From NCBI GenBank assembly GCA_030700025.1, contig JAUYKI010000017.1, positions 2,748 to 66,747 of the forward strand: a DNA stretch of 64,000 bases. Reading direction: 5' to 3'. Source of the stretch: a bacterium (GTDB lineage: Bacteria > Patescibacteriota > Minisyncoccia > UBA6257 > 02-FULL-45-10c). Below, piece by piece: positions 1-64,000 of this stretch. The translations under genes and the position numbers were made by a program. The notes under the pieces are model-generated. The model did no database searches. It had not been told where the DNA came from and was given only the letters and a program-made list of their open reading frames with translations. Within the stretch, counting starts at the first letter, position 1; each line of letters begins with the position of its first letter.

Positions 1-68
1 TACCTTAAATCAGGCATGGGCAGGCGCTATCTAAAAAATAGATTAAAGCGCTTCCTGGCTCTAACGGG

Positions 69-1781
69 ATGACGTCAAAAAATTTAAAAATTATCATTGG
101 GGCTCTTTTGGGAGTCATTGTCATCAGCCTTTTCTATATTTATATCAACGGGCGGCGGAATTTGGACTTGGCGATTGACGCGCCCGAAGAAGCGCTAATC
201 GGCGTGCCTTTTGATTTCAGGGTTGAGTTTAGCAACCAGTCCGGCTCGGTTTTGAAAGACGTTAACTTAACGGTGAGCTTGCCGGACGGAGCGGTATTTG
301 CCGGAAGCGGAGAGGACAAATTATTGGCGAATAAGAACTTGGGCAATGTCGGCGAAGGAAGCCTGATCGCGGAAACTTACCAAATCGTTTTTTTACGAGG
401 CGGTAATACTTCCCAGGAAATAAAATCCGTTATCAGTTACGCGCCGGGCAATTTACGCACGCATTTTGAAACAGTTAAGAAAGCGGAGATAGCTGTCCGG
501 GAAAGCGGAGTGGCAGTGGAGTTGGTAGGCCCGGAAAAAGTTTTTAACGGCGAAGAGTTTAGTTTTGATCTGGTTTATCGGAATGTTTCCGAGCTGGATT
601 TTTCCAATCTGGAGTTGCGGTTGGAATATCCGCCCAGTTTTACTTTTTTGGGCTCTTCTTTGGAGCCGGATAAGGGAAAGAACACCTGGACGTTAGGAGA
701 TTTGCGGAAGGGGTCGGAGGGGACTTTTGCCATCACCGGCAGTATTATCGGTCCGGAGAATGCCACGGCGGATTTTAAGTTTGGCTTGACCGCGAATATT
801 GCCGGTAAGAATTATGACTTGGAGATTAAGCCGTTTACTATGACTATCGCTCCGTCGTCATTGGGCTTGTCGGTGGTTTTGAATAACAAGCCCGAATACA
901 TTGCTAAAGCCAACGACGATTTGAATTACGTTATCAGCTACATTAATAATACCGATACTACTTTGCGGGATGTGGTAATCCGCGCCCAAGTAGTCGGAGA
1001 GATGTTTGATTTGGGCCTTTTGAATACCGACGGTCTGTTCCGTTCCTCGGATAATAAAATTATTTGGAATTCCCAAACAACGCCTTCCTTAGGTGTAGTT
1101 TCGCCCAGCAGCGCCGGCTTTGTTAAGTTCAGCATAAAAACCAAGGCCAGTTATCCAATCCGCCGGTTTGGCGATAAGAATTTTGTTTTGCGGATTAACG
1201 CGGAAATTGAATCGCCGACTCCGCCGGATTCCGGGGCTTCTTCCCGGACTTACAGCCTGGCCCGATTAGACAGCAAAGTTTCTGGTAATATAGTATTAGA
1301 CGTACGAGGATATTTCCGGGACGCGGAGGCGGGAATTTTAAATAAAGGAACTATGCCGCCGCGGGTGGGCCAGCCGACTAATTTTACGGTTCATTGGGTT
1401 TTGAAAAATTTTGCCAATGATATTTCCGGTTTGGAAATCCGTTCGGAGCTGAAAAGCGGAGTGCAATTTACCGGCGTGGCAAAAAGCAATTTCGGCCCCC
1501 TGCCATTTTACGACGAAAAAAACCGCCAATTAGTCTGGCAGTTGGATAAATTGTCGGCAAATAAAGGCGTGGTGGATCAGCCGCTGGAAGCAATATTTCA
1601 GATAGAAGCTACGCCATCGGCGAATCAGGTAGGGAATTATATGCCGCTTCTGGGCGAGACAATGGTTAAAGCGCTGGATAGCTTTACCGGACAGGAATTT
1701 TTAGCTTCCATGTCCGCGCTGACTACCGCTCTGCCCAATGATGTGACTATCGGCTCGCAAGGAGGAGTGGTACAGCCGTAA
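69..1781 (+). CDS. Large cell-surface protein with an N-terminal TM/signal anchor and DUF11-like (CARDB-type) tandem domains
   Basis: 570-aa ORF with a hydrophobic N-terminus (IIIGALLGVIVISLFYIYI) and repeated ~100-aa modules of the type 'LxVxxPxGxxF..GS'. Its ATG sits in a CTAACGGGATG context (see findings). Confidence 0.6.
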   Translation: MTSKNLKIIIGALLGVIVISLFYIYINGRRNLDLAIDAPEEALIGVPFDFRVEFSNQSGSVLKDVNLTVSLPDGAVFAGSGEDKLLANKNLGNVGEGSLIAETYQIVFLRGGNTSQEIKSVISYAPGNLRTHFETVKKAEIAVRESGVAVELVGPEKVFNGEEFSFDLVYRNVSELDFSNLELRLEYPPSFTFLGSSLEPDKGKNTWTLGDLRKGSEGTFAITGSIIGPENATADFKFGLTANIAGKNYDLEIKPFTMTIAPSSLGLSVVLNNKPEYIAKANDDLNYVISYINNTDTTLRDVVIRAQVVGEMFDLGLLNTDGLFRSSDNKIIWNSQTTPSLGVVSPSSAGFVKFSIKTKASYPIRRFGDKNFVLRINAEIESPTPPDSGASSRTYSLARLDSKVSGNIVLDVRGYFRDAEAGILNKGTMPPRVGQPTNFTVHWVLKNFANDISGLEIRSELKSGVQFTGVAKSNFGPLPFYDEKNRQLVWQLDKLSANKGVVDQPLEAIFQIEATPSANQVGNYMPLLGETMVKALDSFTGQEFLASMSALTTALPNDVTIGSQGGVVQP

Positions 1782-1957
1782 TTTAGAATCTAATATCTAG
1801 AATCTAGAAAATAGAATTTATGAAAAATAAAGAACAAAACGATTTAATGGATCCCGTTAGAAGGTGAAGAATCTTCGTTATTTTAGTAAAATTGCCAAGT
1901 ATTATGAAAATTAATAAAAATAATCAAAAAAGTGACGTTGGGGCCCCTTCTAACGGG

Positions 1958-3340
1958 ATGGATAAGGTGATTAGCTTGTGCAAGCGGCGGGGTTTTATTT
2001 TTCCCGGATCGGAAATTTACGGGGGATTGGCAAATTCCTGGGATTACGGCCCATTAGGGGTGGAATTGAAAAATAATATCAAGCAGGAATGGTGGAGGCG
2101 TTTTGTGCATTCCCGGACGGATGTGGTGGGTTTGGATACGGCTTTAATTATGAACACCAAAGTTTGGGAAGCGAGCGGACATTTGAAGGAATTTTCTGAC
2201 CCGTTGGTGGAGTGCGATGTGTGTAAAAATCGGTGGCGTATTGATGCATTGGATCAAATGAGGGCTCGTAAAGCAGATGGCTCATATAGATGTCCAACAA
2301 TGACGGCCTCTTTTATTAAGGGGGGTGCCGATAGTTATTGCTCGGGCAAATTAAGTGAACCACGCCAGTTTAATTTAATGTTCAAAACTTTTTTAGGCCC
2401 AGTGGAAAGCGAAGACAATACAGTTTATTTCCGTCCGGAAACCGCGCAGGGAATGTTCGTAAATTTTAAAAACGTTTTAGAAACTACCCGCAAGCGTTTG
2501 CCGTTCGGCATTGCCCAGGTCGGCAAAGCATTCCGGAATGAAATTACTCCGGGCAATTTTATTTTCCGCACCCGCGAGTTTGAACAAATGGAAATAGAGT
2601 ATTTTACTCACGAAAAAGATTGGAAAGCTCATTTTGAAATGTGGCTGGAAGAAATGAGAAATTGGCTCCGGCATTTGGGGGTGAAGAAATTCCACGAAAC
2701 GGAAATTCCGGACGGCGAACGCGCCCACTATTCCAAGCGGACCGTGGATATTGAATATGACTTTCCGTTCGGCAAAAAGGAGCTTTATGGCCTGGCCTAT
2801 CGGACAGATTTTGATTTAAAAAAACACATGGATAAAAGCGGGGAGGATTTCCGGTATACCGATCCGGAAACTAATGAGAAGTTTTTACCGCATGTTATTG
2901 AGCCGACTTGGGGCGTTGACCGCTCGGTATTGGTTGCATTGCTGGAGGCTTACCATGAAGAAACGGTTAAAAGTGAAAAGTTAAAAGTGAAAAGTGAGGA
3001 CGATGAAGATACGCGGGTAGTTATGAAATTTCCAAAATGGCTGGCGCCGGTTAAGGTGGCAGTTCTGCCTCTTTCCAAGAAAGAAAATCTTTCCAGCCAA
3101 GCTAAAAAAATTCATGAAGATTTGGCAAAAGATTTTGTCTGTGAATATGACGAAACCCAAAGTATCGGCAAGCGCTATCGCCGGCAGGACGAAATTGGAA
3201 CGCCGTTTTGCGTAACAGTTGATTTTGAATCGCTGGAGGATAAAGCGGTAACGGTGAGAGATCGTGATACAATGAAACAAGAGAGAATTTCTATTTCTGA
3301 ATTAAAGAACTATCTAAATCAGAAATTAAATTCCGAATAA
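1958..3340 (+). CDS. glyQS: Glycine--tRNA ligase, dimeric class II (GlyQS type)
   Basis: Motifs RRGFIFPGSEIYGG, WDYGPLGVELKNN and FRNEITPGNFIFRTREFEQMEIEYF. Start chosen at MDKVISLCKRRGF (ATG 1958), because the ORF-track start at 1892 adds a non-conserved N-terminal extension. That ATG lies inside the right arm of a family-C palindromic element. Confidence 0.85.
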   Translation: MDKVISLCKRRGFIFPGSEIYGGLANSWDYGPLGVELKNNIKQEWWRRFVHSRTDVVGLDTALIMNTKVWEASGHLKEFSDPLVECDVCKNRWRIDALDQMRARKADGSYRCPTMTASFIKGGADSYCSGKLSEPRQFNLMFKTFLGPVESEDNTVYFRPETAQGMFVNFKNVLETTRKRLPFGIAQVGKAFRNEITPGNFIFRTREFEQMEIEYFTHEKDWKAHFEMWLEEMRNWLRHLGVKKFHETEIPDGERAHYSKRTVDIEYDFPFGKKELYGLAYRTDFDLKKHMDKSGEDFRYTDPETNEKFLPHVIEPTWGVDRSVLVALLEAYHEETVKSEKLKVKSEDDEDTRVVMKFPKWLAPVKVAVLPLSKKENLSSQAKKIHEDLAKDFVCEYDETQSIGKRYRRQDEIGTPFCVTVDFESLEDKAVTVRDRDTMKQERISISELKNYLNQKLNSE

Positions 3341-3399
3341 TTTTTTAAATTGGACATTTAGAATTTTATTAGAAATTAGATATTAGTAATTAGAAATTT

Positions 3400-4668
3400 A
3401 TGTTTAAAAAGTATGTTTTATCCAGCGGTTTAAGAGTGGTGTTGGCTCCCCAGCCGGACAATGTGGCGGCCACGGTTTTGGTATTGGTAGAGGCGGGATC
3501 AAAATACGAAACCAAAAAAATTAACGGCTTATCTCATTTTTTGGAACATTTATGTTTTAAGGGAACGGCTAAGCGGCCGACGGCGATTGCCATTGCTTCA
3601 GAATTGGAATCTTTGGGAGCGGTTTACAATGCTTTTACCGGGCACGAAGTAACCGGTTATTACGCCAAAGTCGGCGCGTCTAAAATTAATTCGGCTTTGG
3701 ATATTATCGCCGATCTTTATCAGGACCCGGTTTTTGACGAAGCGGAATTTGAAAAAGAAAAAGGAGTTATTATTGAAGAAATTAATTTATACGAAGATAC
3801 GCCGACCCGGAAAGTCCAGGAACTTTTTACGGAATTGATGTACGGCGATCAGCCGGCCGGCTGGCCCATCGGCGGTTTGAAGGAAGTAATTTTGTCGTTA
3901 AAAAAACAGGATGTTTTGAATTACCGCTCGGAGCACTACGTGGCTAAGGCTACGACCGTAGTGGTTGCTGGCGCTTTTAATGAAAAAGAAATGCTGAAAA
4001 GAATAAAAACGCTTTTTGCTAAAACTCCGGCTAACAAAAAATTCTCTAAAATCCGCACTCAAGAATCCCAGGCCCGGCCTCAAACTTTAGTGCGCTTTAA
4101 AAAATCAGACCAAACTCATTTGGTAATGGGCTTCCGGGCATTTGACCGGTACGATAAACGGCAGTACGCGCTGGAAGTTTTAGCGGATATTTTGGGCGGC
4201 GGCATGAGCTCCCGGCTTTTTCAAAGAATCAGGGCAGAATTAGGCGCGGCTTATTACGTTAAAGCCGGAACCGATTTATTTACGGATCATGGATTTTTGT
4301 CCGTATCGGCCGGAGTGGACCACCGGAAATTAAAAGAAGTTATTGAGGCAGCTTTGGGGGAGTTTAAGAAAATTTCTTCGGTTTTGGTAACTTCCAATGA
4401 GCTAGAAAAATCTAAGAATCATTTGACCGGCCAGGCGATGCTGGGTTTGGAAACCTCGGACGCCTTAGCCAGTTTTTACGGAGAACAGGAGATTTTCCAG
4501 GAAAAGATATTGAACCTTCGGGACGTTATTAAAAAAATAGAGGCCGTGACCGCTAAAGACGTTTTAAACGTTGCCCGTGAAATTATGAAGGATAAAAAGT
4601 TGAATTTGGCGCTTATCGGACCGGTCAAGAAGCTTCCGACCGGGCTGGATTTTAGTTTGGGGCGGTAG
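3400..4668 (+). CDS. M16-family zinc metallopeptidase (insulinase/pitrilysin-like)
   Basis: HxxEH inverted zinc-binding motif (HFLEHLCFKGT); 422 aa, typical M16B length and order. Confidence 0.85.
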   Translation: MFKKYVLSSGLRVVLAPQPDNVAATVLVLVEAGSKYETKKINGLSHFLEHLCFKGTAKRPTAIAIASELESLGAVYNAFTGHEVTGYYAKVGASKINSALDIIADLYQDPVFDEAEFEKEKGVIIEEINLYEDTPTRKVQELFTELMYGDQPAGWPIGGLKEVILSLKKQDVLNYRSEHYVAKATTVVVAGAFNEKEMLKRIKTLFAKTPANKKFSKIRTQESQARPQTLVRFKKSDQTHLVMGFRAFDRYDKRQYALEVLADILGGGMSSRLFQRIRAELGAAYYVKAGTDLFTDHGFLSVSAGVDHRKLKEVIEAALGEFKKISSVLVTSNELEKSKNHLTGQAMLGLETSDALASFYGEQEIFQEKILNLRDVIKKIEAVTAKDVLNVAREIMKDKKLNLALIGPVKKLPTGLDFSLGR

Positions 4669-4716
4669 GTTCTAGTAACTAACCACTAAGAGATTGCGTT
4701 ATAAATAGTATATACA

Positions 4717-5745
4717 ATGGAAAAAGGAACTTTATTTGAGATTAGCTGGAGCAGCCTGTGGCGCATAGTGGTAATGCTGGTTTTGGGCAGCATTGTTTTT
4801 TTTGCTAAAGACGTTTTGGTGGCGGTGGCTTTGGCGATAGTCATTTCCTCGGCCTTTGATCCGCTGGTGAGCGCTTTGGAGCGCTGGCGGATTCCCCGGG
4901 TTTTGGGCACTCTTGGCATTTTTATTTTGATTATTGTCGGTTTAGCAATGGTGCTTTACACTATTGTTCCTTTGGCGCTTTCGGAGTTAAACGTTTTGTT
5001 GAATACTTTAACCGAAATTGACGCTCCGTTTTTGGGATTGGAACAATTATCCGCGGTAGTTAAAACCCTTAACGAGGGAATCGGCCGGCTGGCGAATCTT
5101 TTAATCAGCGGCAGCGCTTCTATATTAGATGCCGTATCTCGGTTTTTGGGCGGAATTGCTTTAGTAATCTCGGTTTTTATCCTTTCCTTCTATTTAACTA
5201 TTGACCGGGACGGCATAGAGAACTTCTTAAAGGCAATTTTGCCGCCTAGTTACGAAGATCAGGTTTTAGATATTTATTTCCGGGTCCGGAGGAAGATTGG
5301 CCGCTGGCTGCAGGGCCAGATTTTCTTGAGCTTGAGCATCGGTTTTAGCACCTTTATAGCCCTTTGGAGTTTGGGAATTAAATACAGCCTGATCCTGGGA
5401 ATCTTGGCTGGTATGTTAGAAATTGTTCCGTTTGTGGGCCCGATTTTCAGCGGCGCCATAGCTTTCTTGATTGCCCTTTCGCAGTCATTCTCGTCGGCAA
5501 TTTACGTTCTGATACTTTTTATCGTGATTCAGCAATTAGAAGGGCATTTATTGGTACCGACTTTTATGCGTTTGGCCACCGGCTTGAATCCGGCTTTAAT
5601 TCTGATCGCCCTTTTAATCGGAAGCCAGCTTTTGGGATTTATCGGATTGATTTTGGCGGTTCCAGCCGCGGTGCTGGCGCAAGAAGTTATTAATTTCTGG
5701 TCTTTGTCTAAAAACAAAAAGAAGGCAGCGATGCTAAACGTTTAG
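4717..5745 (+). CDS. AI-2E family transporter (PerM/UPF0118 membrane protein)
   Basis: 342-aa polytopic membrane protein with the AI-2E-like pattern (…QIFLSLSIGF…LEIVPFVGPIFSGAIAFLIAL…). Confidence 0.75.
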   Translation: MEKGTLFEISWSSLWRIVVMLVLGSIVFFAKDVLVAVALAIVISSAFDPLVSALERWRIPRVLGTLGIFILIIVGLAMVLYTIVPLALSELNVLLNTLTEIDAPFLGLEQLSAVVKTLNEGIGRLANLLISGSASILDAVSRFLGGIALVISVFILSFYLTIDRDGIENFLKAILPPSYEDQVLDIYFRVRRKIGRWLQGQIFLSLSIGFSTFIALWSLGIKYSLILGILAGMLEIVPFVGPIFSGAIAFLIALSQSFSSAIYVLILFIVIQQLEGHLLVPTFMRLATGLNPALILIALLIGSQLLGFIGLILAVPAAVLAQEVINFWSLSKNKKKAAMLNV

Positions 5746-5773
5746 AATCTAGAATCTAATATCTAGAATAAGA

Positions 5774-5797
5774 ATCGCCAAAACGGCGATTTTTTAT
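5774..5797 (+). terminator. Rho-independent terminator after the AI-2E transporter gene
   Basis: Hairpin ATCGCCAAAACGGCGAT followed by TTTTTTATT. Confidence 0.7.
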
Positions 5798-5802
5798 TAT
5801 TT

Positions 5803-6092
5803 AGAACCTATCTCAATAATATTTCCTAACCGCGTTGCTAAGATAAATGCCAGATTTCAAGGCACGACGACGAAATTATGGCCATAGCCACATTGAGGAG
5901 GAGTAACGAAGAAATATGGCATTTAGACCGCAACCCAAAGGGACATAGTAAATTTTGTTCATAACTTCGTTGCTCGGGCTCGACGTAGCCAAGCTACAGT
6001 CTCGCCCCTGCCTGCCGGTAGGCAGGCTCGCGCCTTGTTCTGAATCAAAATTTACTTATATCGCGTTTGGAATTATTATTGGGATAGGTTCT
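5803..6092. repeat. Family-A palindromic intergenic element, copy 1 (~290 bp); its 3' end abuts the metG ATG
   Basis: Terminal inverted repeat AGAACCTATCTCAATAATATTTCC … GGAATTATTATTGGGATAGGTTCT. Internal conserved core GCCATAGCCACAyTGAGGAGG…AACGAAG … CTTCGTTGCTCG. Related copies at 27767-28041 and 44559-44831. Confidence 0.7.
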
Positions 6093-6093
6093 T

Positions 6094-7722
6094 ATGTCTA
6101 AGTTCTATATCACTACCTCTATTGCTTATGTTAATGCCGCCCCGCATATTGGTTTTGCGCTGGAAGCGGTTCAGGCGGACGTAGTTGCCCGCTGGCATAA
6201 GCAGGAGGAAGTCTTCTTTTTAACCGGCACAGACGAGCACGGAGCGAAAATTGCCAGGGCCGCGGCCGCCTCGCGCGGCGAGGCGCCGCCGAAAGCGAGC
6301 CTCGCCACTGGCGGGAGCCTCGCCCCAAAGGGGCGGGAAGCCGACAATAAGTTAATAAAAGAATTTGTTGATCAGCAAGCAGAAAAGTTTAAAGCGTTAA
6401 AAAGCGCGCTTAATTTATCCTGGGACAACTTCATCCGGACTTCCGACCAAAAAGTTCATTGGCCGGTGGCGCAAGAAGTCTGGAAGCGGATTGCGGAGGC
6501 GGGCGATTTATATAAAAAAACTTATCAGGGGCTTTATTGCGTCGGCCACGAAGCGTTTGTTACCCAGAAAGACTTAGTGGCGGAAACCCCGACGCTAGAG
6601 GGTCGGGGCTCCGACCGAAGCGCCGGAGATGCCTTAGTATGTAAAGATCATAAAAAAGCCCCGGAGCTTATAGAAGAAGAAAACTGGTTTTTTAAATTAT
6701 CAAAATATACGAAAGATATTGAATTGCGAATAAAGAATGATGAATTACGGATTATTCCGGAAGGCCGGAAAAATGAGGTTTTGGGCTTGCTTAAGGACGA
6801 TCCGGAAGATGGTTCGGCAAGCTCACCACAAGACGTGAGTTTCTCCCGGCCGAGCAAAGACTTAACCTGGGGCGTTCCGGTGCCGGGCGATGATTCGCAA
6901 ACCATGTATGTCTGGGCAGATGCCCTCACGAACTATATTAGCGGTTATGGCGGAGTTAAAAACTGGGAAAAGCATCCGGCGGATATCCATTTTATCGGTA
7001 AAGATATTTTACGTTTTCACGCGATCATTTGGCCGGCGATGCTTTTATCGGCAAAATTGCCCTTGCCGAAAACTATTTTTGTGCACGGCCATATTTTGTC
7101 TGACGGGCAGAAGATGTCTAAATCCTTAGGCAATGTGGTGGATCCGTTTGAATTAGTAAAAAAGTATGGTTCGGCAAGCTCATCACAAGCTGGCACAGAT
7201 GCAGTTCGGTATTTTCTTTTGCGGGAAATTCCGTCGGCGGAAGACGGCGATTTTAGCTATGAAAAATTTACCCAGCGGTATAACGCGGATTTGGCAAACG
7301 GATTAGGTAATTTTGCGGCCCGGGTTTTAACCCTTGCGAGTAATTACAGCGAATATTTTACAATTCACGCTAACCCCCAGAACGTTCACGAGGTGGTTAA
7401 TGACAAAATTAAGGAAACCCAATTATTAGCTAATAAGAAAATCACGGATTTTAAACTTAACGAAGCACTAGAAATAATTTGGAGCTTAATCCATTTTGGG
7501 GATCAGTATATAAATGAAAAAAAACCATGGGAGCGAAAGGATGAAAAAATAATAGAGGCAAATGGCGTAGCGATTCACAGTTCGGTAGCAATTTTAAATA
7601 ACGTGGCGATTTTACTCCAACCATTTTTGCCGGACACCGCGGATAAAATTACCAAGAGCATCGTTTGGGAAGAAGGTAGGCTGGAAATCCAAAAGACCGA
7701 AAATTTATTTCCGAGATTGTAA
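6094..7722 (+). CDS. metG: Methionine--tRNA ligase (core enzyme, no C-terminal tRNA-binding extension)
   Basis: N-terminal HIGH region (YVNAAPHIGFALEA), KMSKS motif (QKMSKSLGN), and the DAVRYFLLREIP anticodon-binding motif. Contains three in-frame low-complexity insertions (see findings). Confidence 0.9.
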   Translation: MSKFYITTSIAYVNAAPHIGFALEAVQADVVARWHKQEEVFFLTGTDEHGAKIARAAAASRGEAPPKASLATGGSLAPKGREADNKLIKEFVDQQAEKFKALKSALNLSWDNFIRTSDQKVHWPVAQEVWKRIAEAGDLYKKTYQGLYCVGHEAFVTQKDLVAETPTLEGRGSDRSAGDALVCKDHKKAPELIEEENWFFKLSKYTKDIELRIKNDELRIIPEGRKNEVLGLLKDDPEDGSASSPQDVSFSRPSKDLTWGVPVPGDDSQTMYVWADALTNYISGYGGVKNWEKHPADIHFIGKDILRFHAIIWPAMLLSAKLPLPKTIFVHGHILSDGQKMSKSLGNVVDPFELVKKYGSASSSQAGTDAVRYFLLREIPSAEDGDFSYEKFTQRYNADLANGLGNFAARVLTLASNYSEYFTIHANPQNVHEVVNDKIKETQLLANKKITDFKLNEALEIIWSLIHFGDQYINEKKPWERKDEKIIEANGVAIHSSVAILNNVAILLQPFLPDTADKITKSIVWEEGRLEIQKTENLFPRL

Positions 7723-7744
7723 TAACCCCGGTACTAAAAAGAAA

Positions 7745-8470
7745 AATCCCCCGACATGCGTCAGGGGAAATGATGATGGGCAACAGTTGCTTTGCAGTGT
7801 TATGAGGTATTAGCCTCTAGCCATAAAGTGGCTGTCTGTTCTGCGTTGCTTCTGTTGCCGTTGACTCGGAATTTTGTCAGGGCGGGTGGACACCGGGTTA
7901 GCTCGCGCGGCTGAAAGAAAGTCAGCCTTCTATTCCCGGCGCCACCTTTGGCAGTGAGATGGTTGTAACACCCCACCGGCCAGCAGCCTGCCCCGACTTT
8001 ACGTCGGGGTCCCCTCCGGCTTGTGACCGGAGGATGATTCCAAATAGCAGTTGCCTTTCGCAGATTATGAGCCTATTGGGCTCTGACCAAAAAAGTGGTC
8101 TTCTTTCTGTTAGCTTCTGTTATTGGATGATTCCGCCCCGACGCTTTGTAAGCCGTCGGGGATACTGCTACTTGGTGAGCCGGTCCTAAGGTAGCGAATC
8201 TTTGGTTTCCTACCCACCAAGATGATGCTTCTTATTGTAGTTAAGGAACGAAAGTAGCGCGATGTGACTCTGCAACTGTCCAGTTTGTGTTGCATCGGAG
8301 CGGAATACCCGGGTGGACGGCCCCAAGGCTCCTACGGCTCTTTGCCTGATCTCGGGTTCTTCCCGACGTCAACCAAGCATTGTAAGAACCAAAGCCAGCA
8401 TCGCTAAGTAAGGATAGCACACCTCAAACCCTTTGTCAATAGCGGGTTTGCAATCTCTAAATTCTAATCC
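7745..8470. other. ORF-free hairpin-rich region of ~700 bp between metG and tatD (candidate structured RNA or decayed element)
   Basis: No ORF longer than 76 codons on either strand. Coding-like GC content. Several strong GC hairpins: CCCCGACtttacGTCGGGG, CCTCCGGcttgtgaCCGGAGG, CCCCGACGctttgtaagcCGTCGGGG. Internal duplicated segment ('GGATGATTCC', 'TTCTGTT…GCTTCTGTT'). Includes a 17-nt string GGTCCTAAGGTAGCGAA identical to a universally conserved 23S rRNA segment, but the flanks are not rRNA-like. Confidence 0.35.
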
Positions 8471-8603
8471 CTAATCTCTAAATAAACTCGAAGCTCAAAT
8501 ATCCGGATTTTTAAATTTTATTTTTGAGATTGGACATTGGAAATTGTTTAGAAATTAGGGTTTAGGAATTAGAAATTTATCAAAACATGTTATTATTAAT
8601 TCC

Positions 8604-9473
8604 ATGAAACTTTTTGATTCTCACACCCACGTTCAATTCTCGGCTTACGATAATGACCGCGAAGAAGTTATTAAACGCGCTCGAGAAGCGGGCGTAAAAA
8701 TGATTTGCGTGGGTACGCAGTTTTCCACTTCCGAGGCGGGGATAAAATTGGCGGAAAAATATCCGGACGATATTTGGGCGTCGGTTGGTTTTCATCCGAA
8801 TCACGCGGTGAGCGAGGGCTGGCATCACGATCCGGACGAACAAAGCGAAGCTCGGCCGGAAAAGTTTGATTCGGACCAATTGGAAAAATTAGCCCTGAAT
8901 CCGAAAGTGGTGGCGATTGGGGAATGCGGATTGGACTACTATAGAATCAGGAATGATGAATTAGGAATTAAGAATAAGCAGAAAGAAGTTTTTTTGGCGC
9001 AAGCGGAGATTGCCCAAAAATTAAATAAAGCCCTTATGATTCATTGCCGTTCCTCGGTTTTGAAAAGCCCCGAAGGTAAATCAATAAAAACTGACGATGC
9101 TTATGAAGACCTATTTAACTTAATGACCAATAACCAATTACCAATAACCAAAGTAATTCACTTTTTTGCCGGGTCTTTAGAAATAGCAAAAAAATTATTA
9201 AATGCCGGCTGTTATTTTACTTTTGGCGGGGTCATAACGTTTACCCGGGATTATGACGAGGCAATTAAATATCTTCCTTTGGACAGAATCCTTTTGGAAA
9301 CCGACGCGCCCTATGTCGCGCCGGAGCCGTACCGGGGGAAGAGGAATGAGCCGGCTTATGTTGTGGAAGTAGCGAAAAAAATGGCGGAGTTCAAAGGCGT
9401 AAGTTTGGAGAAGGTGGCGGAAGCGACCACGCAAAATAACTTGACTATTTTTAGATTATCTGATATTGTATAG
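8604..9473 (+). CDS. tatD: TatD-family metal-dependent hydrolase (DNase)
   Basis: N-terminal FDSHTHV motif, GECGLDYY, and C-terminal LLETDAPY motif. Confidence 0.85.
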   Translation: MKLFDSHTHVQFSAYDNDREEVIKRAREAGVKMICVGTQFSTSEAGIKLAEKYPDDIWASVGFHPNHAVSEGWHHDPDEQSEARPEKFDSDQLEKLALNPKVVAIGECGLDYYRIRNDELGIKNKQKEVFLAQAEIAQKLNKALMIHCRSSVLKSPEGKSIKTDDAYEDLFNLMTNNQLPITKVIHFFAGSLEIAKKLLNAGCYFTFGGVITFTRDYDEAIKYLPLDRILLETDAPYVAPEPYRGKRNEPAYVVEVAKKMAEFKGVSLEKVAEATTQNNLTIFRLSDIV

Positions 9474-9551
9474 GCAGTTTCACTTTGATAAGCCCTCCGA
9501 CGGGTTCGACAAGCTCACCGCGGGCAATCTTGGGGTAAAGGAGGCGCTAAC

Positions 9552-9920
9552 GTGGGCAAATGGGTGTGGTGGCTCTGGATTTGGCCGGCATCAATTTTGC
9601 ACGCTTTGGATGTGACTACGACTTATGCCGGATTATCCACCGGTAAATTCCAGGAAACCAACCCTCTCATCAGCTCTTTAATTGAGAGATGGGGATTAGA
9701 AGTCGGATTGCTGGCAACGCTGGCAATTAAGATTTTGATCATAGTTGCCGGATGCGCTTTGTGCTGGTCGGCAGCGGAATTACGAAAGATTTTCAAAGAA
9801 TGGGGAGTGATTCTGGTTCCGTGGGCGTTGTCGGTTCTTCTGTACGCATCTTTGGGATTTCATTTGGCAGTCATGGTTTTCGTGGCAATGAATAATTTAA
9901 CAGTTTTGGCTCTGGGTTGA
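9552..9920 (+). CDS. Small integral membrane protein (3-4 TM helices), unknown function
   Basis: GTG start preceded by AAAGGAGG with 8-nt spacing; hydrophobic segments throughout. Confidence 0.5.
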   Translation: MGKWVWWLWIWPASILHALDVTTTYAGLSTGKFQETNPLISSLIERWGLEVGLLATLAIKILIIVAGCALCWSAAELRKIFKEWGVILVPWALSVLLYASLGFHLAVMVFVAMNNLTVLALG

Positions 9921-9984
9921 CCCCGGAGCATTTTTTTGTTATCATATCTCTGCAGTTTTTTGACAACCCACTTGGGAGGAAACA

Positions 9985-11694
9985 ATGAATTACAACCAGA
10001 CCGTGCCGGAGCTTTTTGCCCAGACAGTTCAGCGATATCCGAATAAAGACGCGATTCTTTTCCATGGCCGGTTTACTTACTCGGATTTGGATAAGATGTC
10101 AGATGAATTTGCCAAAGTGCTTTTGATGAACGGCATTTACAAGGGCGACCGGGTTTCGTTACTGTTGCCCAATAGCGTACATTTTGACGTGGCCTTTTTA
10201 GGCATTTTGAAAATCGGAGCGGTAGTGTCGGCGATGAATCCGTTGGTCAGCACTCCGGAAATTCTGGAGATGGCGAAACAAGCGAAGCCCACAATGATCA
10301 TTACCTTGGATATCGCGCCTTTTTACGCGCATAACCAGGCGATTTACAAGAGCTTGAAGCCCAACCAGATTATGATGGTTTGCGATTTGCGGGATTATTT
10401 CTCGCCGATTTTAAAGATTCTTTATACGCTGAAAACTTGGCGGGATAAACACTTCTTGGGAATCAGCTCCGAAGATGGCAGGCGGTCGGTATATTCGTGG
10501 GGCTATTGGAAGCGCGACAGTTTATCACAGAAATATTTGTTGCCTGACAATCCCACAATGGCAGCATTAACGAAAAAGAATTGTCCGACTCCGGACGATT
10601 TGGCTGTTTTGCAATCTACCGGCGGAACGACTGGAATTCCGAAGTTTGCTATGTTGAGCCATCGGAATATCATCAGTAACACTTTGCAGGCCTTGGCGCA
10701 TGTTAATGCCACGGGCCAGCTGGTTACCAAGGATTCTATTTTCTTGGGCGTTTTGCCGTTTTTCCATGTTTTCGGGCTTTCGGTTTGCCTGAACTTGGCT
10801 TTTGCGGTTGGCGCGACTGTGGTGATTATGCCGAAGTTTGACAGCGCGGAAGCGCTAAAGCTGATCAAGAAATACGGAGTGGATATTTTTCCGGCGATTA
10901 CCCGGATGTACGCGGCTTTGGTCGCGTTCGGATCTAAGGATTCGGAAAAATGCCGGACAATGTGCGCTAGCTTGAGGCTGTGCTTTTCCGGAGCCGGAGC
11001 TTTGGATCTGGCGGTAAAAGCCCAATGGGAAAAAATGACCGGAAAAGAAATCACCGAAGGCTACGGCTTGTCCGAAGCGTCGCCGATCGTTTCTTTTAAT
11101 CCGATTGGTGAAGGAAAAACCGGAAGCATGGGCACCTTGGTTCCGGATACGGAATTGAAATTAGTTCACCAGGATACCGGCGAACCGGTTGGCTGGGATG
11201 AATCTGGTGAATTGTGGATCCGTGGCCCGCAAGTGATGATGGGCTATTGGCAGAATGAAGAAGAAACGCGAATGGCGCTCCGCGAAGGCGGATGGCTGGC
11301 TACCGGCGATATCGTCCGATATCACGACGGATATTTATGGTTCGTGGACCGGAAAAAGGACATGGTGAAGATTAACGGAGAGAATGTTTATCCCAAGTCC
11401 ATTGAAGATGTAATCCGTACCTGTCCGATAGTGGCTGATGTGGCGGTGTTTGGCGTGCCAGATAAAGAAACCGGCGAACAGCTGGTAGCGTGCGTAGTTT
11501 TAAACGATAAAGCAGAGGGCGCGCTGAAATACACCGATTCGGCCTTGACTGACGCGATACACGGCCATTGCCGCAATAACCATCTGGCGGGAATCAAGAT
11601 TCCCAAGCGAGTGGTATCGGTTCCCGAAATTCCCAAAACGGTTGTAGGAAAAGTTCTGAAGAGAGTATTGAAAGAAAACCTTTTAAAAAACTAA
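9985..11694 (+). CDS. AMP-dependent synthetase/ligase (long-chain fatty-acid--CoA ligase-like)
   Basis: AMP-binding signature LQSTGGTTGIPKFAMLSHRN, plus TEGYGLSE and GWLATGDI motifs; 569 aa. Confidence 0.85.
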   Translation: MNYNQTVPELFAQTVQRYPNKDAILFHGRFTYSDLDKMSDEFAKVLLMNGIYKGDRVSLLLPNSVHFDVAFLGILKIGAVVSAMNPLVSTPEILEMAKQAKPTMIITLDIAPFYAHNQAIYKSLKPNQIMMVCDLRDYFSPILKILYTLKTWRDKHFLGISSEDGRRSVYSWGYWKRDSLSQKYLLPDNPTMAALTKKNCPTPDDLAVLQSTGGTTGIPKFAMLSHRNIISNTLQALAHVNATGQLVTKDSIFLGVLPFFHVFGLSVCLNLAFAVGATVVIMPKFDSAEALKLIKKYGVDIFPAITRMYAALVAFGSKDSEKCRTMCASLRLCFSGAGALDLAVKAQWEKMTGKEITEGYGLSEASPIVSFNPIGEGKTGSMGTLVPDTELKLVHQDTGEPVGWDESGELWIRGPQVMMGYWQNEEETRMALREGGWLATGDIVRYHDGYLWFVDRKKDMVKINGENVYPKSIEDVIRTCPIVADVAVFGVPDKETGEQLVACVVLNDKAEGALKYTDSALTDAIHGHCRNNHLAGIKIPKRVVSVPEIPKTVVGKVLKRVLKENLLKN

Positions 11695-11716
11695 AGACTA
11701 AAAATCAAAAAATTTA

Positions 11717-11743
11717 ACCCCGATAAATGTCGGGGTTTTTAAT
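11717..11743 (+). terminator. Rho-independent terminator after the acyl-CoA ligase gene
   Basis: CCCCGAtaaatgTCGGGG followed by TTTTTAATTT. Confidence 0.7.
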
Positions 11744-11745
11744 TT

Positions 11746-11891
11746 AGAAAGAGTGTTTTATTCTCCCGCTACTGTTCAAACTCCCGGCGAGAGTTTTCAC
11801 TGGGTCTCGGGCTTCGCTCTTTCCGCCTTTGGCGGAAAACCCTGCCCGCTCAGCCCTCAGCCCGCGCTACGGAGAATAAAACACTCTTTCT
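11746..11891. repeat. Family-B palindromic element, copy 1 (~146 bp)
   Basis: Terminal inverted repeat AGAAAGAGTGTTTTATTCTC … GAGAATAAAACACTCTTTCT. The interior is the reverse complement of the copy at 36625-36809 (shared GAGCGAAGCCCGAGACCCAGTGAAAAC and GCTGAGCGGGCAGGG blocks). Confidence 0.7.
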
Positions 11892-11996
11892 AATTTTTAT
11901 GGAAATAAAAAAACCACGGCTTAACGCACCGTGGTATTGATTAGCGCCCTTGCTAATGCCCGCAAGAGTAAAGGGTTATGCCGAAACGGGCCCTGA

Positions 11997-12116
11997 TCAG
12001 GAATAGTGGCAGGTCAGGTTCAGGGCCATTACCAGAAGGATCATCGCGCCCGCCACGCCCACTATCACCCAGGCGACCTCCTGGCTCACCTTCTTCTCGT
12101 TCAGATACTTCATCAT
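11997..12116 (-). CDS. 39-aa single-TM micropeptide (not in the ORF track)
   Basis: CAAGGAGGctgcacATGATG start context; MMKYLNEKKVSQEVAWVIVGVAGAMILLVMALNLTCHYS. Lies directly downstream of the 65-aa membrane ORF on the same strand. Confidence 0.4.
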   Translation of the reverse strand: MMKYLNEKKVSQEVAWVIVGVAGAMILLVMALNLTCHYS

Positions 12117-12135
12117 GTGCAGCCTCCTTGTTAGT

Positions 12136-12333
12136 TTACTTTGGGCCCGAGATGGGGTTCTGTCGTTTCTTGAGCCCGCCTAACAAAAGACCAATCAGAA
12201 GGCCGATCAGGTATCCGATGTACAAACTGCAGCCTATGGTCACGAACGATGCGTGAGGGGTTCGCGGAGTCTCGAAGGCGTAGGGCAAAAACATGGCAAC
12301 TATCAACCCGATACCAAGCTGAATCATATACAC
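12136..12333 (-). CDS. 65-aa two-TM small membrane protein
   Basis: GGGAGG Shine-Dalgarno upstream; hydrophobic LIGLLIGLLLGG segment. Tandem with the 39-aa peptide gene. Confidence 0.45.
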   Translation of the reverse strand: MYMIQLGIGLIVAMFLPYAFETPRTPHASFVTIGCSLYIGYLIGLLIGLLLGGLKKRQNPISGPK

Positions 12334-12440
12334 GATAGTCCTCCCAGCGTTTTCAAGTTTCTAAACATATCTTATCATATTATTCCAATCTTGTCAATCG
12401 GGGATAGCAAATACCCCATTTTTAGCTTAAAATTTACCTA

Positions 12441-14966
12441 ATGAAGTACGACTTCAAAAAGATAGAAAAAAAGTGGCAGAAGACTTGGAGTAAGAATGAC
12501 TACGCCGTCTGGCACGCGGAGGAAAAGCCCAGGGCAAGGGAAATGTATGTTTTGGACATGTTTCCGTATCCTTCCGGCGAAGGTTTGCATGTGGGCCATG
12601 TGGAGGGCTACACTGCCTCGGATATTTTAAGCCGTTATTATCGGATGCGCGGTTTTAATGTTTTGCACCCAATGGGCTGGGACGCTTTCGGTTTGCCCGC
12701 GGAAAATTACGCGATTAAAAAGAAGGTCCATCCCGCGGAAGTAGTGAAGCAAAATGTTAAGCGGTTCAAAGAACAGCTGAACAAGCTGGGCTTCAGCTAT
12801 GACTGGCAAAGGGAAGTGAATACCACCGACCCGGAATATTATAAGTGGACTCAATGGATTTTCCTCCAGCTTTTTGAAAAGGGCTTGGCTTATGAAGCGG
12901 AAGTGCCGGTGAATTGGTGCCCGAAAGATAAAACGGTTTTAGCGAACGAGGAAGTGATTGACGGCTGTTGTGAACGCTGTAGCGAACAGGTGGAAAGGAA
13001 AAATCTCAAGCAATGGGTTTTAAAAATCACGGCTTACGCGGACCGGCTTTTAAAGGACTTGGAAGATTTGGACTGGCCGGACAAAGTGAAAGAAATGCAG
13101 AAAAATTGGATCGGCCGTTCCGAGGGCGCGGAAATTGATTTTCCAGTGGCTAATTCCACTTTAAAAATAAAAGTCTTCACCACCCGGCCGGACACGATTC
13201 CGGGAGTTACTTATTTAGTGCTGGCGCCGGAACATGCGCTGATTTCCCAGCTGGACGCGAGAATTACCAATCCGAACGCGGTTAAGGAATATCTGGAAAC
13301 CGCCAGGCATAAATCGGAACGGGAAAGAATCGCCGATATCAGGCAAAAAACCGGAGTGGAATTGCGGGGCATCAAGGCCGTGAATCCTTTAACCGGAAAA
13401 GAAATACCGGTTTGGACTTCGGATTACGTTTTATCCGGCTACGGCACCGGAGCGATTATGGCGGTTCCGGCGCATGACCAGCGGGATTTTGAATTTGCCA
13501 AGAATTTCGAATTGCCGATTGTCCAGGTCATTTCCCTTACCGGACGGGAAGAGGATTTAGCGTCGGCGTACGGAGGCGACGGCATTATGATTAACGCCGG
13601 CGAAGAATTAAACGGCTTGGGCAATCAGTTAGCGAAAGAAACAATTATTGAAAAATTGGAAGCTCATAAAAAGGTAAATTATAAGCTTCGGGACTGGGTA
13701 TTTTCCCGCCAGCGTTATTGGGGAGAACCTATACCGCTTATTTTTTGTGAACAGTGTAAAAAACAAGCGGTAAATTCCAAATTCCAAACTCCAAATTCCA
13801 AACATAATGAATTTAACGAAGGCGAGATTTTAAATCCGGGCTGGGTTCCGGTGCCGGAAGAAGATTTGCCGGTAGAACTGCCGAAAGTTAAAAACTATGA
13901 GCCGACCGGTTCGGCGGAGTCTCCGCTAGCAGGGATTGATAAGTGGGTGAATGTAAAATGTCCGCAATGCGGCGAGCCGGCGAAAAGAGAAACCAACACT
14001 ATGCCGCAATGGGCGGGCTCTTGCTGGTATTATCTCGCGTATATTTTAAGTGAAAAGTTAAAAGTTAAAAGTGACAAAGATTTTTGGGATAAAAAATCTT
14101 TGGATTATTGGCTGCCGGTGGATGTTTATATCGGCGGAGTAGAGCACGCCGTACTCCATCTTTTATATGCTCGTTTTTGGCATAAGTTTTTGCATGATAT
14201 TGAAGCTGTTTCTACGAAAGAGCCGTTTCAGCGGTTGGTGAATCAGGGCTTGATTTTGGGACCGGATAATCAAAAGATGTCCAAATCCCGCGGGAACGTG
14301 GTTAATCCGGATGAGCTGGTAGAAAAGTTCGGAGCGGATTCTTTGCGGTTATATGAAATGTTTATGGGGCCGTTGGAAGACGCTAAACCGTGGCAGCCGG
14401 ACGGAATTGTCGGCGTGCATCGGTTTCTTAATCGTGTATGGAATCTAGTAGGCGAAAAGCGAAAAACGAAAAGCGAAAAGACGGACGATAAATTAGAAAG
14501 ATTATTACACAAGACGATTAAAAAAGTTACTGAAGACGTAGAGGGGCTTAAATTTAATACCGCTATTTCCAGTTTAATGATTTTAGTGAATGAAATGGAG
14601 AAGGCGGAGTCAATAGTTAATAGTCAATTGTTATTAGTTACTAAGTTGCTGTTTCCTTTTGCTCCGCATATTGCCCAAGAGCTTTGGAGCCAGCTTGGCC
14701 CTTCGGCAAGTTCAGGACAAGCAAGCTTGCTGGATCATGAAGATTGGCCGAAATATGACGAGAAATTGATTACCGAAGAAGACTTTGAGCTTTTGATTCA
14801 GGTTAACGGAAAATTGCGCGATAAGGTTATGGTTTCAAAAAATACTACGCAAGAAGAAGCGGAGAAGTTGGTTTTGGGAATGGAAAAGATTAAAGAGTTT
14901 GTCGGCAAAGCTAAGCCTAAAAAAATAATTTTTGTGCCAGGCCGGTTAATTAATATTGTGGTTTAG
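12441..14966 (+). CDS. leuS: Leucine--tRNA ligase
   Basis: HVGHVEGY (HIGH) motif, KMSKSRGN, and CP1 editing-domain layout; 841 aa. Contains three in-frame heptamer-repeat insertions. Confidence 0.95.
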   Translation: MKYDFKKIEKKWQKTWSKNDYAVWHAEEKPRAREMYVLDMFPYPSGEGLHVGHVEGYTASDILSRYYRMRGFNVLHPMGWDAFGLPAENYAIKKKVHPAEVVKQNVKRFKEQLNKLGFSYDWQREVNTTDPEYYKWTQWIFLQLFEKGLAYEAEVPVNWCPKDKTVLANEEVIDGCCERCSEQVERKNLKQWVLKITAYADRLLKDLEDLDWPDKVKEMQKNWIGRSEGAEIDFPVANSTLKIKVFTTRPDTIPGVTYLVLAPEHALISQLDARITNPNAVKEYLETARHKSERERIADIRQKTGVELRGIKAVNPLTGKEIPVWTSDYVLSGYGTGAIMAVPAHDQRDFEFAKNFELPIVQVISLTGREEDLASAYGGDGIMINAGEELNGLGNQLAKETIIEKLEAHKKVNYKLRDWVFSRQRYWGEPIPLIFCEQCKKQAVNSKFQTPNSKHNEFNEGEILNPGWVPVPEEDLPVELPKVKNYEPTGSAESPLAGIDKWVNVKCPQCGEPAKRETNTMPQWAGSCWYYLAYILSEKLKVKSDKDFWDKKSLDYWLPVDVYIGGVEHAVLHLLYARFWHKFLHDIEAVSTKEPFQRLVNQGLILGPDNQKMSKSRGNVVNPDELVEKFGADSLRLYEMFMGPLEDAKPWQPDGIVGVHRFLNRVWNLVGEKRKTKSEKTDDKLERLLHKTIKKVTEDVEGLKFNTAISSLMILVNEMEKAESIVNSQLLLVTKLLFPFAPHIAQELWSQLGPSASSGQASLLDHEDWPKYDEKLITEEDFELLIQVNGKLRDKVMVSKNTTQEEAEKLVLGMEKIKEFVGKAKPKKIIFVPGRLINIVV

Positions 14967-15028
14967 AAGAAAAATTATCTCGTCTTCGTTGCTTTAGTAT
15001 AAAATCATCAGTTATATATGTATATATG

Positions 15029-15164
15029 CCCGGTATTACAACTTTGATCGTAAAAGTTTCAGCGAGTTATTTAAGAAAAACTATGAAATTACCTAATTTA
15101 TTAATTATAAAGTCGACAAAGCGCTTAATTTTAATTAAGCGCCAATCAAAGTTGTAATACCGGG
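15029..15164. promoter_or_regulatory. 20-bp inverted repeat enclosing a ~95-bp AT-rich segment with an inner perfect palindrome, immediately 5' of the glmS ATG
   Basis: CCCGGTATTACAACTTTGAT at 15029-15048 pairs with ATCAAAGTTGTAATACCGGG at 15145-15164. Inner palindrome AAGCGCTTAATTTTAATTAAGCGCC. The glmS ATG is at 15166. Confidence 0.45.
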
Positions 15165-15165
15165 T

Positions 15166-17028
15166 ATGTGCGGTATAGTCGGTTACATCGGAAAACAGAA
15201 AGCCGCTCCCATACTTTTGGACGGCATTAAAAGCTTGGAGTATCGCGGTTATGATTCAGCGGGAATTTCCGTGATTAATAATCAAGGAGGAGTGGCGGAG
15301 GCGCAAGTGGAAAAAGCGGTTGGCAAAGTAATTAATTTAGAAAATAAAATAAAGTCCCGGGAGCTGTTAGGCGGCCTCGGGATTATTCATACCCGCTGGG
15401 CCACTCATGGCGGAGCCACCGAGGCCAATGCTCATCCGCATAGCGATTGCGCTGGCAATATTTGGCTGGTTCACAATGGAATTATTGAGAATTATAAAGA
15501 GCTAAAAAATGAACTGATTTCCGCCGGCCATCAGTTTAAATCGGAAACTGACACGGAAGTCGTTGCTCATTTAATCGAAGAGCAAGTTAAAAGTTTAAAG
15601 TCAAAAGTTCAAAGTTATGCGTTAGAGGACGCGGTGCGGTTAGCTTTGAAAAAAGTCCGCGGAGCTTACGCGCTGGCGATTATTGATAAGCGCGAGCCGG
15701 AAAAATTAGTGGCCGTCCGGAATTCCAGCCCGCTGATTTTGGGAATCGGCAATGATGAATATCTGGTGGCTTCGGACGCTTCGGCGGTAGTAAAGCATAC
15801 CCGCAAAGTGATTTATTTTAATGACGGCGAAATGGCAATTTTAACTCCGGATAATCATCGGGTGGTTAATCTGGAAAACCAGGCAGTAGATTCTCAGCCG
15901 CAAGAATTAGATTGGACTGTGGAAAGCGCCCAGAAAGGAGGCTATCCGCATTTTATGCTGAAAGAAATTTTTGAACAGCCGGAAGCGGTAGAAAATTGTT
16001 TGCGCGGAAGATTGGTAGTTCAAGAGGGAACGGCTAAACTGGGCGGATTGGAATCCATTAAAGATAAATTGCGGGAAATAAAAAGAATTCATATTTCCGC
16101 CTGCGGTACGGCTTATTTGGCCGGAAAAGTGGGTGAATATATGCTGGAAGAATATGCCGGCATTCCGGTAGAAGTGGATTTGGCTTCCGAGCTTCGTTAT
16201 CGCAAACCCGTTTTTGATAATCATGACGCGGTGCTGGTGATTTCCCAATCCGGAGAAACGGCGGATACGCTGGCTTCGGTAAAAGAAGCCAAGGAAAAGG
16301 GAATTTTAACTTTAGGCATTGTTAATACGGTGGGATCGTCCATTGCCCGGGAAACCGAAGCCGGAATTTATCAGCATATCGGTCCGGAAATCGGCGTAGC
16401 TTCCACCAAAGCATTTACTTCGCAGGTGGCGGTGCTGGCGCTCTTAACTTTATTTTTGGGAAGGCAGCGGCAAATGTCTTTGGTAACCGGCGAGCGGATC
16501 GCGCGGGAATTGCAGAGGTTGCCGGAATTAATCCGAAAAGTTTTGCAGTCCGAAGATTTAATAAAACAAATCGCCGTCAAATATCAGACCCACAATAATT
16601 TTTTATACTTAGGCCGGAAATATAATCTGCCGATTGCTTACGAGGGAGCGTTAAAATTAAAAGAAATTTCCTATATCCACGCTGAAGGCTATGGCGCCGG
16701 AGAAATGAAGCACGGCCCGATTGCCATGATTGACCAGAATTTGCCGTCGGTAGTAATTGTTCCGTCGGACTCGGTTTATGAAAAAACTGTTTCTAATATT
16801 GAGGAAATTCGCGCCCGTCGAGGTCCGGTTATCGCCATTGCCACTGAAGGCAACGAAGATATTAAAAGTTTGGCGGACGACGTTATTTATATTCCGAAAT
16901 CTTTGGAAATGCTGACTCCGATTTTATCGGCGGTTCCGCTCCAGCTTTTTGCTTATCATGTCGGAGTTTTGCGGGGATTGGACGTAGATAAGCCCCGTAA
17001 TCTCGCTAAATCGGTTACCGTGGAATAA
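15166..17028 (+). CDS. glmS: Glutamine--fructose-6-phosphate aminotransferase (isomerising)
   Basis: N-terminal MCGIVGY with a Cys2 nucleophile; two SIS domains; C-terminal …SVTVE; 620 aa. Confidence 0.95.
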   Translation: MCGIVGYIGKQKAAPILLDGIKSLEYRGYDSAGISVINNQGGVAEAQVEKAVGKVINLENKIKSRELLGGLGIIHTRWATHGGATEANAHPHSDCAGNIWLVHNGIIENYKELKNELISAGHQFKSETDTEVVAHLIEEQVKSLKSKVQSYALEDAVRLALKKVRGAYALAIIDKREPEKLVAVRNSSPLILGIGNDEYLVASDASAVVKHTRKVIYFNDGEMAILTPDNHRVVNLENQAVDSQPQELDWTVESAQKGGYPHFMLKEIFEQPEAVENCLRGRLVVQEGTAKLGGLESIKDKLREIKRIHISACGTAYLAGKVGEYMLEEYAGIPVEVDLASELRYRKPVFDNHDAVLVISQSGETADTLASVKEAKEKGILTLGIVNTVGSSIARETEAGIYQHIGPEIGVASTKAFTSQVAVLALLTLFLGRQRQMSLVTGERIARELQRLPELIRKVLQSEDLIKQIAVKYQTHNNFLYLGRKYNLPIAYEGALKLKEISYIHAEGYGAGEMKHGPIAMIDQNLPSVVIVPSDSVYEKTVSNIEEIRARRGPVIAIATEGNEDIKSLADDVIYIPKSLEMLTPILSAVPLQLFAYHVGVLRGLDVDKPRNLAKSVTVE

Positions 17029-17047
17029 AGTCGCCGTGAATAAAAAA

Positions 17048-17075
17048 TGCCCATCCTTCCGGATGGGCTTTAATT
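17048..17075. terminator. Bidirectional rho-independent terminator between glmS (+) and the 151-aa gene (-)
   Basis: GCCCATCCttccGGATGGGC flanked by A-run and T-run. Confidence 0.75.
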
Positions 17076-17530
17076 TATTTAGTGGCAGGCTTTTTGCGTG
17101 GCGGCAGTTTTTCCAGCGGAATGACATTAGAAGTTTCGGTGTAAGCAAACCAGATAGTTGCGCTTTCTTGTTTTGATTCATCAAACACCCGGACAACTTG
17201 GAGGATCGTAAACTTGCCGGCGTCTCTAACAATTTCGTGGAAAAGCGCGCGAAGCGTTTTTCCTCCTCCGTAGTTGCCGGCGTATTCTTGGGCAAAGTTA
17301 AATTCTTTAGATTGCAGGCGGATGGCTAGAGGGTCTTTTACTCTTTCGGATGCCCGCGGCAGGGTATAAATGATATTGGAGCTGTTGCCGACAGTAGTTT
17401 CGTCTCCGCCAAATAATACGGCGCCGGTTACCATGCCGAGAAGGAAGGTGCTCCCTTGGGCAGGCTGGGCGGTGGTTAATCCGAAGATCAGCAGAGCTGA
17501 CATTGCCAGGACACTCGCGGTTTTTTTCAT
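17075..17530 (-). CDS. Secreted hypothetical protein (cleavable signal peptide)
   Basis: MKKTASVLAMSALLIFGLTTAQPAQG signal peptide; 151 aa. Confidence 0.55.
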   Translation of the reverse strand: MKKTASVLAMSALLIFGLTTAQPAQGSTFLLGMVTGAVLFGGDETTVGNSSNIIYTLPRASERVKDPLAIRLQSKEFNFAQEYAGNYGGGKTLRALFHEIVRDAGKFTILQVVRVFDESKQESATIWFAYTETSNVIPLEKLPPRKKPATK

Positions 17531-17630
17531 GTTTTTCCCCGTGCTGAGCTTGTCGAAGCGCTCGATTCACTTTTCAATCTGCGTTAGCAATACTATTATG
17601 ACAGCCGTTAAGTGTCAATTGTTAAAAGTT

Positions 17631-18701
17631 TTAGATGCCGAGATAATCCAAGAATTTTCCAAGTTGGGCGTTTTTGGGGCTATGGCTGGTTTTTTCGTTT
17701 GGCGGATTAATAACCATAGATCCGCGAATCAGCTGGGTGTCCAGAAAAGCATCTTTCAGTTTTTTAAAAACTCCGGTTAATTTTTTGGTTTGGGATGTAA
17801 GGAAAAAACTGCTATTAGCAGAACTCCACAAAGCATAAGTATCAAAGCCTAGCGCTTTGGCGGCGGTAAATCCTAGAGGAATTTGATTGCGTTGTTTGAG
17901 CCGTCCGGTTTTTGGATCTTGCGTAGTTTCCACGATGTTTAATAATACTTTTCCCAATTCGGCGCTTTCCGGCTTGGCTCCGCCTTCTGCCATGCGTTTT
18001 TTGGCGGCTTCAATTCCGTTTAAAGATATTTGGACCAATCCTTTATTTTGAAGGCAGATATCCCATAAATTAACCTTTTTACCGCCGGATTCTTTTACCG
18101 TGATTTGTTTGGCCTCTTCTTCGGCAAATGGCTGGCGCGGATCCCGGCCCTCCTGGAAGAATTTGGCAATTAAGCTTAGTGGCAGGGCTTTATAGATTCC
18201 ATAAGGAGTCCGCCACCAGTCATTTTTTAAAAACTCTTCGTCAATCGGATAATCTAAATTATCTATTTGGGTTACAAACTCGGAAAAATTATCCAGCCAC
18301 TTTTCCTTTTTCAGCATTCCGGCTTTAGTCAGGGATTCATAAACAATTGCGGTGGCGGAAGTGGGCTTGCCTTGTTCCGGACCGTGATGGTCAAAGAAAA
18401 TACTGCCGTCTTCTTCCATGGTTAATTCCGGCTTGCCCCCGGTATCAATATGCACCGCGCCGGCCAGGTCTTTTCCTTTTGGCACGAAAGTTACCATTTT
18501 ATAATTAATGCCCGCTAAATCCATTAAAAAGACTCCGCCCATCGCGTCTAAGTCGGGCCGGAGCTTTAATTGGCTTTTTCCGCCTTCGTGGCGGAAATCA
18601 CCGTGGATAACCAGCTGGTCAAAGCCGGCCTTCAGGGTTTCCGCTACCCGTTCTAATGTTTTTTGCTCTGATTTTTCCGGATTGGCTTTAAATTGTTCCA
18701 T
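17631..18701 (-). CDS. Hypothetical protein; weak resemblance to DHH-family phosphoesterases
   Basis: 356 aa with HID…FFDHHGP segment (DHH motif-III like); other DHH motifs are not clear. Confidence 0.5.
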   Translation of the reverse strand: MEQFKANPEKSEQKTLERVAETLKAGFDQLVIHGDFRHEGGKSQLKLRPDLDAMGGVFLMDLAGINYKMVTFVPKGKDLAGAVHIDTGGKPELTMEEDGSIFFDHHGPEQGKPTSATAIVYESLTKAGMLKKEKWLDNFSEFVTQIDNLDYPIDEEFLKNDWWRTPYGIYKALPLSLIAKFFQEGRDPRQPFAEEEAKQITVKESGGKKVNLWDICLQNKGLVQISLNGIEAAKKRMAEGGAKPESAELGKVLLNIVETTQDPKTGRLKQRNQIPLGFTAAKALGFDTYALWSSANSSFFLTSQTKKLTGVFKKLKDAFLDTQLIRGSMVINPPNEKTSHSPKNAQLGKFLDYLGI

Positions 18702-19148
18702 CCCTCACCTTTAAAGAACTGCGACGCTATCGCAATTCTTGATTTTAATTAAATGACTTTTTATTGTTGAAAACATAGTTTTGAGTATTAACTTGGCTTC
18801 GGACGCATTATTGGTTCTTTAAGGGTGAGGGATTACTTTCTTTACGATAGCTTAAAACGGCTAACTTGGAAATGGGGGAATACATGGGGTACTTGACAAA
18901 ATAAGCCCTATATATTATCATATAAACTATGGAAATAAATTCCAATCGACAATTTAATATACAAGTTAAACCTCTTGGCACCCACTATGGGATGGTTTCG
19001 GTTTTTAGCCAAGGCGGTTTTTATATTAATTGGAGAATAGAGTAATTTAAACTTCAAAAGATATTGATCTTATTTAAAGAACGCCTCGGCTAGATAAACC
19101 GAGGCGTTTTGGTTTATCTAGAAAGCACCTTGAAAAGGAGAAAAGAAA

Positions 19149-19637
19149 ATGGACATCCGGGCAGTGATTCGCGGTGTCGGGCCGGACAAGAAGTTTCTGC
19201 TGGTTAGCTATAATTTGGTTTGGGGATTTAAGAGCGGAATACAGAACGGCGGACGGCTGATTATTTGCGCTGGCGATTCTAGAAGCGCCAGCTTAATGAG
19301 CGGAGAAGATAGGTTTGAAGCAGTAAGGCCCCGTTCCGAGTATGATGAGTTGGGATCTAGATTCGTTACCCCTTCGGGCCAGGAAGTTAGAAAGAGCGAC
19401 CTTGGGTTAGTAGTAGTTTACGCGGGATTCGATTTTAAGCTTGCCATAGATTGGGCAAGAATTTTAAAGAAGAATCGATCGATTATTGTCTGGGTCGTAG
19501 CTTGTGATTGTGACTGGGGAAGAAAGAAGAGGATGATAGAAGGAACCGATATTGAGTTAATAGAGGCACGGTGTGGCGGAGACTTTGAGATGGGAAATAT
19601 CGCGCGGGAGATATTGACTGCCACTAATCCAAATTAA
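19149..19637 (+). CDS. Hypothetical protein
   Basis: 162-aa ORF followed by a clean terminator. Confidence 0.5.
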   Translation: MDIRAVIRGVGPDKKFLLVSYNLVWGFKSGIQNGGRLIICAGDSRSASLMSGEDRFEAVRPRSEYDELGSRFVTPSGQEVRKSDLGLVVVYAGFDFKLAIDWARILKKNRSIIVWVVACDCDWGRKKRMIEGTDIELIEARCGGDFEMGNIAREILTATNPN

Positions 19638-19643
19638 GTTTGA

Positions 19644-19669
19644 AGCCGGGCATAATACCCGGCTTTTTT
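19644..19669 (+). terminator. Rho-independent terminator
   Basis: AGCCGGGcataataCCCGGCT followed by TTTTTTATT. Confidence 0.75.
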
Positions 19670-19670
19670 A

Positions 19671-19706
19671 TTGACAGATTGATCGGGCCCATATATATTA
19701 ATTTGG
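19671..19706 (+). promoter_or_regulatory. Sigma-70-like promoter
   Basis: TTGACA, then a 17-nt spacer, then TATATT/TATTAA. Confidence 0.45.
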
Positions 19707-19734
19707 CTACAAGAGCTTTGCGGGAGGTGGCGCA

Positions 19735-19974
19735 ATGGCAGTGGTTCACAAGAGAAATAAAGTTGCGGAAGCTCAGGAATTTTTGAATAGCGACGTTGCG
19801 AAGAGCCATGGACTTCGAATTATGAAATGGGATGGCAAAAAAGTTCTGGCATGGGATAGCCGAAGGCAAAAATGGACCATTGACGATTGCTTTCGGGGCG
19901 GACCACTATGGGAGGGCTTTGTACGGCTGGCATTCTATTTTCAACGAAAGAAGCCGTTTCAAGTTTCCATTTAA
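19735..19974 (+). CDS. 79-aa hypothetical protein with a strong RBS, followed by a terminator
   Basis: GCGGGAGGTGG sits 5 nt before the ATG. A terminator hairpin follows at 19986-20005. Confidence 0.45.
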   Translation: MAVVHKRNKVAEAQEFLNSDVAKSHGLRIMKWDGKKVLAWDSRRQKWTIDDCFRGGPLWEGFVRLAFYFQRKKPFQVSI

Positions 19975-19985
19975 GATGGTATATC

Positions 19986-20017
19986 GCCCGCGGAATTCCG
20001 CGGGCATTTTTATTTTT
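19986..20017 (+). terminator. Rho-independent terminator
   Basis: GCCCGCGGAATTCCGCGGGC followed by ATTTTTATTTTT. Confidence 0.7.
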
Positions 20018-20019
20018 AA

Positions 20020-20068
20020 TTGGCTTGTATCGCGTTATGGGATTACTATTAGAATAGGTTCTATTATG
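20020..20068. repeat. Partial family-A element, 3' portion of ~50 nt, abutting the ATG of the downstream secreted-protein gene
   Basis: TTGGCTTGTATCGCGTTATGGGATTACTATTAGAATAGGTTCTATTATGG. Compare the copy-3 end TTGGCTAATATCGCGTTATGGGATTATTATTGGGATAGGTTCTATG. Confidence 0.55.
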
Positions 20069-20905
20069 GAAAAGTTTATCGGATTAATTTTATTGGCTTT
20101 TGCCGTTGCCGCGGGAATCTTTATATTTTCCCGCGAGGGCGGTTTGTCCAAGTTGGCGGCTCCTTACACTGTTAAGTTGGAGCCGTATTCTTACCGGCAA
20201 AGATATTCGGATGCCGGAGCGGATCAGCCCTCTGGATCGGACTATAGCTCTTACGGCCAATCGGAAATTGAAAACAGAAAGTTGTTAACCATTTCTTCGT
20301 TCCGGCCAGCCAATAGTTATGTTTCTTATTCGGAGATAGTTTTAGATTCCAATTTGAACAGCGGCGAGACCGCGGACATTACCGGCTGGATCATTAAGGG
20401 TGAACACGGATCATTCACTATTCCGCGGGCGCAGGAAGTTTTTTCTTCCGGCGGAGTTGAGGGCAATATCGTGGCGCGTTCCCGGGACGCGATTTATCTT
20501 TATTCCGGCTTTGGACCGAAGGGCAATTTCCGTTTGAATAAATGCCTTGGTTACATAGAAGACGTTGCTCCGTTTACGCCGCCTCTGCCTAAAGATTGCC
20601 CGCAAATTTCCTGGTCGGAGATGCAGAGGTTCGGGGGTTATTGCCGGGATTATATTTCTTCGCTGGATACTTGCCAGACACCGAATGCTAATCCGCCGGT
20701 GCCCTTGGAAGATACGGCTTGCCACGCTTTTTTGCGGGATTTGAACTATGTCGGCTGTGTTGCGAATCATCGGAACGATCAGGATTTTCGTTCCAACGAA
20801 TGGAGGGTTTGGATGGGGGATCAGATGAATATCTTTGACCCAATTCACGATCGAATCCAGCTTTGGGATAAAAGCGGAAAATTGGTAGACGAATACATTT
20901 ATTAG
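20066..20905 (+). CDS. Secreted/membrane-anchored Cys-rich hypothetical protein
   Basis: Start at MEKFIGLILLAFAVAAGIFIF (signal anchor). The upstream part of the track ORF (from 19832) is interrupted by a terminator, so it is rejected. The C-terminal half has 8 Cys. Confidence 0.55.
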   Translation: MEKFIGLILLAFAVAAGIFIFSREGGLSKLAAPYTVKLEPYSYRQRYSDAGADQPSGSDYSSYGQSEIENRKLLTISSFRPANSYVSYSEIVLDSNLNSGETADITGWIIKGEHGSFTIPRAQEVFSSGGVEGNIVARSRDAIYLYSGFGPKGNFRLNKCLGYIEDVAPFTPPLPKDCPQISWSEMQRFGGYCRDYISSLDTCQTPNANPPVPLEDTACHAFLRDLNYVGCVANHRNDQDFRSNEWRVWMGDQMNIFDPIHDRIQLWDKSGKLVDEYIY

Positions 20906-20947
20906 GCTACGAAATACGAAACAATACGAAATTACGAAAAAGAGGGA

Positions 20948-21985
20948 TTATTTTCTTTCCGCTAGGATAATCTTAAGCTCTAATTCTTTATTGCCGCGCA
21001 GAACCTTCATTTTTAAAATATCTCCGGCCCCAAGCTCTTCCAGGAAATCCTGAATGGTTTTTTGCATAGTAATTTTTTCGCCGTTGCATTCCAAAACAAT
21101 ATCTTTTTCTTGCAGGCCGGCTATTTCCGCCGGAGTGCCGGGCACGATTCCCGCGTGATGCGGGCCCTTACCAATAACTAAAGCGCCGTAATTTATCGGC
21201 AATTTCATTTTTTCTTGAAGAGTTTCGTCAATGGTGATGTAGCGGACTCCTAGAAGCGGACGGCGGACGTGGCCGAACTTAGCCACATCTTCCAAATCCC
21301 GCCTGGCATAATTGATTGGTATGGCAAAGCCGATATTCTGGGCGCCGAAGACAATGGCGGCATTAATGCCAATGGCCTCTCCGTTTATATTTACCAATGG
21401 GCCCCCGGAGTTGCCCGGATTGATAGCGGCGTCGGTTTGAATGAGCCCGCGCATTTCTTGAATTGGCGATTCTTGATCCGCCTTGGCGGCTATGGATCGG
21501 GATAATCCGGAGATGATTCCCGAAGAAACCGTATTTTGGAAGATTCCCAAGGCATTGCCAATTGCCAGAACAGTTTGTCCCAATTCCACCGTGGCGGATT
21601 CGCCCAGCGGAATAGTCGGCAAGTTTTTTGCGTCAATTTTGAGAATGGCTACGTCGTCTACCGGATCGCGCCCTAGAATAACCGCGGGGTATTTTTTATT
21701 ATCAAATGTAACAATGGTATATTCGGCGTTCGGGTCGGCGATTACGTGCTTGTTAGTTAAAATTATTCCATTTGGATCAACGATAAACCCCGATCCGCCG
21801 CCAATTTGCACCCGTCCATGGGCGTCAATTTTTTCTTCGGGGATTCTCATTTCCGGAACGCCGAACGGAAAAAAAGGAAACATTTCCAAGGGCAGTTCTT
21901 TTTCCAGCTCTTCCAGGCTTTTGGAAATAATAACAGAGACTACAGCCGGCATTGTTTTCTTAATTATTTTAGGAAATTCTTCCAT
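20948..21985 (-). CDS. htrA: HtrA/DegP-family serine endoprotease with a C-terminal PDZ domain
   Basis: Catalytic-Ser motif GNSGGPL; trypsin-like fold order H…D…S; PDZ segment; 345 aa. Confidence 0.9.
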   Translation of the reverse strand: MEEFPKIIKKTMPAVVSVIISKSLEELEKELPLEMFPFFPFGVPEMRIPEEKIDAHGRVQIGGGSGFIVDPNGIILTNKHVIADPNAEYTIVTFDNKKYPAVILGRDPVDDVAILKIDAKNLPTIPLGESATVELGQTVLAIGNALGIFQNTVSSGIISGLSRSIAAKADQESPIQEMRGLIQTDAAINPGNSGGPLVNINGEAIGINAAIVFGAQNIGFAIPINYARRDLEDVAKFGHVRRPLLGVRYITIDETLQEKMKLPINYGALVIGKGPHHAGIVPGTPAEIAGLQEKDIVLECNGEKITMQKTIQDFLEELGAGDILKMKVLRGNKELELKIILAERK

Positions 21986-22088
21986 AAGAGTATTCGCTAA
22001 TAATGCGAATTACGGCAAATAACACGAATAACAAAATATTTTTTTATCTTATATTCGCATTATTTAATGCTATTCGCGATTACTCATA

Positions 22089-24686
22089 TTATAGCTTTTT
22101 AATTACCAACTTACCAACTTCAATTGCTAGAATGTTTACAAAACCGACTGCGAATACTCCCCAAAGCCAAACTGGCGGCAGGGCGATGGTATTTAAGATA
22201 TTTTGAAGCGGCAGCCAATAGATGGAGAAGGCCATCAACGTCAGTCCGAGAACTACGCCAGCTACCACATAGAGGTTAGAGAATGGATTAAAGGTGAAAA
22301 TACTTCTTTGAAGATTGCGGATGGCAAATATCAGGAATAGCGAATAAGTTCCGAATGACGCGAAAATAAAAGTCCTGACCAATAGCGGATCAAATCCCGC
22401 TTTAAGCAATCCGTAATAAAGTCCGAAAAGTAAAAAGCTGGTTGGAAGGCTGATGGCAAAGATTAAGAACTTCATTTCTCTGTCTAGCAGGCCCTTGGTT
22501 AGTTTTCGCGGCTGGGTAAACAGATATTCAAAGCGATCTTCAAAGGCCAGGGTAATAGCCGGCAAGCTATCGGTGATTAAATTAACCCATAAAATTTGAA
22601 CGGCGCTTAGGGGCAGGGTTAGGCCAAACAGCAATGACCCGCCGATTAGAATCAATTCATCTCCTACGGAAGAGAAGAAATAGACAATGACTTTGCGGAT
22701 GTTTTCCATAATACGGCGGCCCTCGGCAATGGCGGTTACGATAGTTTCGTAGTTGTCATTTAAGAGCACCAGCTCGGAAACATCTTTAGCGACATCAGCG
22801 CCGGATCCCATGGCGATGCCAATGTCCGCTTGTTTTAAGCTGGGCGCGTCATTAACTCCGTCGCCGGTCATAGCGACAATCGCGCCCATTTCCTGGTATC
22901 CTTTAACAATTTTTACTTTTCCTTCCGGGCTGACGCGGGAAACAAAACTTAAATTCGGCAGGCGGAGCTTCAATTCTTCCATGGAAAGATTTTCTAATTC
23001 GGCGCCATCCAAGCCATTTTCCTTTTTAATTGGAAAACCCAGTTCTTTGGCAATAGTTTCGGCGGTGCCTCGATGATCGCCGGTGACAATAACGGTTTTA
23101 ATTCCGACTTGCTGGGTGCGGTGAATGGCGTCGTGAACGCCCGGCCGCAAGGGATCGCGAAACGAAATAGTGCCGAGAAATTTCAGATTTTCTATTTTCG
23201 CATTGGCGGTTAAGGAAAAATTTTTGCCGGTTACATCTTTAGTGGCCACGCCCAGCACCCTTTCACCGCTGTGCGCCATATGGTTGATATTTTGCGTTAT
23301 TTTTTTGCCTTCTTCTTCGGAAGTCTGGCCGGACAATTTTAATAATATTTCCGGCGCGCCAAAAACCGTTAGCCATTCTTTTCCCTCGGATTCAATTATG
23401 GCCGCGGAATATTTATTTAAAGAGTTAAACGGCAGATAGCCGAGAGTTTTTACCTCTTTTTTTATTTTATGCGCTAAAACTCCGAATGCCGCGCCAGCCC
23501 GCACGACCGCGGTTTCCAGCGGACGCCCGACAATCCGCCACTTTTCGTAAGGATCCTTGGGATTCTCAATTACCACATCCGAATTAATAATGGCAATTTG
23601 AAGCAAGAACTTTTGAGTAGATTCTGAATTGTCCATTGTGGTGATATTGGCTAGCGACATCTTAGCTTCGGTCAGAGTTCCGGTTTTGTCGGTCAAGATT
23701 ATCGAAGTGCTGCCTAAGGTTTCCGCCGCGAGCAATTTTTTTACCACGGCTTTTTTTCGCGCTAATCTTTGGACGCCGACAGCTAGAATAACCGTTAAAG
23801 CCACAGGCAATCCTTCGGGAACGGCTGAAACCGCGATGGCGACGGAAGTCAGGAACATTTCAAATGGCGAGCGTCCGCTAAAAAGTCCTATGGCAAAAAC
23901 AACGGCAGTAAGGCTGATTAAAATAATGGATGCCTTGACGCTGAAGCGATTGATGGCAGTTTGAAGCGGAGTGTCTTCTTGCCGGTGATGATTCCGGACC
24001 AAAGAGGCGATTCTTCCTAGTTCGGAATTAAGCCCGGTATTACAGACTACGGCATTAGCAAATCCCTGGACAATCAATGTTCCGCTGAAAACCATATTTT
24101 TTTGGTCGCCGATAACCGCCTGGAAATTAACCGGCTGGATTGATTTTCGGACCGGCAGAGATTCGCCGGTAAGAATTGACTCGTCCACCGTTAAATCATT
24201 GATGTAAAGCAATCGGCCGTCGGCCGGAATCCGGTCGCCTTGCGTAAGATGGATGATATCCCCGGGAACTAATTCCGTGGAGTCAATTTCATATTCGCGG
24301 TTTTCCCGGATGGTCCTCACCCTTTCTTCAATATAGCTTTTCAAGTGGGCAAGCGCGTTGCCGGCTTTATTTTCCTGATAGAACCCCAAAAAAGTATTAA
24401 AAAAAGCCGCCGCTAAAATAATTAGGGCGTCATTATAATCTTTTACTAAAACGCTAACCAAGCCGGCAATGACCAGCAGAAAAATCAGCGGGCTTTGGAG
24501 CTGTTCCAAAAAAATTTTGAATTTTGTGGCGCGGCTTTTTTCCGGGATGGCATTGGCGCCAAATATATTGAGCCGTTCCTTGGCTTCGTTTTCGGTTAAC
24601 CCTTCCTGGTTAGTTTCCAGGCAGTCCAGAACCTCCGGAATGGGCAGGGCCCAAAAAGATTTTTTTATAATATTTTCAGATATCAC
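22089..24686 (-). CDS. P-type cation-transporting ATPase (type IIA/Ca2+-like)
   Basis: DKTGTLT phosphorylation motif, TGDGVNDAPSL hinge motif, TGES; 10 TM layout; 865 aa. Confidence 0.9.
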   Translation of the reverse strand: MISENIIKKSFWALPIPEVLDCLETNQEGLTENEAKERLNIFGANAIPEKSRATKFKIFLEQLQSPLIFLLVIAGLVSVLVKDYNDALIILAAAFFNTFLGFYQENKAGNALAHLKSYIEERVRTIRENREYEIDSTELVPGDIIHLTQGDRIPADGRLLYINDLTVDESILTGESLPVRKSIQPVNFQAVIGDQKNMVFSGTLIVQGFANAVVCNTGLNSELGRIASLVRNHHRQEDTPLQTAINRFSVKASIILISLTAVVFAIGLFSGRSPFEMFLTSVAIAVSAVPEGLPVALTVILAVGVQRLARKKAVVKKLLAAETLGSTSIILTDKTGTLTEAKMSLANITTMDNSESTQKFLLQIAIINSDVVIENPKDPYEKWRIVGRPLETAVVRAGAAFGVLAHKIKKEVKTLGYLPFNSLNKYSAAIIESEGKEWLTVFGAPEILLKLSGQTSEEEGKKITQNINHMAHSGERVLGVATKDVTGKNFSLTANAKIENLKFLGTISFRDPLRPGVHDAIHRTQQVGIKTVIVTGDHRGTAETIAKELGFPIKKENGLDGAELENLSMEELKLRLPNLSFVSRVSPEGKVKIVKGYQEMGAIVAMTGDGVNDAPSLKQADIGIAMGSGADVAKDVSELVLLNDNYETIVTAIAEGRRIMENIRKVIVYFFSSVGDELILIGGSLLFGLTLPLSAVQILWVNLITDSLPAITLAFEDRFEYLFTQPRKLTKGLLDREMKFLIFAISLPTSFLLFGLYYGLLKAGFDPLLVRTFIFASFGTYSLFLIFAIRNLQRSIFTFNPFSNLYVVAGVVLGLTLMAFSIYWLPLQNILNTIALPPVWLWGVFAVGFVNILAIEVGKLVIKKL

Positions 24687-24726
24687 TTCCTCTAATTATA
24701 ACAGATGGGGCGGGGATTGCGTTTTA

Positions 24727-24752
24727 AAACCCCCGCGTTTGCGGGGGTTAAA
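24727..24752 (-). terminator. Terminator hairpin downstream of tRNA-Ser(TGA), minus strand
   Basis: AACCCCCGCaaaCGCGGGGGTT followed by a T-run on the minus strand. Confidence 0.55.
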
Positions 24753-24822
24753 TCGTAGCTCCGATGCTTCGATCGGGGCATAAGAAAATTTAAAGCTCAT
24801 TTTTCGCTAAGATTTTCTAATG

Positions 24823-24909
24823 CGGAAGCGGAAGGATTCGAACCTTCGAAGCCATTTCTGGCTTACCGCATTTCAAGTGCGGCCCATTCAACCGCTCTGG
24901 CACGCTTCC
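24823..24909 (-). tRNA. tRNA-Ser (anticodon TGA), long variable arm
   Basis: Cloverleaf with acceptor stem GGAAGCG/CGCTTCC, anticodon loop CTTGAAA, and T-loop GGTTCGAATCC. CCA is not encoded. Confidence 0.85.
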
Positions 24910-24925
24910 ATCGAGGGTAACTAAT

Positions 24926-25282
24926 TTATAATAACCATAAAAGGAAACTAGCGACACTAATCGGAAAAATAATCAGCTGGATAGTTTTAACCTTTTCCAT
25001 ATCCAGGTTCATTCCTATCCGGTTGAAGAAATCAGCCACGAAGCTGTCCAGCGCCGGTTTGGGGGGATTCATTTTTTCCCGCAATTGATTTTGAATGATA
25101 GTCACTGCGCAACGCGGCCAGGTTATGGCTTGAGTTATTGAAACAACCAGGAAGAAAGCAATATTAAATACTTTAAGCGCAGGATGCCATAAGGCAATGG
25201 AGTTCGTAACCGGAAGAAAAATAACCCACATTACGATAAGGGCGTGCAGCCAGTACAGGATGGCTTCCAGGAGTACGATCAT
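24926..25282 (-). CDS. Small polytopic membrane protein, unknown function
   Basis: 118 aa with 3-4 hydrophobic helices. Confidence 0.45.
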   Translation of the reverse strand: MIVLLEAILYWLHALIVMWVIFLPVTNSIALWHPALKVFNIAFFLVVSITQAITWPRCAVTIIQNQLREKMNPPKPALDSFVADFFNRIGMNLDMEKVKTIQLIIFPISVASFLLWLL

Positions 25283-25341
25283 GATTGCGCCTCCTTCTTT
25301 ATATTAGATTTTAAACAGCTATCGAATTTTTATCAGGAAAA

Positions 25342-26547
25342 TTAGATATTGTCCAGCGCTTGGGAGAGGTCGTTGATTAAATCTCGGGGATCTTCCCGGC
25401 CGATTGAGAGTCGCAGGGTAGACTGGGAAATTCCGGCTTTCTTCAGCTCCGCCGGGGTTAATTGTCCGTGAGTGGTAGTGGCCGGATGGATGACCAATGA
25501 CCGGGCCTCGCCAATGTTAGCGGCGTGCCAAAAGAGTTTTAATGATTCCAGGACTTTTCGGGCTTCCCGGATTCCGCCCCTAACTTCAAAAGCCATGAGT
25601 CCTCCAAATCCTTTAGGCATCATTTTTTTATTAAAACGCCGGCGATCGCCGTATTCCGGATAAAGAACCCTTTTAACTTTCCGATGGCGGGAAAGATATT
25701 TAGCCACTAAAGAAGCGTTGCGACAGTGTTCTTTCATTCGGCCGAAAAGCGATTCAATGTGGTAGCACAAAATAGCGGCATTATCCGGAGAAATGCACGG
25801 ACCAGTATCGCGGAACCAGCCGATTCGGATTTCATTAATAAGTTTCTTTCGTCCCAAAATGGCTCCCGCCACCACTTCGCCGTCCCCCATATATTTAGAT
25901 AGCGAATGGATTACAATATCCGCTCCCAGTTTTAGCGGCCGGAGCAGGGCCGGAGTAGAGAGGGTGTTGTCTACCACCAGCGGCAAATTATATTTATGCG
26001 CCAGGTTGGCAAGCATTTTAATATCAAATACGTCTAAGGTGGGATTGGACGGATTTTCTACGTAAAGAAATTTAGTTTTAGGGCCGATGGCTTTAGTCCA
26101 GGATTTTTCTTCCAGCGGTTTTTCCACGAAAGTAGTTTTAATTCCGAGCGCCGGCAGGCGATCACGGAATAAATGAAAAGTTCCGCCGTAGATGCGGTTG
26201 GAAGTTACGATGTGCCCGCCGTTGTTGGCGAGATGAAGGGCGATTAATTGGATTGCGGACATTCCGGAAGAAGTGGCTAATCCGGCCTCGGCATTTTCTA
26301 AAGATGCCAGCCGTTTTTCTAATTTATCAACTGTGGGATTATTGACGCGGGTATAAATAAATCCTTCTTCTTCGCCGGCAAATAATCGTTTAGCACGTTC
26401 AAAGGAACCCAGCGAAAATCCGATAACCCGGTGCAGGCCGGGACGCATTTCCGAATCGGTCAGCGATCCGCCCCCGTGGATTTCCAAGGTATTGGGATGC
26501 AGGGGCATTATTCTTTCCGGTTTGTTTGCTTTGGATTTTTTTGCCAT
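25342..26547 (-). CDS. PLP-dependent Cys/Met-metabolism enzyme (O-acetylhomoserine sulfhydrylase / cystathionine gamma-synthase family)
   Basis: 401 aa with family-typical blocks (…SLSKYMGDGEVVAGAI…) and a PLP-lysine context. Confidence 0.8.
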   Translation of the reverse strand: MAKKSKANKPERIMPLHPNTLEIHGGGSLTDSEMRPGLHRVIGFSLGSFERAKRLFAGEEEGFIYTRVNNPTVDKLEKRLASLENAEAGLATSSGMSAIQLIALHLANNGGHIVTSNRIYGGTFHLFRDRLPALGIKTTFVEKPLEEKSWTKAIGPKTKFLYVENPSNPTLDVFDIKMLANLAHKYNLPLVVDNTLSTPALLRPLKLGADIVIHSLSKYMGDGEVVAGAILGRKKLINEIRIGWFRDTGPCISPDNAAILCYHIESLFGRMKEHCRNASLVAKYLSRHRKVKRVLYPEYGDRRRFNKKMMPKGFGGLMAFEVRGGIREARKVLESLKLFWHAANIGEARSLVIHPATTTHGQLTPAELKKAGISQSTLRLSIGREDPRDLINDLSQALDNI

Positions 26548-26656
26548 TTGTGGAAATTATAACATTATTTACTGGACTCTCACAAAGGCGCAATGTTGTA
26601 ATTTATTTAGAAAAATGTTACTATTTTGCTAGTTTATTGAAACCTCGGAGGGGAAC

Positions 26657-27073
26657 ATGAAGGAAGAAAATGACCTTTCCTACCTTCAGGCAGTAAAGGA
26701 AGACCTTAGCGATATTCCGATTATGGACTTCGGCAATCTGGCGCTTAGCGATGATTTAAAGATTAATACCCGGCAGACGATTTATACGGTTCGTTTTCTG
26801 GGCCCGCCTTCTCAAAAGAAACGCCTGGCCGGCATTCAAAGCACCGGCAAGCATCTTTTTGACGGTCGAGTTACATTGATTGGTTCGGAAGTAAAATCTT
26901 CTCCCGGCGGCGCGCTGACGGTTTTGGAAGGGGGATTGATGGTTGGATTTTCGGCTGTGTTCTTTGATATCGTTGAAGAAAGATTGTTGAAATTGCCGGT
27001 TACTCAGGAAGTTTGGCTGAACGGAAAAAGAATTTTGCCGGATTTCTCCAGAGTTCCCGCAAGGGAAAAATAA
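26657..27073 (+). CDS. Hypothetical protein
   Basis: 138-aa ORF with GGAGGGG RBS. Its stop codon abuts a family-C element. Confidence 0.45.
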   Translation: MKEENDLSYLQAVKEDLSDIPIMDFGNLALSDDLKINTRQTIYTVRFLGPPSQKKRLAGIQSTGKHLFDGRVTLIGSEVKSSPGGALTVLEGGLMVGFSAVFFDIVEERLLKLPVTQEVWLNGKRILPDFSRVPAREK

Positions 27074-27147
27074 ATCCCGCTTAGAAGCAGGCCGCCCCAA
27101 GGTGGCTGTAGCCACTCGCTAAAAGCGAGGGCGGCTTCTAACGGGAT
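27074..27147. repeat. Family-C palindromic element (short copy, no downstream ATG use)
   Basis: ATCCCGCTTAGAAGC … GCTTCTAACGGGAT arms, with nested GC stems inside. Confidence 0.55.
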
Positions 27148-27280
27148 AAACAAACACTCCGCATAGCGGGGTGTTTTACTTTGGCTTGTCCTGCCTGCCC
27201 TGAGTCGTATCGAAGGGAGTTTGCTGGCAGTGAGCTTGTCGAATCTGCCGAAGGGGCTTGCGTTGAGCAAGGTCGAAGTG

Positions 27281-27351
27281 TGGACCTAAGGAGAATCGAA
27301 CTCCTACCTCTTCCATGCCATGGAAGCGTAATGCCACTTTACTATAGGCCC
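27281..27351 (-). tRNA. tRNA-Ala (anticodon GGC)
   Basis: Acceptor stem GGGCCTA/TAGGTCC; anticodon loop ATGGCAT; T-arm AGGAGTTCGATTCTCCT. Confidence 0.75.
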
Positions 27352-27398
27352 AAAATTAACTATTAACTTATAACCGATAATTTATAACTTTTCAAACC

Positions 27399-27473
27399 TG
27401 GTGTCCCCGGACTGAATCGAACAGTCATCCACTCCTTAGGACGGAGTTGTTCTATCCATTGAACTACGGGGAC
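27399..27473 (-). tRNA. tRNA-Arg (anticodon CCT), CCA encoded
   Basis: Acceptor stem GTCCCCG/CGGGGAC; anticodon loop GTCCTAA; T-arm GACTGTTCGATTCAGTC; 3' ACCA. Confidence 0.85.
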
Positions 27474-27766
27474 GTTTTTCTTTATCCACAAGGCTTACTT
27501 TACAATGTTTGGCGGTAATTTGCTATAATAGTTTCTAGTTGTGTCGCGTCCATAAAAGGGTTTTTGTTGTTTCTTAGAACCCGGTTGTGAGGACTGGATT
27601 TTGAGAAAGGCAGGTTTGTTTCAAAAAATAAGAATCGAGTGGCGGGTCGAATATTATTTATATAATTTAATTCACCGCGCCCAAGCATTCTTTTTCAAAA
27701 ACAAAACGGAAAGTCTTATGAGCCCTCCGCGGAGTCATAAGACTTGCCAGCCCTTTTATGGGCGTA

Positions 27767-28041
27767 GGGGTCTGTCATAAAATTACTGGCTTAATTTGGA
27801 GGCCTGGATTTGAGACAGGTACGAGACGCGACGACGACAACGTGTCTGAATGAAGGACACGTTGAGGAGGAGTAACGAAGTAGCTGGCCAAAGATAGGCC
27901 TCCCCGAAGGGCCAAAGCATTTTATGGGCTGCGACTGCGTCACTCGTCGTCAATGTAGCTAAAGCTACAATCTCCTCCTCGTTTCTTGTCTCGCTCCAAA
28001 AATGCTATGGTAAATAAGTCATTAATTTTATGACAGACCCC
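27767..28041. repeat. Family-A palindromic element, copy 2
   Basis: 19-bp terminal inverted repeat GGGGTCTGTCATAAAATTA … TAATTTTATGACAGACCCC. This outer stem differs from copies 1 and 3, but the core GTTGAGGAGGAGTAACGAAG … CTCCTCCTCG is conserved. Confidence 0.65.
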
Positions 28042-28151
28042 AGTATGGTATAGTTTAAGTAAGCATTATAAACAAGAACCTATTGAAATGGGTTCGGGCA
28101 ATCGATTTGATAAGGTCGCGATTAGCTCAATTCTAATTTTTCAAAAAAACT

Positions 28152-28400
28152 ATGGCAAATTCTGCATTTATGAAGCCGTTGAAAGTTAGCTCGGACTTAG
28201 CCGCGGTAGTCGGCAATGGCCCAATGCCTCGGAGCGAAGTTGTAAAGAAGCTCTGGGTATACATCAAAAAGAACAACCTTCAAGATCCTACAAATAAGCG
28301 CAACATCAACGCCGACGCGAACTTGAAAAAAGTTTTTGGCGGAAAGTCAGTTGTGAACATGTTTGAAATGACCAAATTGGTTTCCAAGCATCTTTCTTAA
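28152..28400 (+). CDS. SWIB/MDM2-domain protein
   Basis: 82 aa; the …VVKKLWVYIKKNNLQDPTNKRNINADANLKKVFGGKSVVNMFEMTKLVSKHL pattern matches the SWIB domain. Confidence 0.75.
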   Translation: MANSAFMKPLKVSSDLAAVVGNGPMPRSEVVKKLWVYIKKNNLQDPTNKRNINADANLKKVFGGKSVVNMFEMTKLVSKHLS

Positions 28401-28514
28401 TTGATTAAGAAATAAAAAATCCGGTCGCCTTAGGCGGCGGGATTTTTTATTTGGGGCATGATATAATGCAGTTAAAGCCCAAAGGTCTGACAATTAAATT
28501 AAGAATTTAATTTC

Positions 28515-28673
28515 ATGGAAGGATATTGTGTAAAGTGCAAAGCGAAAAGAGAAATGAAAGACGCCAAAGAGGTTGAAATGAAAGGAAAGGGCGGCAAGCC
28601 CAGGATGGCAATGACCGGCGTTTGCCCAGTTTGCGGCACTAAAATGTTTCGCATCATGGGCGCCAAGAAATAA
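28515..28673 (+). CDS. 52-aa zinc-ribbon micropeptide (not in the ORF track)
   Basis: MEGYCVKCKAKREMKDAKEVEMKGKGGKPRMAMTGVCPVCGTKMFRIMGAKK, with CxxC…CxxC. Confidence 0.45.
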   Translation: MEGYCVKCKAKREMKDAKEVEMKGKGGKPRMAMTGVCPVCGTKMFRIMGAKK

Positions 28674-28813
28674 TTTATCTTCTCCAGCTTGGTAAGATAT
28701 CTAACAAAAAATCTGGTCAAAAGCCGGATTTTTTGTTAGATTCTAGATTAGAGTAGGGCTAAATCTCACGAAGCGAGATCGCCCGAACATTTTATTGAAA
28801 TAAAATGTTTTAG

Positions 28814-28900
28814 GGAAGCGTGCCAGAGCGGTTGAATGGGCCGCACTCGAAATGCGGTATGCCCGAAAGGGCATCGAAGGTTCGAATCCTTCCGCTTCCG
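28814..28900 (+). tRNA. tRNA-Ser (anticodon CGA), long variable arm
   Basis: Identical to the tRNA-Ser(TGA) at 24823-24909, except for anticodon position 34 and compensatory changes in the variable arm. Confidence 0.85.
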
Positions 28901-28957
28901 CAATTTTTAAATTGAGGTTGTTTTTATTTGTTAATCGTGGTATTTATATAGAGCTTT

Positions 28958-30130
28958 TTGAAAACTGATAAAAAGGCGGTTACGATGGAACCGAAAAAGG
29001 GCTTGCGTGATGTTCCGGCCGGACAGACCCGGCTTTGCTTGTTGGATGAAGCCAACAGCGAACTTTATTATTGCGGTTATTCTATCAGGGATTTAGTTGA
29101 GCATTATCCCTATGAAGCCGTGGCTTATTTGATGCTTCACGGCGAATTGCCTTCCGAGTCGGAATTAAAAATTTTCACCCGTCGCCTGGTGAATAACGCA
29201 TGGAATATGCCTCAAGTGGTAGTTAAGAGTTTGGAGTTAAAAACTCCATTCACTGATGCCCATCCGATGGATAAATTGTCACTGATAATCCGGGCTGACG
29301 GCAATACTCACGGCATTCCGTTTTCTACGCCATCGTTAGAGAATAATTTGGACTTAGCGAAATCTTTGATTGCCCGGTTGCCTTTAATGGTTGCTTTGCT
29401 GGGCGGCGCTAGCCGGAATTATTTTGACTATTTTGATCCAGACCGCACGCTGATGGAAAATTTTGTAGATTCTTTGCGGATCCCGAACGAAGGCGGTTTG
29501 GCAACGAAATTAATGAATGTCGCGTTTATTCTTTACGCGGAACATGAATTCAACGCCGGGTCTTTCGCGGTTCGGGTGGCAGCCAGCGCGCACACCGATA
29601 TTTATTCCGCGGTTTTGGGAGGATTAGGAACTTTGCGCGGTACTCGCCACGGCGGAGCCAATGAAGAAGTAATGAAGAAGATGCTGGAAATCGGAACACC
29701 GGAAAAAACGCGCGAATATTGCGACCGATTTTTGTCTCAGCCGGGAGCGCGCTTGCCGGGATTTGGCCACGCGGTTTATACCATCGGCGATCCGCGGGTA
29801 GCGGTTCTCCGCCCGCTGGTAAAAGATTTGTCGGTCCGAAAGAACGATATGCGCTGGTATGAAATTGCTGTCGCGCTGGAAGAATATATGGCGGAGCGTT
29901 CTCGGGGAAAGTCTAAGCCCTTGCCGGCTAACACTGACCTTTGGACGGCGCCGTTATATCACTTGCTGGGCATCCCGATTCGTCTTTTCACCCCGCTTTT
30001 CGCCGCCTCCCGGGTTTCCGGCTGGTGCGGACATTATTTGGAAGTGCGGCATGTTTACAACGAACCGATTCTTCGGCCGCGCGCCGAATATGTCGGATCC
30101 GCTCCTCGGAAAGTAATCCCTCACTCTTGA
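28958..30130 (+). CDS. Citrate synthase-family protein (citrate/2-methylcitrate synthase-like)
   Basis: HGGANEEV catalytic-His block and GFGHAVY motif; 390 aa. The last 4 codons plus the stop (IPHS*) are encoded by a family-D element. Confidence 0.75.
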   Translation: MKTDKKAVTMEPKKGLRDVPAGQTRLCLLDEANSELYYCGYSIRDLVEHYPYEAVAYLMLHGELPSESELKIFTRRLVNNAWNMPQVVVKSLELKTPFTDAHPMDKLSLIIRADGNTHGIPFSTPSLENNLDLAKSLIARLPLMVALLGGASRNYFDYFDPDRTLMENFVDSLRIPNEGGLATKLMNVAFILYAEHEFNAGSFAVRVAASAHTDIYSAVLGGLGTLRGTRHGGANEEVMKKMLEIGTPEKTREYCDRFLSQPGARLPGFGHAVYTIGDPRVAVLRPLVKDLSVRKNDMRWYEIAVALEEYMAERSRGKSKPLPANTDLWTAPLYHLLGIPIRLFTPLFAASRVSGWCGHYLEVRHVYNEPILRPRAEYVGSAPRKVIPHS

Positions 30131-30191
30131 AAGAATTAACCTCGCTTATAGCGAGGTTTTTTATAGCAACGTTATTTCAAAAGTGAGGGAT
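30116..30191. repeat. Family-D palindromic element containing a terminator hairpin
   Basis: ATCCCTCACTCTTGAAA … TTTCAAAAGTGAGGGAT arms. Inner hairpin AACCTCGCTTATAGCGAGGTT followed by TTTTAT. Confidence 0.65.
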
Positions 30192-30269
30192 TTATTTTGA
30201 AGTTGATTTTTATGGAATTTAGCATTAAACTATTCTCGTTCTTTAATAACGAGGTATGGAGGATGAAAC

Positions 30270-31586
30270 ATGTTGACTACTAAAAATCTGCTGAATCACT
30301 TAGTAAATTTTTCTCATGACCTCAAATACAAAGATCTGCCGCCGGAAGTTGTCCACGAAGCTAAGCGGCGCTTAATTGATTCTATGGCCTGCGCGATAGC
30401 TGGCTCGCATGATCCGGCCACGCTTTTACTTGCTAAAAACTCTTGCGAATCCATGGAAGAGAAAGCCTTCAGATTTACGCATTTAATCCGCGTACTGGAT
30501 TGGAACGATACCTATCTTTCCAAAGAGCCGGCTCATCCTTCTGATAATATCGGCGCCCTGCTCGCGCTTTGTAACTATGGCATTTCCGGAGAAGATTTTA
30601 TTACCGCCATGGTGCTGGCTTATGAAATCCAGTGCCGGTTCTGCGACGCGGCTTCGCTCCGTAAAAATGGCTGGGACCACGTTGCTTACGTTTCGTTAGC
30701 CACTGCGTTTGCCACGGCAAAAATCCTGAAACTCAACCGCGAAAAAATGACCCATGCCGCTTCGCTGGCTCTCCGCTGGATTCCGCTTCGCCAAGTGCGC
30801 GCCGGATCGGACCTTTCAATGTCAAAGGGGCTTTCGGCGGCAGAAGCGGTAAAATTCGGCGTTCATTCAGCTCAATTAGCTAATTGCGGAATTACCGGCC
30901 CAAGCGAAATGATGGAAGGACAATTTGGATTTATTAATCAAGCAACCGGCGAGCTGGATTTTTCCGCCTTTACTTCACTCGGTTCGGAATTCAAAATTCT
31001 GAAAACCCACATTAAACTTTATCCGGTGGAATACCATGCCCAAGCCGCAGTGGATGTGGCTCTGCAAATCCGAAAAACACTAAATGGACGAGTGGAGAAC
31101 ATTACTCGCCTTGACCTTGAATCCTATGAAGCATGCCGAGCCATTATTGCCGACAAAAACAAACGCCGGCCAGCCACTAAAGAATCTGCTGACCATTCCC
31201 TGTTTTATATCATGGCAGTTACTCTTTTAGACGGAGAAATGACCTTGAAGCAATACGCACCCGAAAGATACAATGATCCGGCAGTACTTCAGCTGATTGA
31301 TAAAATGAGCGACGTTCAAGAAACGCCAAAATTTAATGAAGCTTATCTCAATCGAGAAAAACCCGCTTTTCCGCTTCGTTGCAAAGTTATTGGCTACCCC
31401 ATTCCATATACGGTAGAGGTTGAATTTCCCAAGGGCCACTTTGCAAATCCTTTAACCGACGATGAATTAGTTGAAAAGTTTAAGGCCCTAACTAGCCAAG
31501 ATATAAATCCAGTTTCATTAAAATCGGGCCTGGAATATCTTTGGCACTTGGAAGACGAACCGCGCCTCGCTCCTGTAAAATTTTAA
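30270..31586 (+). CDS. MmgE/PrpD-family protein (2-methylcitrate dehydratase-like)
   Basis: 438 aa; MmgE/PrpD N- and C-domain layout. Confidence 0.8.
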   Translation: MLTTKNLLNHLVNFSHDLKYKDLPPEVVHEAKRRLIDSMACAIAGSHDPATLLLAKNSCESMEEKAFRFTHLIRVLDWNDTYLSKEPAHPSDNIGALLALCNYGISGEDFITAMVLAYEIQCRFCDAASLRKNGWDHVAYVSLATAFATAKILKLNREKMTHAASLALRWIPLRQVRAGSDLSMSKGLSAAEAVKFGVHSAQLANCGITGPSEMMEGQFGFINQATGELDFSAFTSLGSEFKILKTHIKLYPVEYHAQAAVDVALQIRKTLNGRVENITRLDLESYEACRAIIADKNKRRPATKESADHSLFYIMAVTLLDGEMTLKQYAPERYNDPAVLQLIDKMSDVQETPKFNEAYLNREKPAFPLRCKVIGYPIPYTVEVEFPKGHFANPLTDDELVEKFKALTSQDINPVSLKSGLEYLWHLEDEPRLAPVKF

Positions 31587-31645
31587 TCTCCACCTTAAGT
31601 GGAGATCTTTTTCTTTTGTTTAAAGAAAACCTCGTAATATAAAAA

Positions 31646-31680
31646 AGCCACGACCCCAAGGTCGTGGTATTTTAATTTTA
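31646..31680. terminator. Bidirectional terminator between the PrpD-like gene (+) and the BT1 transporter gene (-)
   Basis: GCCACGACCccaaGGTCGTGGT flanked by A- and T-runs. A second hairpin, ATCTCCACttaaGTGGAGAT followed by a T-run, lies at 31588-31616. Confidence 0.7.
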
Positions 31681-32871
31681 TTTATCTTTTTTCTTTTCGC
31701 GGACTAACGGCAGAGCCAGCCACATCAGAGCGGTCAGTATGGCGGATAAGATTACCAGATTTGGATAGCCGATTTGTTCATAAAGTTTTGCTCCGGCAAG
31801 AGAGCCCAGCCGGCCGGCAAAATTGTAAAGCGACATCAAGAGGGCAAATACTATAGCTTCGGCATACTTCGGGCAAGCTTTGGCGGCAATGGTCAGCGTC
31901 CCCAGGAATCCGGCAATCGTTATAATCGGGTTCAGCGCGGAAATGATGTAAGCGCTCGTGGCATCGCGGTAGAAATAGAACATCAGATTGCCGATTACTC
32001 CAGTGATAATAATAGAGCGAATTAAGATTTCGTAGCTGATTCGCTTGGAATATATTCCGTACAGGAAAGTGCCGATAACAAAGGCGATGCTCCCAACTGT
32101 TTCAATGTTGCCGATTAAAACATCGGAAAACTTCAAAACATCTTTTTGATAATAGTAGAAAGTTTCTCCCAAGTGCGGATTACATTGGAATAGGAACAAA
32201 AAGATGGCGGCGGCCCAAAGAGTTCTGGACTTTACCGCGTCTTTCAGCCCGCCCCAAGATTGGCGCGAAGCTTCGCCGACAGAATTAACCGGTTCTTCTT
32301 TCAAGAAAAAGAAAGTAAACACCGCCATTAAAAGCGGAGCCCCAGCGGTCAGCATGATGGCGTCTTGAAGCGACCAATATTCAGCGATTCTTCCTTTGGT
32401 AGCGGCTATGAGAATTCCGGCTACTCCGCCGGCTGCCCATTGGGCGGCTTGCAAGCGATCGGTAATTTTTAACGGCTGGCCTTTTTCCACCATGACGGCG
32501 TCGCAGAGAACATCAGTGAAAGCGATTCCGATAGCGGCAATGACTAGCATTATCAGAAGCGTAGATTGGGTGAGGGGCAGAAAATAGATCGTACTATAGG
32601 CCGCGGCGGCGAGCAGGCTCATTAAGATGAAGTAGCTCTTCCGCCTTAATTTAAAAATCGGCAGAAAGTCAGAAATAATTCCGTAAAGCGGTTTAATCGT
32701 CCAAGGCAGGATAAGCATAGACATAAAGGCGGCCATTTCCGTTGGCGTGAAGTTTAGAACTTCTTTTAAATACTTTTGCAGAGATTGAATATGAAAACCC
32801 GGATTGCCTCCGGCGCCCTGCAAAAAGTAATAACCCCACATCAGGAACACTAAGTAGCGGACGCTTGCCAT
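31678..32871 (-). CDS. Folate-biopterin transporter (BT1) family MFS protein
   Basis: BT1 signature LPWTIKPLYGIISD; 12-TM layout. Confidence 0.8.
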   Translation of the reverse strand: MASVRYLVFLMWGYYFLQGAGGNPGFHIQSLQKYLKEVLNFTPTEMAAFMSMLILPWTIKPLYGIISDFLPIFKLRRKSYFILMSLLAAAAYSTIYFLPLTQSTLLIMLVIAAIGIAFTDVLCDAVMVEKGQPLKITDRLQAAQWAAGGVAGILIAATKGRIAEYWSLQDAIMLTAGAPLLMAVFTFFFLKEEPVNSVGEASRQSWGGLKDAVKSRTLWAAAIFLFLFQCNPHLGETFYYYQKDVLKFSDVLIGNIETVGSIAFVIGTFLYGIYSKRISYEILIRSIIITGVIGNLMFYFYRDATSAYIISALNPIITIAGFLGTLTIAAKACPKYAEAIVFALLMSLYNFAGRLGSLAGAKLYEQIGYPNLVILSAILTALMWLALPLVREKKKDK

Positions 32872-33060
32872 GTTGCCTCCCTAAATCAAATTTGCTTAGC
32901 AAATTTGATCGGGCGTCCCGCTTTGCGGGATTAGCCTGATTTCAAACAGCTGAGGAGATTTTAGTCGGGACTTGCTTCAAAGTCAAATTATTCTTATAAT
33001 CATTAACGGCTCATTAAAAATATCAGCGTTCTTGATGGGGCGCTAAGGAGAAAATTTACG

Positions 33061-34599
33061 ATGGGACCGGAAGAAGCAGATCAGTTAGTTCAGAAATATT
33101 TTAAGCGAAAGGGATTGCCGTTAATGCCAGCAGTTACCTTTGATGATGTTTTAGTTCGGGAAGGAATTTCCAGCATTGCTAGCCGGAGCGACATTACTAA
33201 TTTAAAGGCTCAGCTGGCAAAAGATTTTTGGCTGAATATTCCGGTAGTGTCCGCTAATATGGACACGGTTACGGATTCGCGTATGGCAATTGCTTTGGCT
33301 CGGCTGGGCGGTATGGGTTTCATCCATCAGTTCGTTTCGCTGGAAGACCGGCTGGAAGAAGTCAGCAAGGTTAAGCGGGCGGACAATATGGTGATTGAAA
33401 ATCCGGCGACCATTCGTCCGGAAGCAACTTGGGCGGAAGCGCAAGCGGTAATGGCGGAACGGGAAATTTCCTGTTTGCTGGTTACTGACGCGCAAGGAAT
33501 TTTGGCCGGCATCTTAACGTCGCGCGATACTCAATTTTGTTCCGACCCCAACGCTTTAGTTGGAGATTTAATGACTCCGAAAACCAGAGACGGACACTTT
33601 GTTTTGCAAACTGCCCGTCCGGATATTTCCAATGAAGACGCGGAAAAAATGTTAAAGCGTTCCAAGGTAGAAAAACTTCCTTTAATAGATGATGAGGGCA
33701 AGGTGGTTGGATTGATTACGGCGAAAGATATTTTAAAGCGCCGGATGTTTCCCAACGCGGCCCGGGACGAAAAGGGCCAGCTGTTAGTTGGCGCTACTTT
33801 GCGGTTCAGCGGAAATTATTTGGAAGAAGCGAAAGCGTTGATCGACGCCGGAGCGGATGTATTGCTGTTAGATACGGCGCGAGCCAGTTCTTCATCAGAG
33901 GACGGAATTTTGGCGTCGCAGTATTTAACGCCCGGGAAAATTGTGGAATTAGCCGCGGAAAGAACCGCGAAAATTAAATACGTGTTTCCAAAAATAGTTT
34001 TAGTGGTTGGTAATACTGCCAATCCGGAAGCGGTGGCGCTTCTGGCAAGCCGTGGAGCGGATTGCGTTAAAATCGGAATTGGGCCGGGAGCGGGATGTAA
34101 GACTCAGGAAGTAGCCGGAATCGGTTCGCCTCAGCTTCACGCGATCGCGCAATGCGCGGCGGTGGCCAGAGAAATCGGAGTTTGTTTAATGGCTGACGGC
34201 GGAATTAGAAATGGCGGTTGCATGGTTAAAGCGCTAGTTGGCGGAGCAAATGTGGTGATGCTGGGAAGTTTGCTGGCGGGAACCGACAAATCTCCGGGCC
34301 TGCTGGTTTGGAATCGAAAGGAAAATAAACTGGTTAAGAAATACCGCGGTTCGGCATCCACTGAACATCAGCTGGATAGGATTAAAGTTGGGGATTTGCA
34401 CGCGGTTAGAACGTCAGAGGGCGAAGCCGGAGCGGTTCCTTACATGGGCACGACGGTTTCGCTGATTGATGATCTGCTTGGCGGATTGCGGTCGGGCATG
34501 AGTTATGTCGGCGCCCATAACCTAGAAGAGCTTTGGCAGTTCGGCAGATTTGTTTGGAGAACGCAGGCCGGAATTGAAGAAGGAAGACCCCGAATATAA
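33061..34599 (+). CDS. guaB: IMP dehydrogenase (TIM barrel with CBS pair)
   Basis: Catalytic-loop motifs GIGPGAGCKTQ and GGIRNGG; tandem CBS insert; 512 aa. Confidence 0.9.
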   Translation: MGPEEADQLVQKYFKRKGLPLMPAVTFDDVLVREGISSIASRSDITNLKAQLAKDFWLNIPVVSANMDTVTDSRMAIALARLGGMGFIHQFVSLEDRLEEVSKVKRADNMVIENPATIRPEATWAEAQAVMAEREISCLLVTDAQGILAGILTSRDTQFCSDPNALVGDLMTPKTRDGHFVLQTARPDISNEDAEKMLKRSKVEKLPLIDDEGKVVGLITAKDILKRRMFPNAARDEKGQLLVGATLRFSGNYLEEAKALIDAGADVLLLDTARASSSSEDGILASQYLTPGKIVELAAERTAKIKYVFPKIVLVVGNTANPEAVALLASRGADCVKIGIGPGAGCKTQEVAGIGSPQLHAIAQCAAVAREIGVCLMADGGIRNGGCMVKALVGGANVVMLGSLLAGTDKSPGLLVWNRKENKLVKKYRGSASTEHQLDRIKVGDLHAVRTSEGEAGAVPYMGTTVSLIDDLLGGLRSGMSYVGAHNLEELWQFGRFVWRTQAGIEEGRPRI

Positions 34600-34711
34600 A
34601 TTTCTAATTACTAATTTCTAATTACTAATGACTAAGTTCAAAATTCAAATCCCGCAATTGCGGGATTTTTTATTTGAAAATACTTCAAAATTGATTTAAT
34701 ATATTTTCAAC

Positions 34712-34785
34712 GGGCCGTTAGCTTAGTGGCAGAGCACCCGGTTTGCATCCGGGAGATGCGAGTTCGATTCTCGCACGGTCCACCA
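34712..34785 (+). tRNA. tRNA-Ala (anticodon TGC), CCA encoded
   Basis: Acceptor stem GGGCCGT/ACGGTCC with the G3:U70 alanine identity pair; anticodon loop TTTGCAT; 3' CCA. A terminator (ATTCCCTCCGACgcaaGGTCGGAGGGAAT followed by a T-run) follows at 34791-34830. Confidence 0.9.
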
Positions 34786-34826
34786 AATAAAAATTCCCTC
34801 CGACGCAAGGTCGGAGGGAATTTTTA

Positions 34827-35597
34827 TTATGAAGTCAAAGATAAATTTTTATTGAATTCTTTTCTTGGTTTGGATTTTTTGATAATCCGCAACGCTTCCG
34901 CCGGAGTGTCCACGATTGTGAAAAGATTCAAGTCCGCTTTATCAATGGCGTCAAACTTTTCATACATTTCCACTTCAAACCATTTGACCAGCGGTTCCCA
35001 GAATTTTTTCCCGTAAAGGATAATCGGAATCTTATCAGTTATTTTTTTAGTTTGGACAAGAGTAAGAATCTCAAAAAATTCGTCCAAGGTTCCGAAACCG
35101 CCCGGAAAATAAACATAGGCCTGGGCAGAGTAGGAGAGCATCACTTTTCTCACAAAGAAATAGTGAAAGGCGATGCTTTTGGAAACATAGGCGTTAATGC
35201 GCTGTTCAAACGGCAGTTTGATATTCAGGCCGATGGACTCACCCTTATTTTCAAAGGCGCCGTGGTTTCCGCCCTCCATGATTCCCGGTCCGCCGCCCGT
35301 TACTACGCCAAAGCCGTTTTTGGCCAATAAGCCTCCCAATTTTCTGGCCTCTTCATACCAGCGGCTTCCTTCTGGAAATCGGGCGGAACCGAAAATAGTG
35401 ACGGTTTTTTTGAAGTCGGCCAAAAATTGCCAGCCGTCCACAAACTCGGACATAATGCGCAACACTCTCCAGTGGAAGGAAGACCGGAAGTCGGTTGGAT
35501 GCCGCCGGACATCTATCGGCAGTTTAGATGCCGGCAGATTCAAGTGCCCCCTTTTGGAATTATTATTTTTCCCGTTTTTATTCTTTTTCTTAAGCAT
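34827..35597 (-). CDS. LOG-family protein (TIGR00730; cytokinin riboside 5'-monophosphate phosphoribohydrolase-like)
   Basis: GGGPGIMEG and PGGFGTLDE motifs; 256 aa with a K/N-rich tail. Confidence 0.85.
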   Translation of the reverse strand: MLKKKNKNGKNNNSKRGHLNLPASKLPIDVRRHPTDFRSSFHWRVLRIMSEFVDGWQFLADFKKTVTIFGSARFPEGSRWYEEARKLGGLLAKNGFGVVTGGGPGIMEGGNHGAFENKGESIGLNIKLPFEQRINAYVSKSIAFHYFFVRKVMLSYSAQAYVYFPGGFGTLDEFFEILTLVQTKKITDKIPIILYGKKFWEPLVKWFEVEMYEKFDAIDKADLNLFTIVDTPAEALRIIKKSKPRKEFNKNLSLTS

Positions 35598-35780
35598 TTA
35601 TTAAGTATATCAGATATGACAAGAACTACGGAACTAATAACTATTAACCAATGACTAATTGACTTTATCCCAAAATGATATATAATATCCCCAAGCATCA
35701 GATACTTCGGTATTTGATGCGGTTCGTTGAAAAAGAAAACCAATTCAGCCGCTAATCCCGGCTGAGCGGAACAGGGGTCC

Positions 35781-35819
35781 TAAATCCGCTAAGCGCGGAT
35801 CGGACAAGGAGAGAGAAAG
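35781..35819 (+). promoter_or_regulatory. Conserved 5' leader, a hairpin plus Shine-Dalgarno, shared with the leader at 55326-55363
   Basis: TAAATCCGCTAAGCGCGGATCGGACAAGGAGAGAGAAAG-ATG, compared with TAAATCCGCTAATAGCGGATTGGGCAAGGGAGACGAAA-ATG. Confidence 0.5.
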
Positions 35820-36566
35820 ATGGCTGCTAATGACAGCGTCAGAGTAAGGGTGACGGATTTAGTCACCAAGCTGTTGGAGTACGTTCGGGACGGAAAACGG
35901 GACGCTAATGACGTGGCCCGGGTTCTCCAGGTCGTAAAAGACGACCCGAATTTCATCCACCAGCTGTTTCCGGAAGAAACCGGTAGGCCGCAAGTACCCG
36001 CGCGTAATCGGAGAGCCAGGCATTTGCTGGACCAGTGGTACGACATCTATGTCAGAGAGTTTGGAATGAAATTAGATCTTGAGGAATTTCGAGCTATTAA
36101 AATTCCGCCTCGTAGATCCGAATTTGACCGTCTGATTGTCGTGCTGAAGGGACTGACTCTTGGTCAGATTGTCCAAGTCCTTCAAAAACATATGAAGATT
36201 GATATTCGCGCTGGCCATCTCAATTCCATCACTTCCGTCCGAAACACCAGTCAAACTTATGCCATCTGGGTCCGCGACTACCAGGAAGCCGACAAAGAGT
36301 TCGAGAATATGTCAGCTGAGTACTTAATCGGAAAGCAAATTAAGGGTATTACCTTGGAAGAGTATTTTCTCTTTGAACTTAAGTATTACTTGGAGTTAGG
36401 CCTGCACCTGGATATTAAGAATGTTACTCGTTGCGATGGTTCGCGCAATTCGAATGGCAATGTTCTGATCGCGAGCTGGGATCCGGACGATGGCGAGGTC
36501 ATCGTCTATTGGTACGATCCGTTGGATGCAGGTTCTGGTGTGCGTTCCCGTCAGGTTATTGCTTAA
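35820..36566 (+). CDS. Hypothetical protein
   Basis: 248 aa with no recognisable family. Preceded by the conserved leader hairpin. Confidence 0.5.
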   Translation: MAANDSVRVRVTDLVTKLLEYVRDGKRDANDVARVLQVVKDDPNFIHQLFPEETGRPQVPARNRRARHLLDQWYDIYVREFGMKLDLEEFRAIKIPPRRSEFDRLIVVLKGLTLGQIVQVLQKHMKIDIRAGHLNSITSVRNTSQTYAIWVRDYQEADKEFENMSAEYLIGKQIKGITLEEYFLFELKYYLELGLHLDIKNVTRCDGSRNSNGNVLIASWDPDDGEVIVYWYDPLDAGSGVRSRQVIA

Positions 36567-36624
36567 AAATTTTCGCCTCGGCTTTTTGCCGGGGCTTTTT
36601 ATTTCTACGAAAGCAGTTTTTGAG

Positions 36625-36809
36625 AAAAGAAACTTTATTCTCCGTAGCGCGGGCTGAGCCTGCCTGCCGGTAGGCAGGGGCTGAGCGGGCAGGGTGTCCC
36701 GCGAAGCGGGACGAGCGAAGCCCGAGACCCAGTGAAAACTTCCCTCACTCTTGTACAAAAGTGAGGGACTGGGAGTTTGAACGGTAGCGGGAGAATAAAG
36801 TTTCTTTTC
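36625..36809. repeat. Family-B palindromic element, copy 2 (~185 bp); its right end overlaps the comFC stop codon
   Basis: GAAAAGAAACTTTATTCTC … GAGAATAAAGTTTCTTTTC arms. The internal hairpins differ from copy 1 but stay complementary. It also carries the CCCTCACTCTTG…CAAAAGTGAGGG hairpin and the GCCTGCCGGTAGGCAGG hairpin also present in family-A copy 1. Confidence 0.7.
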
Positions 36810-37543
36810 TAGCGTGTTTTAGCAATTACCAACGCGATTATTTTTTTGGCGCCGGCGGATTTTAAAGTTTTAGCGGCTTCGCGGATAGTGGCTCCGGAAG
36901 TGTGAACGTCGTCAACGAGAAGGATATTTTTTCCCACTATCAGTTCTGGGTAATTAACCGCGAAGCAGTTAATCACATTTTGCGCCCGTTCTTCATGATT
37001 CTTGGCAAGCGACTGGGTTTTAGTATTTTTAATTCTTTGAATCGGCTCCGTTAAATCTAATTTATAAAAATCAGCAACAATTTTCGCAATCAATTTTGCC
37101 TGATTAAATCCGCGTTCTTTTTCCCGATCTTCGTGAAGCGGGATTGGAACCACGGTAAAATTTCTAATATCTAAATCCAAATTTCTAAGATACGAGACTA
37201 GAATTTCGCCTAATGGCCTTTGAAGCCGCTGCCATTTTTTAAATTTAAATAATTTCAGCAAAGTCCGGATGGAATCGTTATCGTAATTAGTGGCGGCGGC
37301 CAAAAGATAAGGAGAATCTTTATGGCAGACCTTTTTATTATCCGCCAGGCGCAATCCGCAAACCGGGCAAAAAAGCGAAGTATTGAGGCGGATGCCGGCC
37401 CAGCACTCCGGGCAAAGATCGCCTTCAGCGTTTTTTTGGCAGTTTAAGCAGAGCGGAGGAAAGAGGATGTCCCACAGCCAGGTTTTCATTTTTTGGAGAT
37501 AGCTCATGTCTGTTATACTAATAATAGATTTAGAATAAGGCAA
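36809..37543 (-). CDS. comFC: ComF-family competence protein (double zinc ribbon plus phosphoribosyltransferase fold)
   Basis: N-terminal CLNCQ…CPECW…CPVCG zinc fingers; C-terminal PRTase motif VLLVDDVHTSGAT. Confidence 0.8.
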   Translation of the reverse strand: MPYSKSIISITDMSYLQKMKTWLWDILFPPLCLNCQKNAEGDLCPECWAGIRLNTSLFCPVCGLRLADNKKVCHKDSPYLLAAATNYDNDSIRTLLKLFKFKKWQRLQRPLGEILVSYLRNLDLDIRNFTVVPIPLHEDREKERGFNQAKLIAKIVADFYKLDLTEPIQRIKNTKTQSLAKNHEERAQNVINCFAVNYPELIVGKNILLVDDVHTSGATIREAAKTLKSAGAKKIIALVIAKTR

Positions 37544-37750
37544 TGGATTCCAATAACTAATTTCTAATATCTAATTTCTAATAAAATGACCGAAATCACA
37601 AACCACAAGCACCAAATCACAAACAAGCACCAATGACCAAAATCATAAATTTAAAACCCGTTTGGAATTTCTATTATTTGAATTTAGAATTTGTTTGTAA
37701 TTTGAGATTTGTAATTTGGAATTTTATCAGAAATTGTAAATTGTAAATTT

Positions 37751-38812
37751 ATGTCTTTTTTTGAAAAACTTCTTCATAACAAAACTTATTTCGGCGTGGA
37801 TATCGGCACGACCTCTATTAAAATTGTGGAATTAAAACAGGGAGGCCAGAAGCCGGGCCTGAAAGATTATTGCGTTTTGGAAAGCTACGCGCATCTGGAA
37901 AAATTTAACGCGGCCATTCAAACCAGCAATTTAAAAATGCTGGACCAGAAAACCGCGGAATATTTGAAAACCGCGATTCAGCAGATAGAGTCTAAAGACA
38001 TTGAAGCCATTGCTTCGGTTCCGACTTTTTCCGCTTTTACTACTTTGATTGAAATGCCGGCTATGTCGGAGGCGGATACGAGCAAGGCCATGGCATTCCA
38101 GGTTAGGCAGTATGTTCCTTTGCCGATTTCGGAAGTAACCACCGACTGGATAAAAATTATGGAAAAAAAGGATTCTGCCGGCAATTTAATCCAGCAAGTT
38201 CTGCTGATTTCCATTCCGAATGAAATTATTAATAAGTATAAAAATGTTTTTCAGTTGGCGGGCGTGAAATTAATCGCTTTAGAAGTGGAAGGATTGAGTT
38301 TGGCGCGGGCGCTGACTCTTGGTTCGCCGGAAGTTTCGCTGATTGTGGATATCGGATCCCGGTCTACCAGTATTCTTATCGCCCAAAACGGCTTTTTGAA
38401 GTTTGTCAGCCAGACGGATTTCGCCGGCAGTTCCTTAACGCAGAATTTGGCTGCCGGAACCAGCCTTTCTCCGCAGGAGGCCGAAGAAATGAAACGGCAG
38501 AGGGGCATTGTCTCGGGGGAGTTATCCACACTGCTGATACCGGTGCTGGATGCTATAATAAATGAGACGAGACTAGTCAAGGAAGATTTTGAAAAGAACT
38601 ATAAAGAGCCGGTCCAAAAGCTTATTTTGACCGGAGGCGGGGCTAATCTGAGCGGCATTGAGAAGTACTTTGGCGAGCAATTGGGCTTGCCGGCCGTTAA
38701 GGGCAATCCGCTGTCACGGGTGGATTATCCGGAAGAATTAAACCCCTTGCTTGGAGAATTGAATAATACTTTGGCGATTGCCGCCGGACTCGCTTTAAGG
38801 GATGTACACTAG
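37751..38812 (+). CDS. pilM: Type IV pilus assembly protein PilM (actin-like ATPase fold)
   Basis: N-terminal GVDIGTTSIKIVEL motif; 353 aa. Confidence 0.85.
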   Translation: MSFFEKLLHNKTYFGVDIGTTSIKIVELKQGGQKPGLKDYCVLESYAHLEKFNAAIQTSNLKMLDQKTAEYLKTAIQQIESKDIEAIASVPTFSAFTTLIEMPAMSEADTSKAMAFQVRQYVPLPISEVTTDWIKIMEKKDSAGNLIQQVLLISIPNEIINKYKNVFQLAGVKLIALEVEGLSLARALTLGSPEVSLIVDIGSRSTSILIAQNGFLKFVSQTDFAGSSLTQNLAAGTSLSPQEAEEMKRQRGIVSGELSTLLIPVLDAIINETRLVKEDFEKNYKEPVQKLILTGGGANLSGIEKYFGEQLGLPAVKGNPLSRVDYPEELNPLLGELNNTLAIAAGLALRDVH

Positions 38813-38830
38813 TTAAAAAAATAAATTGTA

Positions 38831-39373
38831 ATGGCGCTATTAAATCAAAAACCAATGGAGCACTACGTGCCGGAAACACCGGTTGCCGGAACACCGTGGC
38901 GCCTTTTTACTTACGCCGGATTGGCATTTTTGGCGTCTTTGTTGATTTATCTGGGATTAAGCATGGGCTATAGCGCTTACTTAAGTTCCCGGATTACCGC
39001 GGTGGAACAGCAATTAAAACAATTGGGAACTTCCATTTCCAAAGAAGATCAGGATAAGTTTGTCCGATTTTATTCCCAGCTGGTTAACTTTAATAAGCTT
39101 TTAGATAATCATATTTTATCCGCCGATACATTTTCTTTATTGGAAAAAAATACCAATCAAAAAGTCCGTTATACTAATTTTGATTTAAAAATTGACGAGC
39201 GGAAGCTTACTTTAGACGGTTCGGCTCTTTCTTATGAAATTTTGGCGCAACAGCTGGCGTCTTTTGCCGCCGATCCCGGCGTAGAGAACTACATGCTTAA
39301 TCAATCGCAAATGAGCGATGGAAGCGTAAAATTCAAGGCGGTATTAATATTAAAAAAGGAAGTTTTAAAATAA
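38831..39373 (+). CDS. PilN-like bitopic pilus assembly protein
   Basis: Single TM (LAFLASLLIYLGL) then coiled-coil/periplasmic domain; operon position follows pilM. Confidence 0.55.
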   Translation: MALLNQKPMEHYVPETPVAGTPWRLFTYAGLAFLASLLIYLGLSMGYSAYLSSRITAVEQQLKQLGTSISKEDQDKFVRFYSQLVNFNKLLDNHILSADTFSLLEKNTNQKVRYTNFDLKIDERKLTLDGSALSYEILAQQLASFAADPGVENYMLNQSQMSDGSVKFKAVLILKKEVLK

Positions 39374-39381
39374 GATGAATC

Positions 39382-39504
39382 CCACACATAACAAAGACTA
39401 TAGGATATTTAAGCTAATAACTATGATAGTAGAATTAAAATGTCACATTAAATTAAAAGGCAAGGATTTGCGGAAAACTTCGCAGTCTTTGTTATGTGTG
39501 GGAT
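39382..39504. repeat. Palindromic element exactly filling the pilN-pilO-like spacer (19-bp perfect arms)
   Basis: CCCACACATAACAAAGACT … AGTCTTTGTTATGTGTGGG. The right arm overlaps the start region of the downstream gene. Confidence 0.6.
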
Positions 39505-40078
39505 GAAAGCTTCTACTCAAAGAGCCTTGGGATTGTTGGGAACCGGACTATTGTTTGTCGGAGCGGCGGCGATTTTTGCTTTTTTATCGGTTCCGGCTTA
39601 TCAGGACATCCAGGATTTGAAATCCACGCTGTCGTCTAAATCAACATTATTTCAAAATCAATCCCGCGATTTGACCCAGGTTCAAAACTTGTTATCGCAA
39701 TATCAGGGAGTGGTCCGGCTGGAAGAATCTTTAAATTTGGCTCTGCCTACCAAAGAAGAGTCCGGAAGCATCGTGAATCAGCTGGATGTTATTACTAAGT
39801 CCAACGGCGTTTTAATTAAATCCCTCGGGCTGGATTATGTTCCGGCCGGACGGACCGCCGGGACCGCTTTGGTAAAAAATGTTTCTACTTTGCGGCTGAC
39901 AATAAAATTAGCCGGTTCTTATTCCGCGTTTAAAAAAGCTTTAGCCGCGCTGGAAACCAATATTCGCATCATGGATTTAGTGAGTTTGAAGATGGAGCCG
40001 GTTAGCGCCGCGCCCGGCCAGGAATCCGCGGATTTATTTGATTACACCTTAGTTATTAATACTTATTATCAATTGTAA
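39503..40078 (+). CDS. PilO-like bitopic pilus assembly protein
   Basis: MKASTQRALGLLGTGLLFVGAAAIFAFL TM segment followed by a periplasmic domain. The track start at 39494 lies inside the palindrome arm. Confidence 0.5.
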   Translation: MKASTQRALGLLGTGLLFVGAAAIFAFLSVPAYQDIQDLKSTLSSKSTLFQNQSRDLTQVQNLLSQYQGVVRLEESLNLALPTKEESGSIVNQLDVITKSNGVLIKSLGLDYVPAGRTAGTALVKNVSTLRLTIKLAGSYSAFKKALAALETNIRIMDLVSLKMEPVSAAPGQESADLFDYTLVINTYYQL

Positions 40079-40101
40079 AATTTATTAGAGATTTAAATAA
40101 T

Positions 40102-40392
40102 ATGGCAATTACATTTGAAAAAGAAAAAAAACCGTTTGGCATTGTTCGGCTTGTTATCGTGATAGCGGCGGTGGTGTTTATTGTCGGCGGAGCCTACTTT
40201 TTATTCTTCGCTTCAACTCCGGGCATAGAAGCTTTAGTTCCTTCGGAACAAAGGTTAGCCACCCAGATTTCTAAATTAGAATTGAATACCCAGCCGGCCG
40301 TGGAAGCTTTTACTTCTAACCGCCTTAAAAGATACGCCGGTCCGCCTTCGGTTGGACAAGTTGGCAGATTAAATCCATTTGTCCGATTTTAG
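40102..40392 (+). CDS. Small bitopic protein in the pilus operon (PilP-like position)
   Basis: 96 aa with one TM helix. Confidence 0.4.
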   Translation: MAITFEKEKKPFGIVRLVIVIAAVVFIVGGAYFLFFASTPGIEALVPSEQRLATQISKLELNTQPAVEAFTSNRLKRYAGPPSVGQVGRLNPFVRF

Positions 40393-40396
40393 GAAT

Positions 40397-40520
40397 GGAT
40401 CCCGTTAGAGATAGGCCGTCAAAGGCGGCCGTAGCTCGTCCGTTCTAATGGCGCTCAGAGTTTAAAATAAAAACAAAGGTTAATAATATAAATCTAATTT
40501 AGTTATCTCTAACGGGATGG
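40397..40520. repeat. Family-C palindromic element; the right arm contains the pilB ATG
   Basis: GGATCCCGTTAGAG … CTCTAACGGGATGG; the pilB ATG is at 40517. Confidence 0.65.
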
Positions 40521-42250
40521 ATGCTCAAGTTTTACTTAAAGCTCTTGTTGATAAGGAACTTCTAAAACAGGATCAGGCGGATAAGCTGATTCAGGAATCT
40601 TCGGCTGGGCAAAAATCCGCTGAAGATTTAATTTACGAAAACCGGCTGGTGGACGAAACCGAAGTGGCGAAAACCAAAAGCCAGCTTTTAAAAATACCTT
40701 ATAAGAAAATTTCGGCGGATACTCTGGATAAAGAATTTTTAAAAGTTATTCCGATTGAAACCGCCCAAACTTATAAAATAATTCCTATTTCCCGGACGGA
40801 AAATATGCTGGTGGTGGGAATGGTGAATCCGGACGACCAAAAAGCCCAGGACGCGCTCCGGTTTGTCGCTAAGCAATTGCACTCCAATCTTGGAGTTTAT
40901 TTGATTTCACACGGCGATTTGGACGCAGTCTTAAAAAAATATTCTCCGTTTAAAGATGAAGTAGAAGCGGCAGTGCGGGCTTTGGGGACTAGGCCGGGCA
41001 GGAAAGTCGGCCAGGCAATTCAACTGGAAGAGGGAACCGCGGTTACGGAAGAAGCGCCGGTAATTAAAATTGTCGCTTCAACGCTTAGAGAAGCGGTCAA
41101 CGTCGGAGCTTCGGACATTCACGTTGAGCCAGAGCGGGAAAAATTCCGGATTCGTTTCCGGATTTCCGGAGATTTGCAGACCATCAGCGAAATGCCGATT
41201 GAATTGCACCAGCCGATAGTTTCCCGCATTAAAGTTATGTCCAAGTTAAAATTAGATGAAAACCGCGTTCCGCAAGACGGCCGGTTTCGCAGCCAGGTAT
41301 CGGGCCGGGACATTGATTTCCGGATCGCGACTTTTCCAACTCCAGCCGGAGAAAAAGTGGCAATCCGGGTTCTGGATTCTTCTACCGGCTTACGGACTTT
41401 AAATGAATTGGGATATAGCGATCGGAATGTAAAAATTGCCATGGAGGCGATTGAGCGCCCGTTTGGCACCGTGGTCATTACCGGTCCGACCGGTTCGGGA
41501 AAATCCACCACTCTTTATTCGTTGATGCAGATTTTAAATCAGCCGGACGTTAACATCGTCAGCTTGGAAGATCCGGTGGAGTATTATATTGACGGCGCCA
41601 ACCAGTCGCAGGTTCGGCCGGAAATCGGCTATGATTTCGCCGCCGGTTTGCGGCAAATTTTGCGGCAAGACCCGGACGTGATTATGGTTGGAGAAGTGCG
41701 GGACGTGGAAACTGCCACTTTGACCATCCACGCCGCTTTAACCGGACACATCGTATTAACCACCTTGCACACTAATAATGTAGTGGGCGTAGTGCCCCGC
41801 TTATTGGATTTAAAAGTAGACGCGTTTTTATTGCCGCCGGCGGTAAATTTGATGGTGGCCCAGCGCTTGCTTTCCAAGCTTTGCCCGAAATGCAAAAAGC
41901 CCGAACCTGCTCCGGGAAATATCGCCGAAATGATCAAAAAAGAATTGGAAAAATTGCCGGCAGACGTCAGGGCGGAATTAAAATCTAAAGAACCGTATAA
42001 AATCTATCGGTCGGCCGGATGCGCTTCTTGTAAAAATAAAGGGACAGCCGGGCGGATGGCCATTTCGGAGCTTTTAAAAATGACTCCACAATTGTCGGAA
42101 ATTATCAGCGCCGGCCCGACCGAGAACCGGATTTTAGAAGAGGCTAAGCGCCAAGGAATGGTAACGATGCGGCAAGACGGAATTATTAAAGCCCTGGACG
42201 GATTATTGGGAATGGAGGAGGTATTGCGAGAGACTGCGGAGCTGACCTAA
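40517..42250 (+). CDS. pilB: Type IV pilus assembly ATPase PilB (GspE family)
   Basis: N-terminal T2SS-E N domain; Walker A GPTGSGKST; Asp/His boxes; tetracysteine CPKC…CASC. Confidence 0.9.
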   Translation: MDAQVLLKALVDKELLKQDQADKLIQESSAGQKSAEDLIYENRLVDETEVAKTKSQLLKIPYKKISADTLDKEFLKVIPIETAQTYKIIPISRTENMLVVGMVNPDDQKAQDALRFVAKQLHSNLGVYLISHGDLDAVLKKYSPFKDEVEAAVRALGTRPGRKVGQAIQLEEGTAVTEEAPVIKIVASTLREAVNVGASDIHVEPEREKFRIRFRISGDLQTISEMPIELHQPIVSRIKVMSKLKLDENRVPQDGRFRSQVSGRDIDFRIATFPTPAGEKVAIRVLDSSTGLRTLNELGYSDRNVKIAMEAIERPFGTVVITGPTGSGKSTTLYSLMQILNQPDVNIVSLEDPVEYYIDGANQSQVRPEIGYDFAAGLRQILRQDPDVIMVGEVRDVETATLTIHAALTGHIVLTTLHTNNVVGVVPRLLDLKVDAFLLPPAVNLMVAQRLLSKLCPKCKKPEPAPGNIAEMIKKELEKLPADVRAELKSKEPYKIYRSAGCASCKNKGTAGRMAISELLKMTPQLSEIISAGPTENRILEEAKRQGMVTMRQDGIIKALDGLLGMEEVLRETAELT

Positions 42251-42284
42251 CCAATAACCGCCGACTAATGATATTATAAAGTGT

Positions 42285-43352
42285 ATGGCTGATTATAAGG
42301 CGAGATTAATAGATTTACTTTCCGAGGCGGTCAAGCAAGACGCTTCGGATTTGCATATTGCGGTAGGTCAAAAGCCGATGCTTCGGAAGGACGGAAGTTT
42401 GGTAGCTTTAGAAAGTGAATCGGTTCTGAACCCTAAGGACGCCGAAGGATTGGTGTTGGCGTTATTAAACCCTGATCAAAAAAACAAATTCTTGGAAGAA
42501 AAGCAGTTAGATTTTGCGTATGACCTGGATGGCAGAGCCAGGTTCCGTATTAACGCCTATTTTCAAAGAGGATTTATGTCGGCGGCGCTCCGTTTAATTT
42601 CGGCGAAAGTTAAAACATTGGAAGAATTGGGCTTGCCGATGGTGTTGAGGGAATTTGCCAAATTATCCCAAGGGCTCTTGCTGGCAGTCGGTCCGGCTGG
42701 ACAAGGAAAGTCCACGACTTTAGCGGTGGTAGTAGATGAAATCAATCGCCAGCGCGCCGACCATATTATTACCATTGAAGACCCGATTGAATATTTGTTT
42801 GAACAAAATAAAAGCATTATTTCCCAGCGGGAAGTTCGTTTGGATACTTTAACGTTTCACGACGCCTTGCGATCGGTTTTGCGGCAGGATCCGGATGCAA
42901 TTATGATCGGTGAAATGCGCGACGCGGAATCTATTGCCAGCGCTTTAACCGCCGCGGAAACCGGCCATTTGGTTCTTTCCACCTTGCATACTAATTCGGC
43001 TTCTCAGACTATTGACCGGATTGTGGATAGTTTTCCGTCCGGCCAGCAGCCGCAAATTATTTCTCAGCTGGCATCCACTTTGATAGGCATTGTTTCCAAA
43101 AGATTAATTCCTAAAATTGGCGGCGGACGGGTTCCGGCTTGCGAAATTATGATAATGAATCCGGCAATCCGGAATTTAATCCGGGAAAAGAAGTTTTTCC
43201 AGATAGATAACGTTATTGAAACCAGCAAAGGCGAGGGCATGATCAGCTTAAACCGTTCTTTATCGGAGCTGGTGAAGGCCAAGCAAATTACTCCGGCGAA
43301 CGCGGAATTATATTCCATTAGCCCGAAAGAATTAAAATTGATGTTAAAATGA
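42285..43352 (+). CDS. pilT: Twitching-motility retraction ATPase PilT
   Basis: Walker A GPAGQGKSTT and the AIRNLIRE motif; 355 aa. Confidence 0.9.
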   Translation: MADYKARLIDLLSEAVKQDASDLHIAVGQKPMLRKDGSLVALESESVLNPKDAEGLVLALLNPDQKNKFLEEKQLDFAYDLDGRARFRINAYFQRGFMSAALRLISAKVKTLEELGLPMVLREFAKLSQGLLLAVGPAGQGKSTTLAVVVDEINRQRADHIITIEDPIEYLFEQNKSIISQREVRLDTLTFHDALRSVLRQDPDAIMIGEMRDAESIASALTAAETGHLVLSTLHTNSASQTIDRIVDSFPSGQQPQIISQLASTLIGIVSKRLIPKIGGGRVPACEIMIMNPAIRNLIREKKFFQIDNVIETSKGEGMISLNRSLSELVKAKQITPANAELYSISPKELKLMLK

Positions 43353-44557
43353 AATTTAAATACGTTGCTAAAACTAAAACCGGCGAGCTGCAAACAGGAT
43401 TTATTGAATCGCAGGACCGCAATTCCGCCACTAGCGCTTTGGTTAGCCACGAGCTGGCAGTTTTAAGCTTAGAATCCGCGGATGTGCCAAAGTGGTACGA
43501 ACAATTTTTAAATTTATTTAAAAGAGTAAGCAGTACCGACCTGATGGTTTTTACCCGCCAATTCGCCACTTTATTGGATGCTAAAATTTCCTTGGGCGAT
43601 TCTTTAAAAAATCTTCATCGCCAAACCCGCAATGTTGCCTTAAAAGAAGCGGTATTTGATATTTCGGCGGACATTGAAGCCGGCTTGTCTTTATCGCAGG
43701 CCTTGGAGCGGCACTCCGCGATTTTTCCGGACTTCTACGTTAACATGGTGCGTTCGGCGGAAATTACCGGCCGGATGAGCGAAGTTATGATGTTTTTGGC
43801 GGATTATCTGGAAAAGACCCAGGCGACTTCCACTAAAGTCCGGAACGCCATGATTTATCCGGTAGTGGTAATTATTTTGCTGGTTGGCGTGATGCTGGTG
43901 ATGGTAGGTTTTGTTTTTCCTAAGTTAATTCCGGTTTTTGAAGAATCAAACGTGGAATTGCCGTTAATCACTAAAATAATTTTTGCCATTGGAACCTTTA
44001 TCAGCAATTGGTGGTGGCTGGTTTTGCTGGCTTCTATTGCCGGAGCTTATTTTCTGGTTTCTTACTTAAAAACCAAAGAGGGCAGGGTAGTGTTAGACGA
44101 AGTTTTAATGAAATTGCCGGTTTTTGGAACTATGCTTCGGAAGCTGTATATTTCTAGATTTGCCGAACTGACCAGCGTTTTGATAAAAGGCGGAACTCCG
44201 ATAGCCCAAAGTTTGGGAATTGCCGGCAATACCGTGGGCAGTTTTATTTATCGGGACCAGATTTTAGAAATTGCCGAAGCGGTCCGGCAGGGACAGCTGA
44301 TGTCCCAGGCGCTGGAAGAACGGCAGGTGTATTTTCCGGTTTTAGTCAGCCAGATGGTTTCCGTGGGCGAAAGCACCGGCAAGCTGGAAGAGTTATTAAG
44401 CCGGGTATCAAGCTTTTACACAAGAGAAGTGGATGACTTGGTTAATAATTTGGTAGAATTAATTCAGCCCCTTCTGATGGTAGTAATCGGCGTGGCAGTA
44501 GGAATTTTATTTGCTTCAGTATTGCTGCCAATTTTCAGCTTGGTGCAGACTTTCTAA
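43349..44557 (+). CDS. pilC: Type IV pilus platform protein PilC (GspF family)
   Basis: Two T2SS-F domains; 402 aa; 4-bp overlap with pilT. Confidence 0.9.
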   Translation: MKFKYVAKTKTGELQTGFIESQDRNSATSALVSHELAVLSLESADVPKWYEQFLNLFKRVSSTDLMVFTRQFATLLDAKISLGDSLKNLHRQTRNVALKEAVFDISADIEAGLSLSQALERHSAIFPDFYVNMVRSAEITGRMSEVMMFLADYLEKTQATSTKVRNAMIYPVVVIILLVGVMLVMVGFVFPKLIPVFEESNVELPLITKIIFAIGTFISNWWWLVLLASIAGAYFLVSYLKTKEGRVVLDEVLMKLPVFGTMLRKLYISRFAELTSVLIKGGTPIAQSLGIAGNTVGSFIYRDQILEIAEAVRQGQLMSQALEERQVYFPVLVSQMVSVGESTGKLEELLSRVSSFYTREVDDLVNNLVELIQPLLMVVIGVAVGILFASVLLPIFSLVQTF

Positions 44558-44558
44558 T

Positions 44559-44831
44559 GAACCTATCCCAATAATAATCCTCAAACGCGTTGCTAGTATA
44601 AATTGAAAATTTCTAGGCCTGCCGAGGAGCTTGTGGCCATAGCCACAGTGAGGAGGCAGAACAACGAAATTTTCAATTTAGACAGCAACCCCAAGAGGGA
44701 TACAGCCAATTTTATCCATAACGTCGTTGCTCGTCGAAGATATAGCTTACGCTATAAATCTTCTCCTCGCGTCTAGTTCTGAATAAAATTGGCTAATATC
44801 GCGTTATGGGATTATTATTGGGATAGGTTCT
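44559..44831. repeat. Family-A palindromic element, copy 3; begins 2 nt after the pilC stop
   Basis: GAACCTATCCCAATAATAATCC … GGATTATTATTGGGATAGGTTC arms; core GCCATAGCCACAGTGAGGAGG … CTTCTCCTCG. Confidence 0.7.
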
Positions 44832-44932
44832 ATGTTACACTTATTAAAGGTCGGAAATAAGATGTAATACCAATATACGAATTATTCGTATCATTAGTAT
44901 GAATTAGTATATTAGTATCTCATTATAAATAT

Positions 44933-45382
44933 ATGAAAAATAAAAAAGGTTTTACATTAATAGAAATTTTAATCGTTATCTCCATTATCGGGCTTTTGGC
45001 CTCGGTAGTGTTGGTGAATTTGGGAGGTTTTAGGGCTAAAGGAAGAGATTCGCGCCGGATTGCGGACTTACGGACTTTGCAAAATACCTTGGAACTTTAT
45101 TTTGGAGTTAACAATAAGTATCCAAGCGCCATAACGGAATTAATTAGTCCGGAATTGGGAGTTACCAGGTTACCTCAAGATCCAGGCACTACTTTGGATT
45201 ACTCCTATTGTTATAAAAATGACAGCGGCGGCAATCCAACCAGTTATATTGTAGGCGCTAAGTTGGAGGGTAGAAATGTGGCTTTGGATTCCGATGAAGA
45301 TGACACCGCTGGCTACACTTGCAGCGCGGCCACGGATTGTTCTGACGCGGCGAATGTCTGGGGTTACTGCATAAAGTTCTAA
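44933..45382 (+). CDS. pilA: Type IV major pilin (class III signal peptide)
   Basis: Prepilin leader MKNKKG^FTLIEILIV with Glu+5; 149 aa; C-terminal Cys pair. Confidence 0.8.
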   Translation: MKNKKGFTLIEILIVISIIGLLASVVLVNLGGFRAKGRDSRRIADLRTLQNTLELYFGVNNKYPSAITELISPELGVTRLPQDPGTTLDYSYCYKNDSGGNPTSYIVGAKLEGRNVALDSDEDDTAGYTCSAATDCSDAANVWGYCIKF

Positions 45383-45389
45383 GGATTTT

Positions 45390-46175
45390 ATGGCCGCGGT
45401 ATTTCTATTTGTCTTTGGCCTAGTCATAGGAAGCTTTTTAAATGTGCTGGCATTTCGCTACGATCCGGATCAGCCGTTTTTTGGCTTGAAAAGATGGGGC
45501 GGCCGTTCTCATTGTTTGTTTTGCTCACAGCAATTGAAGTGGTATGAGCTGATTCCGATCCTCAGTTTTATTATTCAGGAGGGCCGTTGCCTGGTGTGCC
45601 GTAAAAAACTTTTTTGGCAATATCCTTTGGTGGAATTGGCCAGCGGGCTTACTTTTTTTCTGCCTTATTATTTTTATAATTCCGCGAACGAAGCCTCTTA
45701 TTTTATTACCGCGTTTTGGATTCTAATTTTCTTGATTTTTATTTTAATCTGGGCGATTGACGCGCGGATTTCCGTAATTCCGGACGAATTGAATTTCTTT
45801 TTAGGGCTGTTGGGAGTCGCTTTATTAGACATGACTAATGCCAGCCGGGTGATTTGGCTTAATCATTTTTGGGCCGCTCTGGCGGGCGCGTTATTCTTCG
45901 GAGCGATTATTTATTTCAGCGAGGGGCGGGCAATGGGCGGCGGAGATTTAAAAATGGCGGTGGCGCTCGGTTTAATTTTCGGCTGGCCGAATCTTGTCTA
46001 TATTTTGGCGGTAGCCTTTGTAGTGGGAGCTTTTTGGGGCCTGACGCTGATGGGATTAAACAAGAAAAATTCCAAAGACGCCGTGCCCTTCGGGCCATTC
46101 TTGATTCTCGGTTCGCTGGTGATATTTTTCTTTGGAGACGTTTTGATTTCCGCTTATTGGCGGTTGCTGATCTAG
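45390..46175 (+). CDS. pilD: Prepilin peptidase (A24 family)
   Basis: N-terminal CxxC…CxxC motif (CLFCSQQL…CLVCRKKL) and a polytopic A24 membrane domain. Confidence 0.9.
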   Translation: MAAVFLFVFGLVIGSFLNVLAFRYDPDQPFFGLKRWGGRSHCLFCSQQLKWYELIPILSFIIQEGRCLVCRKKLFWQYPLVELASGLTFFLPYYFYNSANEASYFITAFWILIFLIFILIWAIDARISVIPDELNFFLGLLGVALLDMTNASRVIWLNHFWAALAGALFFGAIIYFSEGRAMGGGDLKMAVALGLIFGWPNLVYILAVAFVVGAFWGLTLMGLNKKNSKDAVPFGPFLILGSLVIFFFGDVLISAYWRLLI

Positions 46176-46300
46176 TAGTGTTAAATATCTTAAATAAGAA
46201 ATAATCTTACCTATACTTATTCTCGCCATGGCGAGAATAAGTATAGGGCAGGATAGTTTAAGCTTGGTCTAAGCTTAAACTAAGTTCTATTCCGGCTTCA

Positions 46301-46810
46301 TTAATAAAGCCGCGCGCTGATTGAGGTTTGGATGTGTATAAACGGAGTGTCTAATTGAACAGCCGGCGCGCCAATAGACAGGGCAATAGTAATCCGATCC
46401 GGCAATTCGGCTCCGGCTGGATTTTCCAATAAATTAAATACTAGTTTTTCTACAGTCACATTTTCGGCGGTAATTCTTTCCCCGTCTTTTTCAATGGATT
46501 TCAGATTTGTATTCCACGTATAAGTAACATTTTGTTTTTCCCGGCTGCTGTAAAAAGTGACGCTTTCGCCTTCGCCGGCAGTTCCAAGGCCGAAACCAAC
46601 GTCAAAATCTTTGCCCGTCCTCATTTCTCGTGACATTTGTTCAATCGCTAAAGAGGCATTGCTGTTTGCGGCGATTAGCGCTACGGTTCCGCGCTGAGTC
46701 CGCAGGGATTGCACGAATACGCCGGAAATAATTGCCATCAACATGACAAAAAGCGACATCGCCACCAGTAATTCTACAATTGTAAACCCCCTTTGATTTG
46801 AATTGGTCAT
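46301..46810 (-). CDS. Minor pilin / pseudopilin
   Basis: Prepilin N-terminus QRG^FTIVELLVAMSLFV. Confidence 0.7.
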   Translation of the reverse strand: MTNSNQRGFTIVELLVAMSLFVMLMAIISGVFVQSLRTQRGTVALIAANSNASLAIEQMSREMRTGKDFDVGFGLGTAGEGESVTFYSSREKQNVTYTWNTNLKSIEKDGERITAENVTVEKLVFNLLENPAGAELPDRITIALSIGAPAVQLDTPFIHIQTSISARLY

Positions 46811-47310
46811 TGTTGCAGATTGAAAAAATGGCTTTCCACTTCGGATTTGGATTGGCCGCCTCCGCGCGTAGACCAGCTGACCCTAGAAACTACCTTAATC
46901 TCATCGCCATTATTTAGGGTTGGGTCTATGGATATTATCCTATGAAATTTAGTCGGCTGGCCGTTGCTGTAATTGTAATATTGATCGTCAAATAATAATG
47001 GCTGGCTGGCGCTGATAATCGGTTGCAAGCTTAATTCTTGAAAATCGATTTCATAATCGGTCGGATCGGCATCGGGGATGGCATCGGGGCTGTTCCAAGG
47101 ATGGCTGTCCACTAAATTTTTCACTAACTCAATTCCTTCGGCAGCTAAGTAAGTTCCGACATATTGGTCGGCAATAACGCGGTTCAAGCTAAAAGACCGG
47201 GAAACAAATTCAAAAACTCCGAGCAGTCCGACAACGGCTACGGAAATGGCCACCAGGGCCTCTACCATGACCTCTCCTTTTTTATTTTTGCGTAGTGACT
47301 TGTCCAGCAT
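46807..47310 (-). CDS. Minor pilin-like protein
   Basis: KKG^EVMVEALVAISVAVVGLL prepilin-like N-terminus with Glu+5; overlaps its neighbours, suggesting an operon. Confidence 0.55.
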   Translation of the reverse strand: MLDKSLRKNKKGEVMVEALVAISVAVVGLLGVFEFVSRSFSLNRVIADQYVGTYLAAEGIELVKNLVDSHPWNSPDAIPDADPTDYEIDFQELSLQPIISASQPLLFDDQYYNYSNGQPTKFHRIISIDPTLNNGDEIKVVSRVSWSTRGGGQSKSEVESHFFNLQQ

Positions 47311-47806
47311 TGTTTATTTTAACGGTTATTTCGGCAGTTCCGTCGGCAGTTCCGATTCTAACTAAAGCCTCTTTTTTGGAAGGGTCTTGGTCTAAAAAGG
47401 TTTTCGGATCTGGCGGAACAAATACGACATCAGTTAAATCCAGCTGGGTAAACTGTAAATCTGCGGGCAAATCATGAGTTTCCAATTCCTCGCCTGGATC
47501 GTAGGATCTGTTGGCCCCCTCGCAATTCGGCGCGGAATCTTTAAAGAGAACAAAATTATTATCGGCAAGATTAAAGTGAATTCCGTAACCGCAAGCCGGA
47601 GCTTGTTCGGAAAAAGTCTGGATGGATAAAGATTTGGCGCGCAGAACCGCGCTGACTAAGCCCGCTTGTTCTTTGAATAGCATAATCTGTTTTTCGCCGG
47701 TCCGGCTGTAAAGCAATAACAGCGAAGTTAACAGCGCCATAATGCCCAAGGAAACCAATATCTCAATAATCGTGAAGCCGCGAGTCATACTTAGATTATA
47801 CAACAC
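47282..47806 (-). CDS. Minor pilin / pseudopilin (GspH/FimT-like)
   Basis: TRG^FTIIEILVSLGIMALL prepilin N-terminus. Confidence 0.7.
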   Translation of the reverse strand: MLYNLSMTRGFTIIEILVSLGIMALLTSLLLLYSRTGEKQIMLFKEQAGLVSAVLRAKSLSIQTFSEQAPACGYGIHFNLADNNFVLFKDSAPNCEGANRSYDPGEELETHDLPADLQFTQLDLTDVVFVPPDPKTFLDQDPSKKEALVRIGTADGTAEITVKINNAGQVTTQK

Positions 47807-48076
47807 AGGCGTTCTTTGCTATAATATAAGCGTTATATGAATAAGAATTTTTACGCGTTAGGAGTGTTGCTTTTGACGGGAGTTTGGCTGGCCGGAACCG
47901 GTTTTTTCCTGCAAGAGAATGGAATTTCCTTAAATTGGGATTTTTCTCCGAATTATGCCCAACGGCCTTTGCCGGTTCCGGCGCCGGTAGCGTCAGCGGA
48001 GAACTTTTTGAGCAATAATCTCTTTGCGTGGATTTTCCTCACGCACTAAGGAGGACTTTGTGTTATAATCTAAATA

Positions 48077-50476
48077 ATGATTAAGGGGTTGCGCATTTTT
48101 ATTATTTTATCCGGAGCGTTTCTTTTGTCTTCTTCCGCCCTGGCGGGGTCGGGGGTTTATTCAGCTAATATTTTTGACGCCGGATTAAATGTATCTGGCG
48201 TTGGGCCGGTTGATTATTCGGATATTTTGAGCGCTCGGCTGGCGGGCTGGAATAATTTATTGCAAAGAGTTAATCCCCAAACCCCGCCTAATTATTGGAT
48301 TTGGCTTGGCCATATTGCGTCTTATGGTTATGCTGGATGCAGCAGCGCTTCTATCGGCGCTTTGTCGAGCGCTTATGGCAATCAATATGGTTTGGAAGTT
48401 TATAAAGATTCGGCAACCGGAAATTGCACGGCGCTTCAATCCAAACCGCTTTCTTCCGGCGCCACCCACTCAATAAATTTAACTAAATCCGGATTGGGAG
48501 ACGGGACAGTTAGTTCCAATCCAACCGGCATTAGTTGCGGAGCGATTTGTTCCAGCGATTTTACTCATGGCGCCAGCGTTGCGCTTAGCGCGGCTGCGGA
48601 TGGAGTTTCGCAGTTTGCCGGCTGGGGAGGAAATTTTTGCGCCGCTACCAGCACGCCAAGTAATTGTATGGCGCTGATGGTCAGCGACCGGACGATTACC
48701 GCAACTTTCGTTCCGATCGGAACCCCATTAAATACTTTAACCGTTCAAAAAATTGCAGTTGGCAATGCCAATGGCGTGATTACGGATTCCGGACTGGGCC
48801 AAGGGTCATTTTTAAATATTAATTGCGGAACTGATTGTTCCGAGTCCTATGTTGCCGGCGCGTCAGTTATTCTTTATGCCTATCCTAATGCCGAATCTAA
48901 TTTCGGATCTTGGGTTGGCTGTAATAGCGTTTCCGGCAATGCCTGCACGGTAACGATGAGCGCGGCCAAAAATGTCCGGGCTGGTTTTAGTAATAAAAAT
49001 TTTCCGGTTACGGTTTCTAAGACTGGAGCGGGAACCGGCAGCGTGTCTGGCACCGGAATTAATTGCGGAGCGACTTGTTCCGCGAATCTTTCGGCCGGAA
49101 ACGGATTTTTGTTTATTGCCAGCCCGGGGGTTAATTCTAAATTTGAAAGTTGGAGCGGCTGCGATTATTCAGCGGGAAATAATTGCTTAATAGATGTATT
49201 TTCGGCTAAATCAATTACCGCGAATTTCTCCGCCTCTTATGCGGTCACCGTTACGAAAAGCGGTAATGGCGCGCCTGCGGGCAGCGTTACTTCTACTGGC
49301 GGAATAGACTGCGGAATTATTTGTTCGGCTAGTTTTGTTCCGGGAGCTAATGTAGCTTTAACCGCCTCCGTGGGCGATCCTCAATATCAATTTTCCGGCT
49401 GGGGAGGCGATTGCGCTTCTTTCGGAACTAATCTAACCTGCAGTTTAAATAACATTTCTTCCGCTAAATCAGTTTCCGCTGTTTTTGATGCTGTTCGCCC
49501 GACTTTAACTATTACCAAATCCGGCACCGGAGACGGATCGTTTAGTATTAGCGGCGGTTCACCAATTTGCACCCCCGGTTGCGTTTACGCGTATGGCTCG
49601 GTAGTGACAATTTCCGCTACTCCAAACGCCTTTTCTACATTTACCGGCTGGACCGGTGATTGCGCTAGTTTTGGCGCGAACACCACCTGTACTTTAACTA
49701 TGACTTCTAATAAAAGCGCCTCGGCTATTTTTGACTTGCCGGTTCTGACTTTAAATAAGAGCGGCGCCGGGCAGGGAACGGTTTCGGATGCCCCATTGAA
49801 AATTAATTGCGACCCGTCTTGCGTTACTGCTTCCGCTAGTTACAACAAGCAAAGCTCCGTAACTCTGACCGCGGCGCCGGACGCCGATTCCAGCTTTTTT
49901 GACTGGTCCGGCTGTGATAATTTTACCCCCACCACCTGCACGATATTAATGAATACCCACCGGACCGTTACAGCCGATTTTTTAGCCACGGACGTTAAAT
50001 ATGATTTAACGGTTTCTAAGTCCGGAGCGGGCGACGGAACAGTTACTTCTTCGGTGGCGGGAATTAATTGCGGCGCCGATTGTTCTGAAAAATATATTGA
50101 AAATTCCGATATCGTTCTCCACTCGTCTTCTAATCTTGATTCAGCCTTTGTCGGCTGGACCGGATGCGATAGCGTTAATGGCAATTCCTGCGTAGTTACT
50201 ATGAGTACCGCGAAAAATATTAGCGCGGAATTTGCCGCGTCGCCGGTGTCCGGAAGTTATTCTTTGAGTGTTTTTAAAGTTCCGGACGGCGGAACAATAG
50301 TTTCCAGTGAAAGTTATATTGATTGCGGCGGGACTTGTTCCAAAACCCTAGGCACTGTTTGGAGCACTACACTGACCGTAATGACTAATAATGATTATCA
50401 ATTTGCCGGATGGACTGGAGATTGCACCAGCACCAGCGGAAGCTCATGCGTAATTAATTTTACCCAATGCCAATAA
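48077..50476 (+). CDS. Giant secreted surface protein made of ~9 tandem divergent InlB B-repeat domains
   Basis: Signal peptide followed by ~85-aa repeats with the pattern TVxKSGxGxGTVxS…GIxCGxxCS…Y…G..V.LxAxP…S.FxGWxGxC…..C.V.M…K.VxA.F, each with two Cys pairs. Confidence 0.7.
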   Translation: MIKGLRIFIILSGAFLLSSSALAGSGVYSANIFDAGLNVSGVGPVDYSDILSARLAGWNNLLQRVNPQTPPNYWIWLGHIASYGYAGCSSASIGALSSAYGNQYGLEVYKDSATGNCTALQSKPLSSGATHSINLTKSGLGDGTVSSNPTGISCGAICSSDFTHGASVALSAAADGVSQFAGWGGNFCAATSTPSNCMALMVSDRTITATFVPIGTPLNTLTVQKIAVGNANGVITDSGLGQGSFLNINCGTDCSESYVAGASVILYAYPNAESNFGSWVGCNSVSGNACTVTMSAAKNVRAGFSNKNFPVTVSKTGAGTGSVSGTGINCGATCSANLSAGNGFLFIASPGVNSKFESWSGCDYSAGNNCLIDVFSAKSITANFSASYAVTVTKSGNGAPAGSVTSTGGIDCGIICSASFVPGANVALTASVGDPQYQFSGWGGDCASFGTNLTCSLNNISSAKSVSAVFDAVRPTLTITKSGTGDGSFSISGGSPICTPGCVYAYGSVVTISATPNAFSTFTGWTGDCASFGANTTCTLTMTSNKSASAIFDLPVLTLNKSGAGQGTVSDAPLKINCDPSCVTASASYNKQSSVTLTAAPDADSSFFDWSGCDNFTPTTCTILMNTHRTVTADFLATDVKYDLTVSKSGAGDGTVTSSVAGINCGADCSEKYIENSDIVLHSSSNLDSAFVGWTGCDSVNGNSCVVTMSTAKNISAEFAASPVSGSYSLSVFKVPDGGTIVSSESYIDCGGTCSKTLGTVWSTTLTVMTNNDYQFAGWTGDCTSTSGSSCVINFTQCQ

Positions 50477-50477
50477 T

Positions 50478-53453
50478 ATGAATATCCGGAATTATAAATT
50501 TTTAATACTTTTCTTAATCGGCCTTTGGGGCGCCGGTAATTTGGCCTTTGCGCAAATTACGCCGGACCCTGGTGAGCACGCGGTTAGAGTTTATAAATCC
50601 GGCACCGGCAGTGGTTTGGTAACAGACCAGTATTCCCAAATTGACTGCGGGAACGATTGCCAGGGGAATTATATTGGGGCTGCTTCCACCTGGGTTACTT
50701 TGGAACCTTTTCCTTCTCCTAACAGCTCTTTTGCCGGTTGGTACGGTTGTGACTCCGTAAATACCATGGTTATATTGCCTGATTTGCCGACTTGCTCAGT
50801 TAATACGAGCCCCTTCGTTCCTAGATCAGTTAACGCGATTTTTAACTCTAACACCCCGTGGCATCAAGCTAAATTAACCGTGACTACATCGGGCGATGGC
50901 GGGGGATCGGTATTTTCCAATCCCGGATTTATCAGTTGCGGAGCGGTTTGTTCCGATAATTTTTCGAATCCTTCTTATCCTTTATTTACCGCCACTCTTA
51001 TCAACACCGGTTCCTTAGGGTCATTTACCAATCAGCAGGTAATACATATTGTTGATAGCAGTGGTAGAATCACAGTGGGCGGAAATAGGCTTCAGACCCT
51101 CAATTCGGAAGGTGTGACCAATCCTCAGCAAACTATTATTGACATAGCGGACGGATTTATAAACGTATCGCCGACTATTAAATATATTTACGCGCTGGGA
51201 TATAGGGGGAGTGGAAATATTGCTGAATATCTTTTGGACGTGATTAATCCTTCTGCTCCTCAGGGAGCGCAAGCTAGTGCGCCAGAGGTGGTGAATCGTA
51301 TTCCGCTCCCCATAGATTCAACTGGAGGGGAAGATTACAGCGTTTACTCTAAAATTGCTCTGGCCGGAAATTTTGTTTATATAACTCGTTGGTCAGGAAC
51401 TTCGGTCAGCGCGGGTGGCAGTGGAGGCGCTTTATTGATTTTTGATATATCTGATCCGTTGAATCCGGCGCAGGTCGGGTTCATTGCTCCCCGCTTCAGT
51501 CCTGGCTATGGAATCGCGGCGATTAATAATCCTTTTATTGGAAATTATGCTTATATGGGACAGCAGCATCAGTTCTCTGTAATTGATGTTTCCAGTCCGG
51601 CTAGTCCGGCAGTTGTCGGCACTGTCGGCGGCACCGGCCTATTTAAGGGCGTTTTTAATGAAGTGGCTGAAGCCTTTCCGTATGTTTATGTTTCCAGCGT
51701 GAATGCTTCGGATAATTCCAATACGCTTTATATTATAGACGTTAGTAAGCCGAACAGCCCGGCGTTGATTAGCGCGACACCGATTGATTATTTTAACGGC
51801 GATTTAAGGCCGGCCGTCGGAGGAAAGCTTCTTTTTATCGGTTCCACGGTTTATGATGTTTCTGATCCGTTTCATCCCAGAAAAATCGGCCAAGGGCCGG
51901 GAGGCGTTCAATATGGGGGCGATACTTCTTTTCAAGTTGGAAGTTTGAATGAAGGCAATGATTATGTTGTAACCGGAACCAACGCTACGGGATTCGGCAT
52001 CTACTCGATTAAAAGAACTTTTGTTACGGGTACTGGTTGGGTTCCCACTTATGACCTTTTATCTTTTGCTCCCGGATTGGGAATTTATCCTAACCCGACT
52101 GTTAGTTTATCCGGAGAGCCGGAAGACGATTCGATTTTGGGCGCTTGGTCCGGAGATGTTCCGGGAACTTGCGCCAACAACGCGTCGTGTTTAGTAACTG
52201 CTGTTTTGGGCGCGGAAACTAACGCAGATGCCAGATTTGATGCCGCCGCGGCGCTCGCGCCTACTTCGGCAACTTTAACCGTTACTAAATCCGGAAATGG
52301 ATCCGGCCATGTATCTGATTCGGCTTTGGATTCTTCTTCGTTAGGCGGCGCTTCTTTGGGCGGCGGATCATTGGGTTTTGTTTCCGGGGGAATTGATTGC
52401 GGCGGGGATTGCGATGAAACTTACCCAACGGACACCAGCGTAATTCTTTTGGCAACGCCAAGCGCCGGATCGGATTTTGTAAAATGGAATGGCTGTGTAA
52501 TCGGTGCGGTAATGAAAGATGACGGAGCGCTTTGGAATCCGGCTACTTTGGCGGCTAAACAATCTAACGGCGCTAATGCTTGGGACGGAAGAAATTACAG
52601 CGCCTTGGCTTTCCAAAACAAGCTTTGGGTTTTAGGAGGCGGGAGCACCTTAGGCCAAGTATGGTATTCGGCTGACAACGGCATTACTTGGGCGCAGTAT
52701 ACTCGGGCCTTTATCGCTCCGTCGTCGTGGGCTCCGTGGTGGTCAACTAAATTCGGATTCTCGGCGTTGAGCTACGGAACCAAGATGTGGGTTTTGGGCG
52801 GAACGGAGGGCGGTAGTTCTTATACTAATGAAGTTTGGAGTTCTTTTGACGGCCAAAATTGGAGTCAGGGGCTGAATGCCGATTGGTCTCCGCGGGTTAA
52901 CTTTGCCGCAACCAGATTTAACGGCTCTATGTGGGTATTGGGCGGAAATGCTAAAGAAAATAATAGTTTTGTAAATAAAAATGATGTCTGGTCTTCGGTT
53001 GGCAGTTCCGGATATTGGAGTCCTGTAAATGTATCTGCCGCTTGGTCTGCCCGACAAGGCCATGCCGCAGTCGCTTTTAATGGCCAATTATGGGTTTTAG
53101 GCGGATTGGACGCGGGCGGTTATAAGAATGACGTTTGGTCATCTTCCAACGGAACTGATTGGATTCAAAAAAATTCTTCGGCGCCTTGGCCGGCTCGGGC
53201 TTTTCATAAAGTTTTGGTTTTTGATAATAAACTTTGGGTGATGGGCGGTTCGGGCTCTTTTCAGCCGGCCGATTTTAAAAATGATGTGTGGTATTCCGTG
53301 GACGGCGTTAATTGGATTCAGTCGGGATTGGCGGATTGGCCGGCTCGGTTTGATTTTGGCGCTACGGTTTTCAATAATAAAATGTGGATTTTGGGCGGAA
53401 CGGTCGGGTCCAATTTATATGTAAATGACGTTTGGTATTCGGCGGCGCATTAA
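50478..53453 (+). CDS. Giant secreted protein combining InlB B-repeat, LVIVD beta-propeller and C-terminal Kelch-like beta-propeller repeats
   Basis: Signal peptide. LVIVD-type blades (LLIFDISDPLNP, FSVIDVSSPASP, LYIIDVSKPNSP). Six repeats of ~48 aa of the form W..R..H…VFNNKLWVLGG…KNDVWSS.DG..W; 991 aa. Confidence 0.7.
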   Translation: MNIRNYKFLILFLIGLWGAGNLAFAQITPDPGEHAVRVYKSGTGSGLVTDQYSQIDCGNDCQGNYIGAASTWVTLEPFPSPNSSFAGWYGCDSVNTMVILPDLPTCSVNTSPFVPRSVNAIFNSNTPWHQAKLTVTTSGDGGGSVFSNPGFISCGAVCSDNFSNPSYPLFTATLINTGSLGSFTNQQVIHIVDSSGRITVGGNRLQTLNSEGVTNPQQTIIDIADGFINVSPTIKYIYALGYRGSGNIAEYLLDVINPSAPQGAQASAPEVVNRIPLPIDSTGGEDYSVYSKIALAGNFVYITRWSGTSVSAGGSGGALLIFDISDPLNPAQVGFIAPRFSPGYGIAAINNPFIGNYAYMGQQHQFSVIDVSSPASPAVVGTVGGTGLFKGVFNEVAEAFPYVYVSSVNASDNSNTLYIIDVSKPNSPALISATPIDYFNGDLRPAVGGKLLFIGSTVYDVSDPFHPRKIGQGPGGVQYGGDTSFQVGSLNEGNDYVVTGTNATGFGIYSIKRTFVTGTGWVPTYDLLSFAPGLGIYPNPTVSLSGEPEDDSILGAWSGDVPGTCANNASCLVTAVLGAETNADARFDAAAALAPTSATLTVTKSGNGSGHVSDSALDSSSLGGASLGGGSLGFVSGGIDCGGDCDETYPTDTSVILLATPSAGSDFVKWNGCVIGAVMKDDGALWNPATLAAKQSNGANAWDGRNYSALAFQNKLWVLGGGSTLGQVWYSADNGITWAQYTRAFIAPSSWAPWWSTKFGFSALSYGTKMWVLGGTEGGSSYTNEVWSSFDGQNWSQGLNADWSPRVNFAATRFNGSMWVLGGNAKENNSFVNKNDVWSSVGSSGYWSPVNVSAAWSARQGHAAVAFNGQLWVLGGLDAGGYKNDVWSSSNGTDWIQKNSSAPWPARAFHKVLVFDNKLWVMGGSGSFQPADFKNDVWYSVDGVNWIQSGLADWPARFDFGATVFNNKMWILGGTVGSNLYVNDVWYSAAH

Positions 53454-53456
53454 AAT

Positions 53457-55103
53457 ATGGAAAACTGGAAACAAAAAATTTATTTATTGTTGGCGTTGGC
53501 GGGAATTGGATTTATCGCGGGAACCGTTTTTGCCGCGGATGCCGGGGTTCGCTGGTTTCAAACCGATCCGGTCGCCGGGGCAATCTGGACTGCCAGAAAC
53601 GGACACTCGGCTCTGGTTTTTAACAACAAAATGTGGATTTTAGGAGGAACTCTCTCGCCGGGTTATAAAAATGATGTTTGGCTTTCTTTTAATGGCATCA
53701 ATTGGGTTCAACGGACTCCGTCCGCCGCGTGGCAGGCCAGGACCGAACACGCGTCCCTAGTCTTTAATAATAAAATGTGGGTTTTGGGAGGATCTATCTC
53801 GACGGGTTTTAAAAATGATGTTTGGTCTTCCGCGGATGGATTTACTTGGAATTCAGAAACTGCCGCGGCCGCCTGGCCGGCAAGAGATCGCCACGCGTCC
53901 CTAGTTTTTAATAATAAAATGTGGATTTTAGGAGGATCTACCTCGGCGGGTTCGAAAAATGACGTTTGGTCTTCCGTGGACGGAATTACTTGGACGCAAG
54001 AAACTGCTTCCGCCGGCTGGTCTCCGCGTTTCGACTTAGTAGCTCTCGTTTTTAATAACAAGATGTGGGTTTTAGGCGGCAGTGGTTCTCTGAATGATGC
54101 TTGGTCTTCTTCAGATGGAGTTACGTGGACCAGGGTCAGTCCGGCAATTGGCGCTGATTGGCCGGGGCGGTCCGGGCATACCGGAGTGGTTTATGACGGA
54201 AAAATGTGGATTTTTGGCGGACAAAGAGCAAATACCATTTTTAATGATGCTTGGTATTCCGTGGACGGAATAAGTTGGTCTCAGGCGTTATTAGCGGCTG
54301 ATTCTCAATGGGGCGCCCGATGGAATCACGCTTCTTTAGTCTTTAATAATAAAATGTGGATTTTGGGCGGTTCTGGCGGCCCTAATAAAAATGATATTTG
54401 GCATTCCCAGCAGGATAATCTTCCGGTGGAAGCGTGCGTGATTACCAGTGATAGAAATCGGACTGTTGACGCGGAATTTAAAGGCCAGCTTTATACGGTT
54501 ACGGTGGTTAGCATTAATCAGGACGGAGCCGGAAAAGGCGCGGTTAGTTCCACGGATAATAAAATCAGCGATTGCCAAACGATTTGTTCCGCCGAAAATT
54601 ATGCTTACAATTCCAGTGTTGCTTTAAACGCCATGGCCGCCGACGGTTCGGAATTTGACCATTGGGAAGGGCCAAGCCCTTGCGATAACAGCGCCGAATT
54701 GAGCTGTTCTTTGACTTTAACCGGCGATGTAACTGTTTACGCGGTATTTAAATCGTTGATGGCCGCTTGCGTGGTGGAAAAATCAGTTACCGCGAACTTT
54801 GCCACTTCTTTTCCGACTTGTACGCTGACGATTGCTCCGCAAGGAACAAATGCCAGTCAGGCAATTATTTCTTGGACCACCACTAATAATCCGACTAGCG
54901 CTGTTATAGATGATGGCGTTGGTGCGCCAGTAGCGGTGACTATCCCGCCGGCCAGCGGTAGCATGACGATTACTCCGCCTGGCAACACTACTTATATTAT
55001 GACCGTCACGAATAACGCCGGCAGCCGCACTTGCAGCGCTCAGGCTTCAGCGGCGCCCGGAAGATTTCAATTTAAAGATATTCGCGAAATTCTCCCGTTT
55101 TAG
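53457..55103 (+). CDS. Secreted Kelch-like beta-propeller protein (8 blades) with a C-terminal InlB B-repeat-like domain
   Basis: N-terminal TM/signal anchor. Eight near-identical repeats ARxxHASLVFNNKMWILGG…KNDVWSSxDGxTW. C-terminal Cys-pair domain. Confidence 0.7.
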   Translation: MENWKQKIYLLLALAGIGFIAGTVFAADAGVRWFQTDPVAGAIWTARNGHSALVFNNKMWILGGTLSPGYKNDVWLSFNGINWVQRTPSAAWQARTEHASLVFNNKMWVLGGSISTGFKNDVWSSADGFTWNSETAAAAWPARDRHASLVFNNKMWILGGSTSAGSKNDVWSSVDGITWTQETASAGWSPRFDLVALVFNNKMWVLGGSGSLNDAWSSSDGVTWTRVSPAIGADWPGRSGHTGVVYDGKMWIFGGQRANTIFNDAWYSVDGISWSQALLAADSQWGARWNHASLVFNNKMWILGGSGGPNKNDIWHSQQDNLPVEACVITSDRNRTVDAEFKGQLYTVTVVSINQDGAGKGAVSSTDNKISDCQTICSAENYAYNSSVALNAMAADGSEFDHWEGPSPCDNSAELSCSLTLTGDVTVYAVFKSLMAACVVEKSVTANFATSFPTCTLTIAPQGTNASQAIISWTTTNNPTSAVIDDGVGAPVAVTIPPASGSMTITPPGNTTYIMTVTNNAGSRTCSAQASAAPGRFQFKDIREILPF

Positions 55104-55125
55104 TTAGAAGGTTTTAACTCGAAGT

Positions 55126-55253
55126 CGAAGCAACATCTCTTTAAGGGAACATCCCGCAGGCGTATTTTGCTTGGACCACAAAATACGCCGAGGGCGAAGA
55201 AAATCCGGCCGCTGGAGCCGGATTATTCTGTTTCCCAAAAAAGAGATGTTGCT
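55126..55253. repeat. Multi-hairpin palindromic intergenic element (14-bp outer inverted repeat)
   Basis: AGCAACATCTCTTT … AAAGAGATGTTGCT enclosing the hairpins GCGTATTTTG…CAAAATACGC and ATCCGGCcgctggaGCCGGAT. Confidence 0.55.
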
Positions 55254-55325
55254 AAGATCCTTGACGGGGATTTTTTAATGCCATAAAATATACTGGCGTT
55301 CTTTAACAAAGCAACAAGGTAGCCT

Positions 55326-55363
55326 TAAATCCGCTAATAGCGGATTGGGCAAGGGAGACGAAA
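55326..55363 (+). promoter_or_regulatory. Conserved leader hairpin plus Shine-Dalgarno (paralogue of the leader at 35781-35819)
   Basis: TAAATCCGCTAATAGCGGATTGGGCAAGGGAGACGAAA followed by ATG. Confidence 0.5.
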
Positions 55364-56008
55364 ATGCGAAAGATGATTTGTTCGGGCTTGATGGCCACGG
55401 CGTTAGTGGTTTTGTCGGCAGTTCCGGTTTTGGCTAATGACGACGAAGAAGTTTTGTTGGACAGCGAAGATACTTCCAGCACCGAATATACCGGAGTCAG
55501 AGAAATGTCTCTGGGCGCCCGGCTGTTTCCTTACGCGCCTTTGCGCGGCGGCATGGATTTCTTGTGGCGTCCCAAGTGGGGAATTTGCGCGGCCCAGATT
55601 GAAAACATCAATTATACCGCGGAAGTAAATGGCCAGCCGATTCATTGTACCGGCGCTGAACTTCATTTCGGCGGCGGCATCTGGTCCAATATGGAAAAAA
55701 CTAATTGGTGGGGCTATCATATTTATTTCAGCATGGTTTGGCCGCTAACGTGGGTTAGGAACGTTCAGGGTTCGACTAGATTTGCTTTTGGTAATGGAAA
55801 ATCTTTGGGCCTCGGATTGGATTTTTATCCGCGCATTTGGCGGGGTGGAACGATTGTTAGAGGAGATAAATTTGTCAGTTATTTCGCGGACGTTCAAGCG
55901 GCTTCCCGGTTATTGATAGTAGACTGGGGAGGTCAGCACAGCGACCGATTCTCATCTTCTATGTTTAAAAATATCACTTTCCAGGTCGGAGCCAGATACT
56001 GGTTTTAA
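55364..56008 (+). CDS. Secreted protein with a C-terminal aromatic (…ARYWF) beta-barrel-like signature
   Basis: Signal peptide MRKMICSGLMATALVVLSAVPVLA. Alternating hydrophobic pattern in the C-terminal half and a terminal Phe. A terminator hairpin follows at 56028-56058. Confidence 0.5.
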   Translation: MRKMICSGLMATALVVLSAVPVLANDDEEVLLDSEDTSSTEYTGVREMSLGARLFPYAPLRGGMDFLWRPKWGICAAQIENINYTAEVNGQPIHCTGAELHFGGGIWSNMEKTNWWGYHIYFSMVWPLTWVRNVQGSTRFAFGNGKSLGLGLDFYPRIWRGGTIVRGDKFVSYFADVQAASRLLIVDWGGQHSDRFSSSMFKNITFQVGARYWF

Positions 56009-56118
56009 ACTTTAAATAAGCCCCCCGACCCCCATCCTAATGGGGGCTTTGCTTTTTTAGAAGAATAATGTTATTTTATTAACAGTTTTCAGAACTTTAA
56101 AAACTCAAGGAGATAAAA

Positions 56119-57093
56119 ATGAAAACGACAGCGCTGGCGTTGATTTTGCTGGCCGGATCTGCCGGGGCAACAATTGGAACTAATTCCGGATTAACCGCGC
56201 TTTATATTTCTGGCAGTGAAATTTACGTCACGAGCGCTTCGACCAATACCGTAAAAATCTTCCGTTTTTCTCCGCCGTCAACTTTAGCGCAGGTCGGGAT
56301 TCCTGCCTCCACGGATCAGGAACCGGTCTTTATTTCGGTTCCAAACCCCTATGCTTATGTTTTGAATCGGGGAGCCAAGACATTGCAGACCTTTATCGCG
56401 GACGATAATTTCTTATTGCCATTAGGATCGGTTCCGGTCGGATTTAATCCGACTTCGGCCGTGGTTCGGATACCGCATATTCTTATTACTAATTCCGGAT
56501 CTAATTCTTTGCAGGCGCTGGATGTTTCCTGCAATTCCCGCCCGGTAACTATCGGGCGAATTTCTACCGGTTCGGTTCCGACATCGTTATACGCGGAGGG
56601 AAAATATGCTTTTGTGACTTGTTCCGGAGAAGATCTGTATCAGATTTTTAATATCGGCAAATTGCGGTGGGGAATATCATTAACCGGATCAATTAAGACC
56701 GATGAGGGTCCGGTGGCAAGTTATGTGGCGGGTCCGAATGCTTTCGTCATTAATACGATTGCCAATACTCTGCAGGCGTTCAATGTTTCTGATCCGGTGA
56801 AGCCCGCGGAATTAGGCTGGGTTCGCACTAGCGTGGGCCCGATTGCGATTACTGGCAGCGGAAACTTATTATTTGTCGCTTGCCGGTTTTCCAATACTTT
56901 GGAAATTTTTGACGCGTCTAATCCCGCGAAAATGGTTTTGCTTCACGGGATTGGCGTGGATTACGGCCCAACGGCAGTAGCGGTCAATGGCCCCTATGCC
57001 TTTGTGGCTTCCCACAAAATGCTCCAAGTGTTTGACGTTTCCGATCCGCTTCGCAAACCGCCGGTTCTGGTCGCTTCCATTACAGTGAATTAA
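56119..57093 (+). CDS. Secreted LVIVD-repeat beta-propeller protein
   Basis: Signal peptide; repeated blades YAYVLNRGAKTLQTF, NAFVINTIANTLQAFNVSDP, LLFVACRFSNTLEIFDASNP, YAFVASHKMLQVFDVSDP. Terminator at 57103-57135. Confidence 0.7.
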   Translation: MKTTALALILLAGSAGATIGTNSGLTALYISGSEIYVTSASTNTVKIFRFSPPSTLAQVGIPASTDQEPVFISVPNPYAYVLNRGAKTLQTFIADDNFLLPLGSVPVGFNPTSAVVRIPHILITNSGSNSLQALDVSCNSRPVTIGRISTGSVPTSLYAEGKYAFVTCSGEDLYQIFNIGKLRWGISLTGSIKTDEGPVASYVAGPNAFVINTIANTLQAFNVSDPVKPAELGWVRTSVGPIAITGSGNLLFVACRFSNTLEIFDASNPAKMVLLHGIGVDYGPTAVAVNGPYAFVASHKMLQVFDVSDPLRKPPVLVASITVN

Positions 57094-57162
57094 AGTTTAT
57101 TCCCCCTAGACTGCGGTCAGGGGGAATTTTTATTAGGATAGGTTCTTGGTATAATTTAAGTA

Positions 57163-57582
57163 ATGAGAAATGAACGCGGGCAGGTAATGCTCTTAACTGT
57201 TTTGCTTTTATCTGGAACTATTTTAAGCGCCACTACCATTGCCGGCTTATTAATGCTTTATCAAATCCGCCAAGCAACGGATATCGCCAATTCTACCAAA
57301 GCTATTTATGCCGCGGACACGGGGATAGAAAGGCGGGTATATGATATTTTTCTGGATCCGGACGGCCTTTGCAGTTTAAGCGAGCCATCGTTAGACGGCA
57401 CTTTAGACAATGGCGCCGCTTTTCAAGTAGCTTGTGATAAGCAAACTCAGACCAACGCTGATGGCAGCAAAACGGAGACTATCACTATCAGATCTACCGG
57501 CAATGCCAATAAAAATTATCGAGCGCTGGAGACGGTTTTGGCTAGAGATATTCCACCTCCGCCGCCTCCACTGGCGCCTTAA
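57163..57582 (+). CDS. PilX-like minor pilus assembly protein
   Basis: PilX-type N-terminus RGQVMLLTVLLLSGTILSATTIAGLLM; 139 aa with a poly-Pro C-terminus. Confidence 0.5.
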   Translation: MRNERGQVMLLTVLLLSGTILSATTIAGLLMLYQIRQATDIANSTKAIYAADTGIERRVYDIFLDPDGLCSLSEPSLDGTLDNGAAFQVACDKQTQTNADGSKTETITIRSTGNANKNYRALETVLARDIPPPPPPLAP

Positions 57583-57610
57583 TCGCGGGCTATTAACTCA
57601 TAATTTTTAA

Positions 57611-59665
<2,055 letters not shown>

Positions 59666-59723
59666 AATCTTAATTTATGTTAAGATAGACGCAGTTTGAA
59701 CTTTGTCAAAAAGGAGGTGCCTC

Positions 59724-60392
59724 ATGGGCAAGTTGTCCGACCAGGAGCTCGGAAAAATTAGCCGGCGTTTGACGGAGGTCCTCCTCCGTACAGATAAAGG
59801 CCTTTTGAATCCGGAATCGGTCATGATTGGCTTGCAGTTTATTTTGAATGGGCAAGTGAAGCCGGGGATTTACCAGGACGAAGATAGTGGCAATATGTTT
59901 ACCATCCGGGTTAATCACGACCTATCTTTGAAAGAAATGATTAAGCTGGGAGAGTACCAGAAAATTTCCCTGAACCTGTCAGAATTAGCAGTCCGAGCTT
60001 TAACTCAAGGTTATAGCGGTGAAGAAGAAGTGCGCATTCAGCTTTTCCATTTTGGACGGACAATGACTTCGGCTCAGGTTCTGGAAGAGTTGCAAAAGAG
60101 CGGCTGCCGGCCGGCTACGATGGTTGAGTTATTGGCAATTGGCGCCCAGCATCCATTGCGGCAAAAACAGTACCGGATTGCTACGATTGACACCCTGGTT
60201 AAGGTCCGAGTTCTTGATGATCTGGAATTGAGCGAAGCTGGAGACGCGGAGGTTAGCCATACCGAGGCCACGGCTAATATACCCGGAGTTTGCTTGTTTA
60301 CCTCTAAGACTACGGGAGAACGGATTCTCGCGGAGTTTAGCGGATTTTTGCAATGGGCTGGAGACTTCCGGTTTCCCGCCGTCCACCTATAA
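59724..60392 (+). CDS. Hypothetical protein
   Basis: AAAGGAGGTG RBS sits 5 nt before ATG 59724 (the track start at 59703 lacks an RBS). A terminator (ATCCCACCaaacGGTGGGAT followed by a T-run) follows at 60411-60440. Confidence 0.5.
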   Translation: MGKLSDQELGKISRRLTEVLLRTDKGLLNPESVMIGLQFILNGQVKPGIYQDEDSGNMFTIRVNHDLSLKEMIKLGEYQKISLNLSELAVRALTQGYSGEEEVRIQLFHFGRTMTSAQVLEELQKSGCRPATMVELLAIGAQHPLRQKQYRIATIDTLVKVRVLDDLELSEAGDAEVSHTEATANIPGVCLFTSKTTGERILAEFSGFLQWAGDFRFPAVHL

Positions 60393-60479
60393 GTCTATTA
60401 AGACTCTCATCCCACCAAACGGTGGGATTTTTTATTTTCTGGAAAAAGGATTTCTATTGTATTATTAATATAGAATTAT

Positions 60480-60800
60480 ATGGCCGAATTAAGCAAAAAA
60501 ACTTTGGAGCATTTGGCGGAGTTGGCCCGGATTAATTTGAATGAGGAGGCCGCCCAAAAGGGCGAGCCTCGCCCTGGCGAAGCCGGGCGGGAAAAACTGT
60601 TAAATGATTTGCAGATGATTTTGGGGCATTTTGGGGAGTTGCAGGCTTTGGATACTTCAAGCGTCCAGCCAATGACCGGCGGAACTAATTTGGAAAATGT
60701 TTTGCGGAATGACGAAAATGCCACCCAAGACACCGGTAAGGGGCTGGACGCTTTCCCGGAAAATAAAGACGGCTATTTAAAAGTACCGCCCGTATTTTAA
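60480..60800 (+). CDS. gatC: Asp/Glu-tRNA amidotransferase subunit C
   Basis: N-terminal LAELARINLNEEE… and LQ.IL.HF..L..LDTS.V.P pattern. Contains a GC-rich in-frame insert (AAQKGEPRPGEAGREK). Confidence 0.75.
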   Translation: MAELSKKTLEHLAELARINLNEEAAQKGEPRPGEAGREKLLNDLQMILGHFGELQALDTSSVQPMTGGTNLENVLRNDENATQDTGKGLDAFPENKDGYLKVPPVF

Positions 60801-60925
60801 GTAATGAGATACTAATATACTAATATACTAATTCATGCGAATGATACTAATAAAATGCGAATATAAAAGCATTAGTATGCTATTCGTATCATTAGTACCA
60901 TTTGTATATTAGTATCATATTTTTA
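60800..60925. repeat. Palindromic array of TACTAAT/TCGTATCATTAGTA heptamer-type repeats between gatC and gatA
   Basis: The left half (AATGAGATACTAATATACTAATATACTAATTCAT) is the reverse complement of the right half. The same motif occurs upstream of pilA at 44870-44932. Confidence 0.6.
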
Positions 60926-62373
60926 TGCATTTACATGACTTAACTATAAAAAAATTCCACGAAGGTTTGGTGAATAAAGAATTTTCCGCGCATGAAATGG
61001 CGCAGGAAGTTTTTGATTTAATTAAAGCGGAGGATGGAAAAATTCACGCGTATTTAAGTTTGAATGAGCGAATGGCGTTACGGCAAGCGGAAGAAGCCGA
61101 TTTAAAAATTGCCAAAAATGAGCCGGTGGGTTTTTTAACCGGCGCGCTTATGGCGATTAAAGATAATATTTTAATTGAGGGACTGCCGTGCACTTCGGCC
61201 TCTAAAATTTTAGAAAATTATACTGCCAGCTATGACGCAACGGTGATTAAGAAATTAAAATCCAGCGGCGCCGTATTTTTAGGTAAAACTAATATGGATG
61301 AATTCGCCATGGGTTCGTCTACGGAAAATTCCGCATTTGGGCCAACCAAGAATCCCCATGATTTGACTAGAGTTCCGGGGGGATCGTCCGGCGGTTCAGC
61401 AGCGGCAGTGGCCAGTCATATGGCTGTGGCGGCGCTGGGTTCGGACACCGGCGGTTCTATCCGCCAGCCTGCGGCCTTTTGCGGAGTTGTCGGCCTAAAG
61501 CCTACCTATGGCGCGGTTTCCCGTTATGGAGTGACGGCGATGGCTTCCAGCTTGGATCAGATCGGACCCTTTACGAAAACCGTGGAAGACGCGGCGATTT
61601 TATTTAATGAAATAAAAGGAGTGGATGCCATGGATTCCACAAGTTCGCCACAAGCTAGCGAGATTAAAGAAGAAGATTTATTAAAACCCAAGCTGGAAGA
61701 TATTCGAAAATTGCGGATAGGCATTCCGAAAGAATATTTCGTGGAAGGGCTTTCCGCGGAAATTGGCAGCGCCGTAGAAAAAGCCATTCAAGATATTAAA
61801 AGCTTGAAAGTAGAAATCAAAGAAATCAGCCTGCCTCACACGAAATACGCGCTTTCTTGTTATTATATTATTATGCCGGCGGAAGTGAGTTCCAACCTGG
61901 AACGATTTGAGGGGATTCGCTATGGCAGCCGCCAATCGGCGGAAAAATTGATAGATTTATATAAGAAAAATCGGGAAGCCGGATTCGGAGATGAATCCAA
62001 GCGCAGAATTTTATTAGGAACTTTCGTTCTGTCTTCCGGCTACTATGACGCTTATTATGCCAAGGCTCAAAAAGTCAGGCGATTAATTGCCCAAGACTTT
62101 GACCAGGTATTTAAGGAAGTAGATTTGGTGCTGACGCCGGTTACGCCGACTCTGCCGTTTAAGTTCGGAGAAAAAACCGATAATCCATTGGAAATGTATC
62201 TTTCCGACGCGTTTACTATTCCGGTGAACTTAGCCGGTTTGCCGGCGATGTCTTTGCCGGTTAATCAAACTAAAAAAGATAAATTGCCAGTCGGCTTTCA
62301 GCTGATTGGCCGGCATTTTAAAGAGGCGGATATTTTAGGATTAGGGCAGTATTACGAAAAATTATCCCGTTAG
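60925..62373 (+). CDS. gatA: Glu/Asp-tRNA amidotransferase subunit A (amidase signature family)
   Basis: Amidase signature GGSSGGSAAAVA…GSDTGGSIRQPA; 482 aa. The TAG stop lies inside the left arm of a family-C element. Confidence 0.95.
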   Translation: MHLHDLTIKKFHEGLVNKEFSAHEMAQEVFDLIKAEDGKIHAYLSLNERMALRQAEEADLKIAKNEPVGFLTGALMAIKDNILIEGLPCTSASKILENYTASYDATVIKKLKSSGAVFLGKTNMDEFAMGSSTENSAFGPTKNPHDLTRVPGGSSGGSAAAVASHMAVAALGSDTGGSIRQPAAFCGVVGLKPTYGAVSRYGVTAMASSLDQIGPFTKTVEDAAILFNEIKGVDAMDSTSSPQASEIKEEDLLKPKLEDIRKLRIGIPKEYFVEGLSAEIGSAVEKAIQDIKSLKVEIKEISLPHTKYALSCYYIIMPAEVSSNLERFEGIRYGSRQSAEKLIDLYKKNREAGFGDESKRRILLGTFVLSSGYYDAYYAKAQKVRRLIAQDFDQVFKEVDLVLTPVTPTLPFKFGEKTDNPLEMYLSDAFTIPVNLAGLPAMSLPVNQTKKDKLPVGFQLIGRHFKEADILGLGQYYEKLSR

Positions 62374-62485
62374 AAGCCGCGATCGCTTTAATTAATAATA
62401 TTATTTCCATTTATTATGCATGGTCGTTATTATAAAAATATATTACGTAGAATCGCTTTGATCGCGATCTGCTTCTAACGGGATG
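62364..62485. repeat. Family-C palindromic element spanning from the gatA stop codon to the ATG of the next gene
   Basis: ATCCCGTTAGAAGCCGCGATCGC … GATCGCGATCTGCTTCTAACGGGATGG. The TAG at 62371-62373 is the gatA stop; the ATG at 62483 is the downstream start. Confidence 0.7.
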
Positions 62486-63121
62486 GCAAAACCACCAGAA
62501 ACAAGCCCTCCTCCTTCCGGATTAGATTTTATAATCTTAATTTTTCTTTTCATGGCGATCTTGCCTATGATCGGAGGATTTTTGGTTTATTTAGGCGATC
62601 CGAGCGGCTTACTGACCCGGATAAAAGAATTTTTGGCTCCCTACCTGCTTAATAATTTATGGTGGATGAAAATTGTATCGGTTTTAATATCCGGATTATT
62701 CGTCTGGGGAATAGCCCATATTTTATCTAAATTGAATTACGTGAATCTGCGAACCGAACAATTTTTAAATATTTTGGGCAGTTCGGGATTAAGTCGGCGC
62801 CGGTCTTTGCGCGCCTGGAGGCAGATTCAAGCGAGATTGGCGGTTGAAGATCCCCAGCAATGGAAAATAGCTATTTTAGAAGCGGATGAGATTTTAAACG
62901 AAGTTCTAAAATTATCGGGTTATTTGGGAAAAATGGAGGATAAGCTGGATTTAATTACTCCAGCGCAGTTGGCCAGCATTGAAGACATTAAAATAGCGCA
63001 TCGGATTCGTAATCAGATTTCCGGCAGCCCGGCCTTTGAATTATCGCGGGAAGTCGCCGAAAGAACCGCTCATATTTACAGAAGGGCGTTTGTGGAAACG
63101 AATTTAATCCCTCACTCTTGA
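62483..63121 (+). CDS. Membrane protein of unknown function (2 TM helices)
   Basis: 212 aa. The start codon is donated by the family-C right arm, and the C-terminal …IPHS* is encoded by a family-D left arm. Confidence 0.5.
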   Translation: MAKPPETSPPPSGLDFIILIFLFMAILPMIGGFLVYLGDPSGLLTRIKEFLAPYLLNNLWWMKIVSVLISGLFVWGIAHILSKLNYVNLRTEQFLNILGSSGLSRRRSLRAWRQIQARLAVEDPQQWKIAILEADEILNEVLKLSGYLGKMEDKLDLITPAQLASIEDIKIAHRIRNQISGSPAFELSREVAERTAHIYRRAFVETNLIPHS

Positions 63122-63245
63122 AGCGCTGCGATTTCTGAACGCTTGTTGTAATATACTGTTTTTTATCCCCCAGACTTTATTTACGGATATTTAATGCCCC
63201 ATAGAGAAATCAACTAGGCGTTTCGGCGCTTCAAAAGTGAGGGAT
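63107..63245. repeat. Family-D palindromic element (~140 bp)
   Basis: ATCCCTCACTCTTGAAGCGC … GCGCTTCAAAAGTGAGGGAT arms. Confidence 0.65.
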
Positions 63246-63279
63246 AAAAAACTCCGCAATCAGCAGAGTTAGTTGTTAT

Positions 63280-63765
63280 TTATTTCTTGGTTACGGCGAT
63301 CCGAATTTCATTAATAATTAGATAGGTCATAGCGCCGATAAGGCCGGTTAGAAGCCCCTGGCCCAGCTGATTGATGTAAGGATTGCGTTCGCTGCCGGTA
63401 TTGTTTCTGTGAGTCAGCAGGTAGCTTTGGAGCACGCCCTTTTTATTAAAGGTTAATTCCAAATTATAAGTTATAGTATTCTCGGTTTTTTCGGAATAAG
63501 TAAAGCGGCTTTTGGACTTTATGATGCTTCGGGAGAATTTATAGACCCATTTTTCGGAATCTTTATTGGCATGGATTTCAGGATTGCCGGCGATGATTTT
63601 TCGGAGTTCTGGCTGGGCCGGCCGGCCGATATTTTTATCCAAGAGAGCCGTGAGTTCGTTTAATTGGTTTTCGGGATAAAATTGGGCGCCGGAAGTTTTT
63701 ACCGATGCGCAGCTGGACTGGAGAATTAGCAAGAAACTAAGCAGGAGGCGGACGGGATATTTCAC
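63280..63765 (-). CDS. Secreted (possibly lipo-)protein of unknown function
   Basis: MKYPVRLLLSFLLILQSSC signal peptide with a lipobox-like Cys; 161 aa. Confidence 0.5.
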   Translation of the reverse strand: MKYPVRLLLSFLLILQSSCASVKTSGAQFYPENQLNELTALLDKNIGRPAQPELRKIIAGNPEIHANKDSEKWVYKFSRSIIKSKSRFTYSEKTENTITYNLELTFNKKGVLQSYLLTHRNNTGSERNPYINQLGQGLLTGLIGAMTYLIINEIRIAVTKK

Positions 63766-63862
63766 GGCTATCTCCTTTGTCTTTTAAGGTACGAGAGTAT
63801 TATCGTTGATTTTCCGCCGTTGTCAATGTATTATGGATTAGGATTTGAGTATCAAGGCCAAT

Positions 63863-63939
63863 GCGGTGGTAGCTTAGCTGGCTAAAGCGCCTCCCTGTCA
63901 CGGAGGAGATCGCGGGTTCGAGTCCCGTCCACCGCGCCA
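63863..63939 (+). tRNA. tRNA-Asp (anticodon GTC), CCA encoded
   Basis: Acceptor stem GCGGTGG/CCACCGC; anticodon loop CTGTCAC; T-arm CGCGGGTTCGAGTCCCGTC; 3' GCCA. Followed by terminator AAATTGCTGCttcgGCAGCAATTT at 63944-63975. Confidence 0.9.
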
Positions 63940-64000
63940 TGTTAAAATTGCTGCTTCGGCAGCAATTTTAGTTTTACATAAGGACTCGAACCGATGGCCG

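Follow-up and report, generated by a model that had tools for sequence, protein, structure and literature searches.

A probable MITE-like hairpin element of Patescibacteria that regenerates start codons by target duplication

Introduction

Correia elements (CREE/NEMIS) of Neisseria are small, non-coding, multi-copy sequences that have 26-bp TIRs, are associated with a TA duplication, and lie mostly just upstream of genes. Their length is roughly 100–200 bp (204 bp in a MITE review). RNase III cleaves the TIR hairpin of co-transcribed Correia elements, whose interior can invert (PMC10969869). The elements that we describe here as family C are likewise small, non-coding, bounded by TIRs, numerous, and mostly positioned just upstream of genes, but have an unrelated TIR sequence, an ATGRA repeat, and a CPR host. 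In particular, Correia elements are restricted to one genus and have no known start-codon target, whereas family C has a target containing ATG, is superphylum-wide, and has arms that carry in-frame-safe codons and stops.

Other described elements share part of this architecture. Prokaryotic MITEs such as ERIC, RUP, Nezha, and MITEAba12 are, like family C, short and multi-copy, with TIRs, a direct repeat, no transposase gene, and a presence that varies between relatives. In contrast to MITEs, family-C copies in the same genome agree in arms and architecture but differ in the interior, the two arms show the covariation of a stem, and no parent IS with the same ends was found, either in ~1 Mb of DNA or among 20 ORFs of the 64,000-nt stretch of DNA analysed here (the window). 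Start codons are nowhere mentioned in a 2024 MITE review. REPIN/RAYT systems and IS200/IS605-derived palindromic elements (PATEs) share with family C hairpin repeats with conserved arms and a looser loop, insertion beside a 4–5-nt motif, and long persistence within lineages. Family C differs from REP in that its arms, ATCCCGTTAGARNY, are not self-complementary and have no GTAG head, and from PATEs in having a single end-to-end stem instead of two subterminal hairpins and an apparent target duplication. Integron attC sites have the order RYYYAAC...GTTRRRY, extrahelical bases, and a position at 3′ cassette ends next to an integrase, whereas family C reads GTTAGAR...YTCTAAC, forms a perfect stem, and is found at the 5′ side of housekeeping genes whose synteny is conserved.

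A further group of insertions is tolerated, as family C appears to be, through how it is read: Rickettsia palindromic elements (RPEs) are read in frame, and bypass elements (byp and the T4 gene 60 bypass) have matching codons on either side of a hairpin. Family-C copies instead lie at a gene boundary, not within an ORF, and only 2 of 27 in-frame copies are open; family C requires no bypass because the right-hand repeat is itself the start codon. Finally, a stem beside a start codon, combined with stops within a few bases of the AUG, is a layout that supports coupling, as in T4 gene 38/25 and in ATGA termination-reinitiation. Family C shares the T4 gene 38/25-type layout, with coupling that is putative, but here a mobile element brings the layout to hundreds of unrelated genes.

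Results

The window, 64 kb in length, contains five copies of family C, all on the + strand, and the arm positions of the original prediction are borne out: three full copies have perfect 14–15-bp arms, one copy is short, and one is half a copy. The half copy (58..71) consists of the right arm only, GCTCTAACGGGAT, and its partner left arm would precede base 1 of the window. The G that follows the right arm completes ATG 69–71, the start of the DUF11 gene (69–1781), and the copy (58–70) ends ...GGGATGA, not ATGG as had been claimed. The full element at glyQS (1847..1963) has perfect 14-bp arms (1851–1864 and 1946–1959), an AT-rich interior, and a flanking direct repeat ATGGAT (1847–1852 and 1958–1963); the right ATG (1958–1960) is the glyQS start, and an upstream uORF (...MDPVRR*) has its TGA stop just within the left arm. 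The full element at pilB (40395..40522) has perfect 15-bp arms (40399–40413 and 40504–40518) and the same direct repeat ATGGAT (40395–40400 and 40517–40522), with the right ATG at 40517 serving as the pilB start; its interior is inverted relative to most copies, placing the P2 hairpin TAGGCCG..CGGCCGT (40412–40432) next to the left arm. The full element at the gatA junction (62364..62485) has perfect 14-bp arms (62364–62377 and 62471–62484) and belongs to a long-range-P2 subtype, in which an inner helix CGCGATCGC (62378–62386) pairs with GATCGCG (62460–66). This copy lacks the left ATG repeat and spans exactly from stop to start, as had been proposed: the gatA TAG (62371–62373) is in the left arm, and ATG 62483–62485 opens a 212-aa membrane ORF.

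The right-arm ATGs at 69, 1958, 40517, and 62483 thus open the DUF11, GlyRS, PilB (T2SSE), and 212-aa ORFs assigned to them. NCBI protein models agree, with GlyRS (460 aa) beginning at ATG 1958 and GatA (482 aa) ending at the arm TAG, and an independent Logan contig (L127) is 100% identical over 60886–63891. Gene callers disagree at element sites; the Logan ORF after gatA is called 33 codons short. The short copy (74 nt; 27070..27151, arms 27074–27088 and 27134–27147) lies at a stop codon, and the claim that the arms donate start codons does not extend to it: TAAAC, not ATG, follows the right arm. Its direct repeat is ATAAA (27070–27074 and 27146–27150), the left repeat holding the TAA stop (27071–27073) of ORF 26657–27073. 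One C is bulged in its left arm, and its GC-rich interior forms two hairpins (RNA fold −44.8 kcal/mol, z −6.4).

Besides family C, the window contains further families of hairpin elements; taken together, all these elements occupy ~4% of it (summed element lengths) and a large share of its non-coding DNA. A sister family with the same termini and target is represented at 39375..39508 (+ strand), with 21-bp arms ATCCCACACATAACAAAGACT...AGTCTTTGTTATGTGTGGGAT, a flanking direct repeat ATGAA, and an RNA fold z of −7.6. The right ATG of this copy (39503) is a pilO-like start, and a 43-codon uORF runs from its left ATG to a TGA that overlaps the right ATG. The family-C arm matches in the window are not explained by chance. 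Specifically, ATCCCGTTAGAAG has 10 matches with up to 2 mismatches, compared with 1.6 expected and with 0 of 100 shuffles reaching 10, and CTAACGGGAT has 8 matches, all exact, where the estimated chance is ~0.1 for an exact 10-mer in 128 kb.

A wider search for arm pairs found the exact pair ATCCCGTTAGA…TCTAACGGGAT at no fewer than 120 loci in species-representative genomes, at least 120 against ~2 estimated chance matches, so family C is not a local oddity. Among the matches listed, nearly all are from Patescibacteria (CPR). They cover many CPR classes, and Saccharibacteria and Paceibacteria share family C arm for arm. The pair constitutes the outer 11 bp of the 14-bp TIRs and is identical across very divergent lineages; element length is mostly 100–125 bp (74–121 bp for window copies, 74–133 bp overall). 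Phage carriage as the main vector was rejected, since 2.9 million viral contigs yielded only 1 match. The suspicion that this is an undescribed family stands within the scope of Rfam 15 and the papers searched. An Rfam search of the window returned 6 tRNAs only, with no family at gathering threshold for the element, and the best permissive matches were miRNA-precursor models at 17 bits, against thresholds of 60–100. A literature search by exact arm sequence and keywords returned nothing relevant, and family C is not among the hairpins treated in a genome-language-model preprint on non-coding DNA hairpins.

Oriented copies have the consensus ATG[A/G]-ATCCCGTTAG…CTAACGGGAT-G[A/G]A, from which it follows that a direct repeat (A)TGRA, 4, 5, or 6 bp in length, flanks the element. 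Among the matches listed, the flanks of 132 oriented copies are ATGA/GAA in 72, ATGG/GGA in 23, and crossed in 1. Position 4 of the repeat (A/G) is therefore the same on the left and right in 95 of 96 copies, and it does not track arm subtype. The target repeat is A-T-G-(A/G)-A, or rarely ATAAA at a stop codon; seven copies among the matches listed, 62364 being one, lack the left ATG repeat. Tabulation of gene starts showed that, in 121 of 132 copies (92%; more than 100 genomes, among the matches listed), an ORF of 60 or more codons begins at the right-arm ATG, whereas for ATGRA sites overall in this DNA the figure is only 30%. The stop codon of the upstream gene frequently coincides with the TGA in the left ATGA. 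Two outcomes that the original prediction had named as counting against it, an absence of start enrichment and a 5′ UTR shared by one paralogous family, were looked for and neither was found; the 119 downstream proteins fall into 105 clusters.

Comparison of orthologous loci revealed that syntenic relatives are empty at glyQS, DUF11, and pilB. At glyQS, the ATGGAT that stands on both sides of the element in the window occurs just once in relatives: the empty site in L121, L122, and L123 reads AATTTAATGGATAAGGTG, and the window reads GATTTAATGGAT-element-ATGGATAAGGTG. The element is also absent from the DUF11 start in L121 and L122, from the region upstream of pilB in L128 and L129, and, for the sister family, from the pilO-like start in relatives. 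At the gatA junction, L124 is empty, and L125 has an element with identical junctions and an interior that cannot be aligned with that of the window copy. The proposed donation of start codons holds in part: an intact ATG is present at the right arm, but it does not arise de novo, having pre-existed at the target and been duplicated. At most the A or AT of the right ATG is element-derived. Because the target is duplicated, the left repeat keeps the old start (or the TGA of an ATGA overlap), and the right repeat gives the gene an intact ATG.

Near-identical copies lie beside unrelated genes in L068, L062, and L102, and tandem arrays with one shared ATGA occur in L060, L104, L012, and L010; both indicate mobility. 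The junction between tandem copies is exactly CGGG-ATGAAT-CCCG, and the interior is found in both orientations (51 to 6). Searches for an autonomous element with the same ends in ~1 Mb found 152 short arm pairs, 22 solo arms, and no long pair, and none of the 20 window ORFs scanned is a transposase, Y1/HUH, RAYT, or recombinase gene.

RNA folding closes the arms, as had been anticipated (z-scores −3.2 to −6.4). The interiors, described at first as unrelated, are not: copies have in common a 14-bp stem, a covarying second hairpin, and a fixed polarity. Stem positions 12–14 are paired in 97–98% of copies, compared with 64–67% in shuffles, with 4–5 pair types each; pairing ends after 14 bp, compensated arm variants exist (for example, GTCCCG...CGGGAC), and covariation is also seen in the P2 hairpin, ACGG-NNN...NNN-CCUR. 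The stem closes with the A and U of the AUG as its last pair. On the sense strand, 24 mismatches are G.T and 11 are A.C. A reading as a translational-occlusion device would fit this 14-bp stem, which is conserved, covaries, and has the A and U of the AUG base-paired.

The three full copies contain no terminator-like site, and an internal promoter is unsupported, since sigma-70-like sites in these copies are no commoner than in shuffles. The −10-like hexamers are equal on both strands (194 each); with the arm TTAGAR as a −35 and a −10 at 15–19 nt (5 or 6 of 6 matches), there are 18 forward and 6 reverse cases, a mild enrichment. A conserved small protein in the interior was rejected, as peptide starts and sequences differ; peptides ending ...LIAICF* recur only because P2 and P1 DNA is conserved.

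The frame of the left ATG is open to the right-arm stops in 35 of 103 copies, compared with 11 and 8 for the other frames and 9.8 +/− 3.0 in shuffles. With related copies removed, it is open in 30 of 90 (9 and 5 for the others), and in 23 of 42 when element length sets the frame onto the arm TAA. The left arm is stop-free in this frame (M-N/D-P-V-R...), and the right arm carries a TAA 4 nt upstream of the ATG, joined in copies with an ATGA repeat by a TGA that overlaps this ATG. This pattern suggests read-through and re-initiation. In two thirds of copies, however, the uORF is interrupted early by stops, so pass-through cannot be general. An in-frame N-terminal extension is not a candidate, with only 2 of 27 in-frame copies open. 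SD-like motifs precede only ~12% of genes, and a −10-like hexamer peaks 6–7 nt upstream of ATGs, which suggests leaderless starts. An SD before the left ATG is uninformative as proof of an ancestral RBS because SD-like motifs are rare genome-wide.

Discussion

Our analysis indicates that family C is probably a non-autonomous, MITE-like mobile hairpin element, Patescibacteria-wide in distribution, that regenerates start codons by target duplication. The original prediction of a REP/MITE-like element that re-creates starts on insertion is backed by the repeat, the empty sites, the dispersed near-identical copies, and the start association. The hallmarks of a MITE are present: a length below ~500 bp (74–133 bp, with short uORFs only), TIRs (perfect 14-bp arms in three window copies and in 132 copies elsewhere), a direct repeat on either side, copies at dispersed sites, and sites that are filled in some relatives and empty in others. 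The arms appear built to let translation through. A ribosome would start at the old ATG, often at a leaderless mRNA 5′ end or at the end of an upstream cistron, melt the stem, terminate beside the real start, and re-initiate there; on transcripts without such pass-through, the stem would occlude the AUG.

Several findings count against the MITE-like reading. The ~1 Mb of DNA and the 20 window ORFs searched contain no autonomous element or transposase with these ends, and seven copies have no left ATG repeat. The outer 11 bp are the same in very divergent lineages, and at the gatA junction the window and L125 retain them around interiors that cannot be aligned; such arm identity exceeds expectation for a decaying selfish copy and points to a host-level function or another maintenance mechanism. 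The covariation of positions 12–14 is not expected for a transposase that binds duplex DNA, and the early uORF stops in two thirds of copies speak against general pass-through. The arm conservation and the covariation also suit a cis-regulatory RNA module kept by selection on the host, acting as a translational gate or as a processing hairpin for RNase III and recognised by a conserved CPR factor, for which mobility only distributed the copies. The perfectly conserved arms around a saturated interior, the covarying stem and P2 hairpin, the 51-to-6 bias of interior polarity relative to the gene, the excess of sense-strand G.T over A.C mismatches (24 to 11), the enriched openness of the uORF frame, and the cleavage of Correia TIR hairpins by RNase III in Neisseria (PMC10969869) are all in line with such a module. 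The closest relatives, however, lack the element at glyQS, DUF11, and pilB, the genes downstream are unrelated to one another, the tandem and nested arrangement of copies has a selfish look, and the G.T bias is weak; we regard this explanation as possible but doubtful. A single-strand element of the IS200/IS605-PATE or REPIN/RAYT-like kind, inserting 3′ of ATGRA without duplication and bringing its own 3′ ATGRA, would make the start wholly element-derived. By the criteria that define PATEs, the fixed target and the 51:6 orientation agree, and the end-to-end stem and the concordant repeat disagree. The specific short target is always on one side, orientation to it is almost fixed, covariation of the hairpin fits structure-specific recognition of ssDNA, and the empty sites fit as well as they do with duplication. 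In addition, IS608/ISDra2-type elements use the lagging-strand template, which for co-oriented genes is the sense strand. What makes this reading unlikely is that the A/G at position 4 matches in 95 of 96 copies independently of arm subtype, a match that duplication explains directly, together with the single end-to-end hairpin in place of two subterminal ones and the absence of a Y1/HUH gene among the 20 window ORFs scanned.

The tandem junction CGGG-ATGAAT-CCCG, in which the direct repeat would be the core, is what would be seen if family C were an excisable cassette, with a circular form TCTAACGGG-ATGRAT-CCCGTTAGA that recombines site-specifically with ATGRA(T) at starts through a lox/dif-like site (9-bp inverted arms, 6-bp core); the relatives' pilB starts, ATGGAATCCCGC, resemble such a core plus arm. 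Target flanks in general have no arm-like sequence, however, no recombinase is nearby (20 window ORFs scanned), and a lox/dif-like site has no need of a 14-bp covarying stem, which renders the cassette quite improbable. We give practically no credence to the remaining explanations, namely integron attC-like arms, a shared 5′ UTR of a paralogous family, and chance similarity. The arm GTTAGAR / YTCTAAC does resemble the attC core GTTRRRY / RYYYAAC, and interior length varies as in attC, but the order of the core-like motifs is reversed and the flanking genes are housekeeping genes in conserved synteny. A shared 5′ UTR is excluded by downstream genes that are mutually unrelated (105 clusters for 119 proteins), and chance by the shuffles in the window and the exact-pair loci, at least 120 in number.

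Alongside the MITE-like reading, we tentatively consider a bolder possibility: a hairpin module, spread over the whole superphylum, that would home in on start codons, perhaps at a melted leaderless TSS, and that may have been domesticated as a translational gate. Translation of the uORF (M-N/D-P-V-R...) from the ancestral AUG would open the 14-bp stem that hides the regenerated AUG, end at the arm stops, and hand the ribosome to the gene; a conserved CPR factor, not a conventional transposase, would keep the 11-bp arms invariant.

Patescibacteria have tiny, gene-dense genomes that are thought to be poor in mobile elements. Landing on a start codon and rebuilding the ATG is a route for selfish DNA in a genome with almost no spare room. 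Family C matters for gene calling in MAGs, where start sites are disputed among callers, CPR contigs can be recognised simply by its invariant arms, and it bears on how CPR genes that are poor in SD motifs and apparently leaderless are translated. Should stem and uORF indeed gate translation, family C would be a ready-made portable regulator.

Family-C copies in the window

All family-C copies of the window lie exactly at the arm positions of the original prediction. Perfectly paired arms are present at 1851–1864/1946–1959 (14 bp), 40399–40413/40504–40518 (15 bp), and 62364–62377/62471–62484 (14 bp, with a second inner helix); a short copy at 27074–27147 has one bulged C in its left arm; and a lone right arm occupies 58–70, at the window edge, where the predicted ending ATGG is corrected to ATGA. 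The family-C 13-mer occurs 10 times in the window with at most 2 mismatches, versus 1.6 expected, a count reached by none of the shuffles, and 8/8 window matches to CTAACGGGAT are exact. Upon RNA folding, the arms close the structure in each full copy (z-scores −3.2 to −6.4). An independent assembly reproduces the copy at 62364 without any difference.

As proposed, the right-arm ATG (...CGGGATG) is the first codon of DUF11 (69), GlyRS (1958), PilB (40517), and a 212-aa ORF (62483), and the left arm supplies the gatA stop. In particular, the public GlyRS protein model (460 aa) begins at the right-arm ATG, and the public GatA model (482 aa) ends at the TAG within the left arm. No ATG follows the right arm of the 27074 copy. 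For the gene after gatA, the Logan gene call (L127, a Logan contig, 1697; window 62483) places the start 33 codons further downstream than the arm ATG; relatives align from the arm ATG (MAKPPE.. / MAGFKKPE..), and gene callers disagree at such sites.

Distribution

We searched a single genome from each species for ATCCCGTTAGA, a gap of 73–103 nt, and TCTAACGGGAT, with the flanks left unspecified. The arm-pair pattern is present at at least 120 loci, versus about 2 by chance (our estimate). Among the matches listed, nearly all are Patescibacteria MAGs of many classes, the hosts including Saccharibacteria, Paceibacteria, and Kaiser-, Nomura-, Wolfe-, Levy-, Kerfeld-, Yanofsky-, Harrison-, and Moranbacteria; lengths cluster at 102–125 nt; and a few records carry the labels Omnitrophota, WOR-3, or Sedimentisphaerales (labels as recorded). 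The GlyRS, GatA, and PilB of the window share 73–78% identity with their best CPR relatives.

Only one viral contig among the 2.9 million scanned carries a family-C copy (IMG/VR contig L126, 3734–3829). The flanks of this copy are the common ATGA/GAA; it also carries a nested hairpin variant (CCCTGTTAGAGG/CCTCTAACAGGG) and a third copy resembling an arm, and AAGGAGG lies 11 nt upstream of its right ATG. Rfam 15 contains no family-C match at gathering or permissive thresholds, and neither Rfam 15 nor full-text literature searches with the arm sequences and related keywords returned a description, in agreement with the suggestion that the family is undescribed. A 2024 review of prokaryotic MITEs nowhere mentions start codons (PMC10969869).

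Flanking repeats, start codons, and insertion sites

Oriented by their flanks, family-C copies read ATG[A/G], ATCCCGTTAG ... CTAACGGGAT, G[A/G]A. Among copies from the matches listed, ATGA/GAA flanks occur 72 times, ATGG/GGA 23 times, and a crossed combination once; left and right are likewise concordant in the variants ATGCA, ATGTA, and ATAAA. This concordance indicates that (A)TGRA is a direct repeat outside the palindrome. In the window, the repeats are ATGGAT at 1847/1958 and 40395/40517, and ATAAA at 27070/27146.

Among the matches listed, 121 of 132 copies have a right ATG that begins an ORF of 60 codons or more, compared with 30% of ATGRA sites overall in that DNA; several of the exceptions are copies that come first in a tandem pair. 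The arms are not the 5′ UTR of a single paralogous family: the 119 downstream proteins are unrelated, falling into 105 clusters, and GlyRS, which occurs three times among them, follows a different interior each time. ATGA is the classic 4-nt stop/start overlap, and the upstream gene often stops at the TGA of the left ATGA; in 7 cases, including gatA of the window, it stops at a TAG inside the left arm.

Comparison of orthologous loci reveals the empty site. The two nearest GlyRS relatives keep the gene order RecO, DUF11, GlyRS, M16 peptidase, AI-2E, with a DUF11–glyQS spacer of only 9–10 nt, and read AATTTAATGGATAAGGTG, versus GATTTAATGGAT[CCCGTTAG...CTAACGGG]ATGGATAAGGTG in the window. The target is thus present once when empty and twice when filled, and the ATG pre-existed. 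The DUF11, pilB, and pilO starts are also empty in relatives; in the window, a sister family sharing the ATGAA repeat occupies the pilO start. The element-free pilB of two relatives (L128 and L129, position 2501) starts ATGGAATCCCGC; its resemblance to the element left junction, ATGGA(T)-(A)TCCCG, could be coincidence, footprint, or target preference.

Near-identical copies precede unrelated genes within single contigs (L068, L062, L102), and the likeness stops at the repeat. In tandem arrays (L060, L104, L012, L010), neighbours share one ATGA, as re-insertion into a regenerated target would give. The L010 array has three elements, all separated by the identical GA of ATGA: two family-C copies and, between them at 6020–6157, a sister element whose arms are ATCCCGTAGTAG...CACTACGGGAT. 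Arms counted across about 1 Mb of loci form 152 short pairs versus 22 solo arms, and neither these loci nor 20 window ORFs revealed a long element with family-C ends or a transposase.

Stem and interior architecture

The interiors had been described as unrelated; instead, copies have in common a stem, a second hairpin, and a polarity. The main stem comprises 14 bp, with pairing falling to 44% at position 15. Stem positions 12–14 vary (AAG, GAC, AAT, CCT, GGC, others), yet are 97–98% paired, versus 64–67% in shuffles, and degenerate copies contain compensated pairs (GTCCCG/CGGGAC, ATCACG/CGTGAT). A hairpin, ACGG-NNN...NNN-CCUR, with covarying inner pairs, adjoins the right arm in most copies; in another subtype, with 62364 among its members, this helix has its 5′ strand beside the left arm and lengthens the main stem. 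In 51 copies the CCTR motif lies inside the right arm; 6 others, 40399 among them, have it inverted and inside the left arm. The sense strand is A-rich, and an internal YGGGAW, 20–40 nt from the left end, is present in about a third of copies (42 versus 7 on the opposite strand). Sense-strand stem mismatches are G.T in 24 cases versus A.C in 11, which hints weakly that the hairpin of the sense strand, as RNA or ssDNA, is what matters.

Other repeat elements in the window

Four other hairpin elements likewise end on start codons: the sister-family element at 39379–39504 (ATCCCACAC... arms, ATGAA repeat, pilO-like start); 15029–15164 (CCCGGTATTAC... arms, TATG flanks, glmS start, MCGIVG); 37644–37753 (arms CATAAATTTA/TAAATTTATG), terminating on the ATG at 37751; and 18700–18833 (ATCCCTCACC arms), located at the start ATG of gene 17631–18701 (minus strand). 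The start association in this genome is therefore not confined to family C.

Larger elements of 272–290 bp, without a match in Rfam, lie at 5803–6092, 44559–44830, and 27767–28041. The former two have terminal inverted repeats of 22–38 nt (GAACCTATC[C/T]CAATAATA...) and share 72% identity along their entire length; the third has different ends (GGGGTCTGTCATAAAATTA) and has a short GC-rich interior block, GAGGAGGAGTAACGAAG, in common with 5803–6092. These elements have extensive secondary structure (the 380-nt segment 5731–6110, which includes 5803–6092, has an MFE of about −138 kcal/mol). A two-copy repeat (11744–11893 and 36623–36810) has arms ending ...TATTCTCC / GGAGAATA... and GC-rich interiors that are 75% identical in opposite relative orientation. 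The short motif TAGAATCTAGAATCTAATATCTAGAAT directly follows the stop codons of DUF11 (1784–1815) and an AI-2E-like gene (5743–5770), and occurs once inverted near 28737 (minus strand). Gene-3′-end elements, ATCCCTCACT... / ...AGTGAGGGAT, lie at 30115–30192 and 63107–63245; the ORFs upstream (28958–30130 and 62483–63121) both stop at the TGA within the left arm (CTCTTGA).

Nature of the family

The direct repeat, the empty sites, and the near-identical copies at unrelated genes support the original prediction of a REP/MITE-like element that re-creates start codons, and family C is best filed as a MITE-like element with a start-codon-containing target, spanning the whole CPR. Three observations fit a plain selfish MITE poorly. 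At the gatA junction, the window and a relative (L125) have identical, atypical junctions, with GatA ending ...YYEKLSR* through the arm TAG; the arms are perfect in both, the interiors are unalignable, and another relative (L124) is empty. Either the arms are selected at a fixed locus or the same site was hit twice alike. The covariation of the arms and the identity of their outer 11 bp across the superphylum ask for more than transposase binding.

Because of these misfits, three alternatives to the MITE-like element stay alive. One is a regulatory module of the host or an RNase III module; another is transposition as a single-stranded hairpin, as in IS200/IS605 or REPIN elements, with the right ATGRA then part of the element. 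Lox-like site-specific recombination draws on the tandem junction CGGG-ATGAAT-CCCG, a 6-bp core between two 9-bp inverted arms. An attC reading was rejected: the order of the core-like motifs is the opposite of that in attC, and the genes are housekeeping genes in synteny.

Proposed translation across the element

Family C sits between the old and the regenerated start codon, and the layout of its arms is probably one that lets translating ribosomes pass. In the left-ATG frame, the left arm reads RAT-CCC-GTT-AGA and is stop-free; the right arm has TAA 4 bases before the ATG, and TGA overlaps the ATG where the repeat is ATGA. Among the matches listed, 35 of 103 copies have an interior free of stops in this frame, versus 11 and 8 in the other frames and 9.8 ± 3.0 in composition-matched shuffles; with related copies removed, the counts are 30 of 90 versus 9 and 5. 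Of the 42 copies whose length brings this frame onto the arm TAA, 23 are open.

Across the scanned loci and the window, SD-like motifs precede about 12% of long ORFs. Hexamers resembling a −10 element, often GGGnTAnAAT, peak sharply 6–7 nt before start codons (long ORFs, 17%; left ATGs, 25%; random ATGs, 4%), which suggests leaderless mRNAs for a sizeable share of CPR genes.

From this layout we infer that a ribosome starting at the old AUG, or arriving from an upstream cistron that ends at the left UGA, would melt the 14-bp stem, terminate beside the real AUG, and re-initiate there; without its passage, the stem would hide the AUG. Translational occlusion by this stem, as originally proposed, is plausible. 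Pass-through cannot be the whole story, since two thirds of copies have early stops in the frame opened by the left ATG. If true, pass-through would make start-codon insertions nearly harmless, with later use for control possible. Elements of this kind may also cause systematic mis-annotation of start codons in CPR MAGs.

Follow-up and report, generated by a model that had tools for sequence, protein, structure and literature searches.

The window, i.e. the whole 64-kb stretch of DNA (64,000 nucleotides) that was analysed, derives from a CPR bacterium of Parcubacteria/Paceibacteria type. About 24 tandem arrays with a 7-nt unit were found in it, which measure about 4.5 units (25–37 nt) each and draw on at least 15 different units. 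Eleven arrays lie within open reading frames (ORFs), namely one in glyQS, two in tatD, four in leuS, one in glmS and three in ligA, while about 13 occupy the much smaller intergenic fraction. The host gene identities were confirmed with Pfam, and NCBI proteins exist that are 100% identical to, and equal in length with, the LeuRS and LigA of the window. Further array-bearing genes in relatives are metG, pheS, gatA and gatC. All positions given below are those of the window, on the forward strand.

The glyQS array (2966–2998) consists of GTGAAAA and GTTAAAA units with a 14-nt period of 100%, is read in frame as VKSEKLKVKSE and lies in the linker joining the class II core to the anticodon-binding domain. 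Its T variant abolishes an in-frame TGA. Among the orthologues, that of locus L002 has no array at this site and that of L085 has one of the AAAAATC type. In tatD, the first site (8944–8975) holds a degenerate GAATTAG-type array encoding RIRNDELGIKN, in a loop 4 aa longer than its counterpart in S. aureus TatD; GCCACTA (L085) and CAAGCGT (L086) arrays are found here in orthologues. The first 20 nt of this array recur identically in the metG gene of L086 and match the metG gene of the window at 18 of 20 positions. The second tatD array (9122–9151; AATAACC, encoding MTNNQLPITK) stands in for a segment of equal length in other TatD proteins. At this site four genomes carry four different units at identical length and align without gaps, with a lag-7 self-identity of 0.70–0.91 versus 0.44 between orthologues.

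The first leuS array (13772–13802; AAATTCC, 4.4 units; NSKFQTPNSK) lies within a 27-aa insert C-terminal to the CxxC motif. It is followed by arrays at 14048–14072 (AAAAGTT/G, 3.6 units; SEKLKVKS; hot spot q537–555), where a G variant abolishes an in-frame TAA, at 14452–14480 (GCGAAAA, 4.1 units; EKRKTKSEK; hot spot q670–682) and at 14608–14640 (AGTTAAT/AGTCAAT, 4.7 units; SIVNSQLLLV), where two variants abolish TAA and TAG. At the position of this fourth array, both L001 and L086 have an ATTGGAA-type array of equal length. The glmS array (15584–15617; AAGTTAA type, 4.9 units; VKSLKSKVQSY) is situated in the glutaminase domain, and an AGAATCT array occupies the site in L002. Of the three ligA arrays, the first (58100–58132; AAATTAG, 4.7 units) encodes an 11-residue peptide in the adenylation domain, in a loop 4 aa longer than that of E. 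coli LigA, and includes an AAATTCG variant which abolishes an in-frame TAG. The second (59220–59252) is a perfect CAAAAAT array of 4.7 units, encoding a 10-residue peptide in a loop between HhH helices. In L084, its counterpart is built of CAAGTAT/CAAGCAT units that keep the register, which amounts to a concerted two-base change. The third (59423–59451; CTAAAAG, 4.1 units; 10-residue peptide) forms part of the HhH–BRCT linker, a loop that measures 25 aa in 100 of 120 orthologues. Seven of these arrays had been listed in the initial annotation and all were recovered within 1–3 nt, with the peptides as described, but its list overlooked those at leuS 14608–14640, tatD 8944–8975 and 9122–9151, and ligA 59423–59451.

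Many arrays outside ORFs adjoin gene ends. An AGAATCT-type array (1780–1817) begins on the stop codon of a DUF11 gene, a TAGAATC array (5743–5769, 3.9 units) on that of the ORF at 4717–5745, and an AATTTCT/AATTACT array (34599–34639, 14-nt period of 100%) on the last stop-codon base of the ORF at 33061–34599. A short AAAAACT array (11686–11704, 2.7 units) overlaps the stop codon of an AMP-binding enzyme gene. At the other gene end, an intergenic ATTAGAA array (3368–3398, 4.4 units) finishes 1 nt short of the ATG at 3400. The AATCTCT/AAATTCT array at 8452–8481 has an inverted partner, AGAAATT/AGGAATT, at 8546–8577 upstream of tatD. Further intergenic arrays are located in the tRNA-Ala/tRNA-Arg spacer (27364–27390; TAACTTA, 3.9 units) and in a divergent promoter region (35632–35659; AACTAAT, 4 units). 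A divergent intergenic region of 200 nt (37548–37749) consists almost entirely of four heptamer arrays (37548–37584, 37593–37623, 37661–37724 and 37731–37749).

The period-7 arrays of the window are confirmed as real and far beyond chance. A strict lag-match scan found 12 of them, versus none in 20 dinucleotide-preserving shuffles, and when periods 4 to 21 were scanned, enrichment besides 7 was seen only at its multiples 14 and 21. A count of 13 arrays over the 64 kb of the window compares with 16 over 1.42 Mb in 80 control loci of other bacteria. In 80 related CPR loci, TRF returned 175 rows of period 7, compared to 36, 57 and 88 rows of periods 6, 8 and 9, respectively. The period-7 density in these loci amounts to 192 arrays per Mb, about tenfold the roughly 20 per Mb of the controls. 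Their copy number peaks sharply around 4.5 units (median 4.6, interquartile range 4.1–4.9), with a modal array length of 31–34 nt within ORFs and 33 nt outside. ORFs are depleted only 2-fold, with 167 arrays per Mb inside versus 331 per Mb outside. Literature searches for heptamer repeats in CPR/Patescibacteria returned nothing.

The units themselves are diverse, with 68 distinct ones among 95 in-ORF arrays. Unlike in the TAACTGA, GGGNATC and cyanobacterial STRR systems, no single unit sequence, or few, dominates a genome. The array flanks hold at most 0.17 bits of information per position, without a conserved flank or target motif. Both the start and the end of an array tend to coincide with the A-run. 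Units resemble each other more within than between genomes (permutation P = 0.003).

Within the ORFs of the window, the arrays encode K/S/N/Q-rich peptides of 10–11 residues with a 7-residue period, in variable loops and linkers. Lysine (18%), serine (11%), glutamine (9%) and asparagine (8%) stand out in the composition of array peptides, but non-hydrophilic units are present as well, such as CTACAAC (LQPTTYNLP) and AGTTAAT (SIVNSQLLLV). On the sense strand of in-ORF arrays, A exceeds T in 83 cases and T exceeds A in 11. At synonymous positions the arrays are pure to the extent that the frame permits. Deviations from the unit consensus are concentrated where an in-frame stop codon would otherwise arise: 10 of 21 in the window, at 27 of 342 positions (P = 1.5e-6), and 38 of 223 in the 80 loci, at 3.3% of positions (P = 1e-16). 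The initial annotation had placed the arrays between conserved blocks of the enzymes, correctly so, since PDB alignments put them at indel-prone segments and all three ligA arrays are non-regular loops or linker in the AF2 LigA model. The LigA linker has a family-wide KLKxKSxKLK-like consensus.

Peptides with a 7-aa period gave 75 hits among the 120 LeuRS orthologues and 81 among the 120 of LigA, versus 9–39 for other periods, and cluster at six sites in LeuRS and three in LigA. Orthologous loops in related genomes bear arrays of other units, often of identical length, and at any given site many orthologues are without an array. Heptamer arrays were also found in the LeuRS array loops of Verrucomicrobia and Binatia, among the matches listed (at most 54% identity, taken as controls) in a LeuRS-alignment scan of genome contigs. 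Lag-7 self-identity is mostly 0.6–0.93 in arrays, compared to 0.3–0.4 in array-less orthologues and 0.24–0.36 in flanks. Between orthologues, on the other hand, identity is 0.39–0.58 at eight of nine array sites (0.66 at the third ligA site), versus 0.58–0.76 in the flanks. Arrays that are homogeneous, yet more diverged between orthologues than their flanks, are the signature of concerted evolution. At the protein level, lag-7 covariation in constant-length loops is the largest of all lags but small (excess +0.015 to +0.045), and was taken as weak support. Loops are 4 to 14 aa longer than in orthologues at some sites, and were replaced at equal length at others (tatD site 2, leuS site 4, ligA sites 1 and 3). 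To describe the arrays as inserts is too simple, as several replace a segment of equal length and they evolve in concert. Steps of 7 aa (21 nt) in loop length were hinted at in ligA site 1 (16/23/37, 18/25) and were absent elsewhere.

Since a 7-nt unit is not a multiple of 3, a slip of one unit inside an ORF shifts the frame, and phase variation classically relies on simple-sequence repeats (SSRs). The initial annotation had accordingly proposed that the arrays might be phase-variable contingency inserts, in which gains and losses by slippage switch genes or loop variants on and off in populations. This proposal found no support and is considered highly improbable. The hosts leuS, glyQS, ligA and glmS are single-copy core genes, not dispensable surface, antigen or restriction-modification genes, and gaining or losing one or two units would put them out of frame. 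The arrays are also short (about 4.5 units) and interrupted exactly where an open frame needs it. In 10 clusters of relatives' proteins with at least 90% identity, with as many as 14 full-length sequences drawn from independent assemblies, neither internal indels nor excess or clustered substitutions were found at the arrays, including a pure array of 7.4 units and 52 nt that is present in three independent assemblies. Because these near-identical relatives lack length variation at the arrays, phase variation is unsupported. When metagenome contigs were searched with the exact flanks of the ligA array, no other copy of the locus came up, so that the stability seen is that of the relatives. Truncated cluster members were considered as frameshift variants, but their breaks are not at arrays. 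Moreover, array positions are kept across deep divergence. The contingency loci of Haemophilus, Neisseria and Moraxella resemble the present arrays in being non-triplet tandem repeats within reading frames. Their tracts, however, are long, pure and length-polymorphic and reside in dispensable surface or restriction-modification genes, while those described here are short, interrupted, located in core genes and length-stable in near-identical relatives.

Another possibility might be that the arrays are functional cis-elements, in which five A-rich cores, in phase over three helical turns (about 31.5 bp), make up a structural site or a binding site in DNA or mRNA. Candidate functions would be the tuning of translation, or the binding of a nucleoid protein or of a CspB-like protein that recognises heptamers, with a conserved position and a peptide that is a tolerated by-product. 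[quoted passage not shown] Such a site is nevertheless unlikely in view of the extreme unit diversity within and across genomes (68 distinct units in 95 arrays), the lower conservation of arrays than of flanks between orthologues and the frequent absence of an array at the site in orthologues. The hot spots are, in addition, the structurally least constrained loops, as protein selection alone would predict. The length peak around 32 nt might also belong to a miniature mobile insertion that resembles the small dispersed repeats of cyanobacteria, reportedly treated by Elhai et al. in 2008. Insertions of a fixed size of about 30–33 nt into loops and intergenic DNA, replaced later, would explain the true insertions of 5 to 14 aa relative to orthologues (glyQS, ligA site 2, leuS site 2), the identical 20-mer in tatD of the window and metG of L086, and the genome-specific unit families. 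Neither an element sequence nor a flank or target motif is conserved, however, and the length gap to array-less orthologues is not a constant 10–11 codons. With equal-length replacement at tatD site 2, leuS site 4 and ligA sites 1 and 3, and with units of different lineages that are related in register at one site, as from descent and concerted change, mobile insertion is judged quite unlikely.

Selection at the protein level for flexible, charged K/S-rich linkers, with the nucleotide periodicity as a secondary effect, is a very doubtful primary cause. The amino acid composition, the location of array peptides in loops and linkers and the consensus shared throughout the LigA linker family would all agree with it. 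A 7-residue peptide period is, however, possible without a 7-nt DNA period, and intergenic DNA is filled by similar arrays. Units such as those encoding LQPTTYNLP and SIVNSQLLLV are not hydrophilic, and synonymous positions are as pure as the frame permits, which is the opposite of free synonymous change with a conserved peptide.

The explanation favoured here, which is rated as slightly more likely than not, is that the arrays would be made and homogenised by DNA-level misalignment with a 7-nt (sometimes 14-nt) offset and then filtered by selection. It would probably take the form of slipped-strand synthesis or of templated synthesis during repair, and some exchange would take place among arrays and among lineages. 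This misalignment would hit coding and non-coding DNA alike, and selection would discard frame shifts, leftover stops, hydrophobic T-rich loop readings and changes to constrained residues. A surviving in-gene array would then be about 30–35 nt long, A-rich on the sense strand and located in a surface loop or inter-domain linker, with all three frames read into a 7-residue-periodic K/S/N/Q/E-rich peptide. The initial suggestion that the in-ORF repeats arise by the same process as the intergenic arrays is supported in substance, as unit size, modal length (31–34 nt) and unit families are common to both. The process would be generic and not sequence-specific, given the 68 distinct units in 95 arrays and the lack of conserved flanks, and the likeness of units within genomes (P = 0.003) is counted in favour of cross-talk between arrays inside genomes.

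Homogenisation probably proceeds without net length change, because a shift by +/-21 nt is unable to make units alike in all three codon phases, and one by +/-7 or +/-14 nt in an array-bearing core gene would kill the cell. Candidate agents would be misalignment by a replicative or repair polymerase, or a misaligned recombination heteroduplex. As a separate observation, the peaked length of about 4.5 units in coding and non-coding DNA is not predicted by simple stepwise slippage, which counts against the misalignment model, and hints at a fixed-size patch or element. The small size of the covariation excess in proteins also counts against the model. A bolder version, which seems possible but rather unlikely, is that length-neutral templated overwriting at lag 7/14, in a patch of about 32 nt (three helical turns), would continually rewrite unconstrained loops and spacers in CPR, Verrucomicrobia and Binatia.

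The gatA genes of L142 and L143 (about 99% identical) were considered as a view of array birth. Both array loops, however, lie in patches of about 200 nt whose divergence equals that between unrelated lineages. At least some turnover therefore occurs by patch recombination or local hypermutation, which these patches fit, and not by in-situ conversion, and the pair does not reveal the origin of arrays. Mutagenic homing by DGRs, transposon target-site duplications and telomerase-like synthesis were discarded, as neither a template repeat nor an element nor a suitable size was seen.

Essential coding sequence is generally assumed to be free of non-triplet microsatellites. In the present case, arrays are nearly as common within core genes as outside, are retained in corresponding loops of different lineages and undergo concerted evolution with the frame intact. 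If length-neutral templated conversion is real, it would be a mutational source of whole new loop peptides, for which one unit supplies all three frames, in enzymes that include DNA ligase and aminoacyl-tRNA synthetases, and would account for some of the unusual inserts seen in CPR proteins. The unit of 7 and the approximately 4.5 copies would then be a signature for tracing the polymerase or repair pathway by comparative genomics. Should overwriting at lag 7/14 be true, it would represent a previously unrecognised mutational engine of loop turnover in core enzymes, and the fixed patch size would indicate a specific repair or recombination pathway. Array loops also mislead alignment-based phylogeny.

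In a work of 2004 in Mol Microbiol, 'Encoded errors', to which PMC4679880 refers, Lovett is said to have treated concerted evolution and misalignment-templated mutation at direct repeats. As in systems with concerted evolution, attributed to misaligned templating or conversion, units are alike within an array while the array has diverged between lineages. Length change or long repeats (rDNA, satellites) characterise the classical cases, in contrast to the arrays in essential ORFs, where about 4.5 copies of the 7-nt unit would be homogenised at constant length.

The arrays are best read as a variant of the known heptanucleotide SSRs, with new features. They share two traits of heptanucleotide LSSRs, being over-represented 7-nt head-to-tail repeats with few copies (2–6, with about four preferred). 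According to the account of Mrazek et al. (2007) given in PMC4679880, the long-unit SSRs of many prokaryotes are most often heptanucleotides, for which polymerase-footprint slippage was proposed. As summarised there, these are likewise 7-nt direct repeats, over-represented relative to units of 5–11 nt and patchy among lineages, but found mainly in large GC-rich genomes and mostly in non-coding DNA, with non-triplet units disfavoured in coding sequence. The present arrays, in contrast, belong to a small CPR genome, are depleted only about 2-fold in ORFs and occur in conserved housekeeping enzymes. The GGGNATC and GGGGA(T/C)T repeats of Xanthomonas and Nostoc (Rehm et al. 2015, PMC4692102) are similar in their genome-wide occurrence, their preference for about four units, some inverted pairs and a position that is often at most 50 bp from start or stop codons. 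The A-rich units described here vary widely and cannot form G4, yet have an equal length preference. Therefore, the four-unit preference may not concern G4, and the G-quadruplex explanation of this preference in bacterial heptamers may not be general. According to MacGregor (2015, PMC4679880), the TAACTGA repeats of marine Beggiatoaceae, cyanobacteria and some Bacteroidetes have 2–6 units, and many abut start or stop codons. The few inside ORFs are in the stop-free orientation and are translated as the 7-residue repeat LSVISYQ, at the protein periphery, and most database proteins matching LSVISYQ are hypothetical (PMC4679880). That system has one unit sequence, thought to be horizontally spread, and all but 25 of its 169 sets are wholly intergenic (PMC4679880). 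Unlike TAACTGA, the arrays described here comprise dozens of units in internal loops of aminoacyl-tRNA synthetases, LigA, GlmS, TatD and GatA, at positions common to several lineages and with concerted evolution.

The window has a GC content of about 45% and a positive GC skew throughout. Its housekeeping genes, in a syntenic block and identified by Pfam, are glyQS (1892-3340), metG (6094-7722), tatD (8604-9473), an AMP-binding enzyme (9985-11694), leuS (12441-14966), glmS (15166-17028) and ligA (57614-59665). The best named relatives for LeuRS and LigA are Parcubacteria/Paceibacteria, 'Harrisonbacteria' among them, and NCBI MAG proteins of 100% identity and equal length exist for both. Tandem Repeats Finder (TRF) identified about 24 arrays with a period of 7, each 19-41 nt long. 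A strict lag-match scan found 12 arrays at period 7, against 0 in 20 dinucleotide-preserving shuffles, and no enrichment among periods 4-21 besides 7, 14 and 21; many arrays repeat perfectly every 14 nt, as ABAB. All seven in-ORF arrays of the initial annotation were retrieved with the peptides it had given, along with four others in leuS (14608-14640), tatD (8944-8975 and 9122-9151) and ligA (59423-59451). A 200-nt divergent intergenic region (37548-37749) consists almost entirely of heptamer arrays, in mirrored orientation toward each flanking gene, and two arrays upstream of tatD (8452-8577), separated by about 65 nt, are imperfect inverted copies of each other.

Octamer repeats (ATTAGTAT/ATACTAAT) lie at 44880-44920 and 60809-60918, upstream of two genes starting at 44933 and 60925 (gatA-like). 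The 17-mer TATTCGTATCATTAGTA is common to both regions, and judged by sequence these sites resemble an operator or promoter motif, separate from the heptamer arrays. The heptamer array at 34599-34639 is immediately followed by a GC-rich hairpin and then a T-run (aaatcccgcaattgcgggatttttt, 34640-34680), which together resemble an intrinsic terminator and lie upstream of tRNA-Ala. Two large Kelch-repeat proteins lie side by side at 50478-55103, with InlB-B-repeat (Flg_new_2) domains in the second and in the preceding ORF (48077-50476); a 144-nt tandem repeat (53619-54076) represents Kelch blades.

As 7 equals 1 modulo 3, the frame shifts from one unit to the next, and all three frames of the unit are used within three units (21 nt); the in-ORF arrays encode peptides of 10-11 residues with a 7-residue period. 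'Pure' versions of the 11 in-ORF arrays of the window would contain nine in-frame stops, every one abolished by a variant base, such as AAATTAG to AAATTCG and CTAAAAG to CTCAAAG in ligA, AAAAGTG to AAAAGTT in glyQS and AATAACC to AATTACC in tatD. Potential-stop positions make up 27 of 342 but hold 10 of the 21 deviations from consensus (P = 1.5e-6), and purity is 97-100% where the unit is stop-free. The same was seen in a related sample of 80 metagenomic loci (683 kb in total) that surround LigA relatives, where 3.3% of positions in 97 in-ORF arrays would be stops, yet hold 38 of 223 deviations (P = 1e-16). These in-ORF arrays encode K/S/L/Q/I/N-rich peptides, with A exceeding T on the sense strand in 83 and T exceeding A in 11. 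On sequence grounds, the in-ORF arrays are judged to be translated, with the reading frame held open by selection.

Alignments to solved structures agree with the initial annotation that the arrays lie between conserved blocks, as they map to indel-prone segments. The LeuRS arrays occupy segments gapped or variable relative to Thermus LeuRS. Compared with E. coli LigA, array 1 lies in a loop longer by 4 aa, array 2 between HhH helices, within 14 inserted residues, and array 3 in the HhH-BRCT linker; all three are non-regular loops or linker in an AlphaFold2 model (mean pLDDT 80). In TatD, array 1 occupies a loop longer by 4 aa than in the S. aureus protein, and array 2 aligns gap-free with an equal-length segment. 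Just after the CxxC motif, LeuRS has a 27-aa insert (13758-13838, aa 440-466), found in about one third of CPR orthologues regardless of overall similarity; it usually has a heptamer array mid-insert and a conserved C-terminal part, NEGEILNPGW.

Among 120 CPR LeuRS and 120 LigA orthologues, peptides with a 7-residue period outnumber those of any other period by a factor of 2-8, with hot spots at LeuRS residues q233-243, 268-280, 443-458, 537-555, 670-682 and 722-734 and LigA residues q162-176, 534-546 and 598-613. Two LigA loops keep one length in most orthologues (23 aa in 71/120 and 25 aa in 100/120) and nonetheless hold many different heptamer-coded peptides. Codon alignments of the window with syntenic relatives (L001, L002/L084, L083, L085 and L086) show that the unit differs at one and the same site: AAAAGTT, AATTCCC, AAATCCT/AAATTCG, AAATTCG and AAATCAA at leuS site 2; ATAACCA, ATTCATA/ATTCCTT, CTACAAC/CTACCAC and CTTCAAG at tatD site 2, gap-free in four genomes; and CAAAAAT versus CAAGTAT/CAAGCAT at ligA site 2, in identical register. 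Lag-7 self-identity (an array compared with itself shifted by 7 nt) is mostly 0.6-0.93 in arrays, against 0.3-0.4 in array-less orthologues there and 0.24-0.36 in flanks. Between orthologues, nucleotide identity is 0.39-0.58 at 8/9 array sites (0.66 at ligA site 3) and 0.58-0.76 in flanks. This combination of high self-identity and low between-orthologue identity is a sequence signature of concerted evolution at shared sites. At leuS site 4 (14608-14640), the array type is AATAGTT in the window and L002 and ATTGGAA in L001 and L086; this conflicts with overall LeuRS similarity, suggesting recombination or ancient polymorphism.

In the 80 related loci, TRF returned 175 rows for period 7, against 36, 57 and 88 for periods 6, 8 and 9. 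Period-7 arrays of at least 3 copies numbered 131 (192 per Mb), 97 of them inside ORFs of at least 150 aa; the density per Mb was 167 within ORFs and 331 elsewhere. Eighty control loci from other bacteria (1.42 Mb) had about 20 such arrays per Mb and no period-7 peak. Copy number peaks sharply at about 4.5 units, which simple stepwise slippage does not predict, and 62% of arrays have a refined length of 30-35 nt, ORF and intergenic alike. There are 68 distinct units in 95 arrays, somewhat more similar within than between genomes (P = 0.003), as in the CAAGCNN family of L086; no conserved flank motif was found around arrays in these loci. The same LeuRS hot spots are occupied by in-frame heptamer arrays in some control loci, namely Verrucomicrobia L013 (FQISNSESQI), L050 and L075, Binatia L076 and another Patescibacterium, L003; the phenomenon therefore extends beyond this clade. 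In the Verrucomicrobia and Binatia loci, which have 55-66% GC, in-frame arrays are A/T-rich, some at CPR LeuRS hot spots (L013 10696-10723, 18504-18535, 20704-20735, 21108-21139 and 21594-21626; L050 3709-3733; L075 11637-11769; L076 11754-11787). L013 has four AATCCAA arrays, each in a different ORF.

No second copy of the source species was found in the databases searched. As a proxy for stability, 10 clusters of relatives' proteins at least 90% identical were compared; several bear arrays, one of which, in L085/P0098, is pure over 52 nt. The clusters had no internal indels and no clustering of substitutions at arrays. Every length difference came from the call of the N-terminal start, and the points where fragments break did not coincide with arrays. 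The initial annotation had proposed phase-variable contingency loci; this is rejected as scarcely credible, since the arrays sit in single-copy core genes and form short, interrupted tracts, their length is stable among near-identical relatives and their positions are deeply conserved. The gatA genes of relatives' loci L142 (5378-6832) and L143 (7940-9394) share about 98-100% identity along most of the gene and are wholly different at two array loops, each within a patch of about 200 nt (38-84% identity) that is as divergent as between unrelated lineages; the loops change by -2 and +2 aa, leaving net length unchanged. These patches fit patch recombination or local hypermutation around arrays, so swapping of array states between lineages is also possible.

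The features common to coding and non-coding arrays favour the other proposal of the initial annotation, one process for both. This would be a single process acting on DNA, with an offset of 7 nt (and 14 nt), and selection would then filter its output according to reading frame, stop codons, hydrophilicity and structural tolerance. A gain or loss of 21 nt leaves each unit in its own mod-3 class and cannot homogenise units, while steps of 7 or 14 nt would shift the frame of essential genes; in-ORF homogeneity therefore needs length-neutral transfer between neighbouring units. We infer, rather than observe, this transfer and the mechanism behind the arrays; misaligned templated repair, conversion or import from other arrays are candidates. 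A 20-mer of the tatD array, GAATCAGGAATGATGAATTA (8944-8963), is identical to a conserved metG segment in L086 (4243-4262) and agrees at 18/20 bases with metG of the window itself, which lies 2.2 kb upstream (6728-6747). No such match is expected by chance, and the tatD 20-mer may have been copied ectopically from a metG template.

Three other explanations each account for some features. A periodicity-dependent binding or structural site of about 31.5 bp, or three helical turns, is unlikely, and SDR-like insertion of fixed size slightly more so, while protein-level selection favouring flexible linkers is very improbable. Each conflicts with some of the following: the unit diversity, the low between-orthologue conservation, the equal-length replacements and the identical arrays in intergenic DNA.

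Heptanucleotide repeats as such are known already, and the cyanobacterial STRR form one genome-specific heptamer system. STRR and the TAACTGA and GGGNATC systems have one motif each, whereas the arrays described here have many units. According to Mrazek (2007), as summarised in PMC4679880, the heptanucleotide is the commonest long-unit SSR in some prokaryotes. In the literature, no report was found of heptamer arrays in CPR, of diverse in-frame arrays recurring at the same aaRS/LigA/GlmS/TatD/GatA loops or of concerted evolution in such arrays, and these aspects appear to be new. The genome-specific TAACTGA sets of Beggiatoaceae and cyanobacteria are nearly all intergenic, with few cases in ORFs, at the protein periphery (PMC4679880). 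The likewise genome-specific GGGNATC repeats of Xanthomonas and Nostoc are in excess in non-coding DNA; these G-rich heptamers prefer four units, close to the 4.5 units observed here (PMC4692102).

Follow-up and report, generated by a model that had tools for sequence, protein, structure and literature searches.

Several palindromic elements of roughly 270 bp in this 64-kb stretch of DNA (the window, i.e., the whole sequence analysed) end next to start or stop codons, which raises the question of whether they are RNAs selected for their fold, as the original prediction suggested, or mobile DNA. The explanation that we favour, with a probability of roughly 0.7, is that the repeats are non-autonomous DNA transposons (MITEs), moved in trans by a transposase of the IS1031 group, and that their core is a selected cis-acting module. 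The family inserts with duplication of its target, is present in multiple decaying copies and occurs in two phyla. It is not a plain MITE family: its terminal repeats differ between subfamilies, but the same folded core is retained from one phylum to the other.

Full copies, remnants and their neighbours

The window contains three full copies and three remnants (a 47-nt 3' fragment, a solo terminus and a collapsed remnant), which are listed here together with the features of copy 1.

5801–5803, + strand: left TTA of the 3-bp target-site duplication of copy 1 (flanks TTA-GAACC...GGTTC-TTA)
5804–6091, + strand: copy 1, A-type subfamily, GAACC to GGTTC, 288 bp, 199.7 bits in the profile search
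6007–6026, + strand: 20-nt hairpin insertion CCTGCCTGCCGGTAGGCAGG, in copy 1 only, replacing CCUCCUC of the other members; identical to 36659–36678
6092–6094, + strand: right TTA of the duplication of copy 1, its A being base 1 of the metG start codon (6094–6096)
20018–20064, + strand: 5'-truncated A-type copy, last ~47 nt, 89% identical to 44787–44833
27767–28041, + strand: copy 2, 275 bp, canonical core, terminal repeat GGGGTCTGTCATAAAATTA, 205 bits in the profile search
28075–28096, no strand assigned: mini-palindrome AGAACCTATTGAAATGGGTTC, made of two A-type termini without an interior and probably a collapsed copy
44559–44831, + strand: copy 3, A-type, 273 bp, between pilC (T2SSF) and a pilin gene, 187 bits
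57122–57146, + strand: solo A-type terminus, 25 nt, 88% identity, between a terminator and a gene starting at 57163

The three full copies and the 3' fragment lie where they had been predicted, copy 1 having been drawn one base too long at each end (5803–6092). Complete copies of the family are typically 264–275 bp long (264–290 bp overall) and non-coding. Each of the window copies folds far better than shuffled sequence (z = −9.7, −13.7 and −8.7 for copies 1, 2 and 3, respectively), and the terminal 9-mer ATAGGTTCT occurs seven times in the window versus 0.36 times expected.

Copies 1 and 3 share the terminal repeat GAACCTATC(C/T)CAATAAT, and the repeat of copy 2 is unlike it and perfect over 19 bp, both as predicted. 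Copy 2 belongs to a subfamily distinct from the A-type; its closest relatives are Elusimicrobia copies, with a stem identity of 60–68% to these versus 31–47% to copies 1 and 3. The predicted common core is indeed present in the copies, but GCCATAGCCACA, which had been counted as part of it, is a covarying hairpin that is replaced by GTGTCTGAATGAAGGACAC in copy 2, and the CTCCTC motif ascribed to all copies is missing from copy 1, where the 20-nt insertion takes its place. Copy 1 is degenerate, with an altered D' motif and the E' motif replaced by the insertion; in copy 3, the D motif is mutated to CCGAGGAG. The identity of the insertion to 36659–36678 had been taken as a sign of modular shuffling between repeat families. 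The identity holds, but it concerns one 20-nt insertion in one degenerate copy and shows no regular exchange.

The predicted positions relative to coding sequence (1–3 nt from the metG ATG and the ATG at 20066, and just after the pilC stop) agree with our coordinates: GGTTC of copy 1 ends at 6091 and the metG ATG lies at 6094, the 3' fragment ends at 20062–20064 ahead of the ATG at 20066, and copy 3 begins at 44559, the pilC stop occupying 44555–44557. The 3' fragment consists of the 3' strand of arm 2 (see below) and the 3' terminal repeat, and has a terminator on its other side. According to Pfam, the neighbours of the window copies are housekeeping genes (AI-2E transporter, MetG, SWIB, citrate synthase, PilC and pilin); at other loci, the identified neighbours are also housekeeping genes (radical-SAM genes) or were read as such from sequence (rpsS/rplV). 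A Pfam search of 20 window proteins, with the flanking genes of each copy and fragment among them, revealed no transposase, recombinase or reverse transcriptase. No open reading frame is conserved across the family alignment, and a small one behind the GAGGAGG motif was rejected since it has no conserved start codon.

Insertion sites, terminal repeats and distribution

The element, with about 270 positions, was modelled by a profile HMM (nhmmer). Outside the window, ten more members came to light, in one Elusimicrobia MAG, one Harrisonbacteria MAG and metagenomes from groundwater and sediment. The family is common to Patescibacteria (CPR) and Elusimicrobiota. Two of the eight metagenome matches (L008 and L011) were dropped as chance matches within coding sequence. 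Profile scores are polar, with 152–229 bits on the forward strand versus 20–88 on the reverse. One Elusimicrobia MAG carries three copies on three contigs, which are 93–99% identical and lie in unrelated contexts. The distribution of the family over two phyla that share groundwater habitats points to horizontal transfer of this non-coding element among CPR bacteria and Elusimicrobia. Whole-core and half-core patterns gave 14 matches on viral contigs, none of which was confirmed by the profile search; BLAST searches of copy 2 against plasmids and of the member L010 against phages gave no match. In ~62 kb of related Parcubacteria contigs, the profile search yielded neither further copies nor solo termini, so that the terminal motif is no promoter common to the clade. 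When the loci were searched for extra terminal repeats of each subfamily, only the elements themselves and one solo A-type end (L013) were returned. We found no description of this repeat family in the literature.

A pair of Elusimicrobia loci captures the insertion itself. The empty site (L033/L034) reads GGCGC-TGA-TGCC and the filled site (L003) reads GGCGC-TAA-[GGAGCC...GGCTCC, 264 bp]-TAA-TGCC, with flanking radical-SAM genes that are 90% identical. Thus, 264 bp have been inserted precisely at a stop codon of the filled locus, with duplication of 3 bp of the target, and the pair could serve as a basis for mobilisation experiments. The original prediction had proposed a check for such duplications; besides this pair, TTA or TAA duplications (TWA triplets) flank 4 of the 11 complete copies, namely copy 1 of the window, L001, L003 and L012. 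The other seven are without a clean duplication (copy 3, for example, is flanked by AAT and TAT), which may be due to decay. At the AI-2E-transporter/metG junction, relatives have a spacer of 64–66 nt versus 348 nt in the window, and in an independent assembly, contigs are broken within copy 1. The family explains recurrent assembly breaks and the odd 'leaders' that abut start codons in CPR genomes.

Individual insertions are degenerating: CCUCCUC is gone from copy 1, CGACGA is mutated in copy 3, and others are truncated or reduced to solo ends. The repeats occur in both orientations relative to neighbouring genes, one of them being inserted antisense between rpsS and rplV. Of 13 copies, five have their sense strand in the direction of an upstream gene, and antisense transcription is expected for at least four. 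The original prediction had set a selected fold against a MITE origin. The fold is borne out below, but the opposition fails, since the empty site with its 3-bp duplication, the remnants, the two orientations and the two phyla identify the family as a transposon.

A preference for TNA targets, rather than a role in 5' untranslated regions, best accounts for the ends lying at start and stop codons. The triplets TAA, TGA, TAG and TTA cluster where genes begin and end, and copies therefore land on stops or against starts; the target of the Elusimicrobia copy is a stop codon and that of copy 1 is a TTA overlapping the A of the metG ATG. At L013, the repeat contains the ATG of the neighbouring gene, and at L028, 'AAGACCTAT' is found upstream of metG; both loci had suggested inverted target duplication. 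As a rule for the origin of the outer stem, inverted target duplication was rejected on the basis of identical ends at unrelated loci and the clean insertion into an empty site.

The same positions would also suit an independent gene for a structured non-coding RNA, or a leader that regulates in cis, multiplied by duplication and with a 3' end that is functional at starts. Start codons follow 0–16 nt after the end of copy 1, of the 47-nt fragment and of two solo termini, and the 3' arm of A-type copies matches an outward promoter consensus, TTGGCT-18-TATTAT, which is exactly what the 47-nt fragment spans, although these promoter matches are at the consensus level only. The strong covariation and the invariant loops described below also agree with an RNA. 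Such a gene or leader is nevertheless improbable, in view of the precise insertion with target duplication, the lack of a conserved neighbourhood (both orientations occur, including the antisense copy within the ribosomal-protein operon), the decay of copies within one genome and the element-free metG locus of relatives. Nor is there an Rfam family to match: the whole window at the gathering score returned tRNAs only, and copies 1 and 2 at E values up to 10 returned nothing relevant, including retron msr. A T-box leader for metG was likewise rejected, having no Rfam match, and the other copies are not beside tRNA-synthetase genes.

The terminal repeats that a transposase binds are usually the most conserved part of a MITE, but here they are the least conserved part, which counts against the explanation that we favour. 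Terminal inverted repeats of 17–21 bp, perfect or near-perfect, delimit every complete copy and begin with GA or GG in all subfamilies (GGAGCCGTTAAG..., GAACCTATC... and GGGGTCTGTC...). Elements of the IS1031 group (IS5 family) insert at TNA with an exclusive 3-bp direct repeat, and the inverted repeat of ISLrh is GAACCTGTCTAGTATCT (PMC12016507). Compared with this one reference repeat, the A-type end is identical at eight of nine terminal bases; the non-A subfamilies share with it only the GR start, plus CTGTC in copy 2. Judging by the sequence of the ends and by the kind of duplication, we infer that the transposase belongs to the IS1031 group of the IS5 family. Neither the Pfam search of the 20 window proteins nor the search of the loci for terminal repeats revealed an autonomous IS1031-type element with matching ends.

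In the mechanism that we propose, a DDE transposase (IS5 family, IS1031 group) would move the repeats in trans by recognising the outer ~17–20 bp of the inverted repeats (5'-GR...YC-3', e.g., GAACCTATC), inserting at TNA and leaving a 3-bp duplication. The core would be a cis-acting module needed for propagation or tolerance of the element. It may work as a folded single strand, either a transcript or single-stranded DNA, and this is the least certain step. Since individual copies decay, selection would act on the element lineage.

Pairing in the conserved core

The conserved fold comprises an outer stem and two arms, and the invariant loops of the arms are mutually complementary. Copy 2 represents the canonical form.

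27768–27797, + strand: 5' strand of the outer stem, paired with 28012–28041; its outer ~19 bp form the terminal inverted repeat
27799–27902, + strand: arm 1, stem 27799–27821 paired with 27881–27902
27822–27838 and 27862–27880: purine-rich internal loop of arm 1, CGAGAC-GCGACGACGA and UUGAGGAGGAG-UAACGAAG, respectively
27841–27861, + strand: tip hairpin of arm 1
27903–27911, + strand: small central hairpin CCC-GAA-GGG on the element axis
27911–28011, + strand: arm 2 (helices 13–16), stem 27911–27934 paired with 27989–28011
27935–27950 and 27973–27988: pyrimidine-rich internal loop of arm 2, CUGCGUCA-CUCGUCG and UCCUCCUCG..UUCUUG, respectively
27952–27972, + strand: invariant tip hairpin of arm 2, GUAGC-N-GCUAC

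Across the family, the loops read CGACGACGA / UUGAGGAGGAG-CAACGMAG in arm 1 and CUKCGU-CUCGUCG / CCUCCUCG-CCUUG in arm 2, and the two sets are Watson–Crick complementary to each other. We judged covariation on a 13-member alignment, in which the outer stem and both arms pair through compensatory changes and the loops are invariant, as expected for the selected fold that had been predicted. RNAalifold reports 74 pairs, among which 57 carry compensatory changes, and for the terminal repeats and two internal stems across subfamilies the figure is 57 of 90 pairs; such changes are found at 21 of 24 pairs in helices 1–2 (outer stem) and at all 16 pairs in helices 3–5 (arm 1), and the central hairpin is C–G at columns 145–155 and 146–154 in 11 of 11 sequences. 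Overall, 91.5% of the cells are paired, versus 71.6% in shuffles and ~40% with the partners slid. Between subfamilies, the termini and two internal stems are only 22–45% identical, compared to 67–94% for the internal loops. Within the ~200-bp interior, the loops and one of the tip hairpins hardly vary from phylum to phylum, and the stems change freely by compensatory substitution. A simple rod, or perfect palindrome, was rejected: in that register, the arm strands are 58% paired and C–C and G–G oppositions are invariant. The family is not the plain MITE with fixed ends against which the prediction had been set: duplications are present, yet the terminal repeats vary and the pairing covaries.

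In a DNA palindrome, complementarity can persist by template-switch correction without selection on an RNA, and covariation alone is thus no proof of a folded functional molecule. On this basis, the repeats could be ordinary MITEs in which the invariant motifs (CGACGA, GAGGAGG, GTAGC..GCTAC and CAAGG) are double-stranded subterminal sites for the transposase or a host protein, and in which stem covariation reflects homogenisation of the palindrome by template-switching or gene conversion between the arms in replication. The layout is that of subterminal repeats: from either end inward, one meets CAAGG, CGA(C/G)GA..., the GTAGC hairpin, (G/C)GA(G/C)GAG and ACGCAG. The outer repeats are perfect over 19–21 bp within copies, as would result from concerted correction, orientation relative to genes is random, and the strand signal is weak, the excess of G–U over A–C in the helices being 29 versus 17 (p ~0.05) among sequences that are not independent. 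However, the internal arms are local hairpins with strands ~60 nt apart, unneeded for the symmetric recognition of ends, and are nevertheless 90–91% paired with compensatory change at 25 of 26 pairs. Furthermore, certain fixed C/G positions distinguish the left block from the right one in every subfamily, a difference that homogenisation would erase; these positions give the invariant C–C and G–G oppositions of the simple palindrome and become perfectly complementary when the blocks are crossed. We regard ordinary MITEs as a rather unlikely description of the family, and prefer MITEs with a selected cis module.

A further step, which we put forward tentatively, is that the core is a folded nucleic-acid module riding on interchangeable IS1031-type ends, and that the family represents a new 'structured-core' class of transposon. 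The two arms would then pair via their complementary internal loops, either within one molecule as a pseudoknot or switch, or between copies as an antiparallel homodimer, and the module would be required for mobilisation or would render insertions harmless inside operons. The family would be a candidate natural case of loop–loop (paranemic-like) pairing between internal loops. MITEs are usually defined by their ends and their interior is deemed neutral, whereas this family is defined by its interior; the pattern points to a cis-acting function, at the level of RNA or single-stranded DNA, that is missing from current descriptions of bacterial MITEs.

Relation to known mobile elements and structured RNAs

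The bridge (seek) RNA of IS110/IS1111 elements has two stem-loops, each with a large internal loop, and is carried on a mobile element; in retrons, a variable but always paired flanking repeat closes an msr-msd RNA of ~200 nt with several hairpins. The long closing stem and the two arms with large internal loops resemble both, and the identical end triplets could be a recombination 'core', so that an RNA-dependent mobile system, either a non-autonomous IS110-type element with a bridge-like RNA or an orphan retron-like msr-msd RNA, has to be weighed. We consider it very improbable. Bridge-RNA loops are variable guides that match the ends and the target, whereas the loops of this family match neither; they are invariant while termini and insertion sites differ between subfamilies, and therefore cannot guide to ends or targets. 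The long terminal inverted repeats found here are absent from IS110. Unlike a retron, the family has many dispersed copies and a target duplication, its copies in the window have no adjacent reverse transcriptase (nor is there a recombinase among the 20 proteins searched with Pfam), and the Rfam retron msr model gave no match. The IS200/IS605-derived PATE and REP-REPIN elements have no terminal inverted repeats or target duplication and insert 3' of a fixed tetra- or pentanucleotide, unlike this family with its long terminal repeats and 3-bp duplication.

Among the features of a structured RNA, the family shows a fold supported by covariation, which homogenisation can mimic, but neither an Rfam match nor a consistent strand. 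It does show the features of a MITE: small size without coding capacity, terminal repeats, a duplication with an empty site, and several copies in unrelated contexts. Correia/CREE, ERIC/IRU, RUP, BOX and QMITE elements are similar in size, terminal repeats and fading duplications, and ERIC elements also show compensatory changes. Classical bacterial MITEs are <300 bp long with terminal inverted repeats, short fading direct repeats and AT-rich intergenic targets, and their transcripts fold into long stable hairpins (PMC10969869). Each of these families is restricted to a genus or family and is defined by conserved ends; the present one spans two phyla, has variable ends and retains a core of two arms whose loops are invariant and complementary to each other. 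The eukaryotic PIF/Harbinger transposons and Tourist MITEs, whose transposases are related to those of IS5, share the TWA type of 3-bp target duplication (PMC4482050) but have no conserved structured interior.

The IS1031 group, represented by ISLrh, is alike in its GA/GG termini, in the A-type end (GAACCTATC versus GAACCTGTC in ISLrh) and in the 3-bp repeat at TNA (PMC12016507). It differs in having a transposase gene, which the family lacks, and the termini of the family vary strongly while its interior is kept. Since ISLrh is 857 bp long and almost fully coding, the ~200-bp structured interior would not simply represent the ends of such an element joined by deletion.

Copies and remnants in the window

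A repeat search of the window recovers all three full-length copies and the 3' fragment at the positions originally predicted, together with an additional 25-nt terminus (families D8, D9 and D20). These features and the other palindromic elements are:

5803-6092: copy 1, full element
27767-28041: copy 2, full element
44559-44831: copy 3, full element
20018-20064: 47-nt 3' fragment
57122-57146: 25-nt terminus
28075-28096: mini-palindrome AGAACCTATTGAAATGGGTTC, two A-type termini with nothing between
11741-11896 and 36623-36810: another family, in opposite orientations, with ends ...TTTATTCTCC / GGAGAATAAA... and a GC-rich interior
15026-15167 and 39379-39504: other small palindromes, bounded by inverted repeats

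As the original prediction described, copies 1 and 3 (the A-type subfamily) have the terminal repeat GAACCTATC(C/T)CAATAAT in common, and copy 2 ends in a different, perfect 19-bp inverted repeat. The terminal 9-mer ATAGGTTCT occurs seven times in the window (0.36 expected), and folding z-scores against shuffles are -9.7, -13.7 and -8.7 for copies 1, 2 and 3, respectively. Alongside the 47-nt 3' fragment, solo termini are present in the window and in L013, a metagenome locus.

Complete members measure 264-275 bp, and copy 1 is longer (290 bp) because of an insertion. This is the 20-nt hairpin CCTGCCTGCCGGTAGGCAGG (6007-6026), found only in copy 1 in the family alignment, where it occupies the site of CCUCCUC in other members. 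It is indeed identical to 36659-36678, within the palindromic element at 36623-36810, and its presence in two kinds of element points to a hairpin module of very small size, either mobile or converted. Counting the element at 36623-36810, at least three other kinds of small palindromic elements with flanking inverted repeats lie in the window, and MITE-like repeats are unusually dense in this genome (about one per 7 kb).

The window also contains tandem ~144-nt coding repeats (~10 units, 52600-54400) in the large ORFs 50478-53453 and 53457-55103. As ORF 56119-57093 beside them carries an LVIVD repeat, these are probably beta-propeller-type surface proteins.

Insertion and distribution

We scanned sequence collections for relatives with the core pattern under a spacing constraint. 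The one-genome-per-species collection holds three copies on three contigs of Elusimicrobia MAG JACQYT01 (L001, L003 and L004) and one in Candidatus Harrisonbacteria MAG JACPTS01 (L002); the metagenome collection holds six true members (L006, L007, L009, L010, L012 and L013) and two chance matches. No family member was found among viral contigs, phage records or plasmid records, and no Rfam family matches the element.

L003 is a precise insertion at a stop-codon triplet with a 3-bp duplication. Orthologs of the upstream radical-SAM gene, 90% identical, occur in a second Elusimicrobia MAG and a JGI metagenome, where the empty locus reads ...GAATCATGGCGC-TGA-TGCCATGCC...; the filled locus reads ...GAATCATGGCGC-TAA-[GGAGCC...264 bp...GGCTCC]-TAA-TGCCCTGCC.... 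Copy 1, L001 and L012 are likewise bounded on both sides by the same triplet, TTA or TAA. The target-site duplication that had been proposed as the mark of a MITE is thus present in 4 of 11 complete copies, a frequency expected by chance roughly once in 10^4 if an identical flanking triplet is taken as ~1 in 40.

Relatives with 65-72% identical MetG share the gene order peptidase M16, AI-2E transporter, metG, with a spacer of 64-66 nt upstream of metG versus 348 nt in the window. In the 72%-identical relative (L028, 3590-3618), this spacer contains ten bases, ATAAGACCTA, that the window's empty site, as reconstructed, lacks; they resemble the A-type terminus TTAGAACCTA and may be the trace left by excision or decay of an earlier insertion there.

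Further features point to mobility and decay, as do the fragment and solo termini above. The copies in the Elusimicrobia MAG are 93-99% identical in unrelated contexts, and L004 is truncated at its right end. When the sample was assembled independently (Logan contigs, SRR13727534), one contig starts (L005) and another ends (L037) inside copy 1, at window ~5819 and ~5843, as would be the case for a repeat with several copies in the sample. Elements lie in either orientation with respect to the genes beside them. The L010 element (3389-3659) is antisense to the two minus-strand genes on either side, 5 nt from each in a gap of 280 nt. We take these genes to be rpsS and rplV (L22 N-terminus MAQITAKLNYL...); the element sits inside a ribosomal-protein operon that is normally tight. 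We scanned 20 window proteins, among them the products of the genes on either side of each copy and fragment, and none is a transposase.

The genes next to L003 share 60-90% identity with counterparts in other Elusimicrobia MAGs, and MetG of the window is nearest to Harrisonbacteria/Parcubacteria proteins (~64% identity). Judged by these affinities, the family occurs in two phyla. Since the stems of copy 2 are 60-68% identical to the Elusimicrobia copies versus 31-47% to copies 1 and 3, two subfamilies coexist in the window's genome, one of them common to both phyla. A profile of the aligned members gives 152-229 bits for one strand and 20-88 bits for the reverse; polarity is conserved, and the element is no true palindrome.

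Fold of the interior and probable selection on the core

For an alignment of 13 members (A3), RNAalifold predicts an outer stem of ~28 pairs enclosing arm 1, capped by a covarying tip hairpin, a small central CCC/GGG hairpin, and arm 2, capped by an invariant GUAGC-N3-4-GCUAC hairpin. The arm 1 loops are purine-rich (CAAGG-CGACGACGA on the 5' side, UUGAGGAGGAG-CAACGMAG on the 3' side) and those of arm 2 pyrimidine-rich (CUKCGU-CUCGUCG and CCUCCUCG-CCUUG, respectively). The two sets are Watson-Crick complementary in the same 5'-to-3' order (CGACGA/UCGUCG, GAGGAGG/CCUCCUC), and both pairings within one molecule would cross. Their complementarity may reflect a switch, a pseudoknot within one molecule or a contact between molecules.

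With the candidate loop-loop pairs included, 91.5% of paired cells are complementary, versus 71.6% in column shuffles and 38-45% when partners are slid by 1-3 columns. Compensatory change occurs at 57 of 90 pairs, and none of 500 shuffles reaches the observed covariation score. Support is best in the arm stems, with two-sided changes in 16/16 pairs of arm 1 and 9/10 of arm 2. Compared with one another, the subfamilies share 28-47% identity in the outer stem and 22-45% in the arm stems; in the internal loops they share 67-94%. The two-arm fold and a nested rod are thermodynamically close in most members. Aligned as a rod, the strands of the arms would be paired in no more than 58% of cells, and invariant bases would be opposed as C-C (columns 74/243, 11/11) and G-G (columns 111/190, 11/11).

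Template-switch correction of quasi-palindromes can keep strands complementary without selection at the RNA level. However, it does not easily explain the fixed C/G asymmetries or the local arm hairpins, whose strands lie ~60 nt apart. The original prediction preferred a selected fold to a simple MITE; selection on the fold is supported by the compensatory pairs and conserved loops, but the element is nevertheless a MITE, as its insertion and 3-bp duplication indicate.

Copy 1 lacks CCUCCUC and its CUCGUCG is altered, and in copy 3 CCGAGGAG replaces CGACGACGA. Between these copies the loops are 67% and the stems 77-86% identical. Since core motifs are lost and loops are no better kept than stems within the window, inserted copies drift, and conservation across subfamilies must therefore come from selection on lineages that keep transposing or persisting. 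We read the core as a putative cis-acting requirement of the element and not as a host gene. On the defined strand, the helices hold only 29 G-U against 17 A-C pairs; the core may act in either form, RNA or single-stranded DNA.

Element ends and the proposed mobilising transposase

The element was originally said to end repeatedly at start codons, and copy 1 does abut the metG ATG. Its junction reads TT-ATG; it seems to stop one base short of the start codon because the right-hand TTA supplies the A of ATG. L003 and L004 lie at TAA stops, and L012 and L002 form TAG stops. Both start- and stop-codon junctions are best explained by TNA targeting.

Remnants at gene starts may have been kept because the gene that was displaced had become reliant on the element end. 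In the A-type 3' arm, TTGGCT-18-TATTAT fits the sigma-70 consensus in the outward direction (a consensus match only), and the 47-nt fragment covers exactly this stretch. An extended -10-like TGGTATAAT (57147-57165) precedes the ATG at 57163 by 7 nt, which would make for a start of the leaderless type; the near-identical TGGTATAGTTTAAGTAA follows copy 2 (28044-28060) without an obvious gene. In L013, the outer inverted repeat (3047-3063, 3300-3316) reads ATGAAAAAGAGACTC outward, and on one side it contributes the first codons (the start codon and four more, MKKRL) of the adjacent ORF (MKKRLFIAINFP...HITVTF), a putative 2'-5' RNA ligase. Two origins are possible: the gene took over the end of the element, or the repeat expanded across the beginning of the gene.

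The elements form a MITE family, probably of the IS5/IS1031 type, that spans phyla and has a structure-constrained core and interchangeable ends. An IS1031-type DDE transposase would mobilise them in trans; we found no autonomous partner element. We base this assignment on the A-type terminus, the GA or GG that begins every subfamily, the TAA/TTA duplications and the TGA empty site. IS1031-group elements prefer TNA targets and generate exclusively 3-bp direct repeats (PMC12016507), and their eukaryotic relatives, PIF/Harbinger, duplicate TWA as well (PMC4482050). The A-type terminus GAACCTATC is identical at 8/9 positions to the terminal repeat GAACCTGTCTAGTATCT of ISLrh, an 857-bp IS1031-group member of the IS5 family (PMC12016507). 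ISLrh is almost wholly coding, whereas the elements described here have a ~200-bp non-coding interior, which is therefore unlikely to be a remnant of the ends of an ISLrh-like element.
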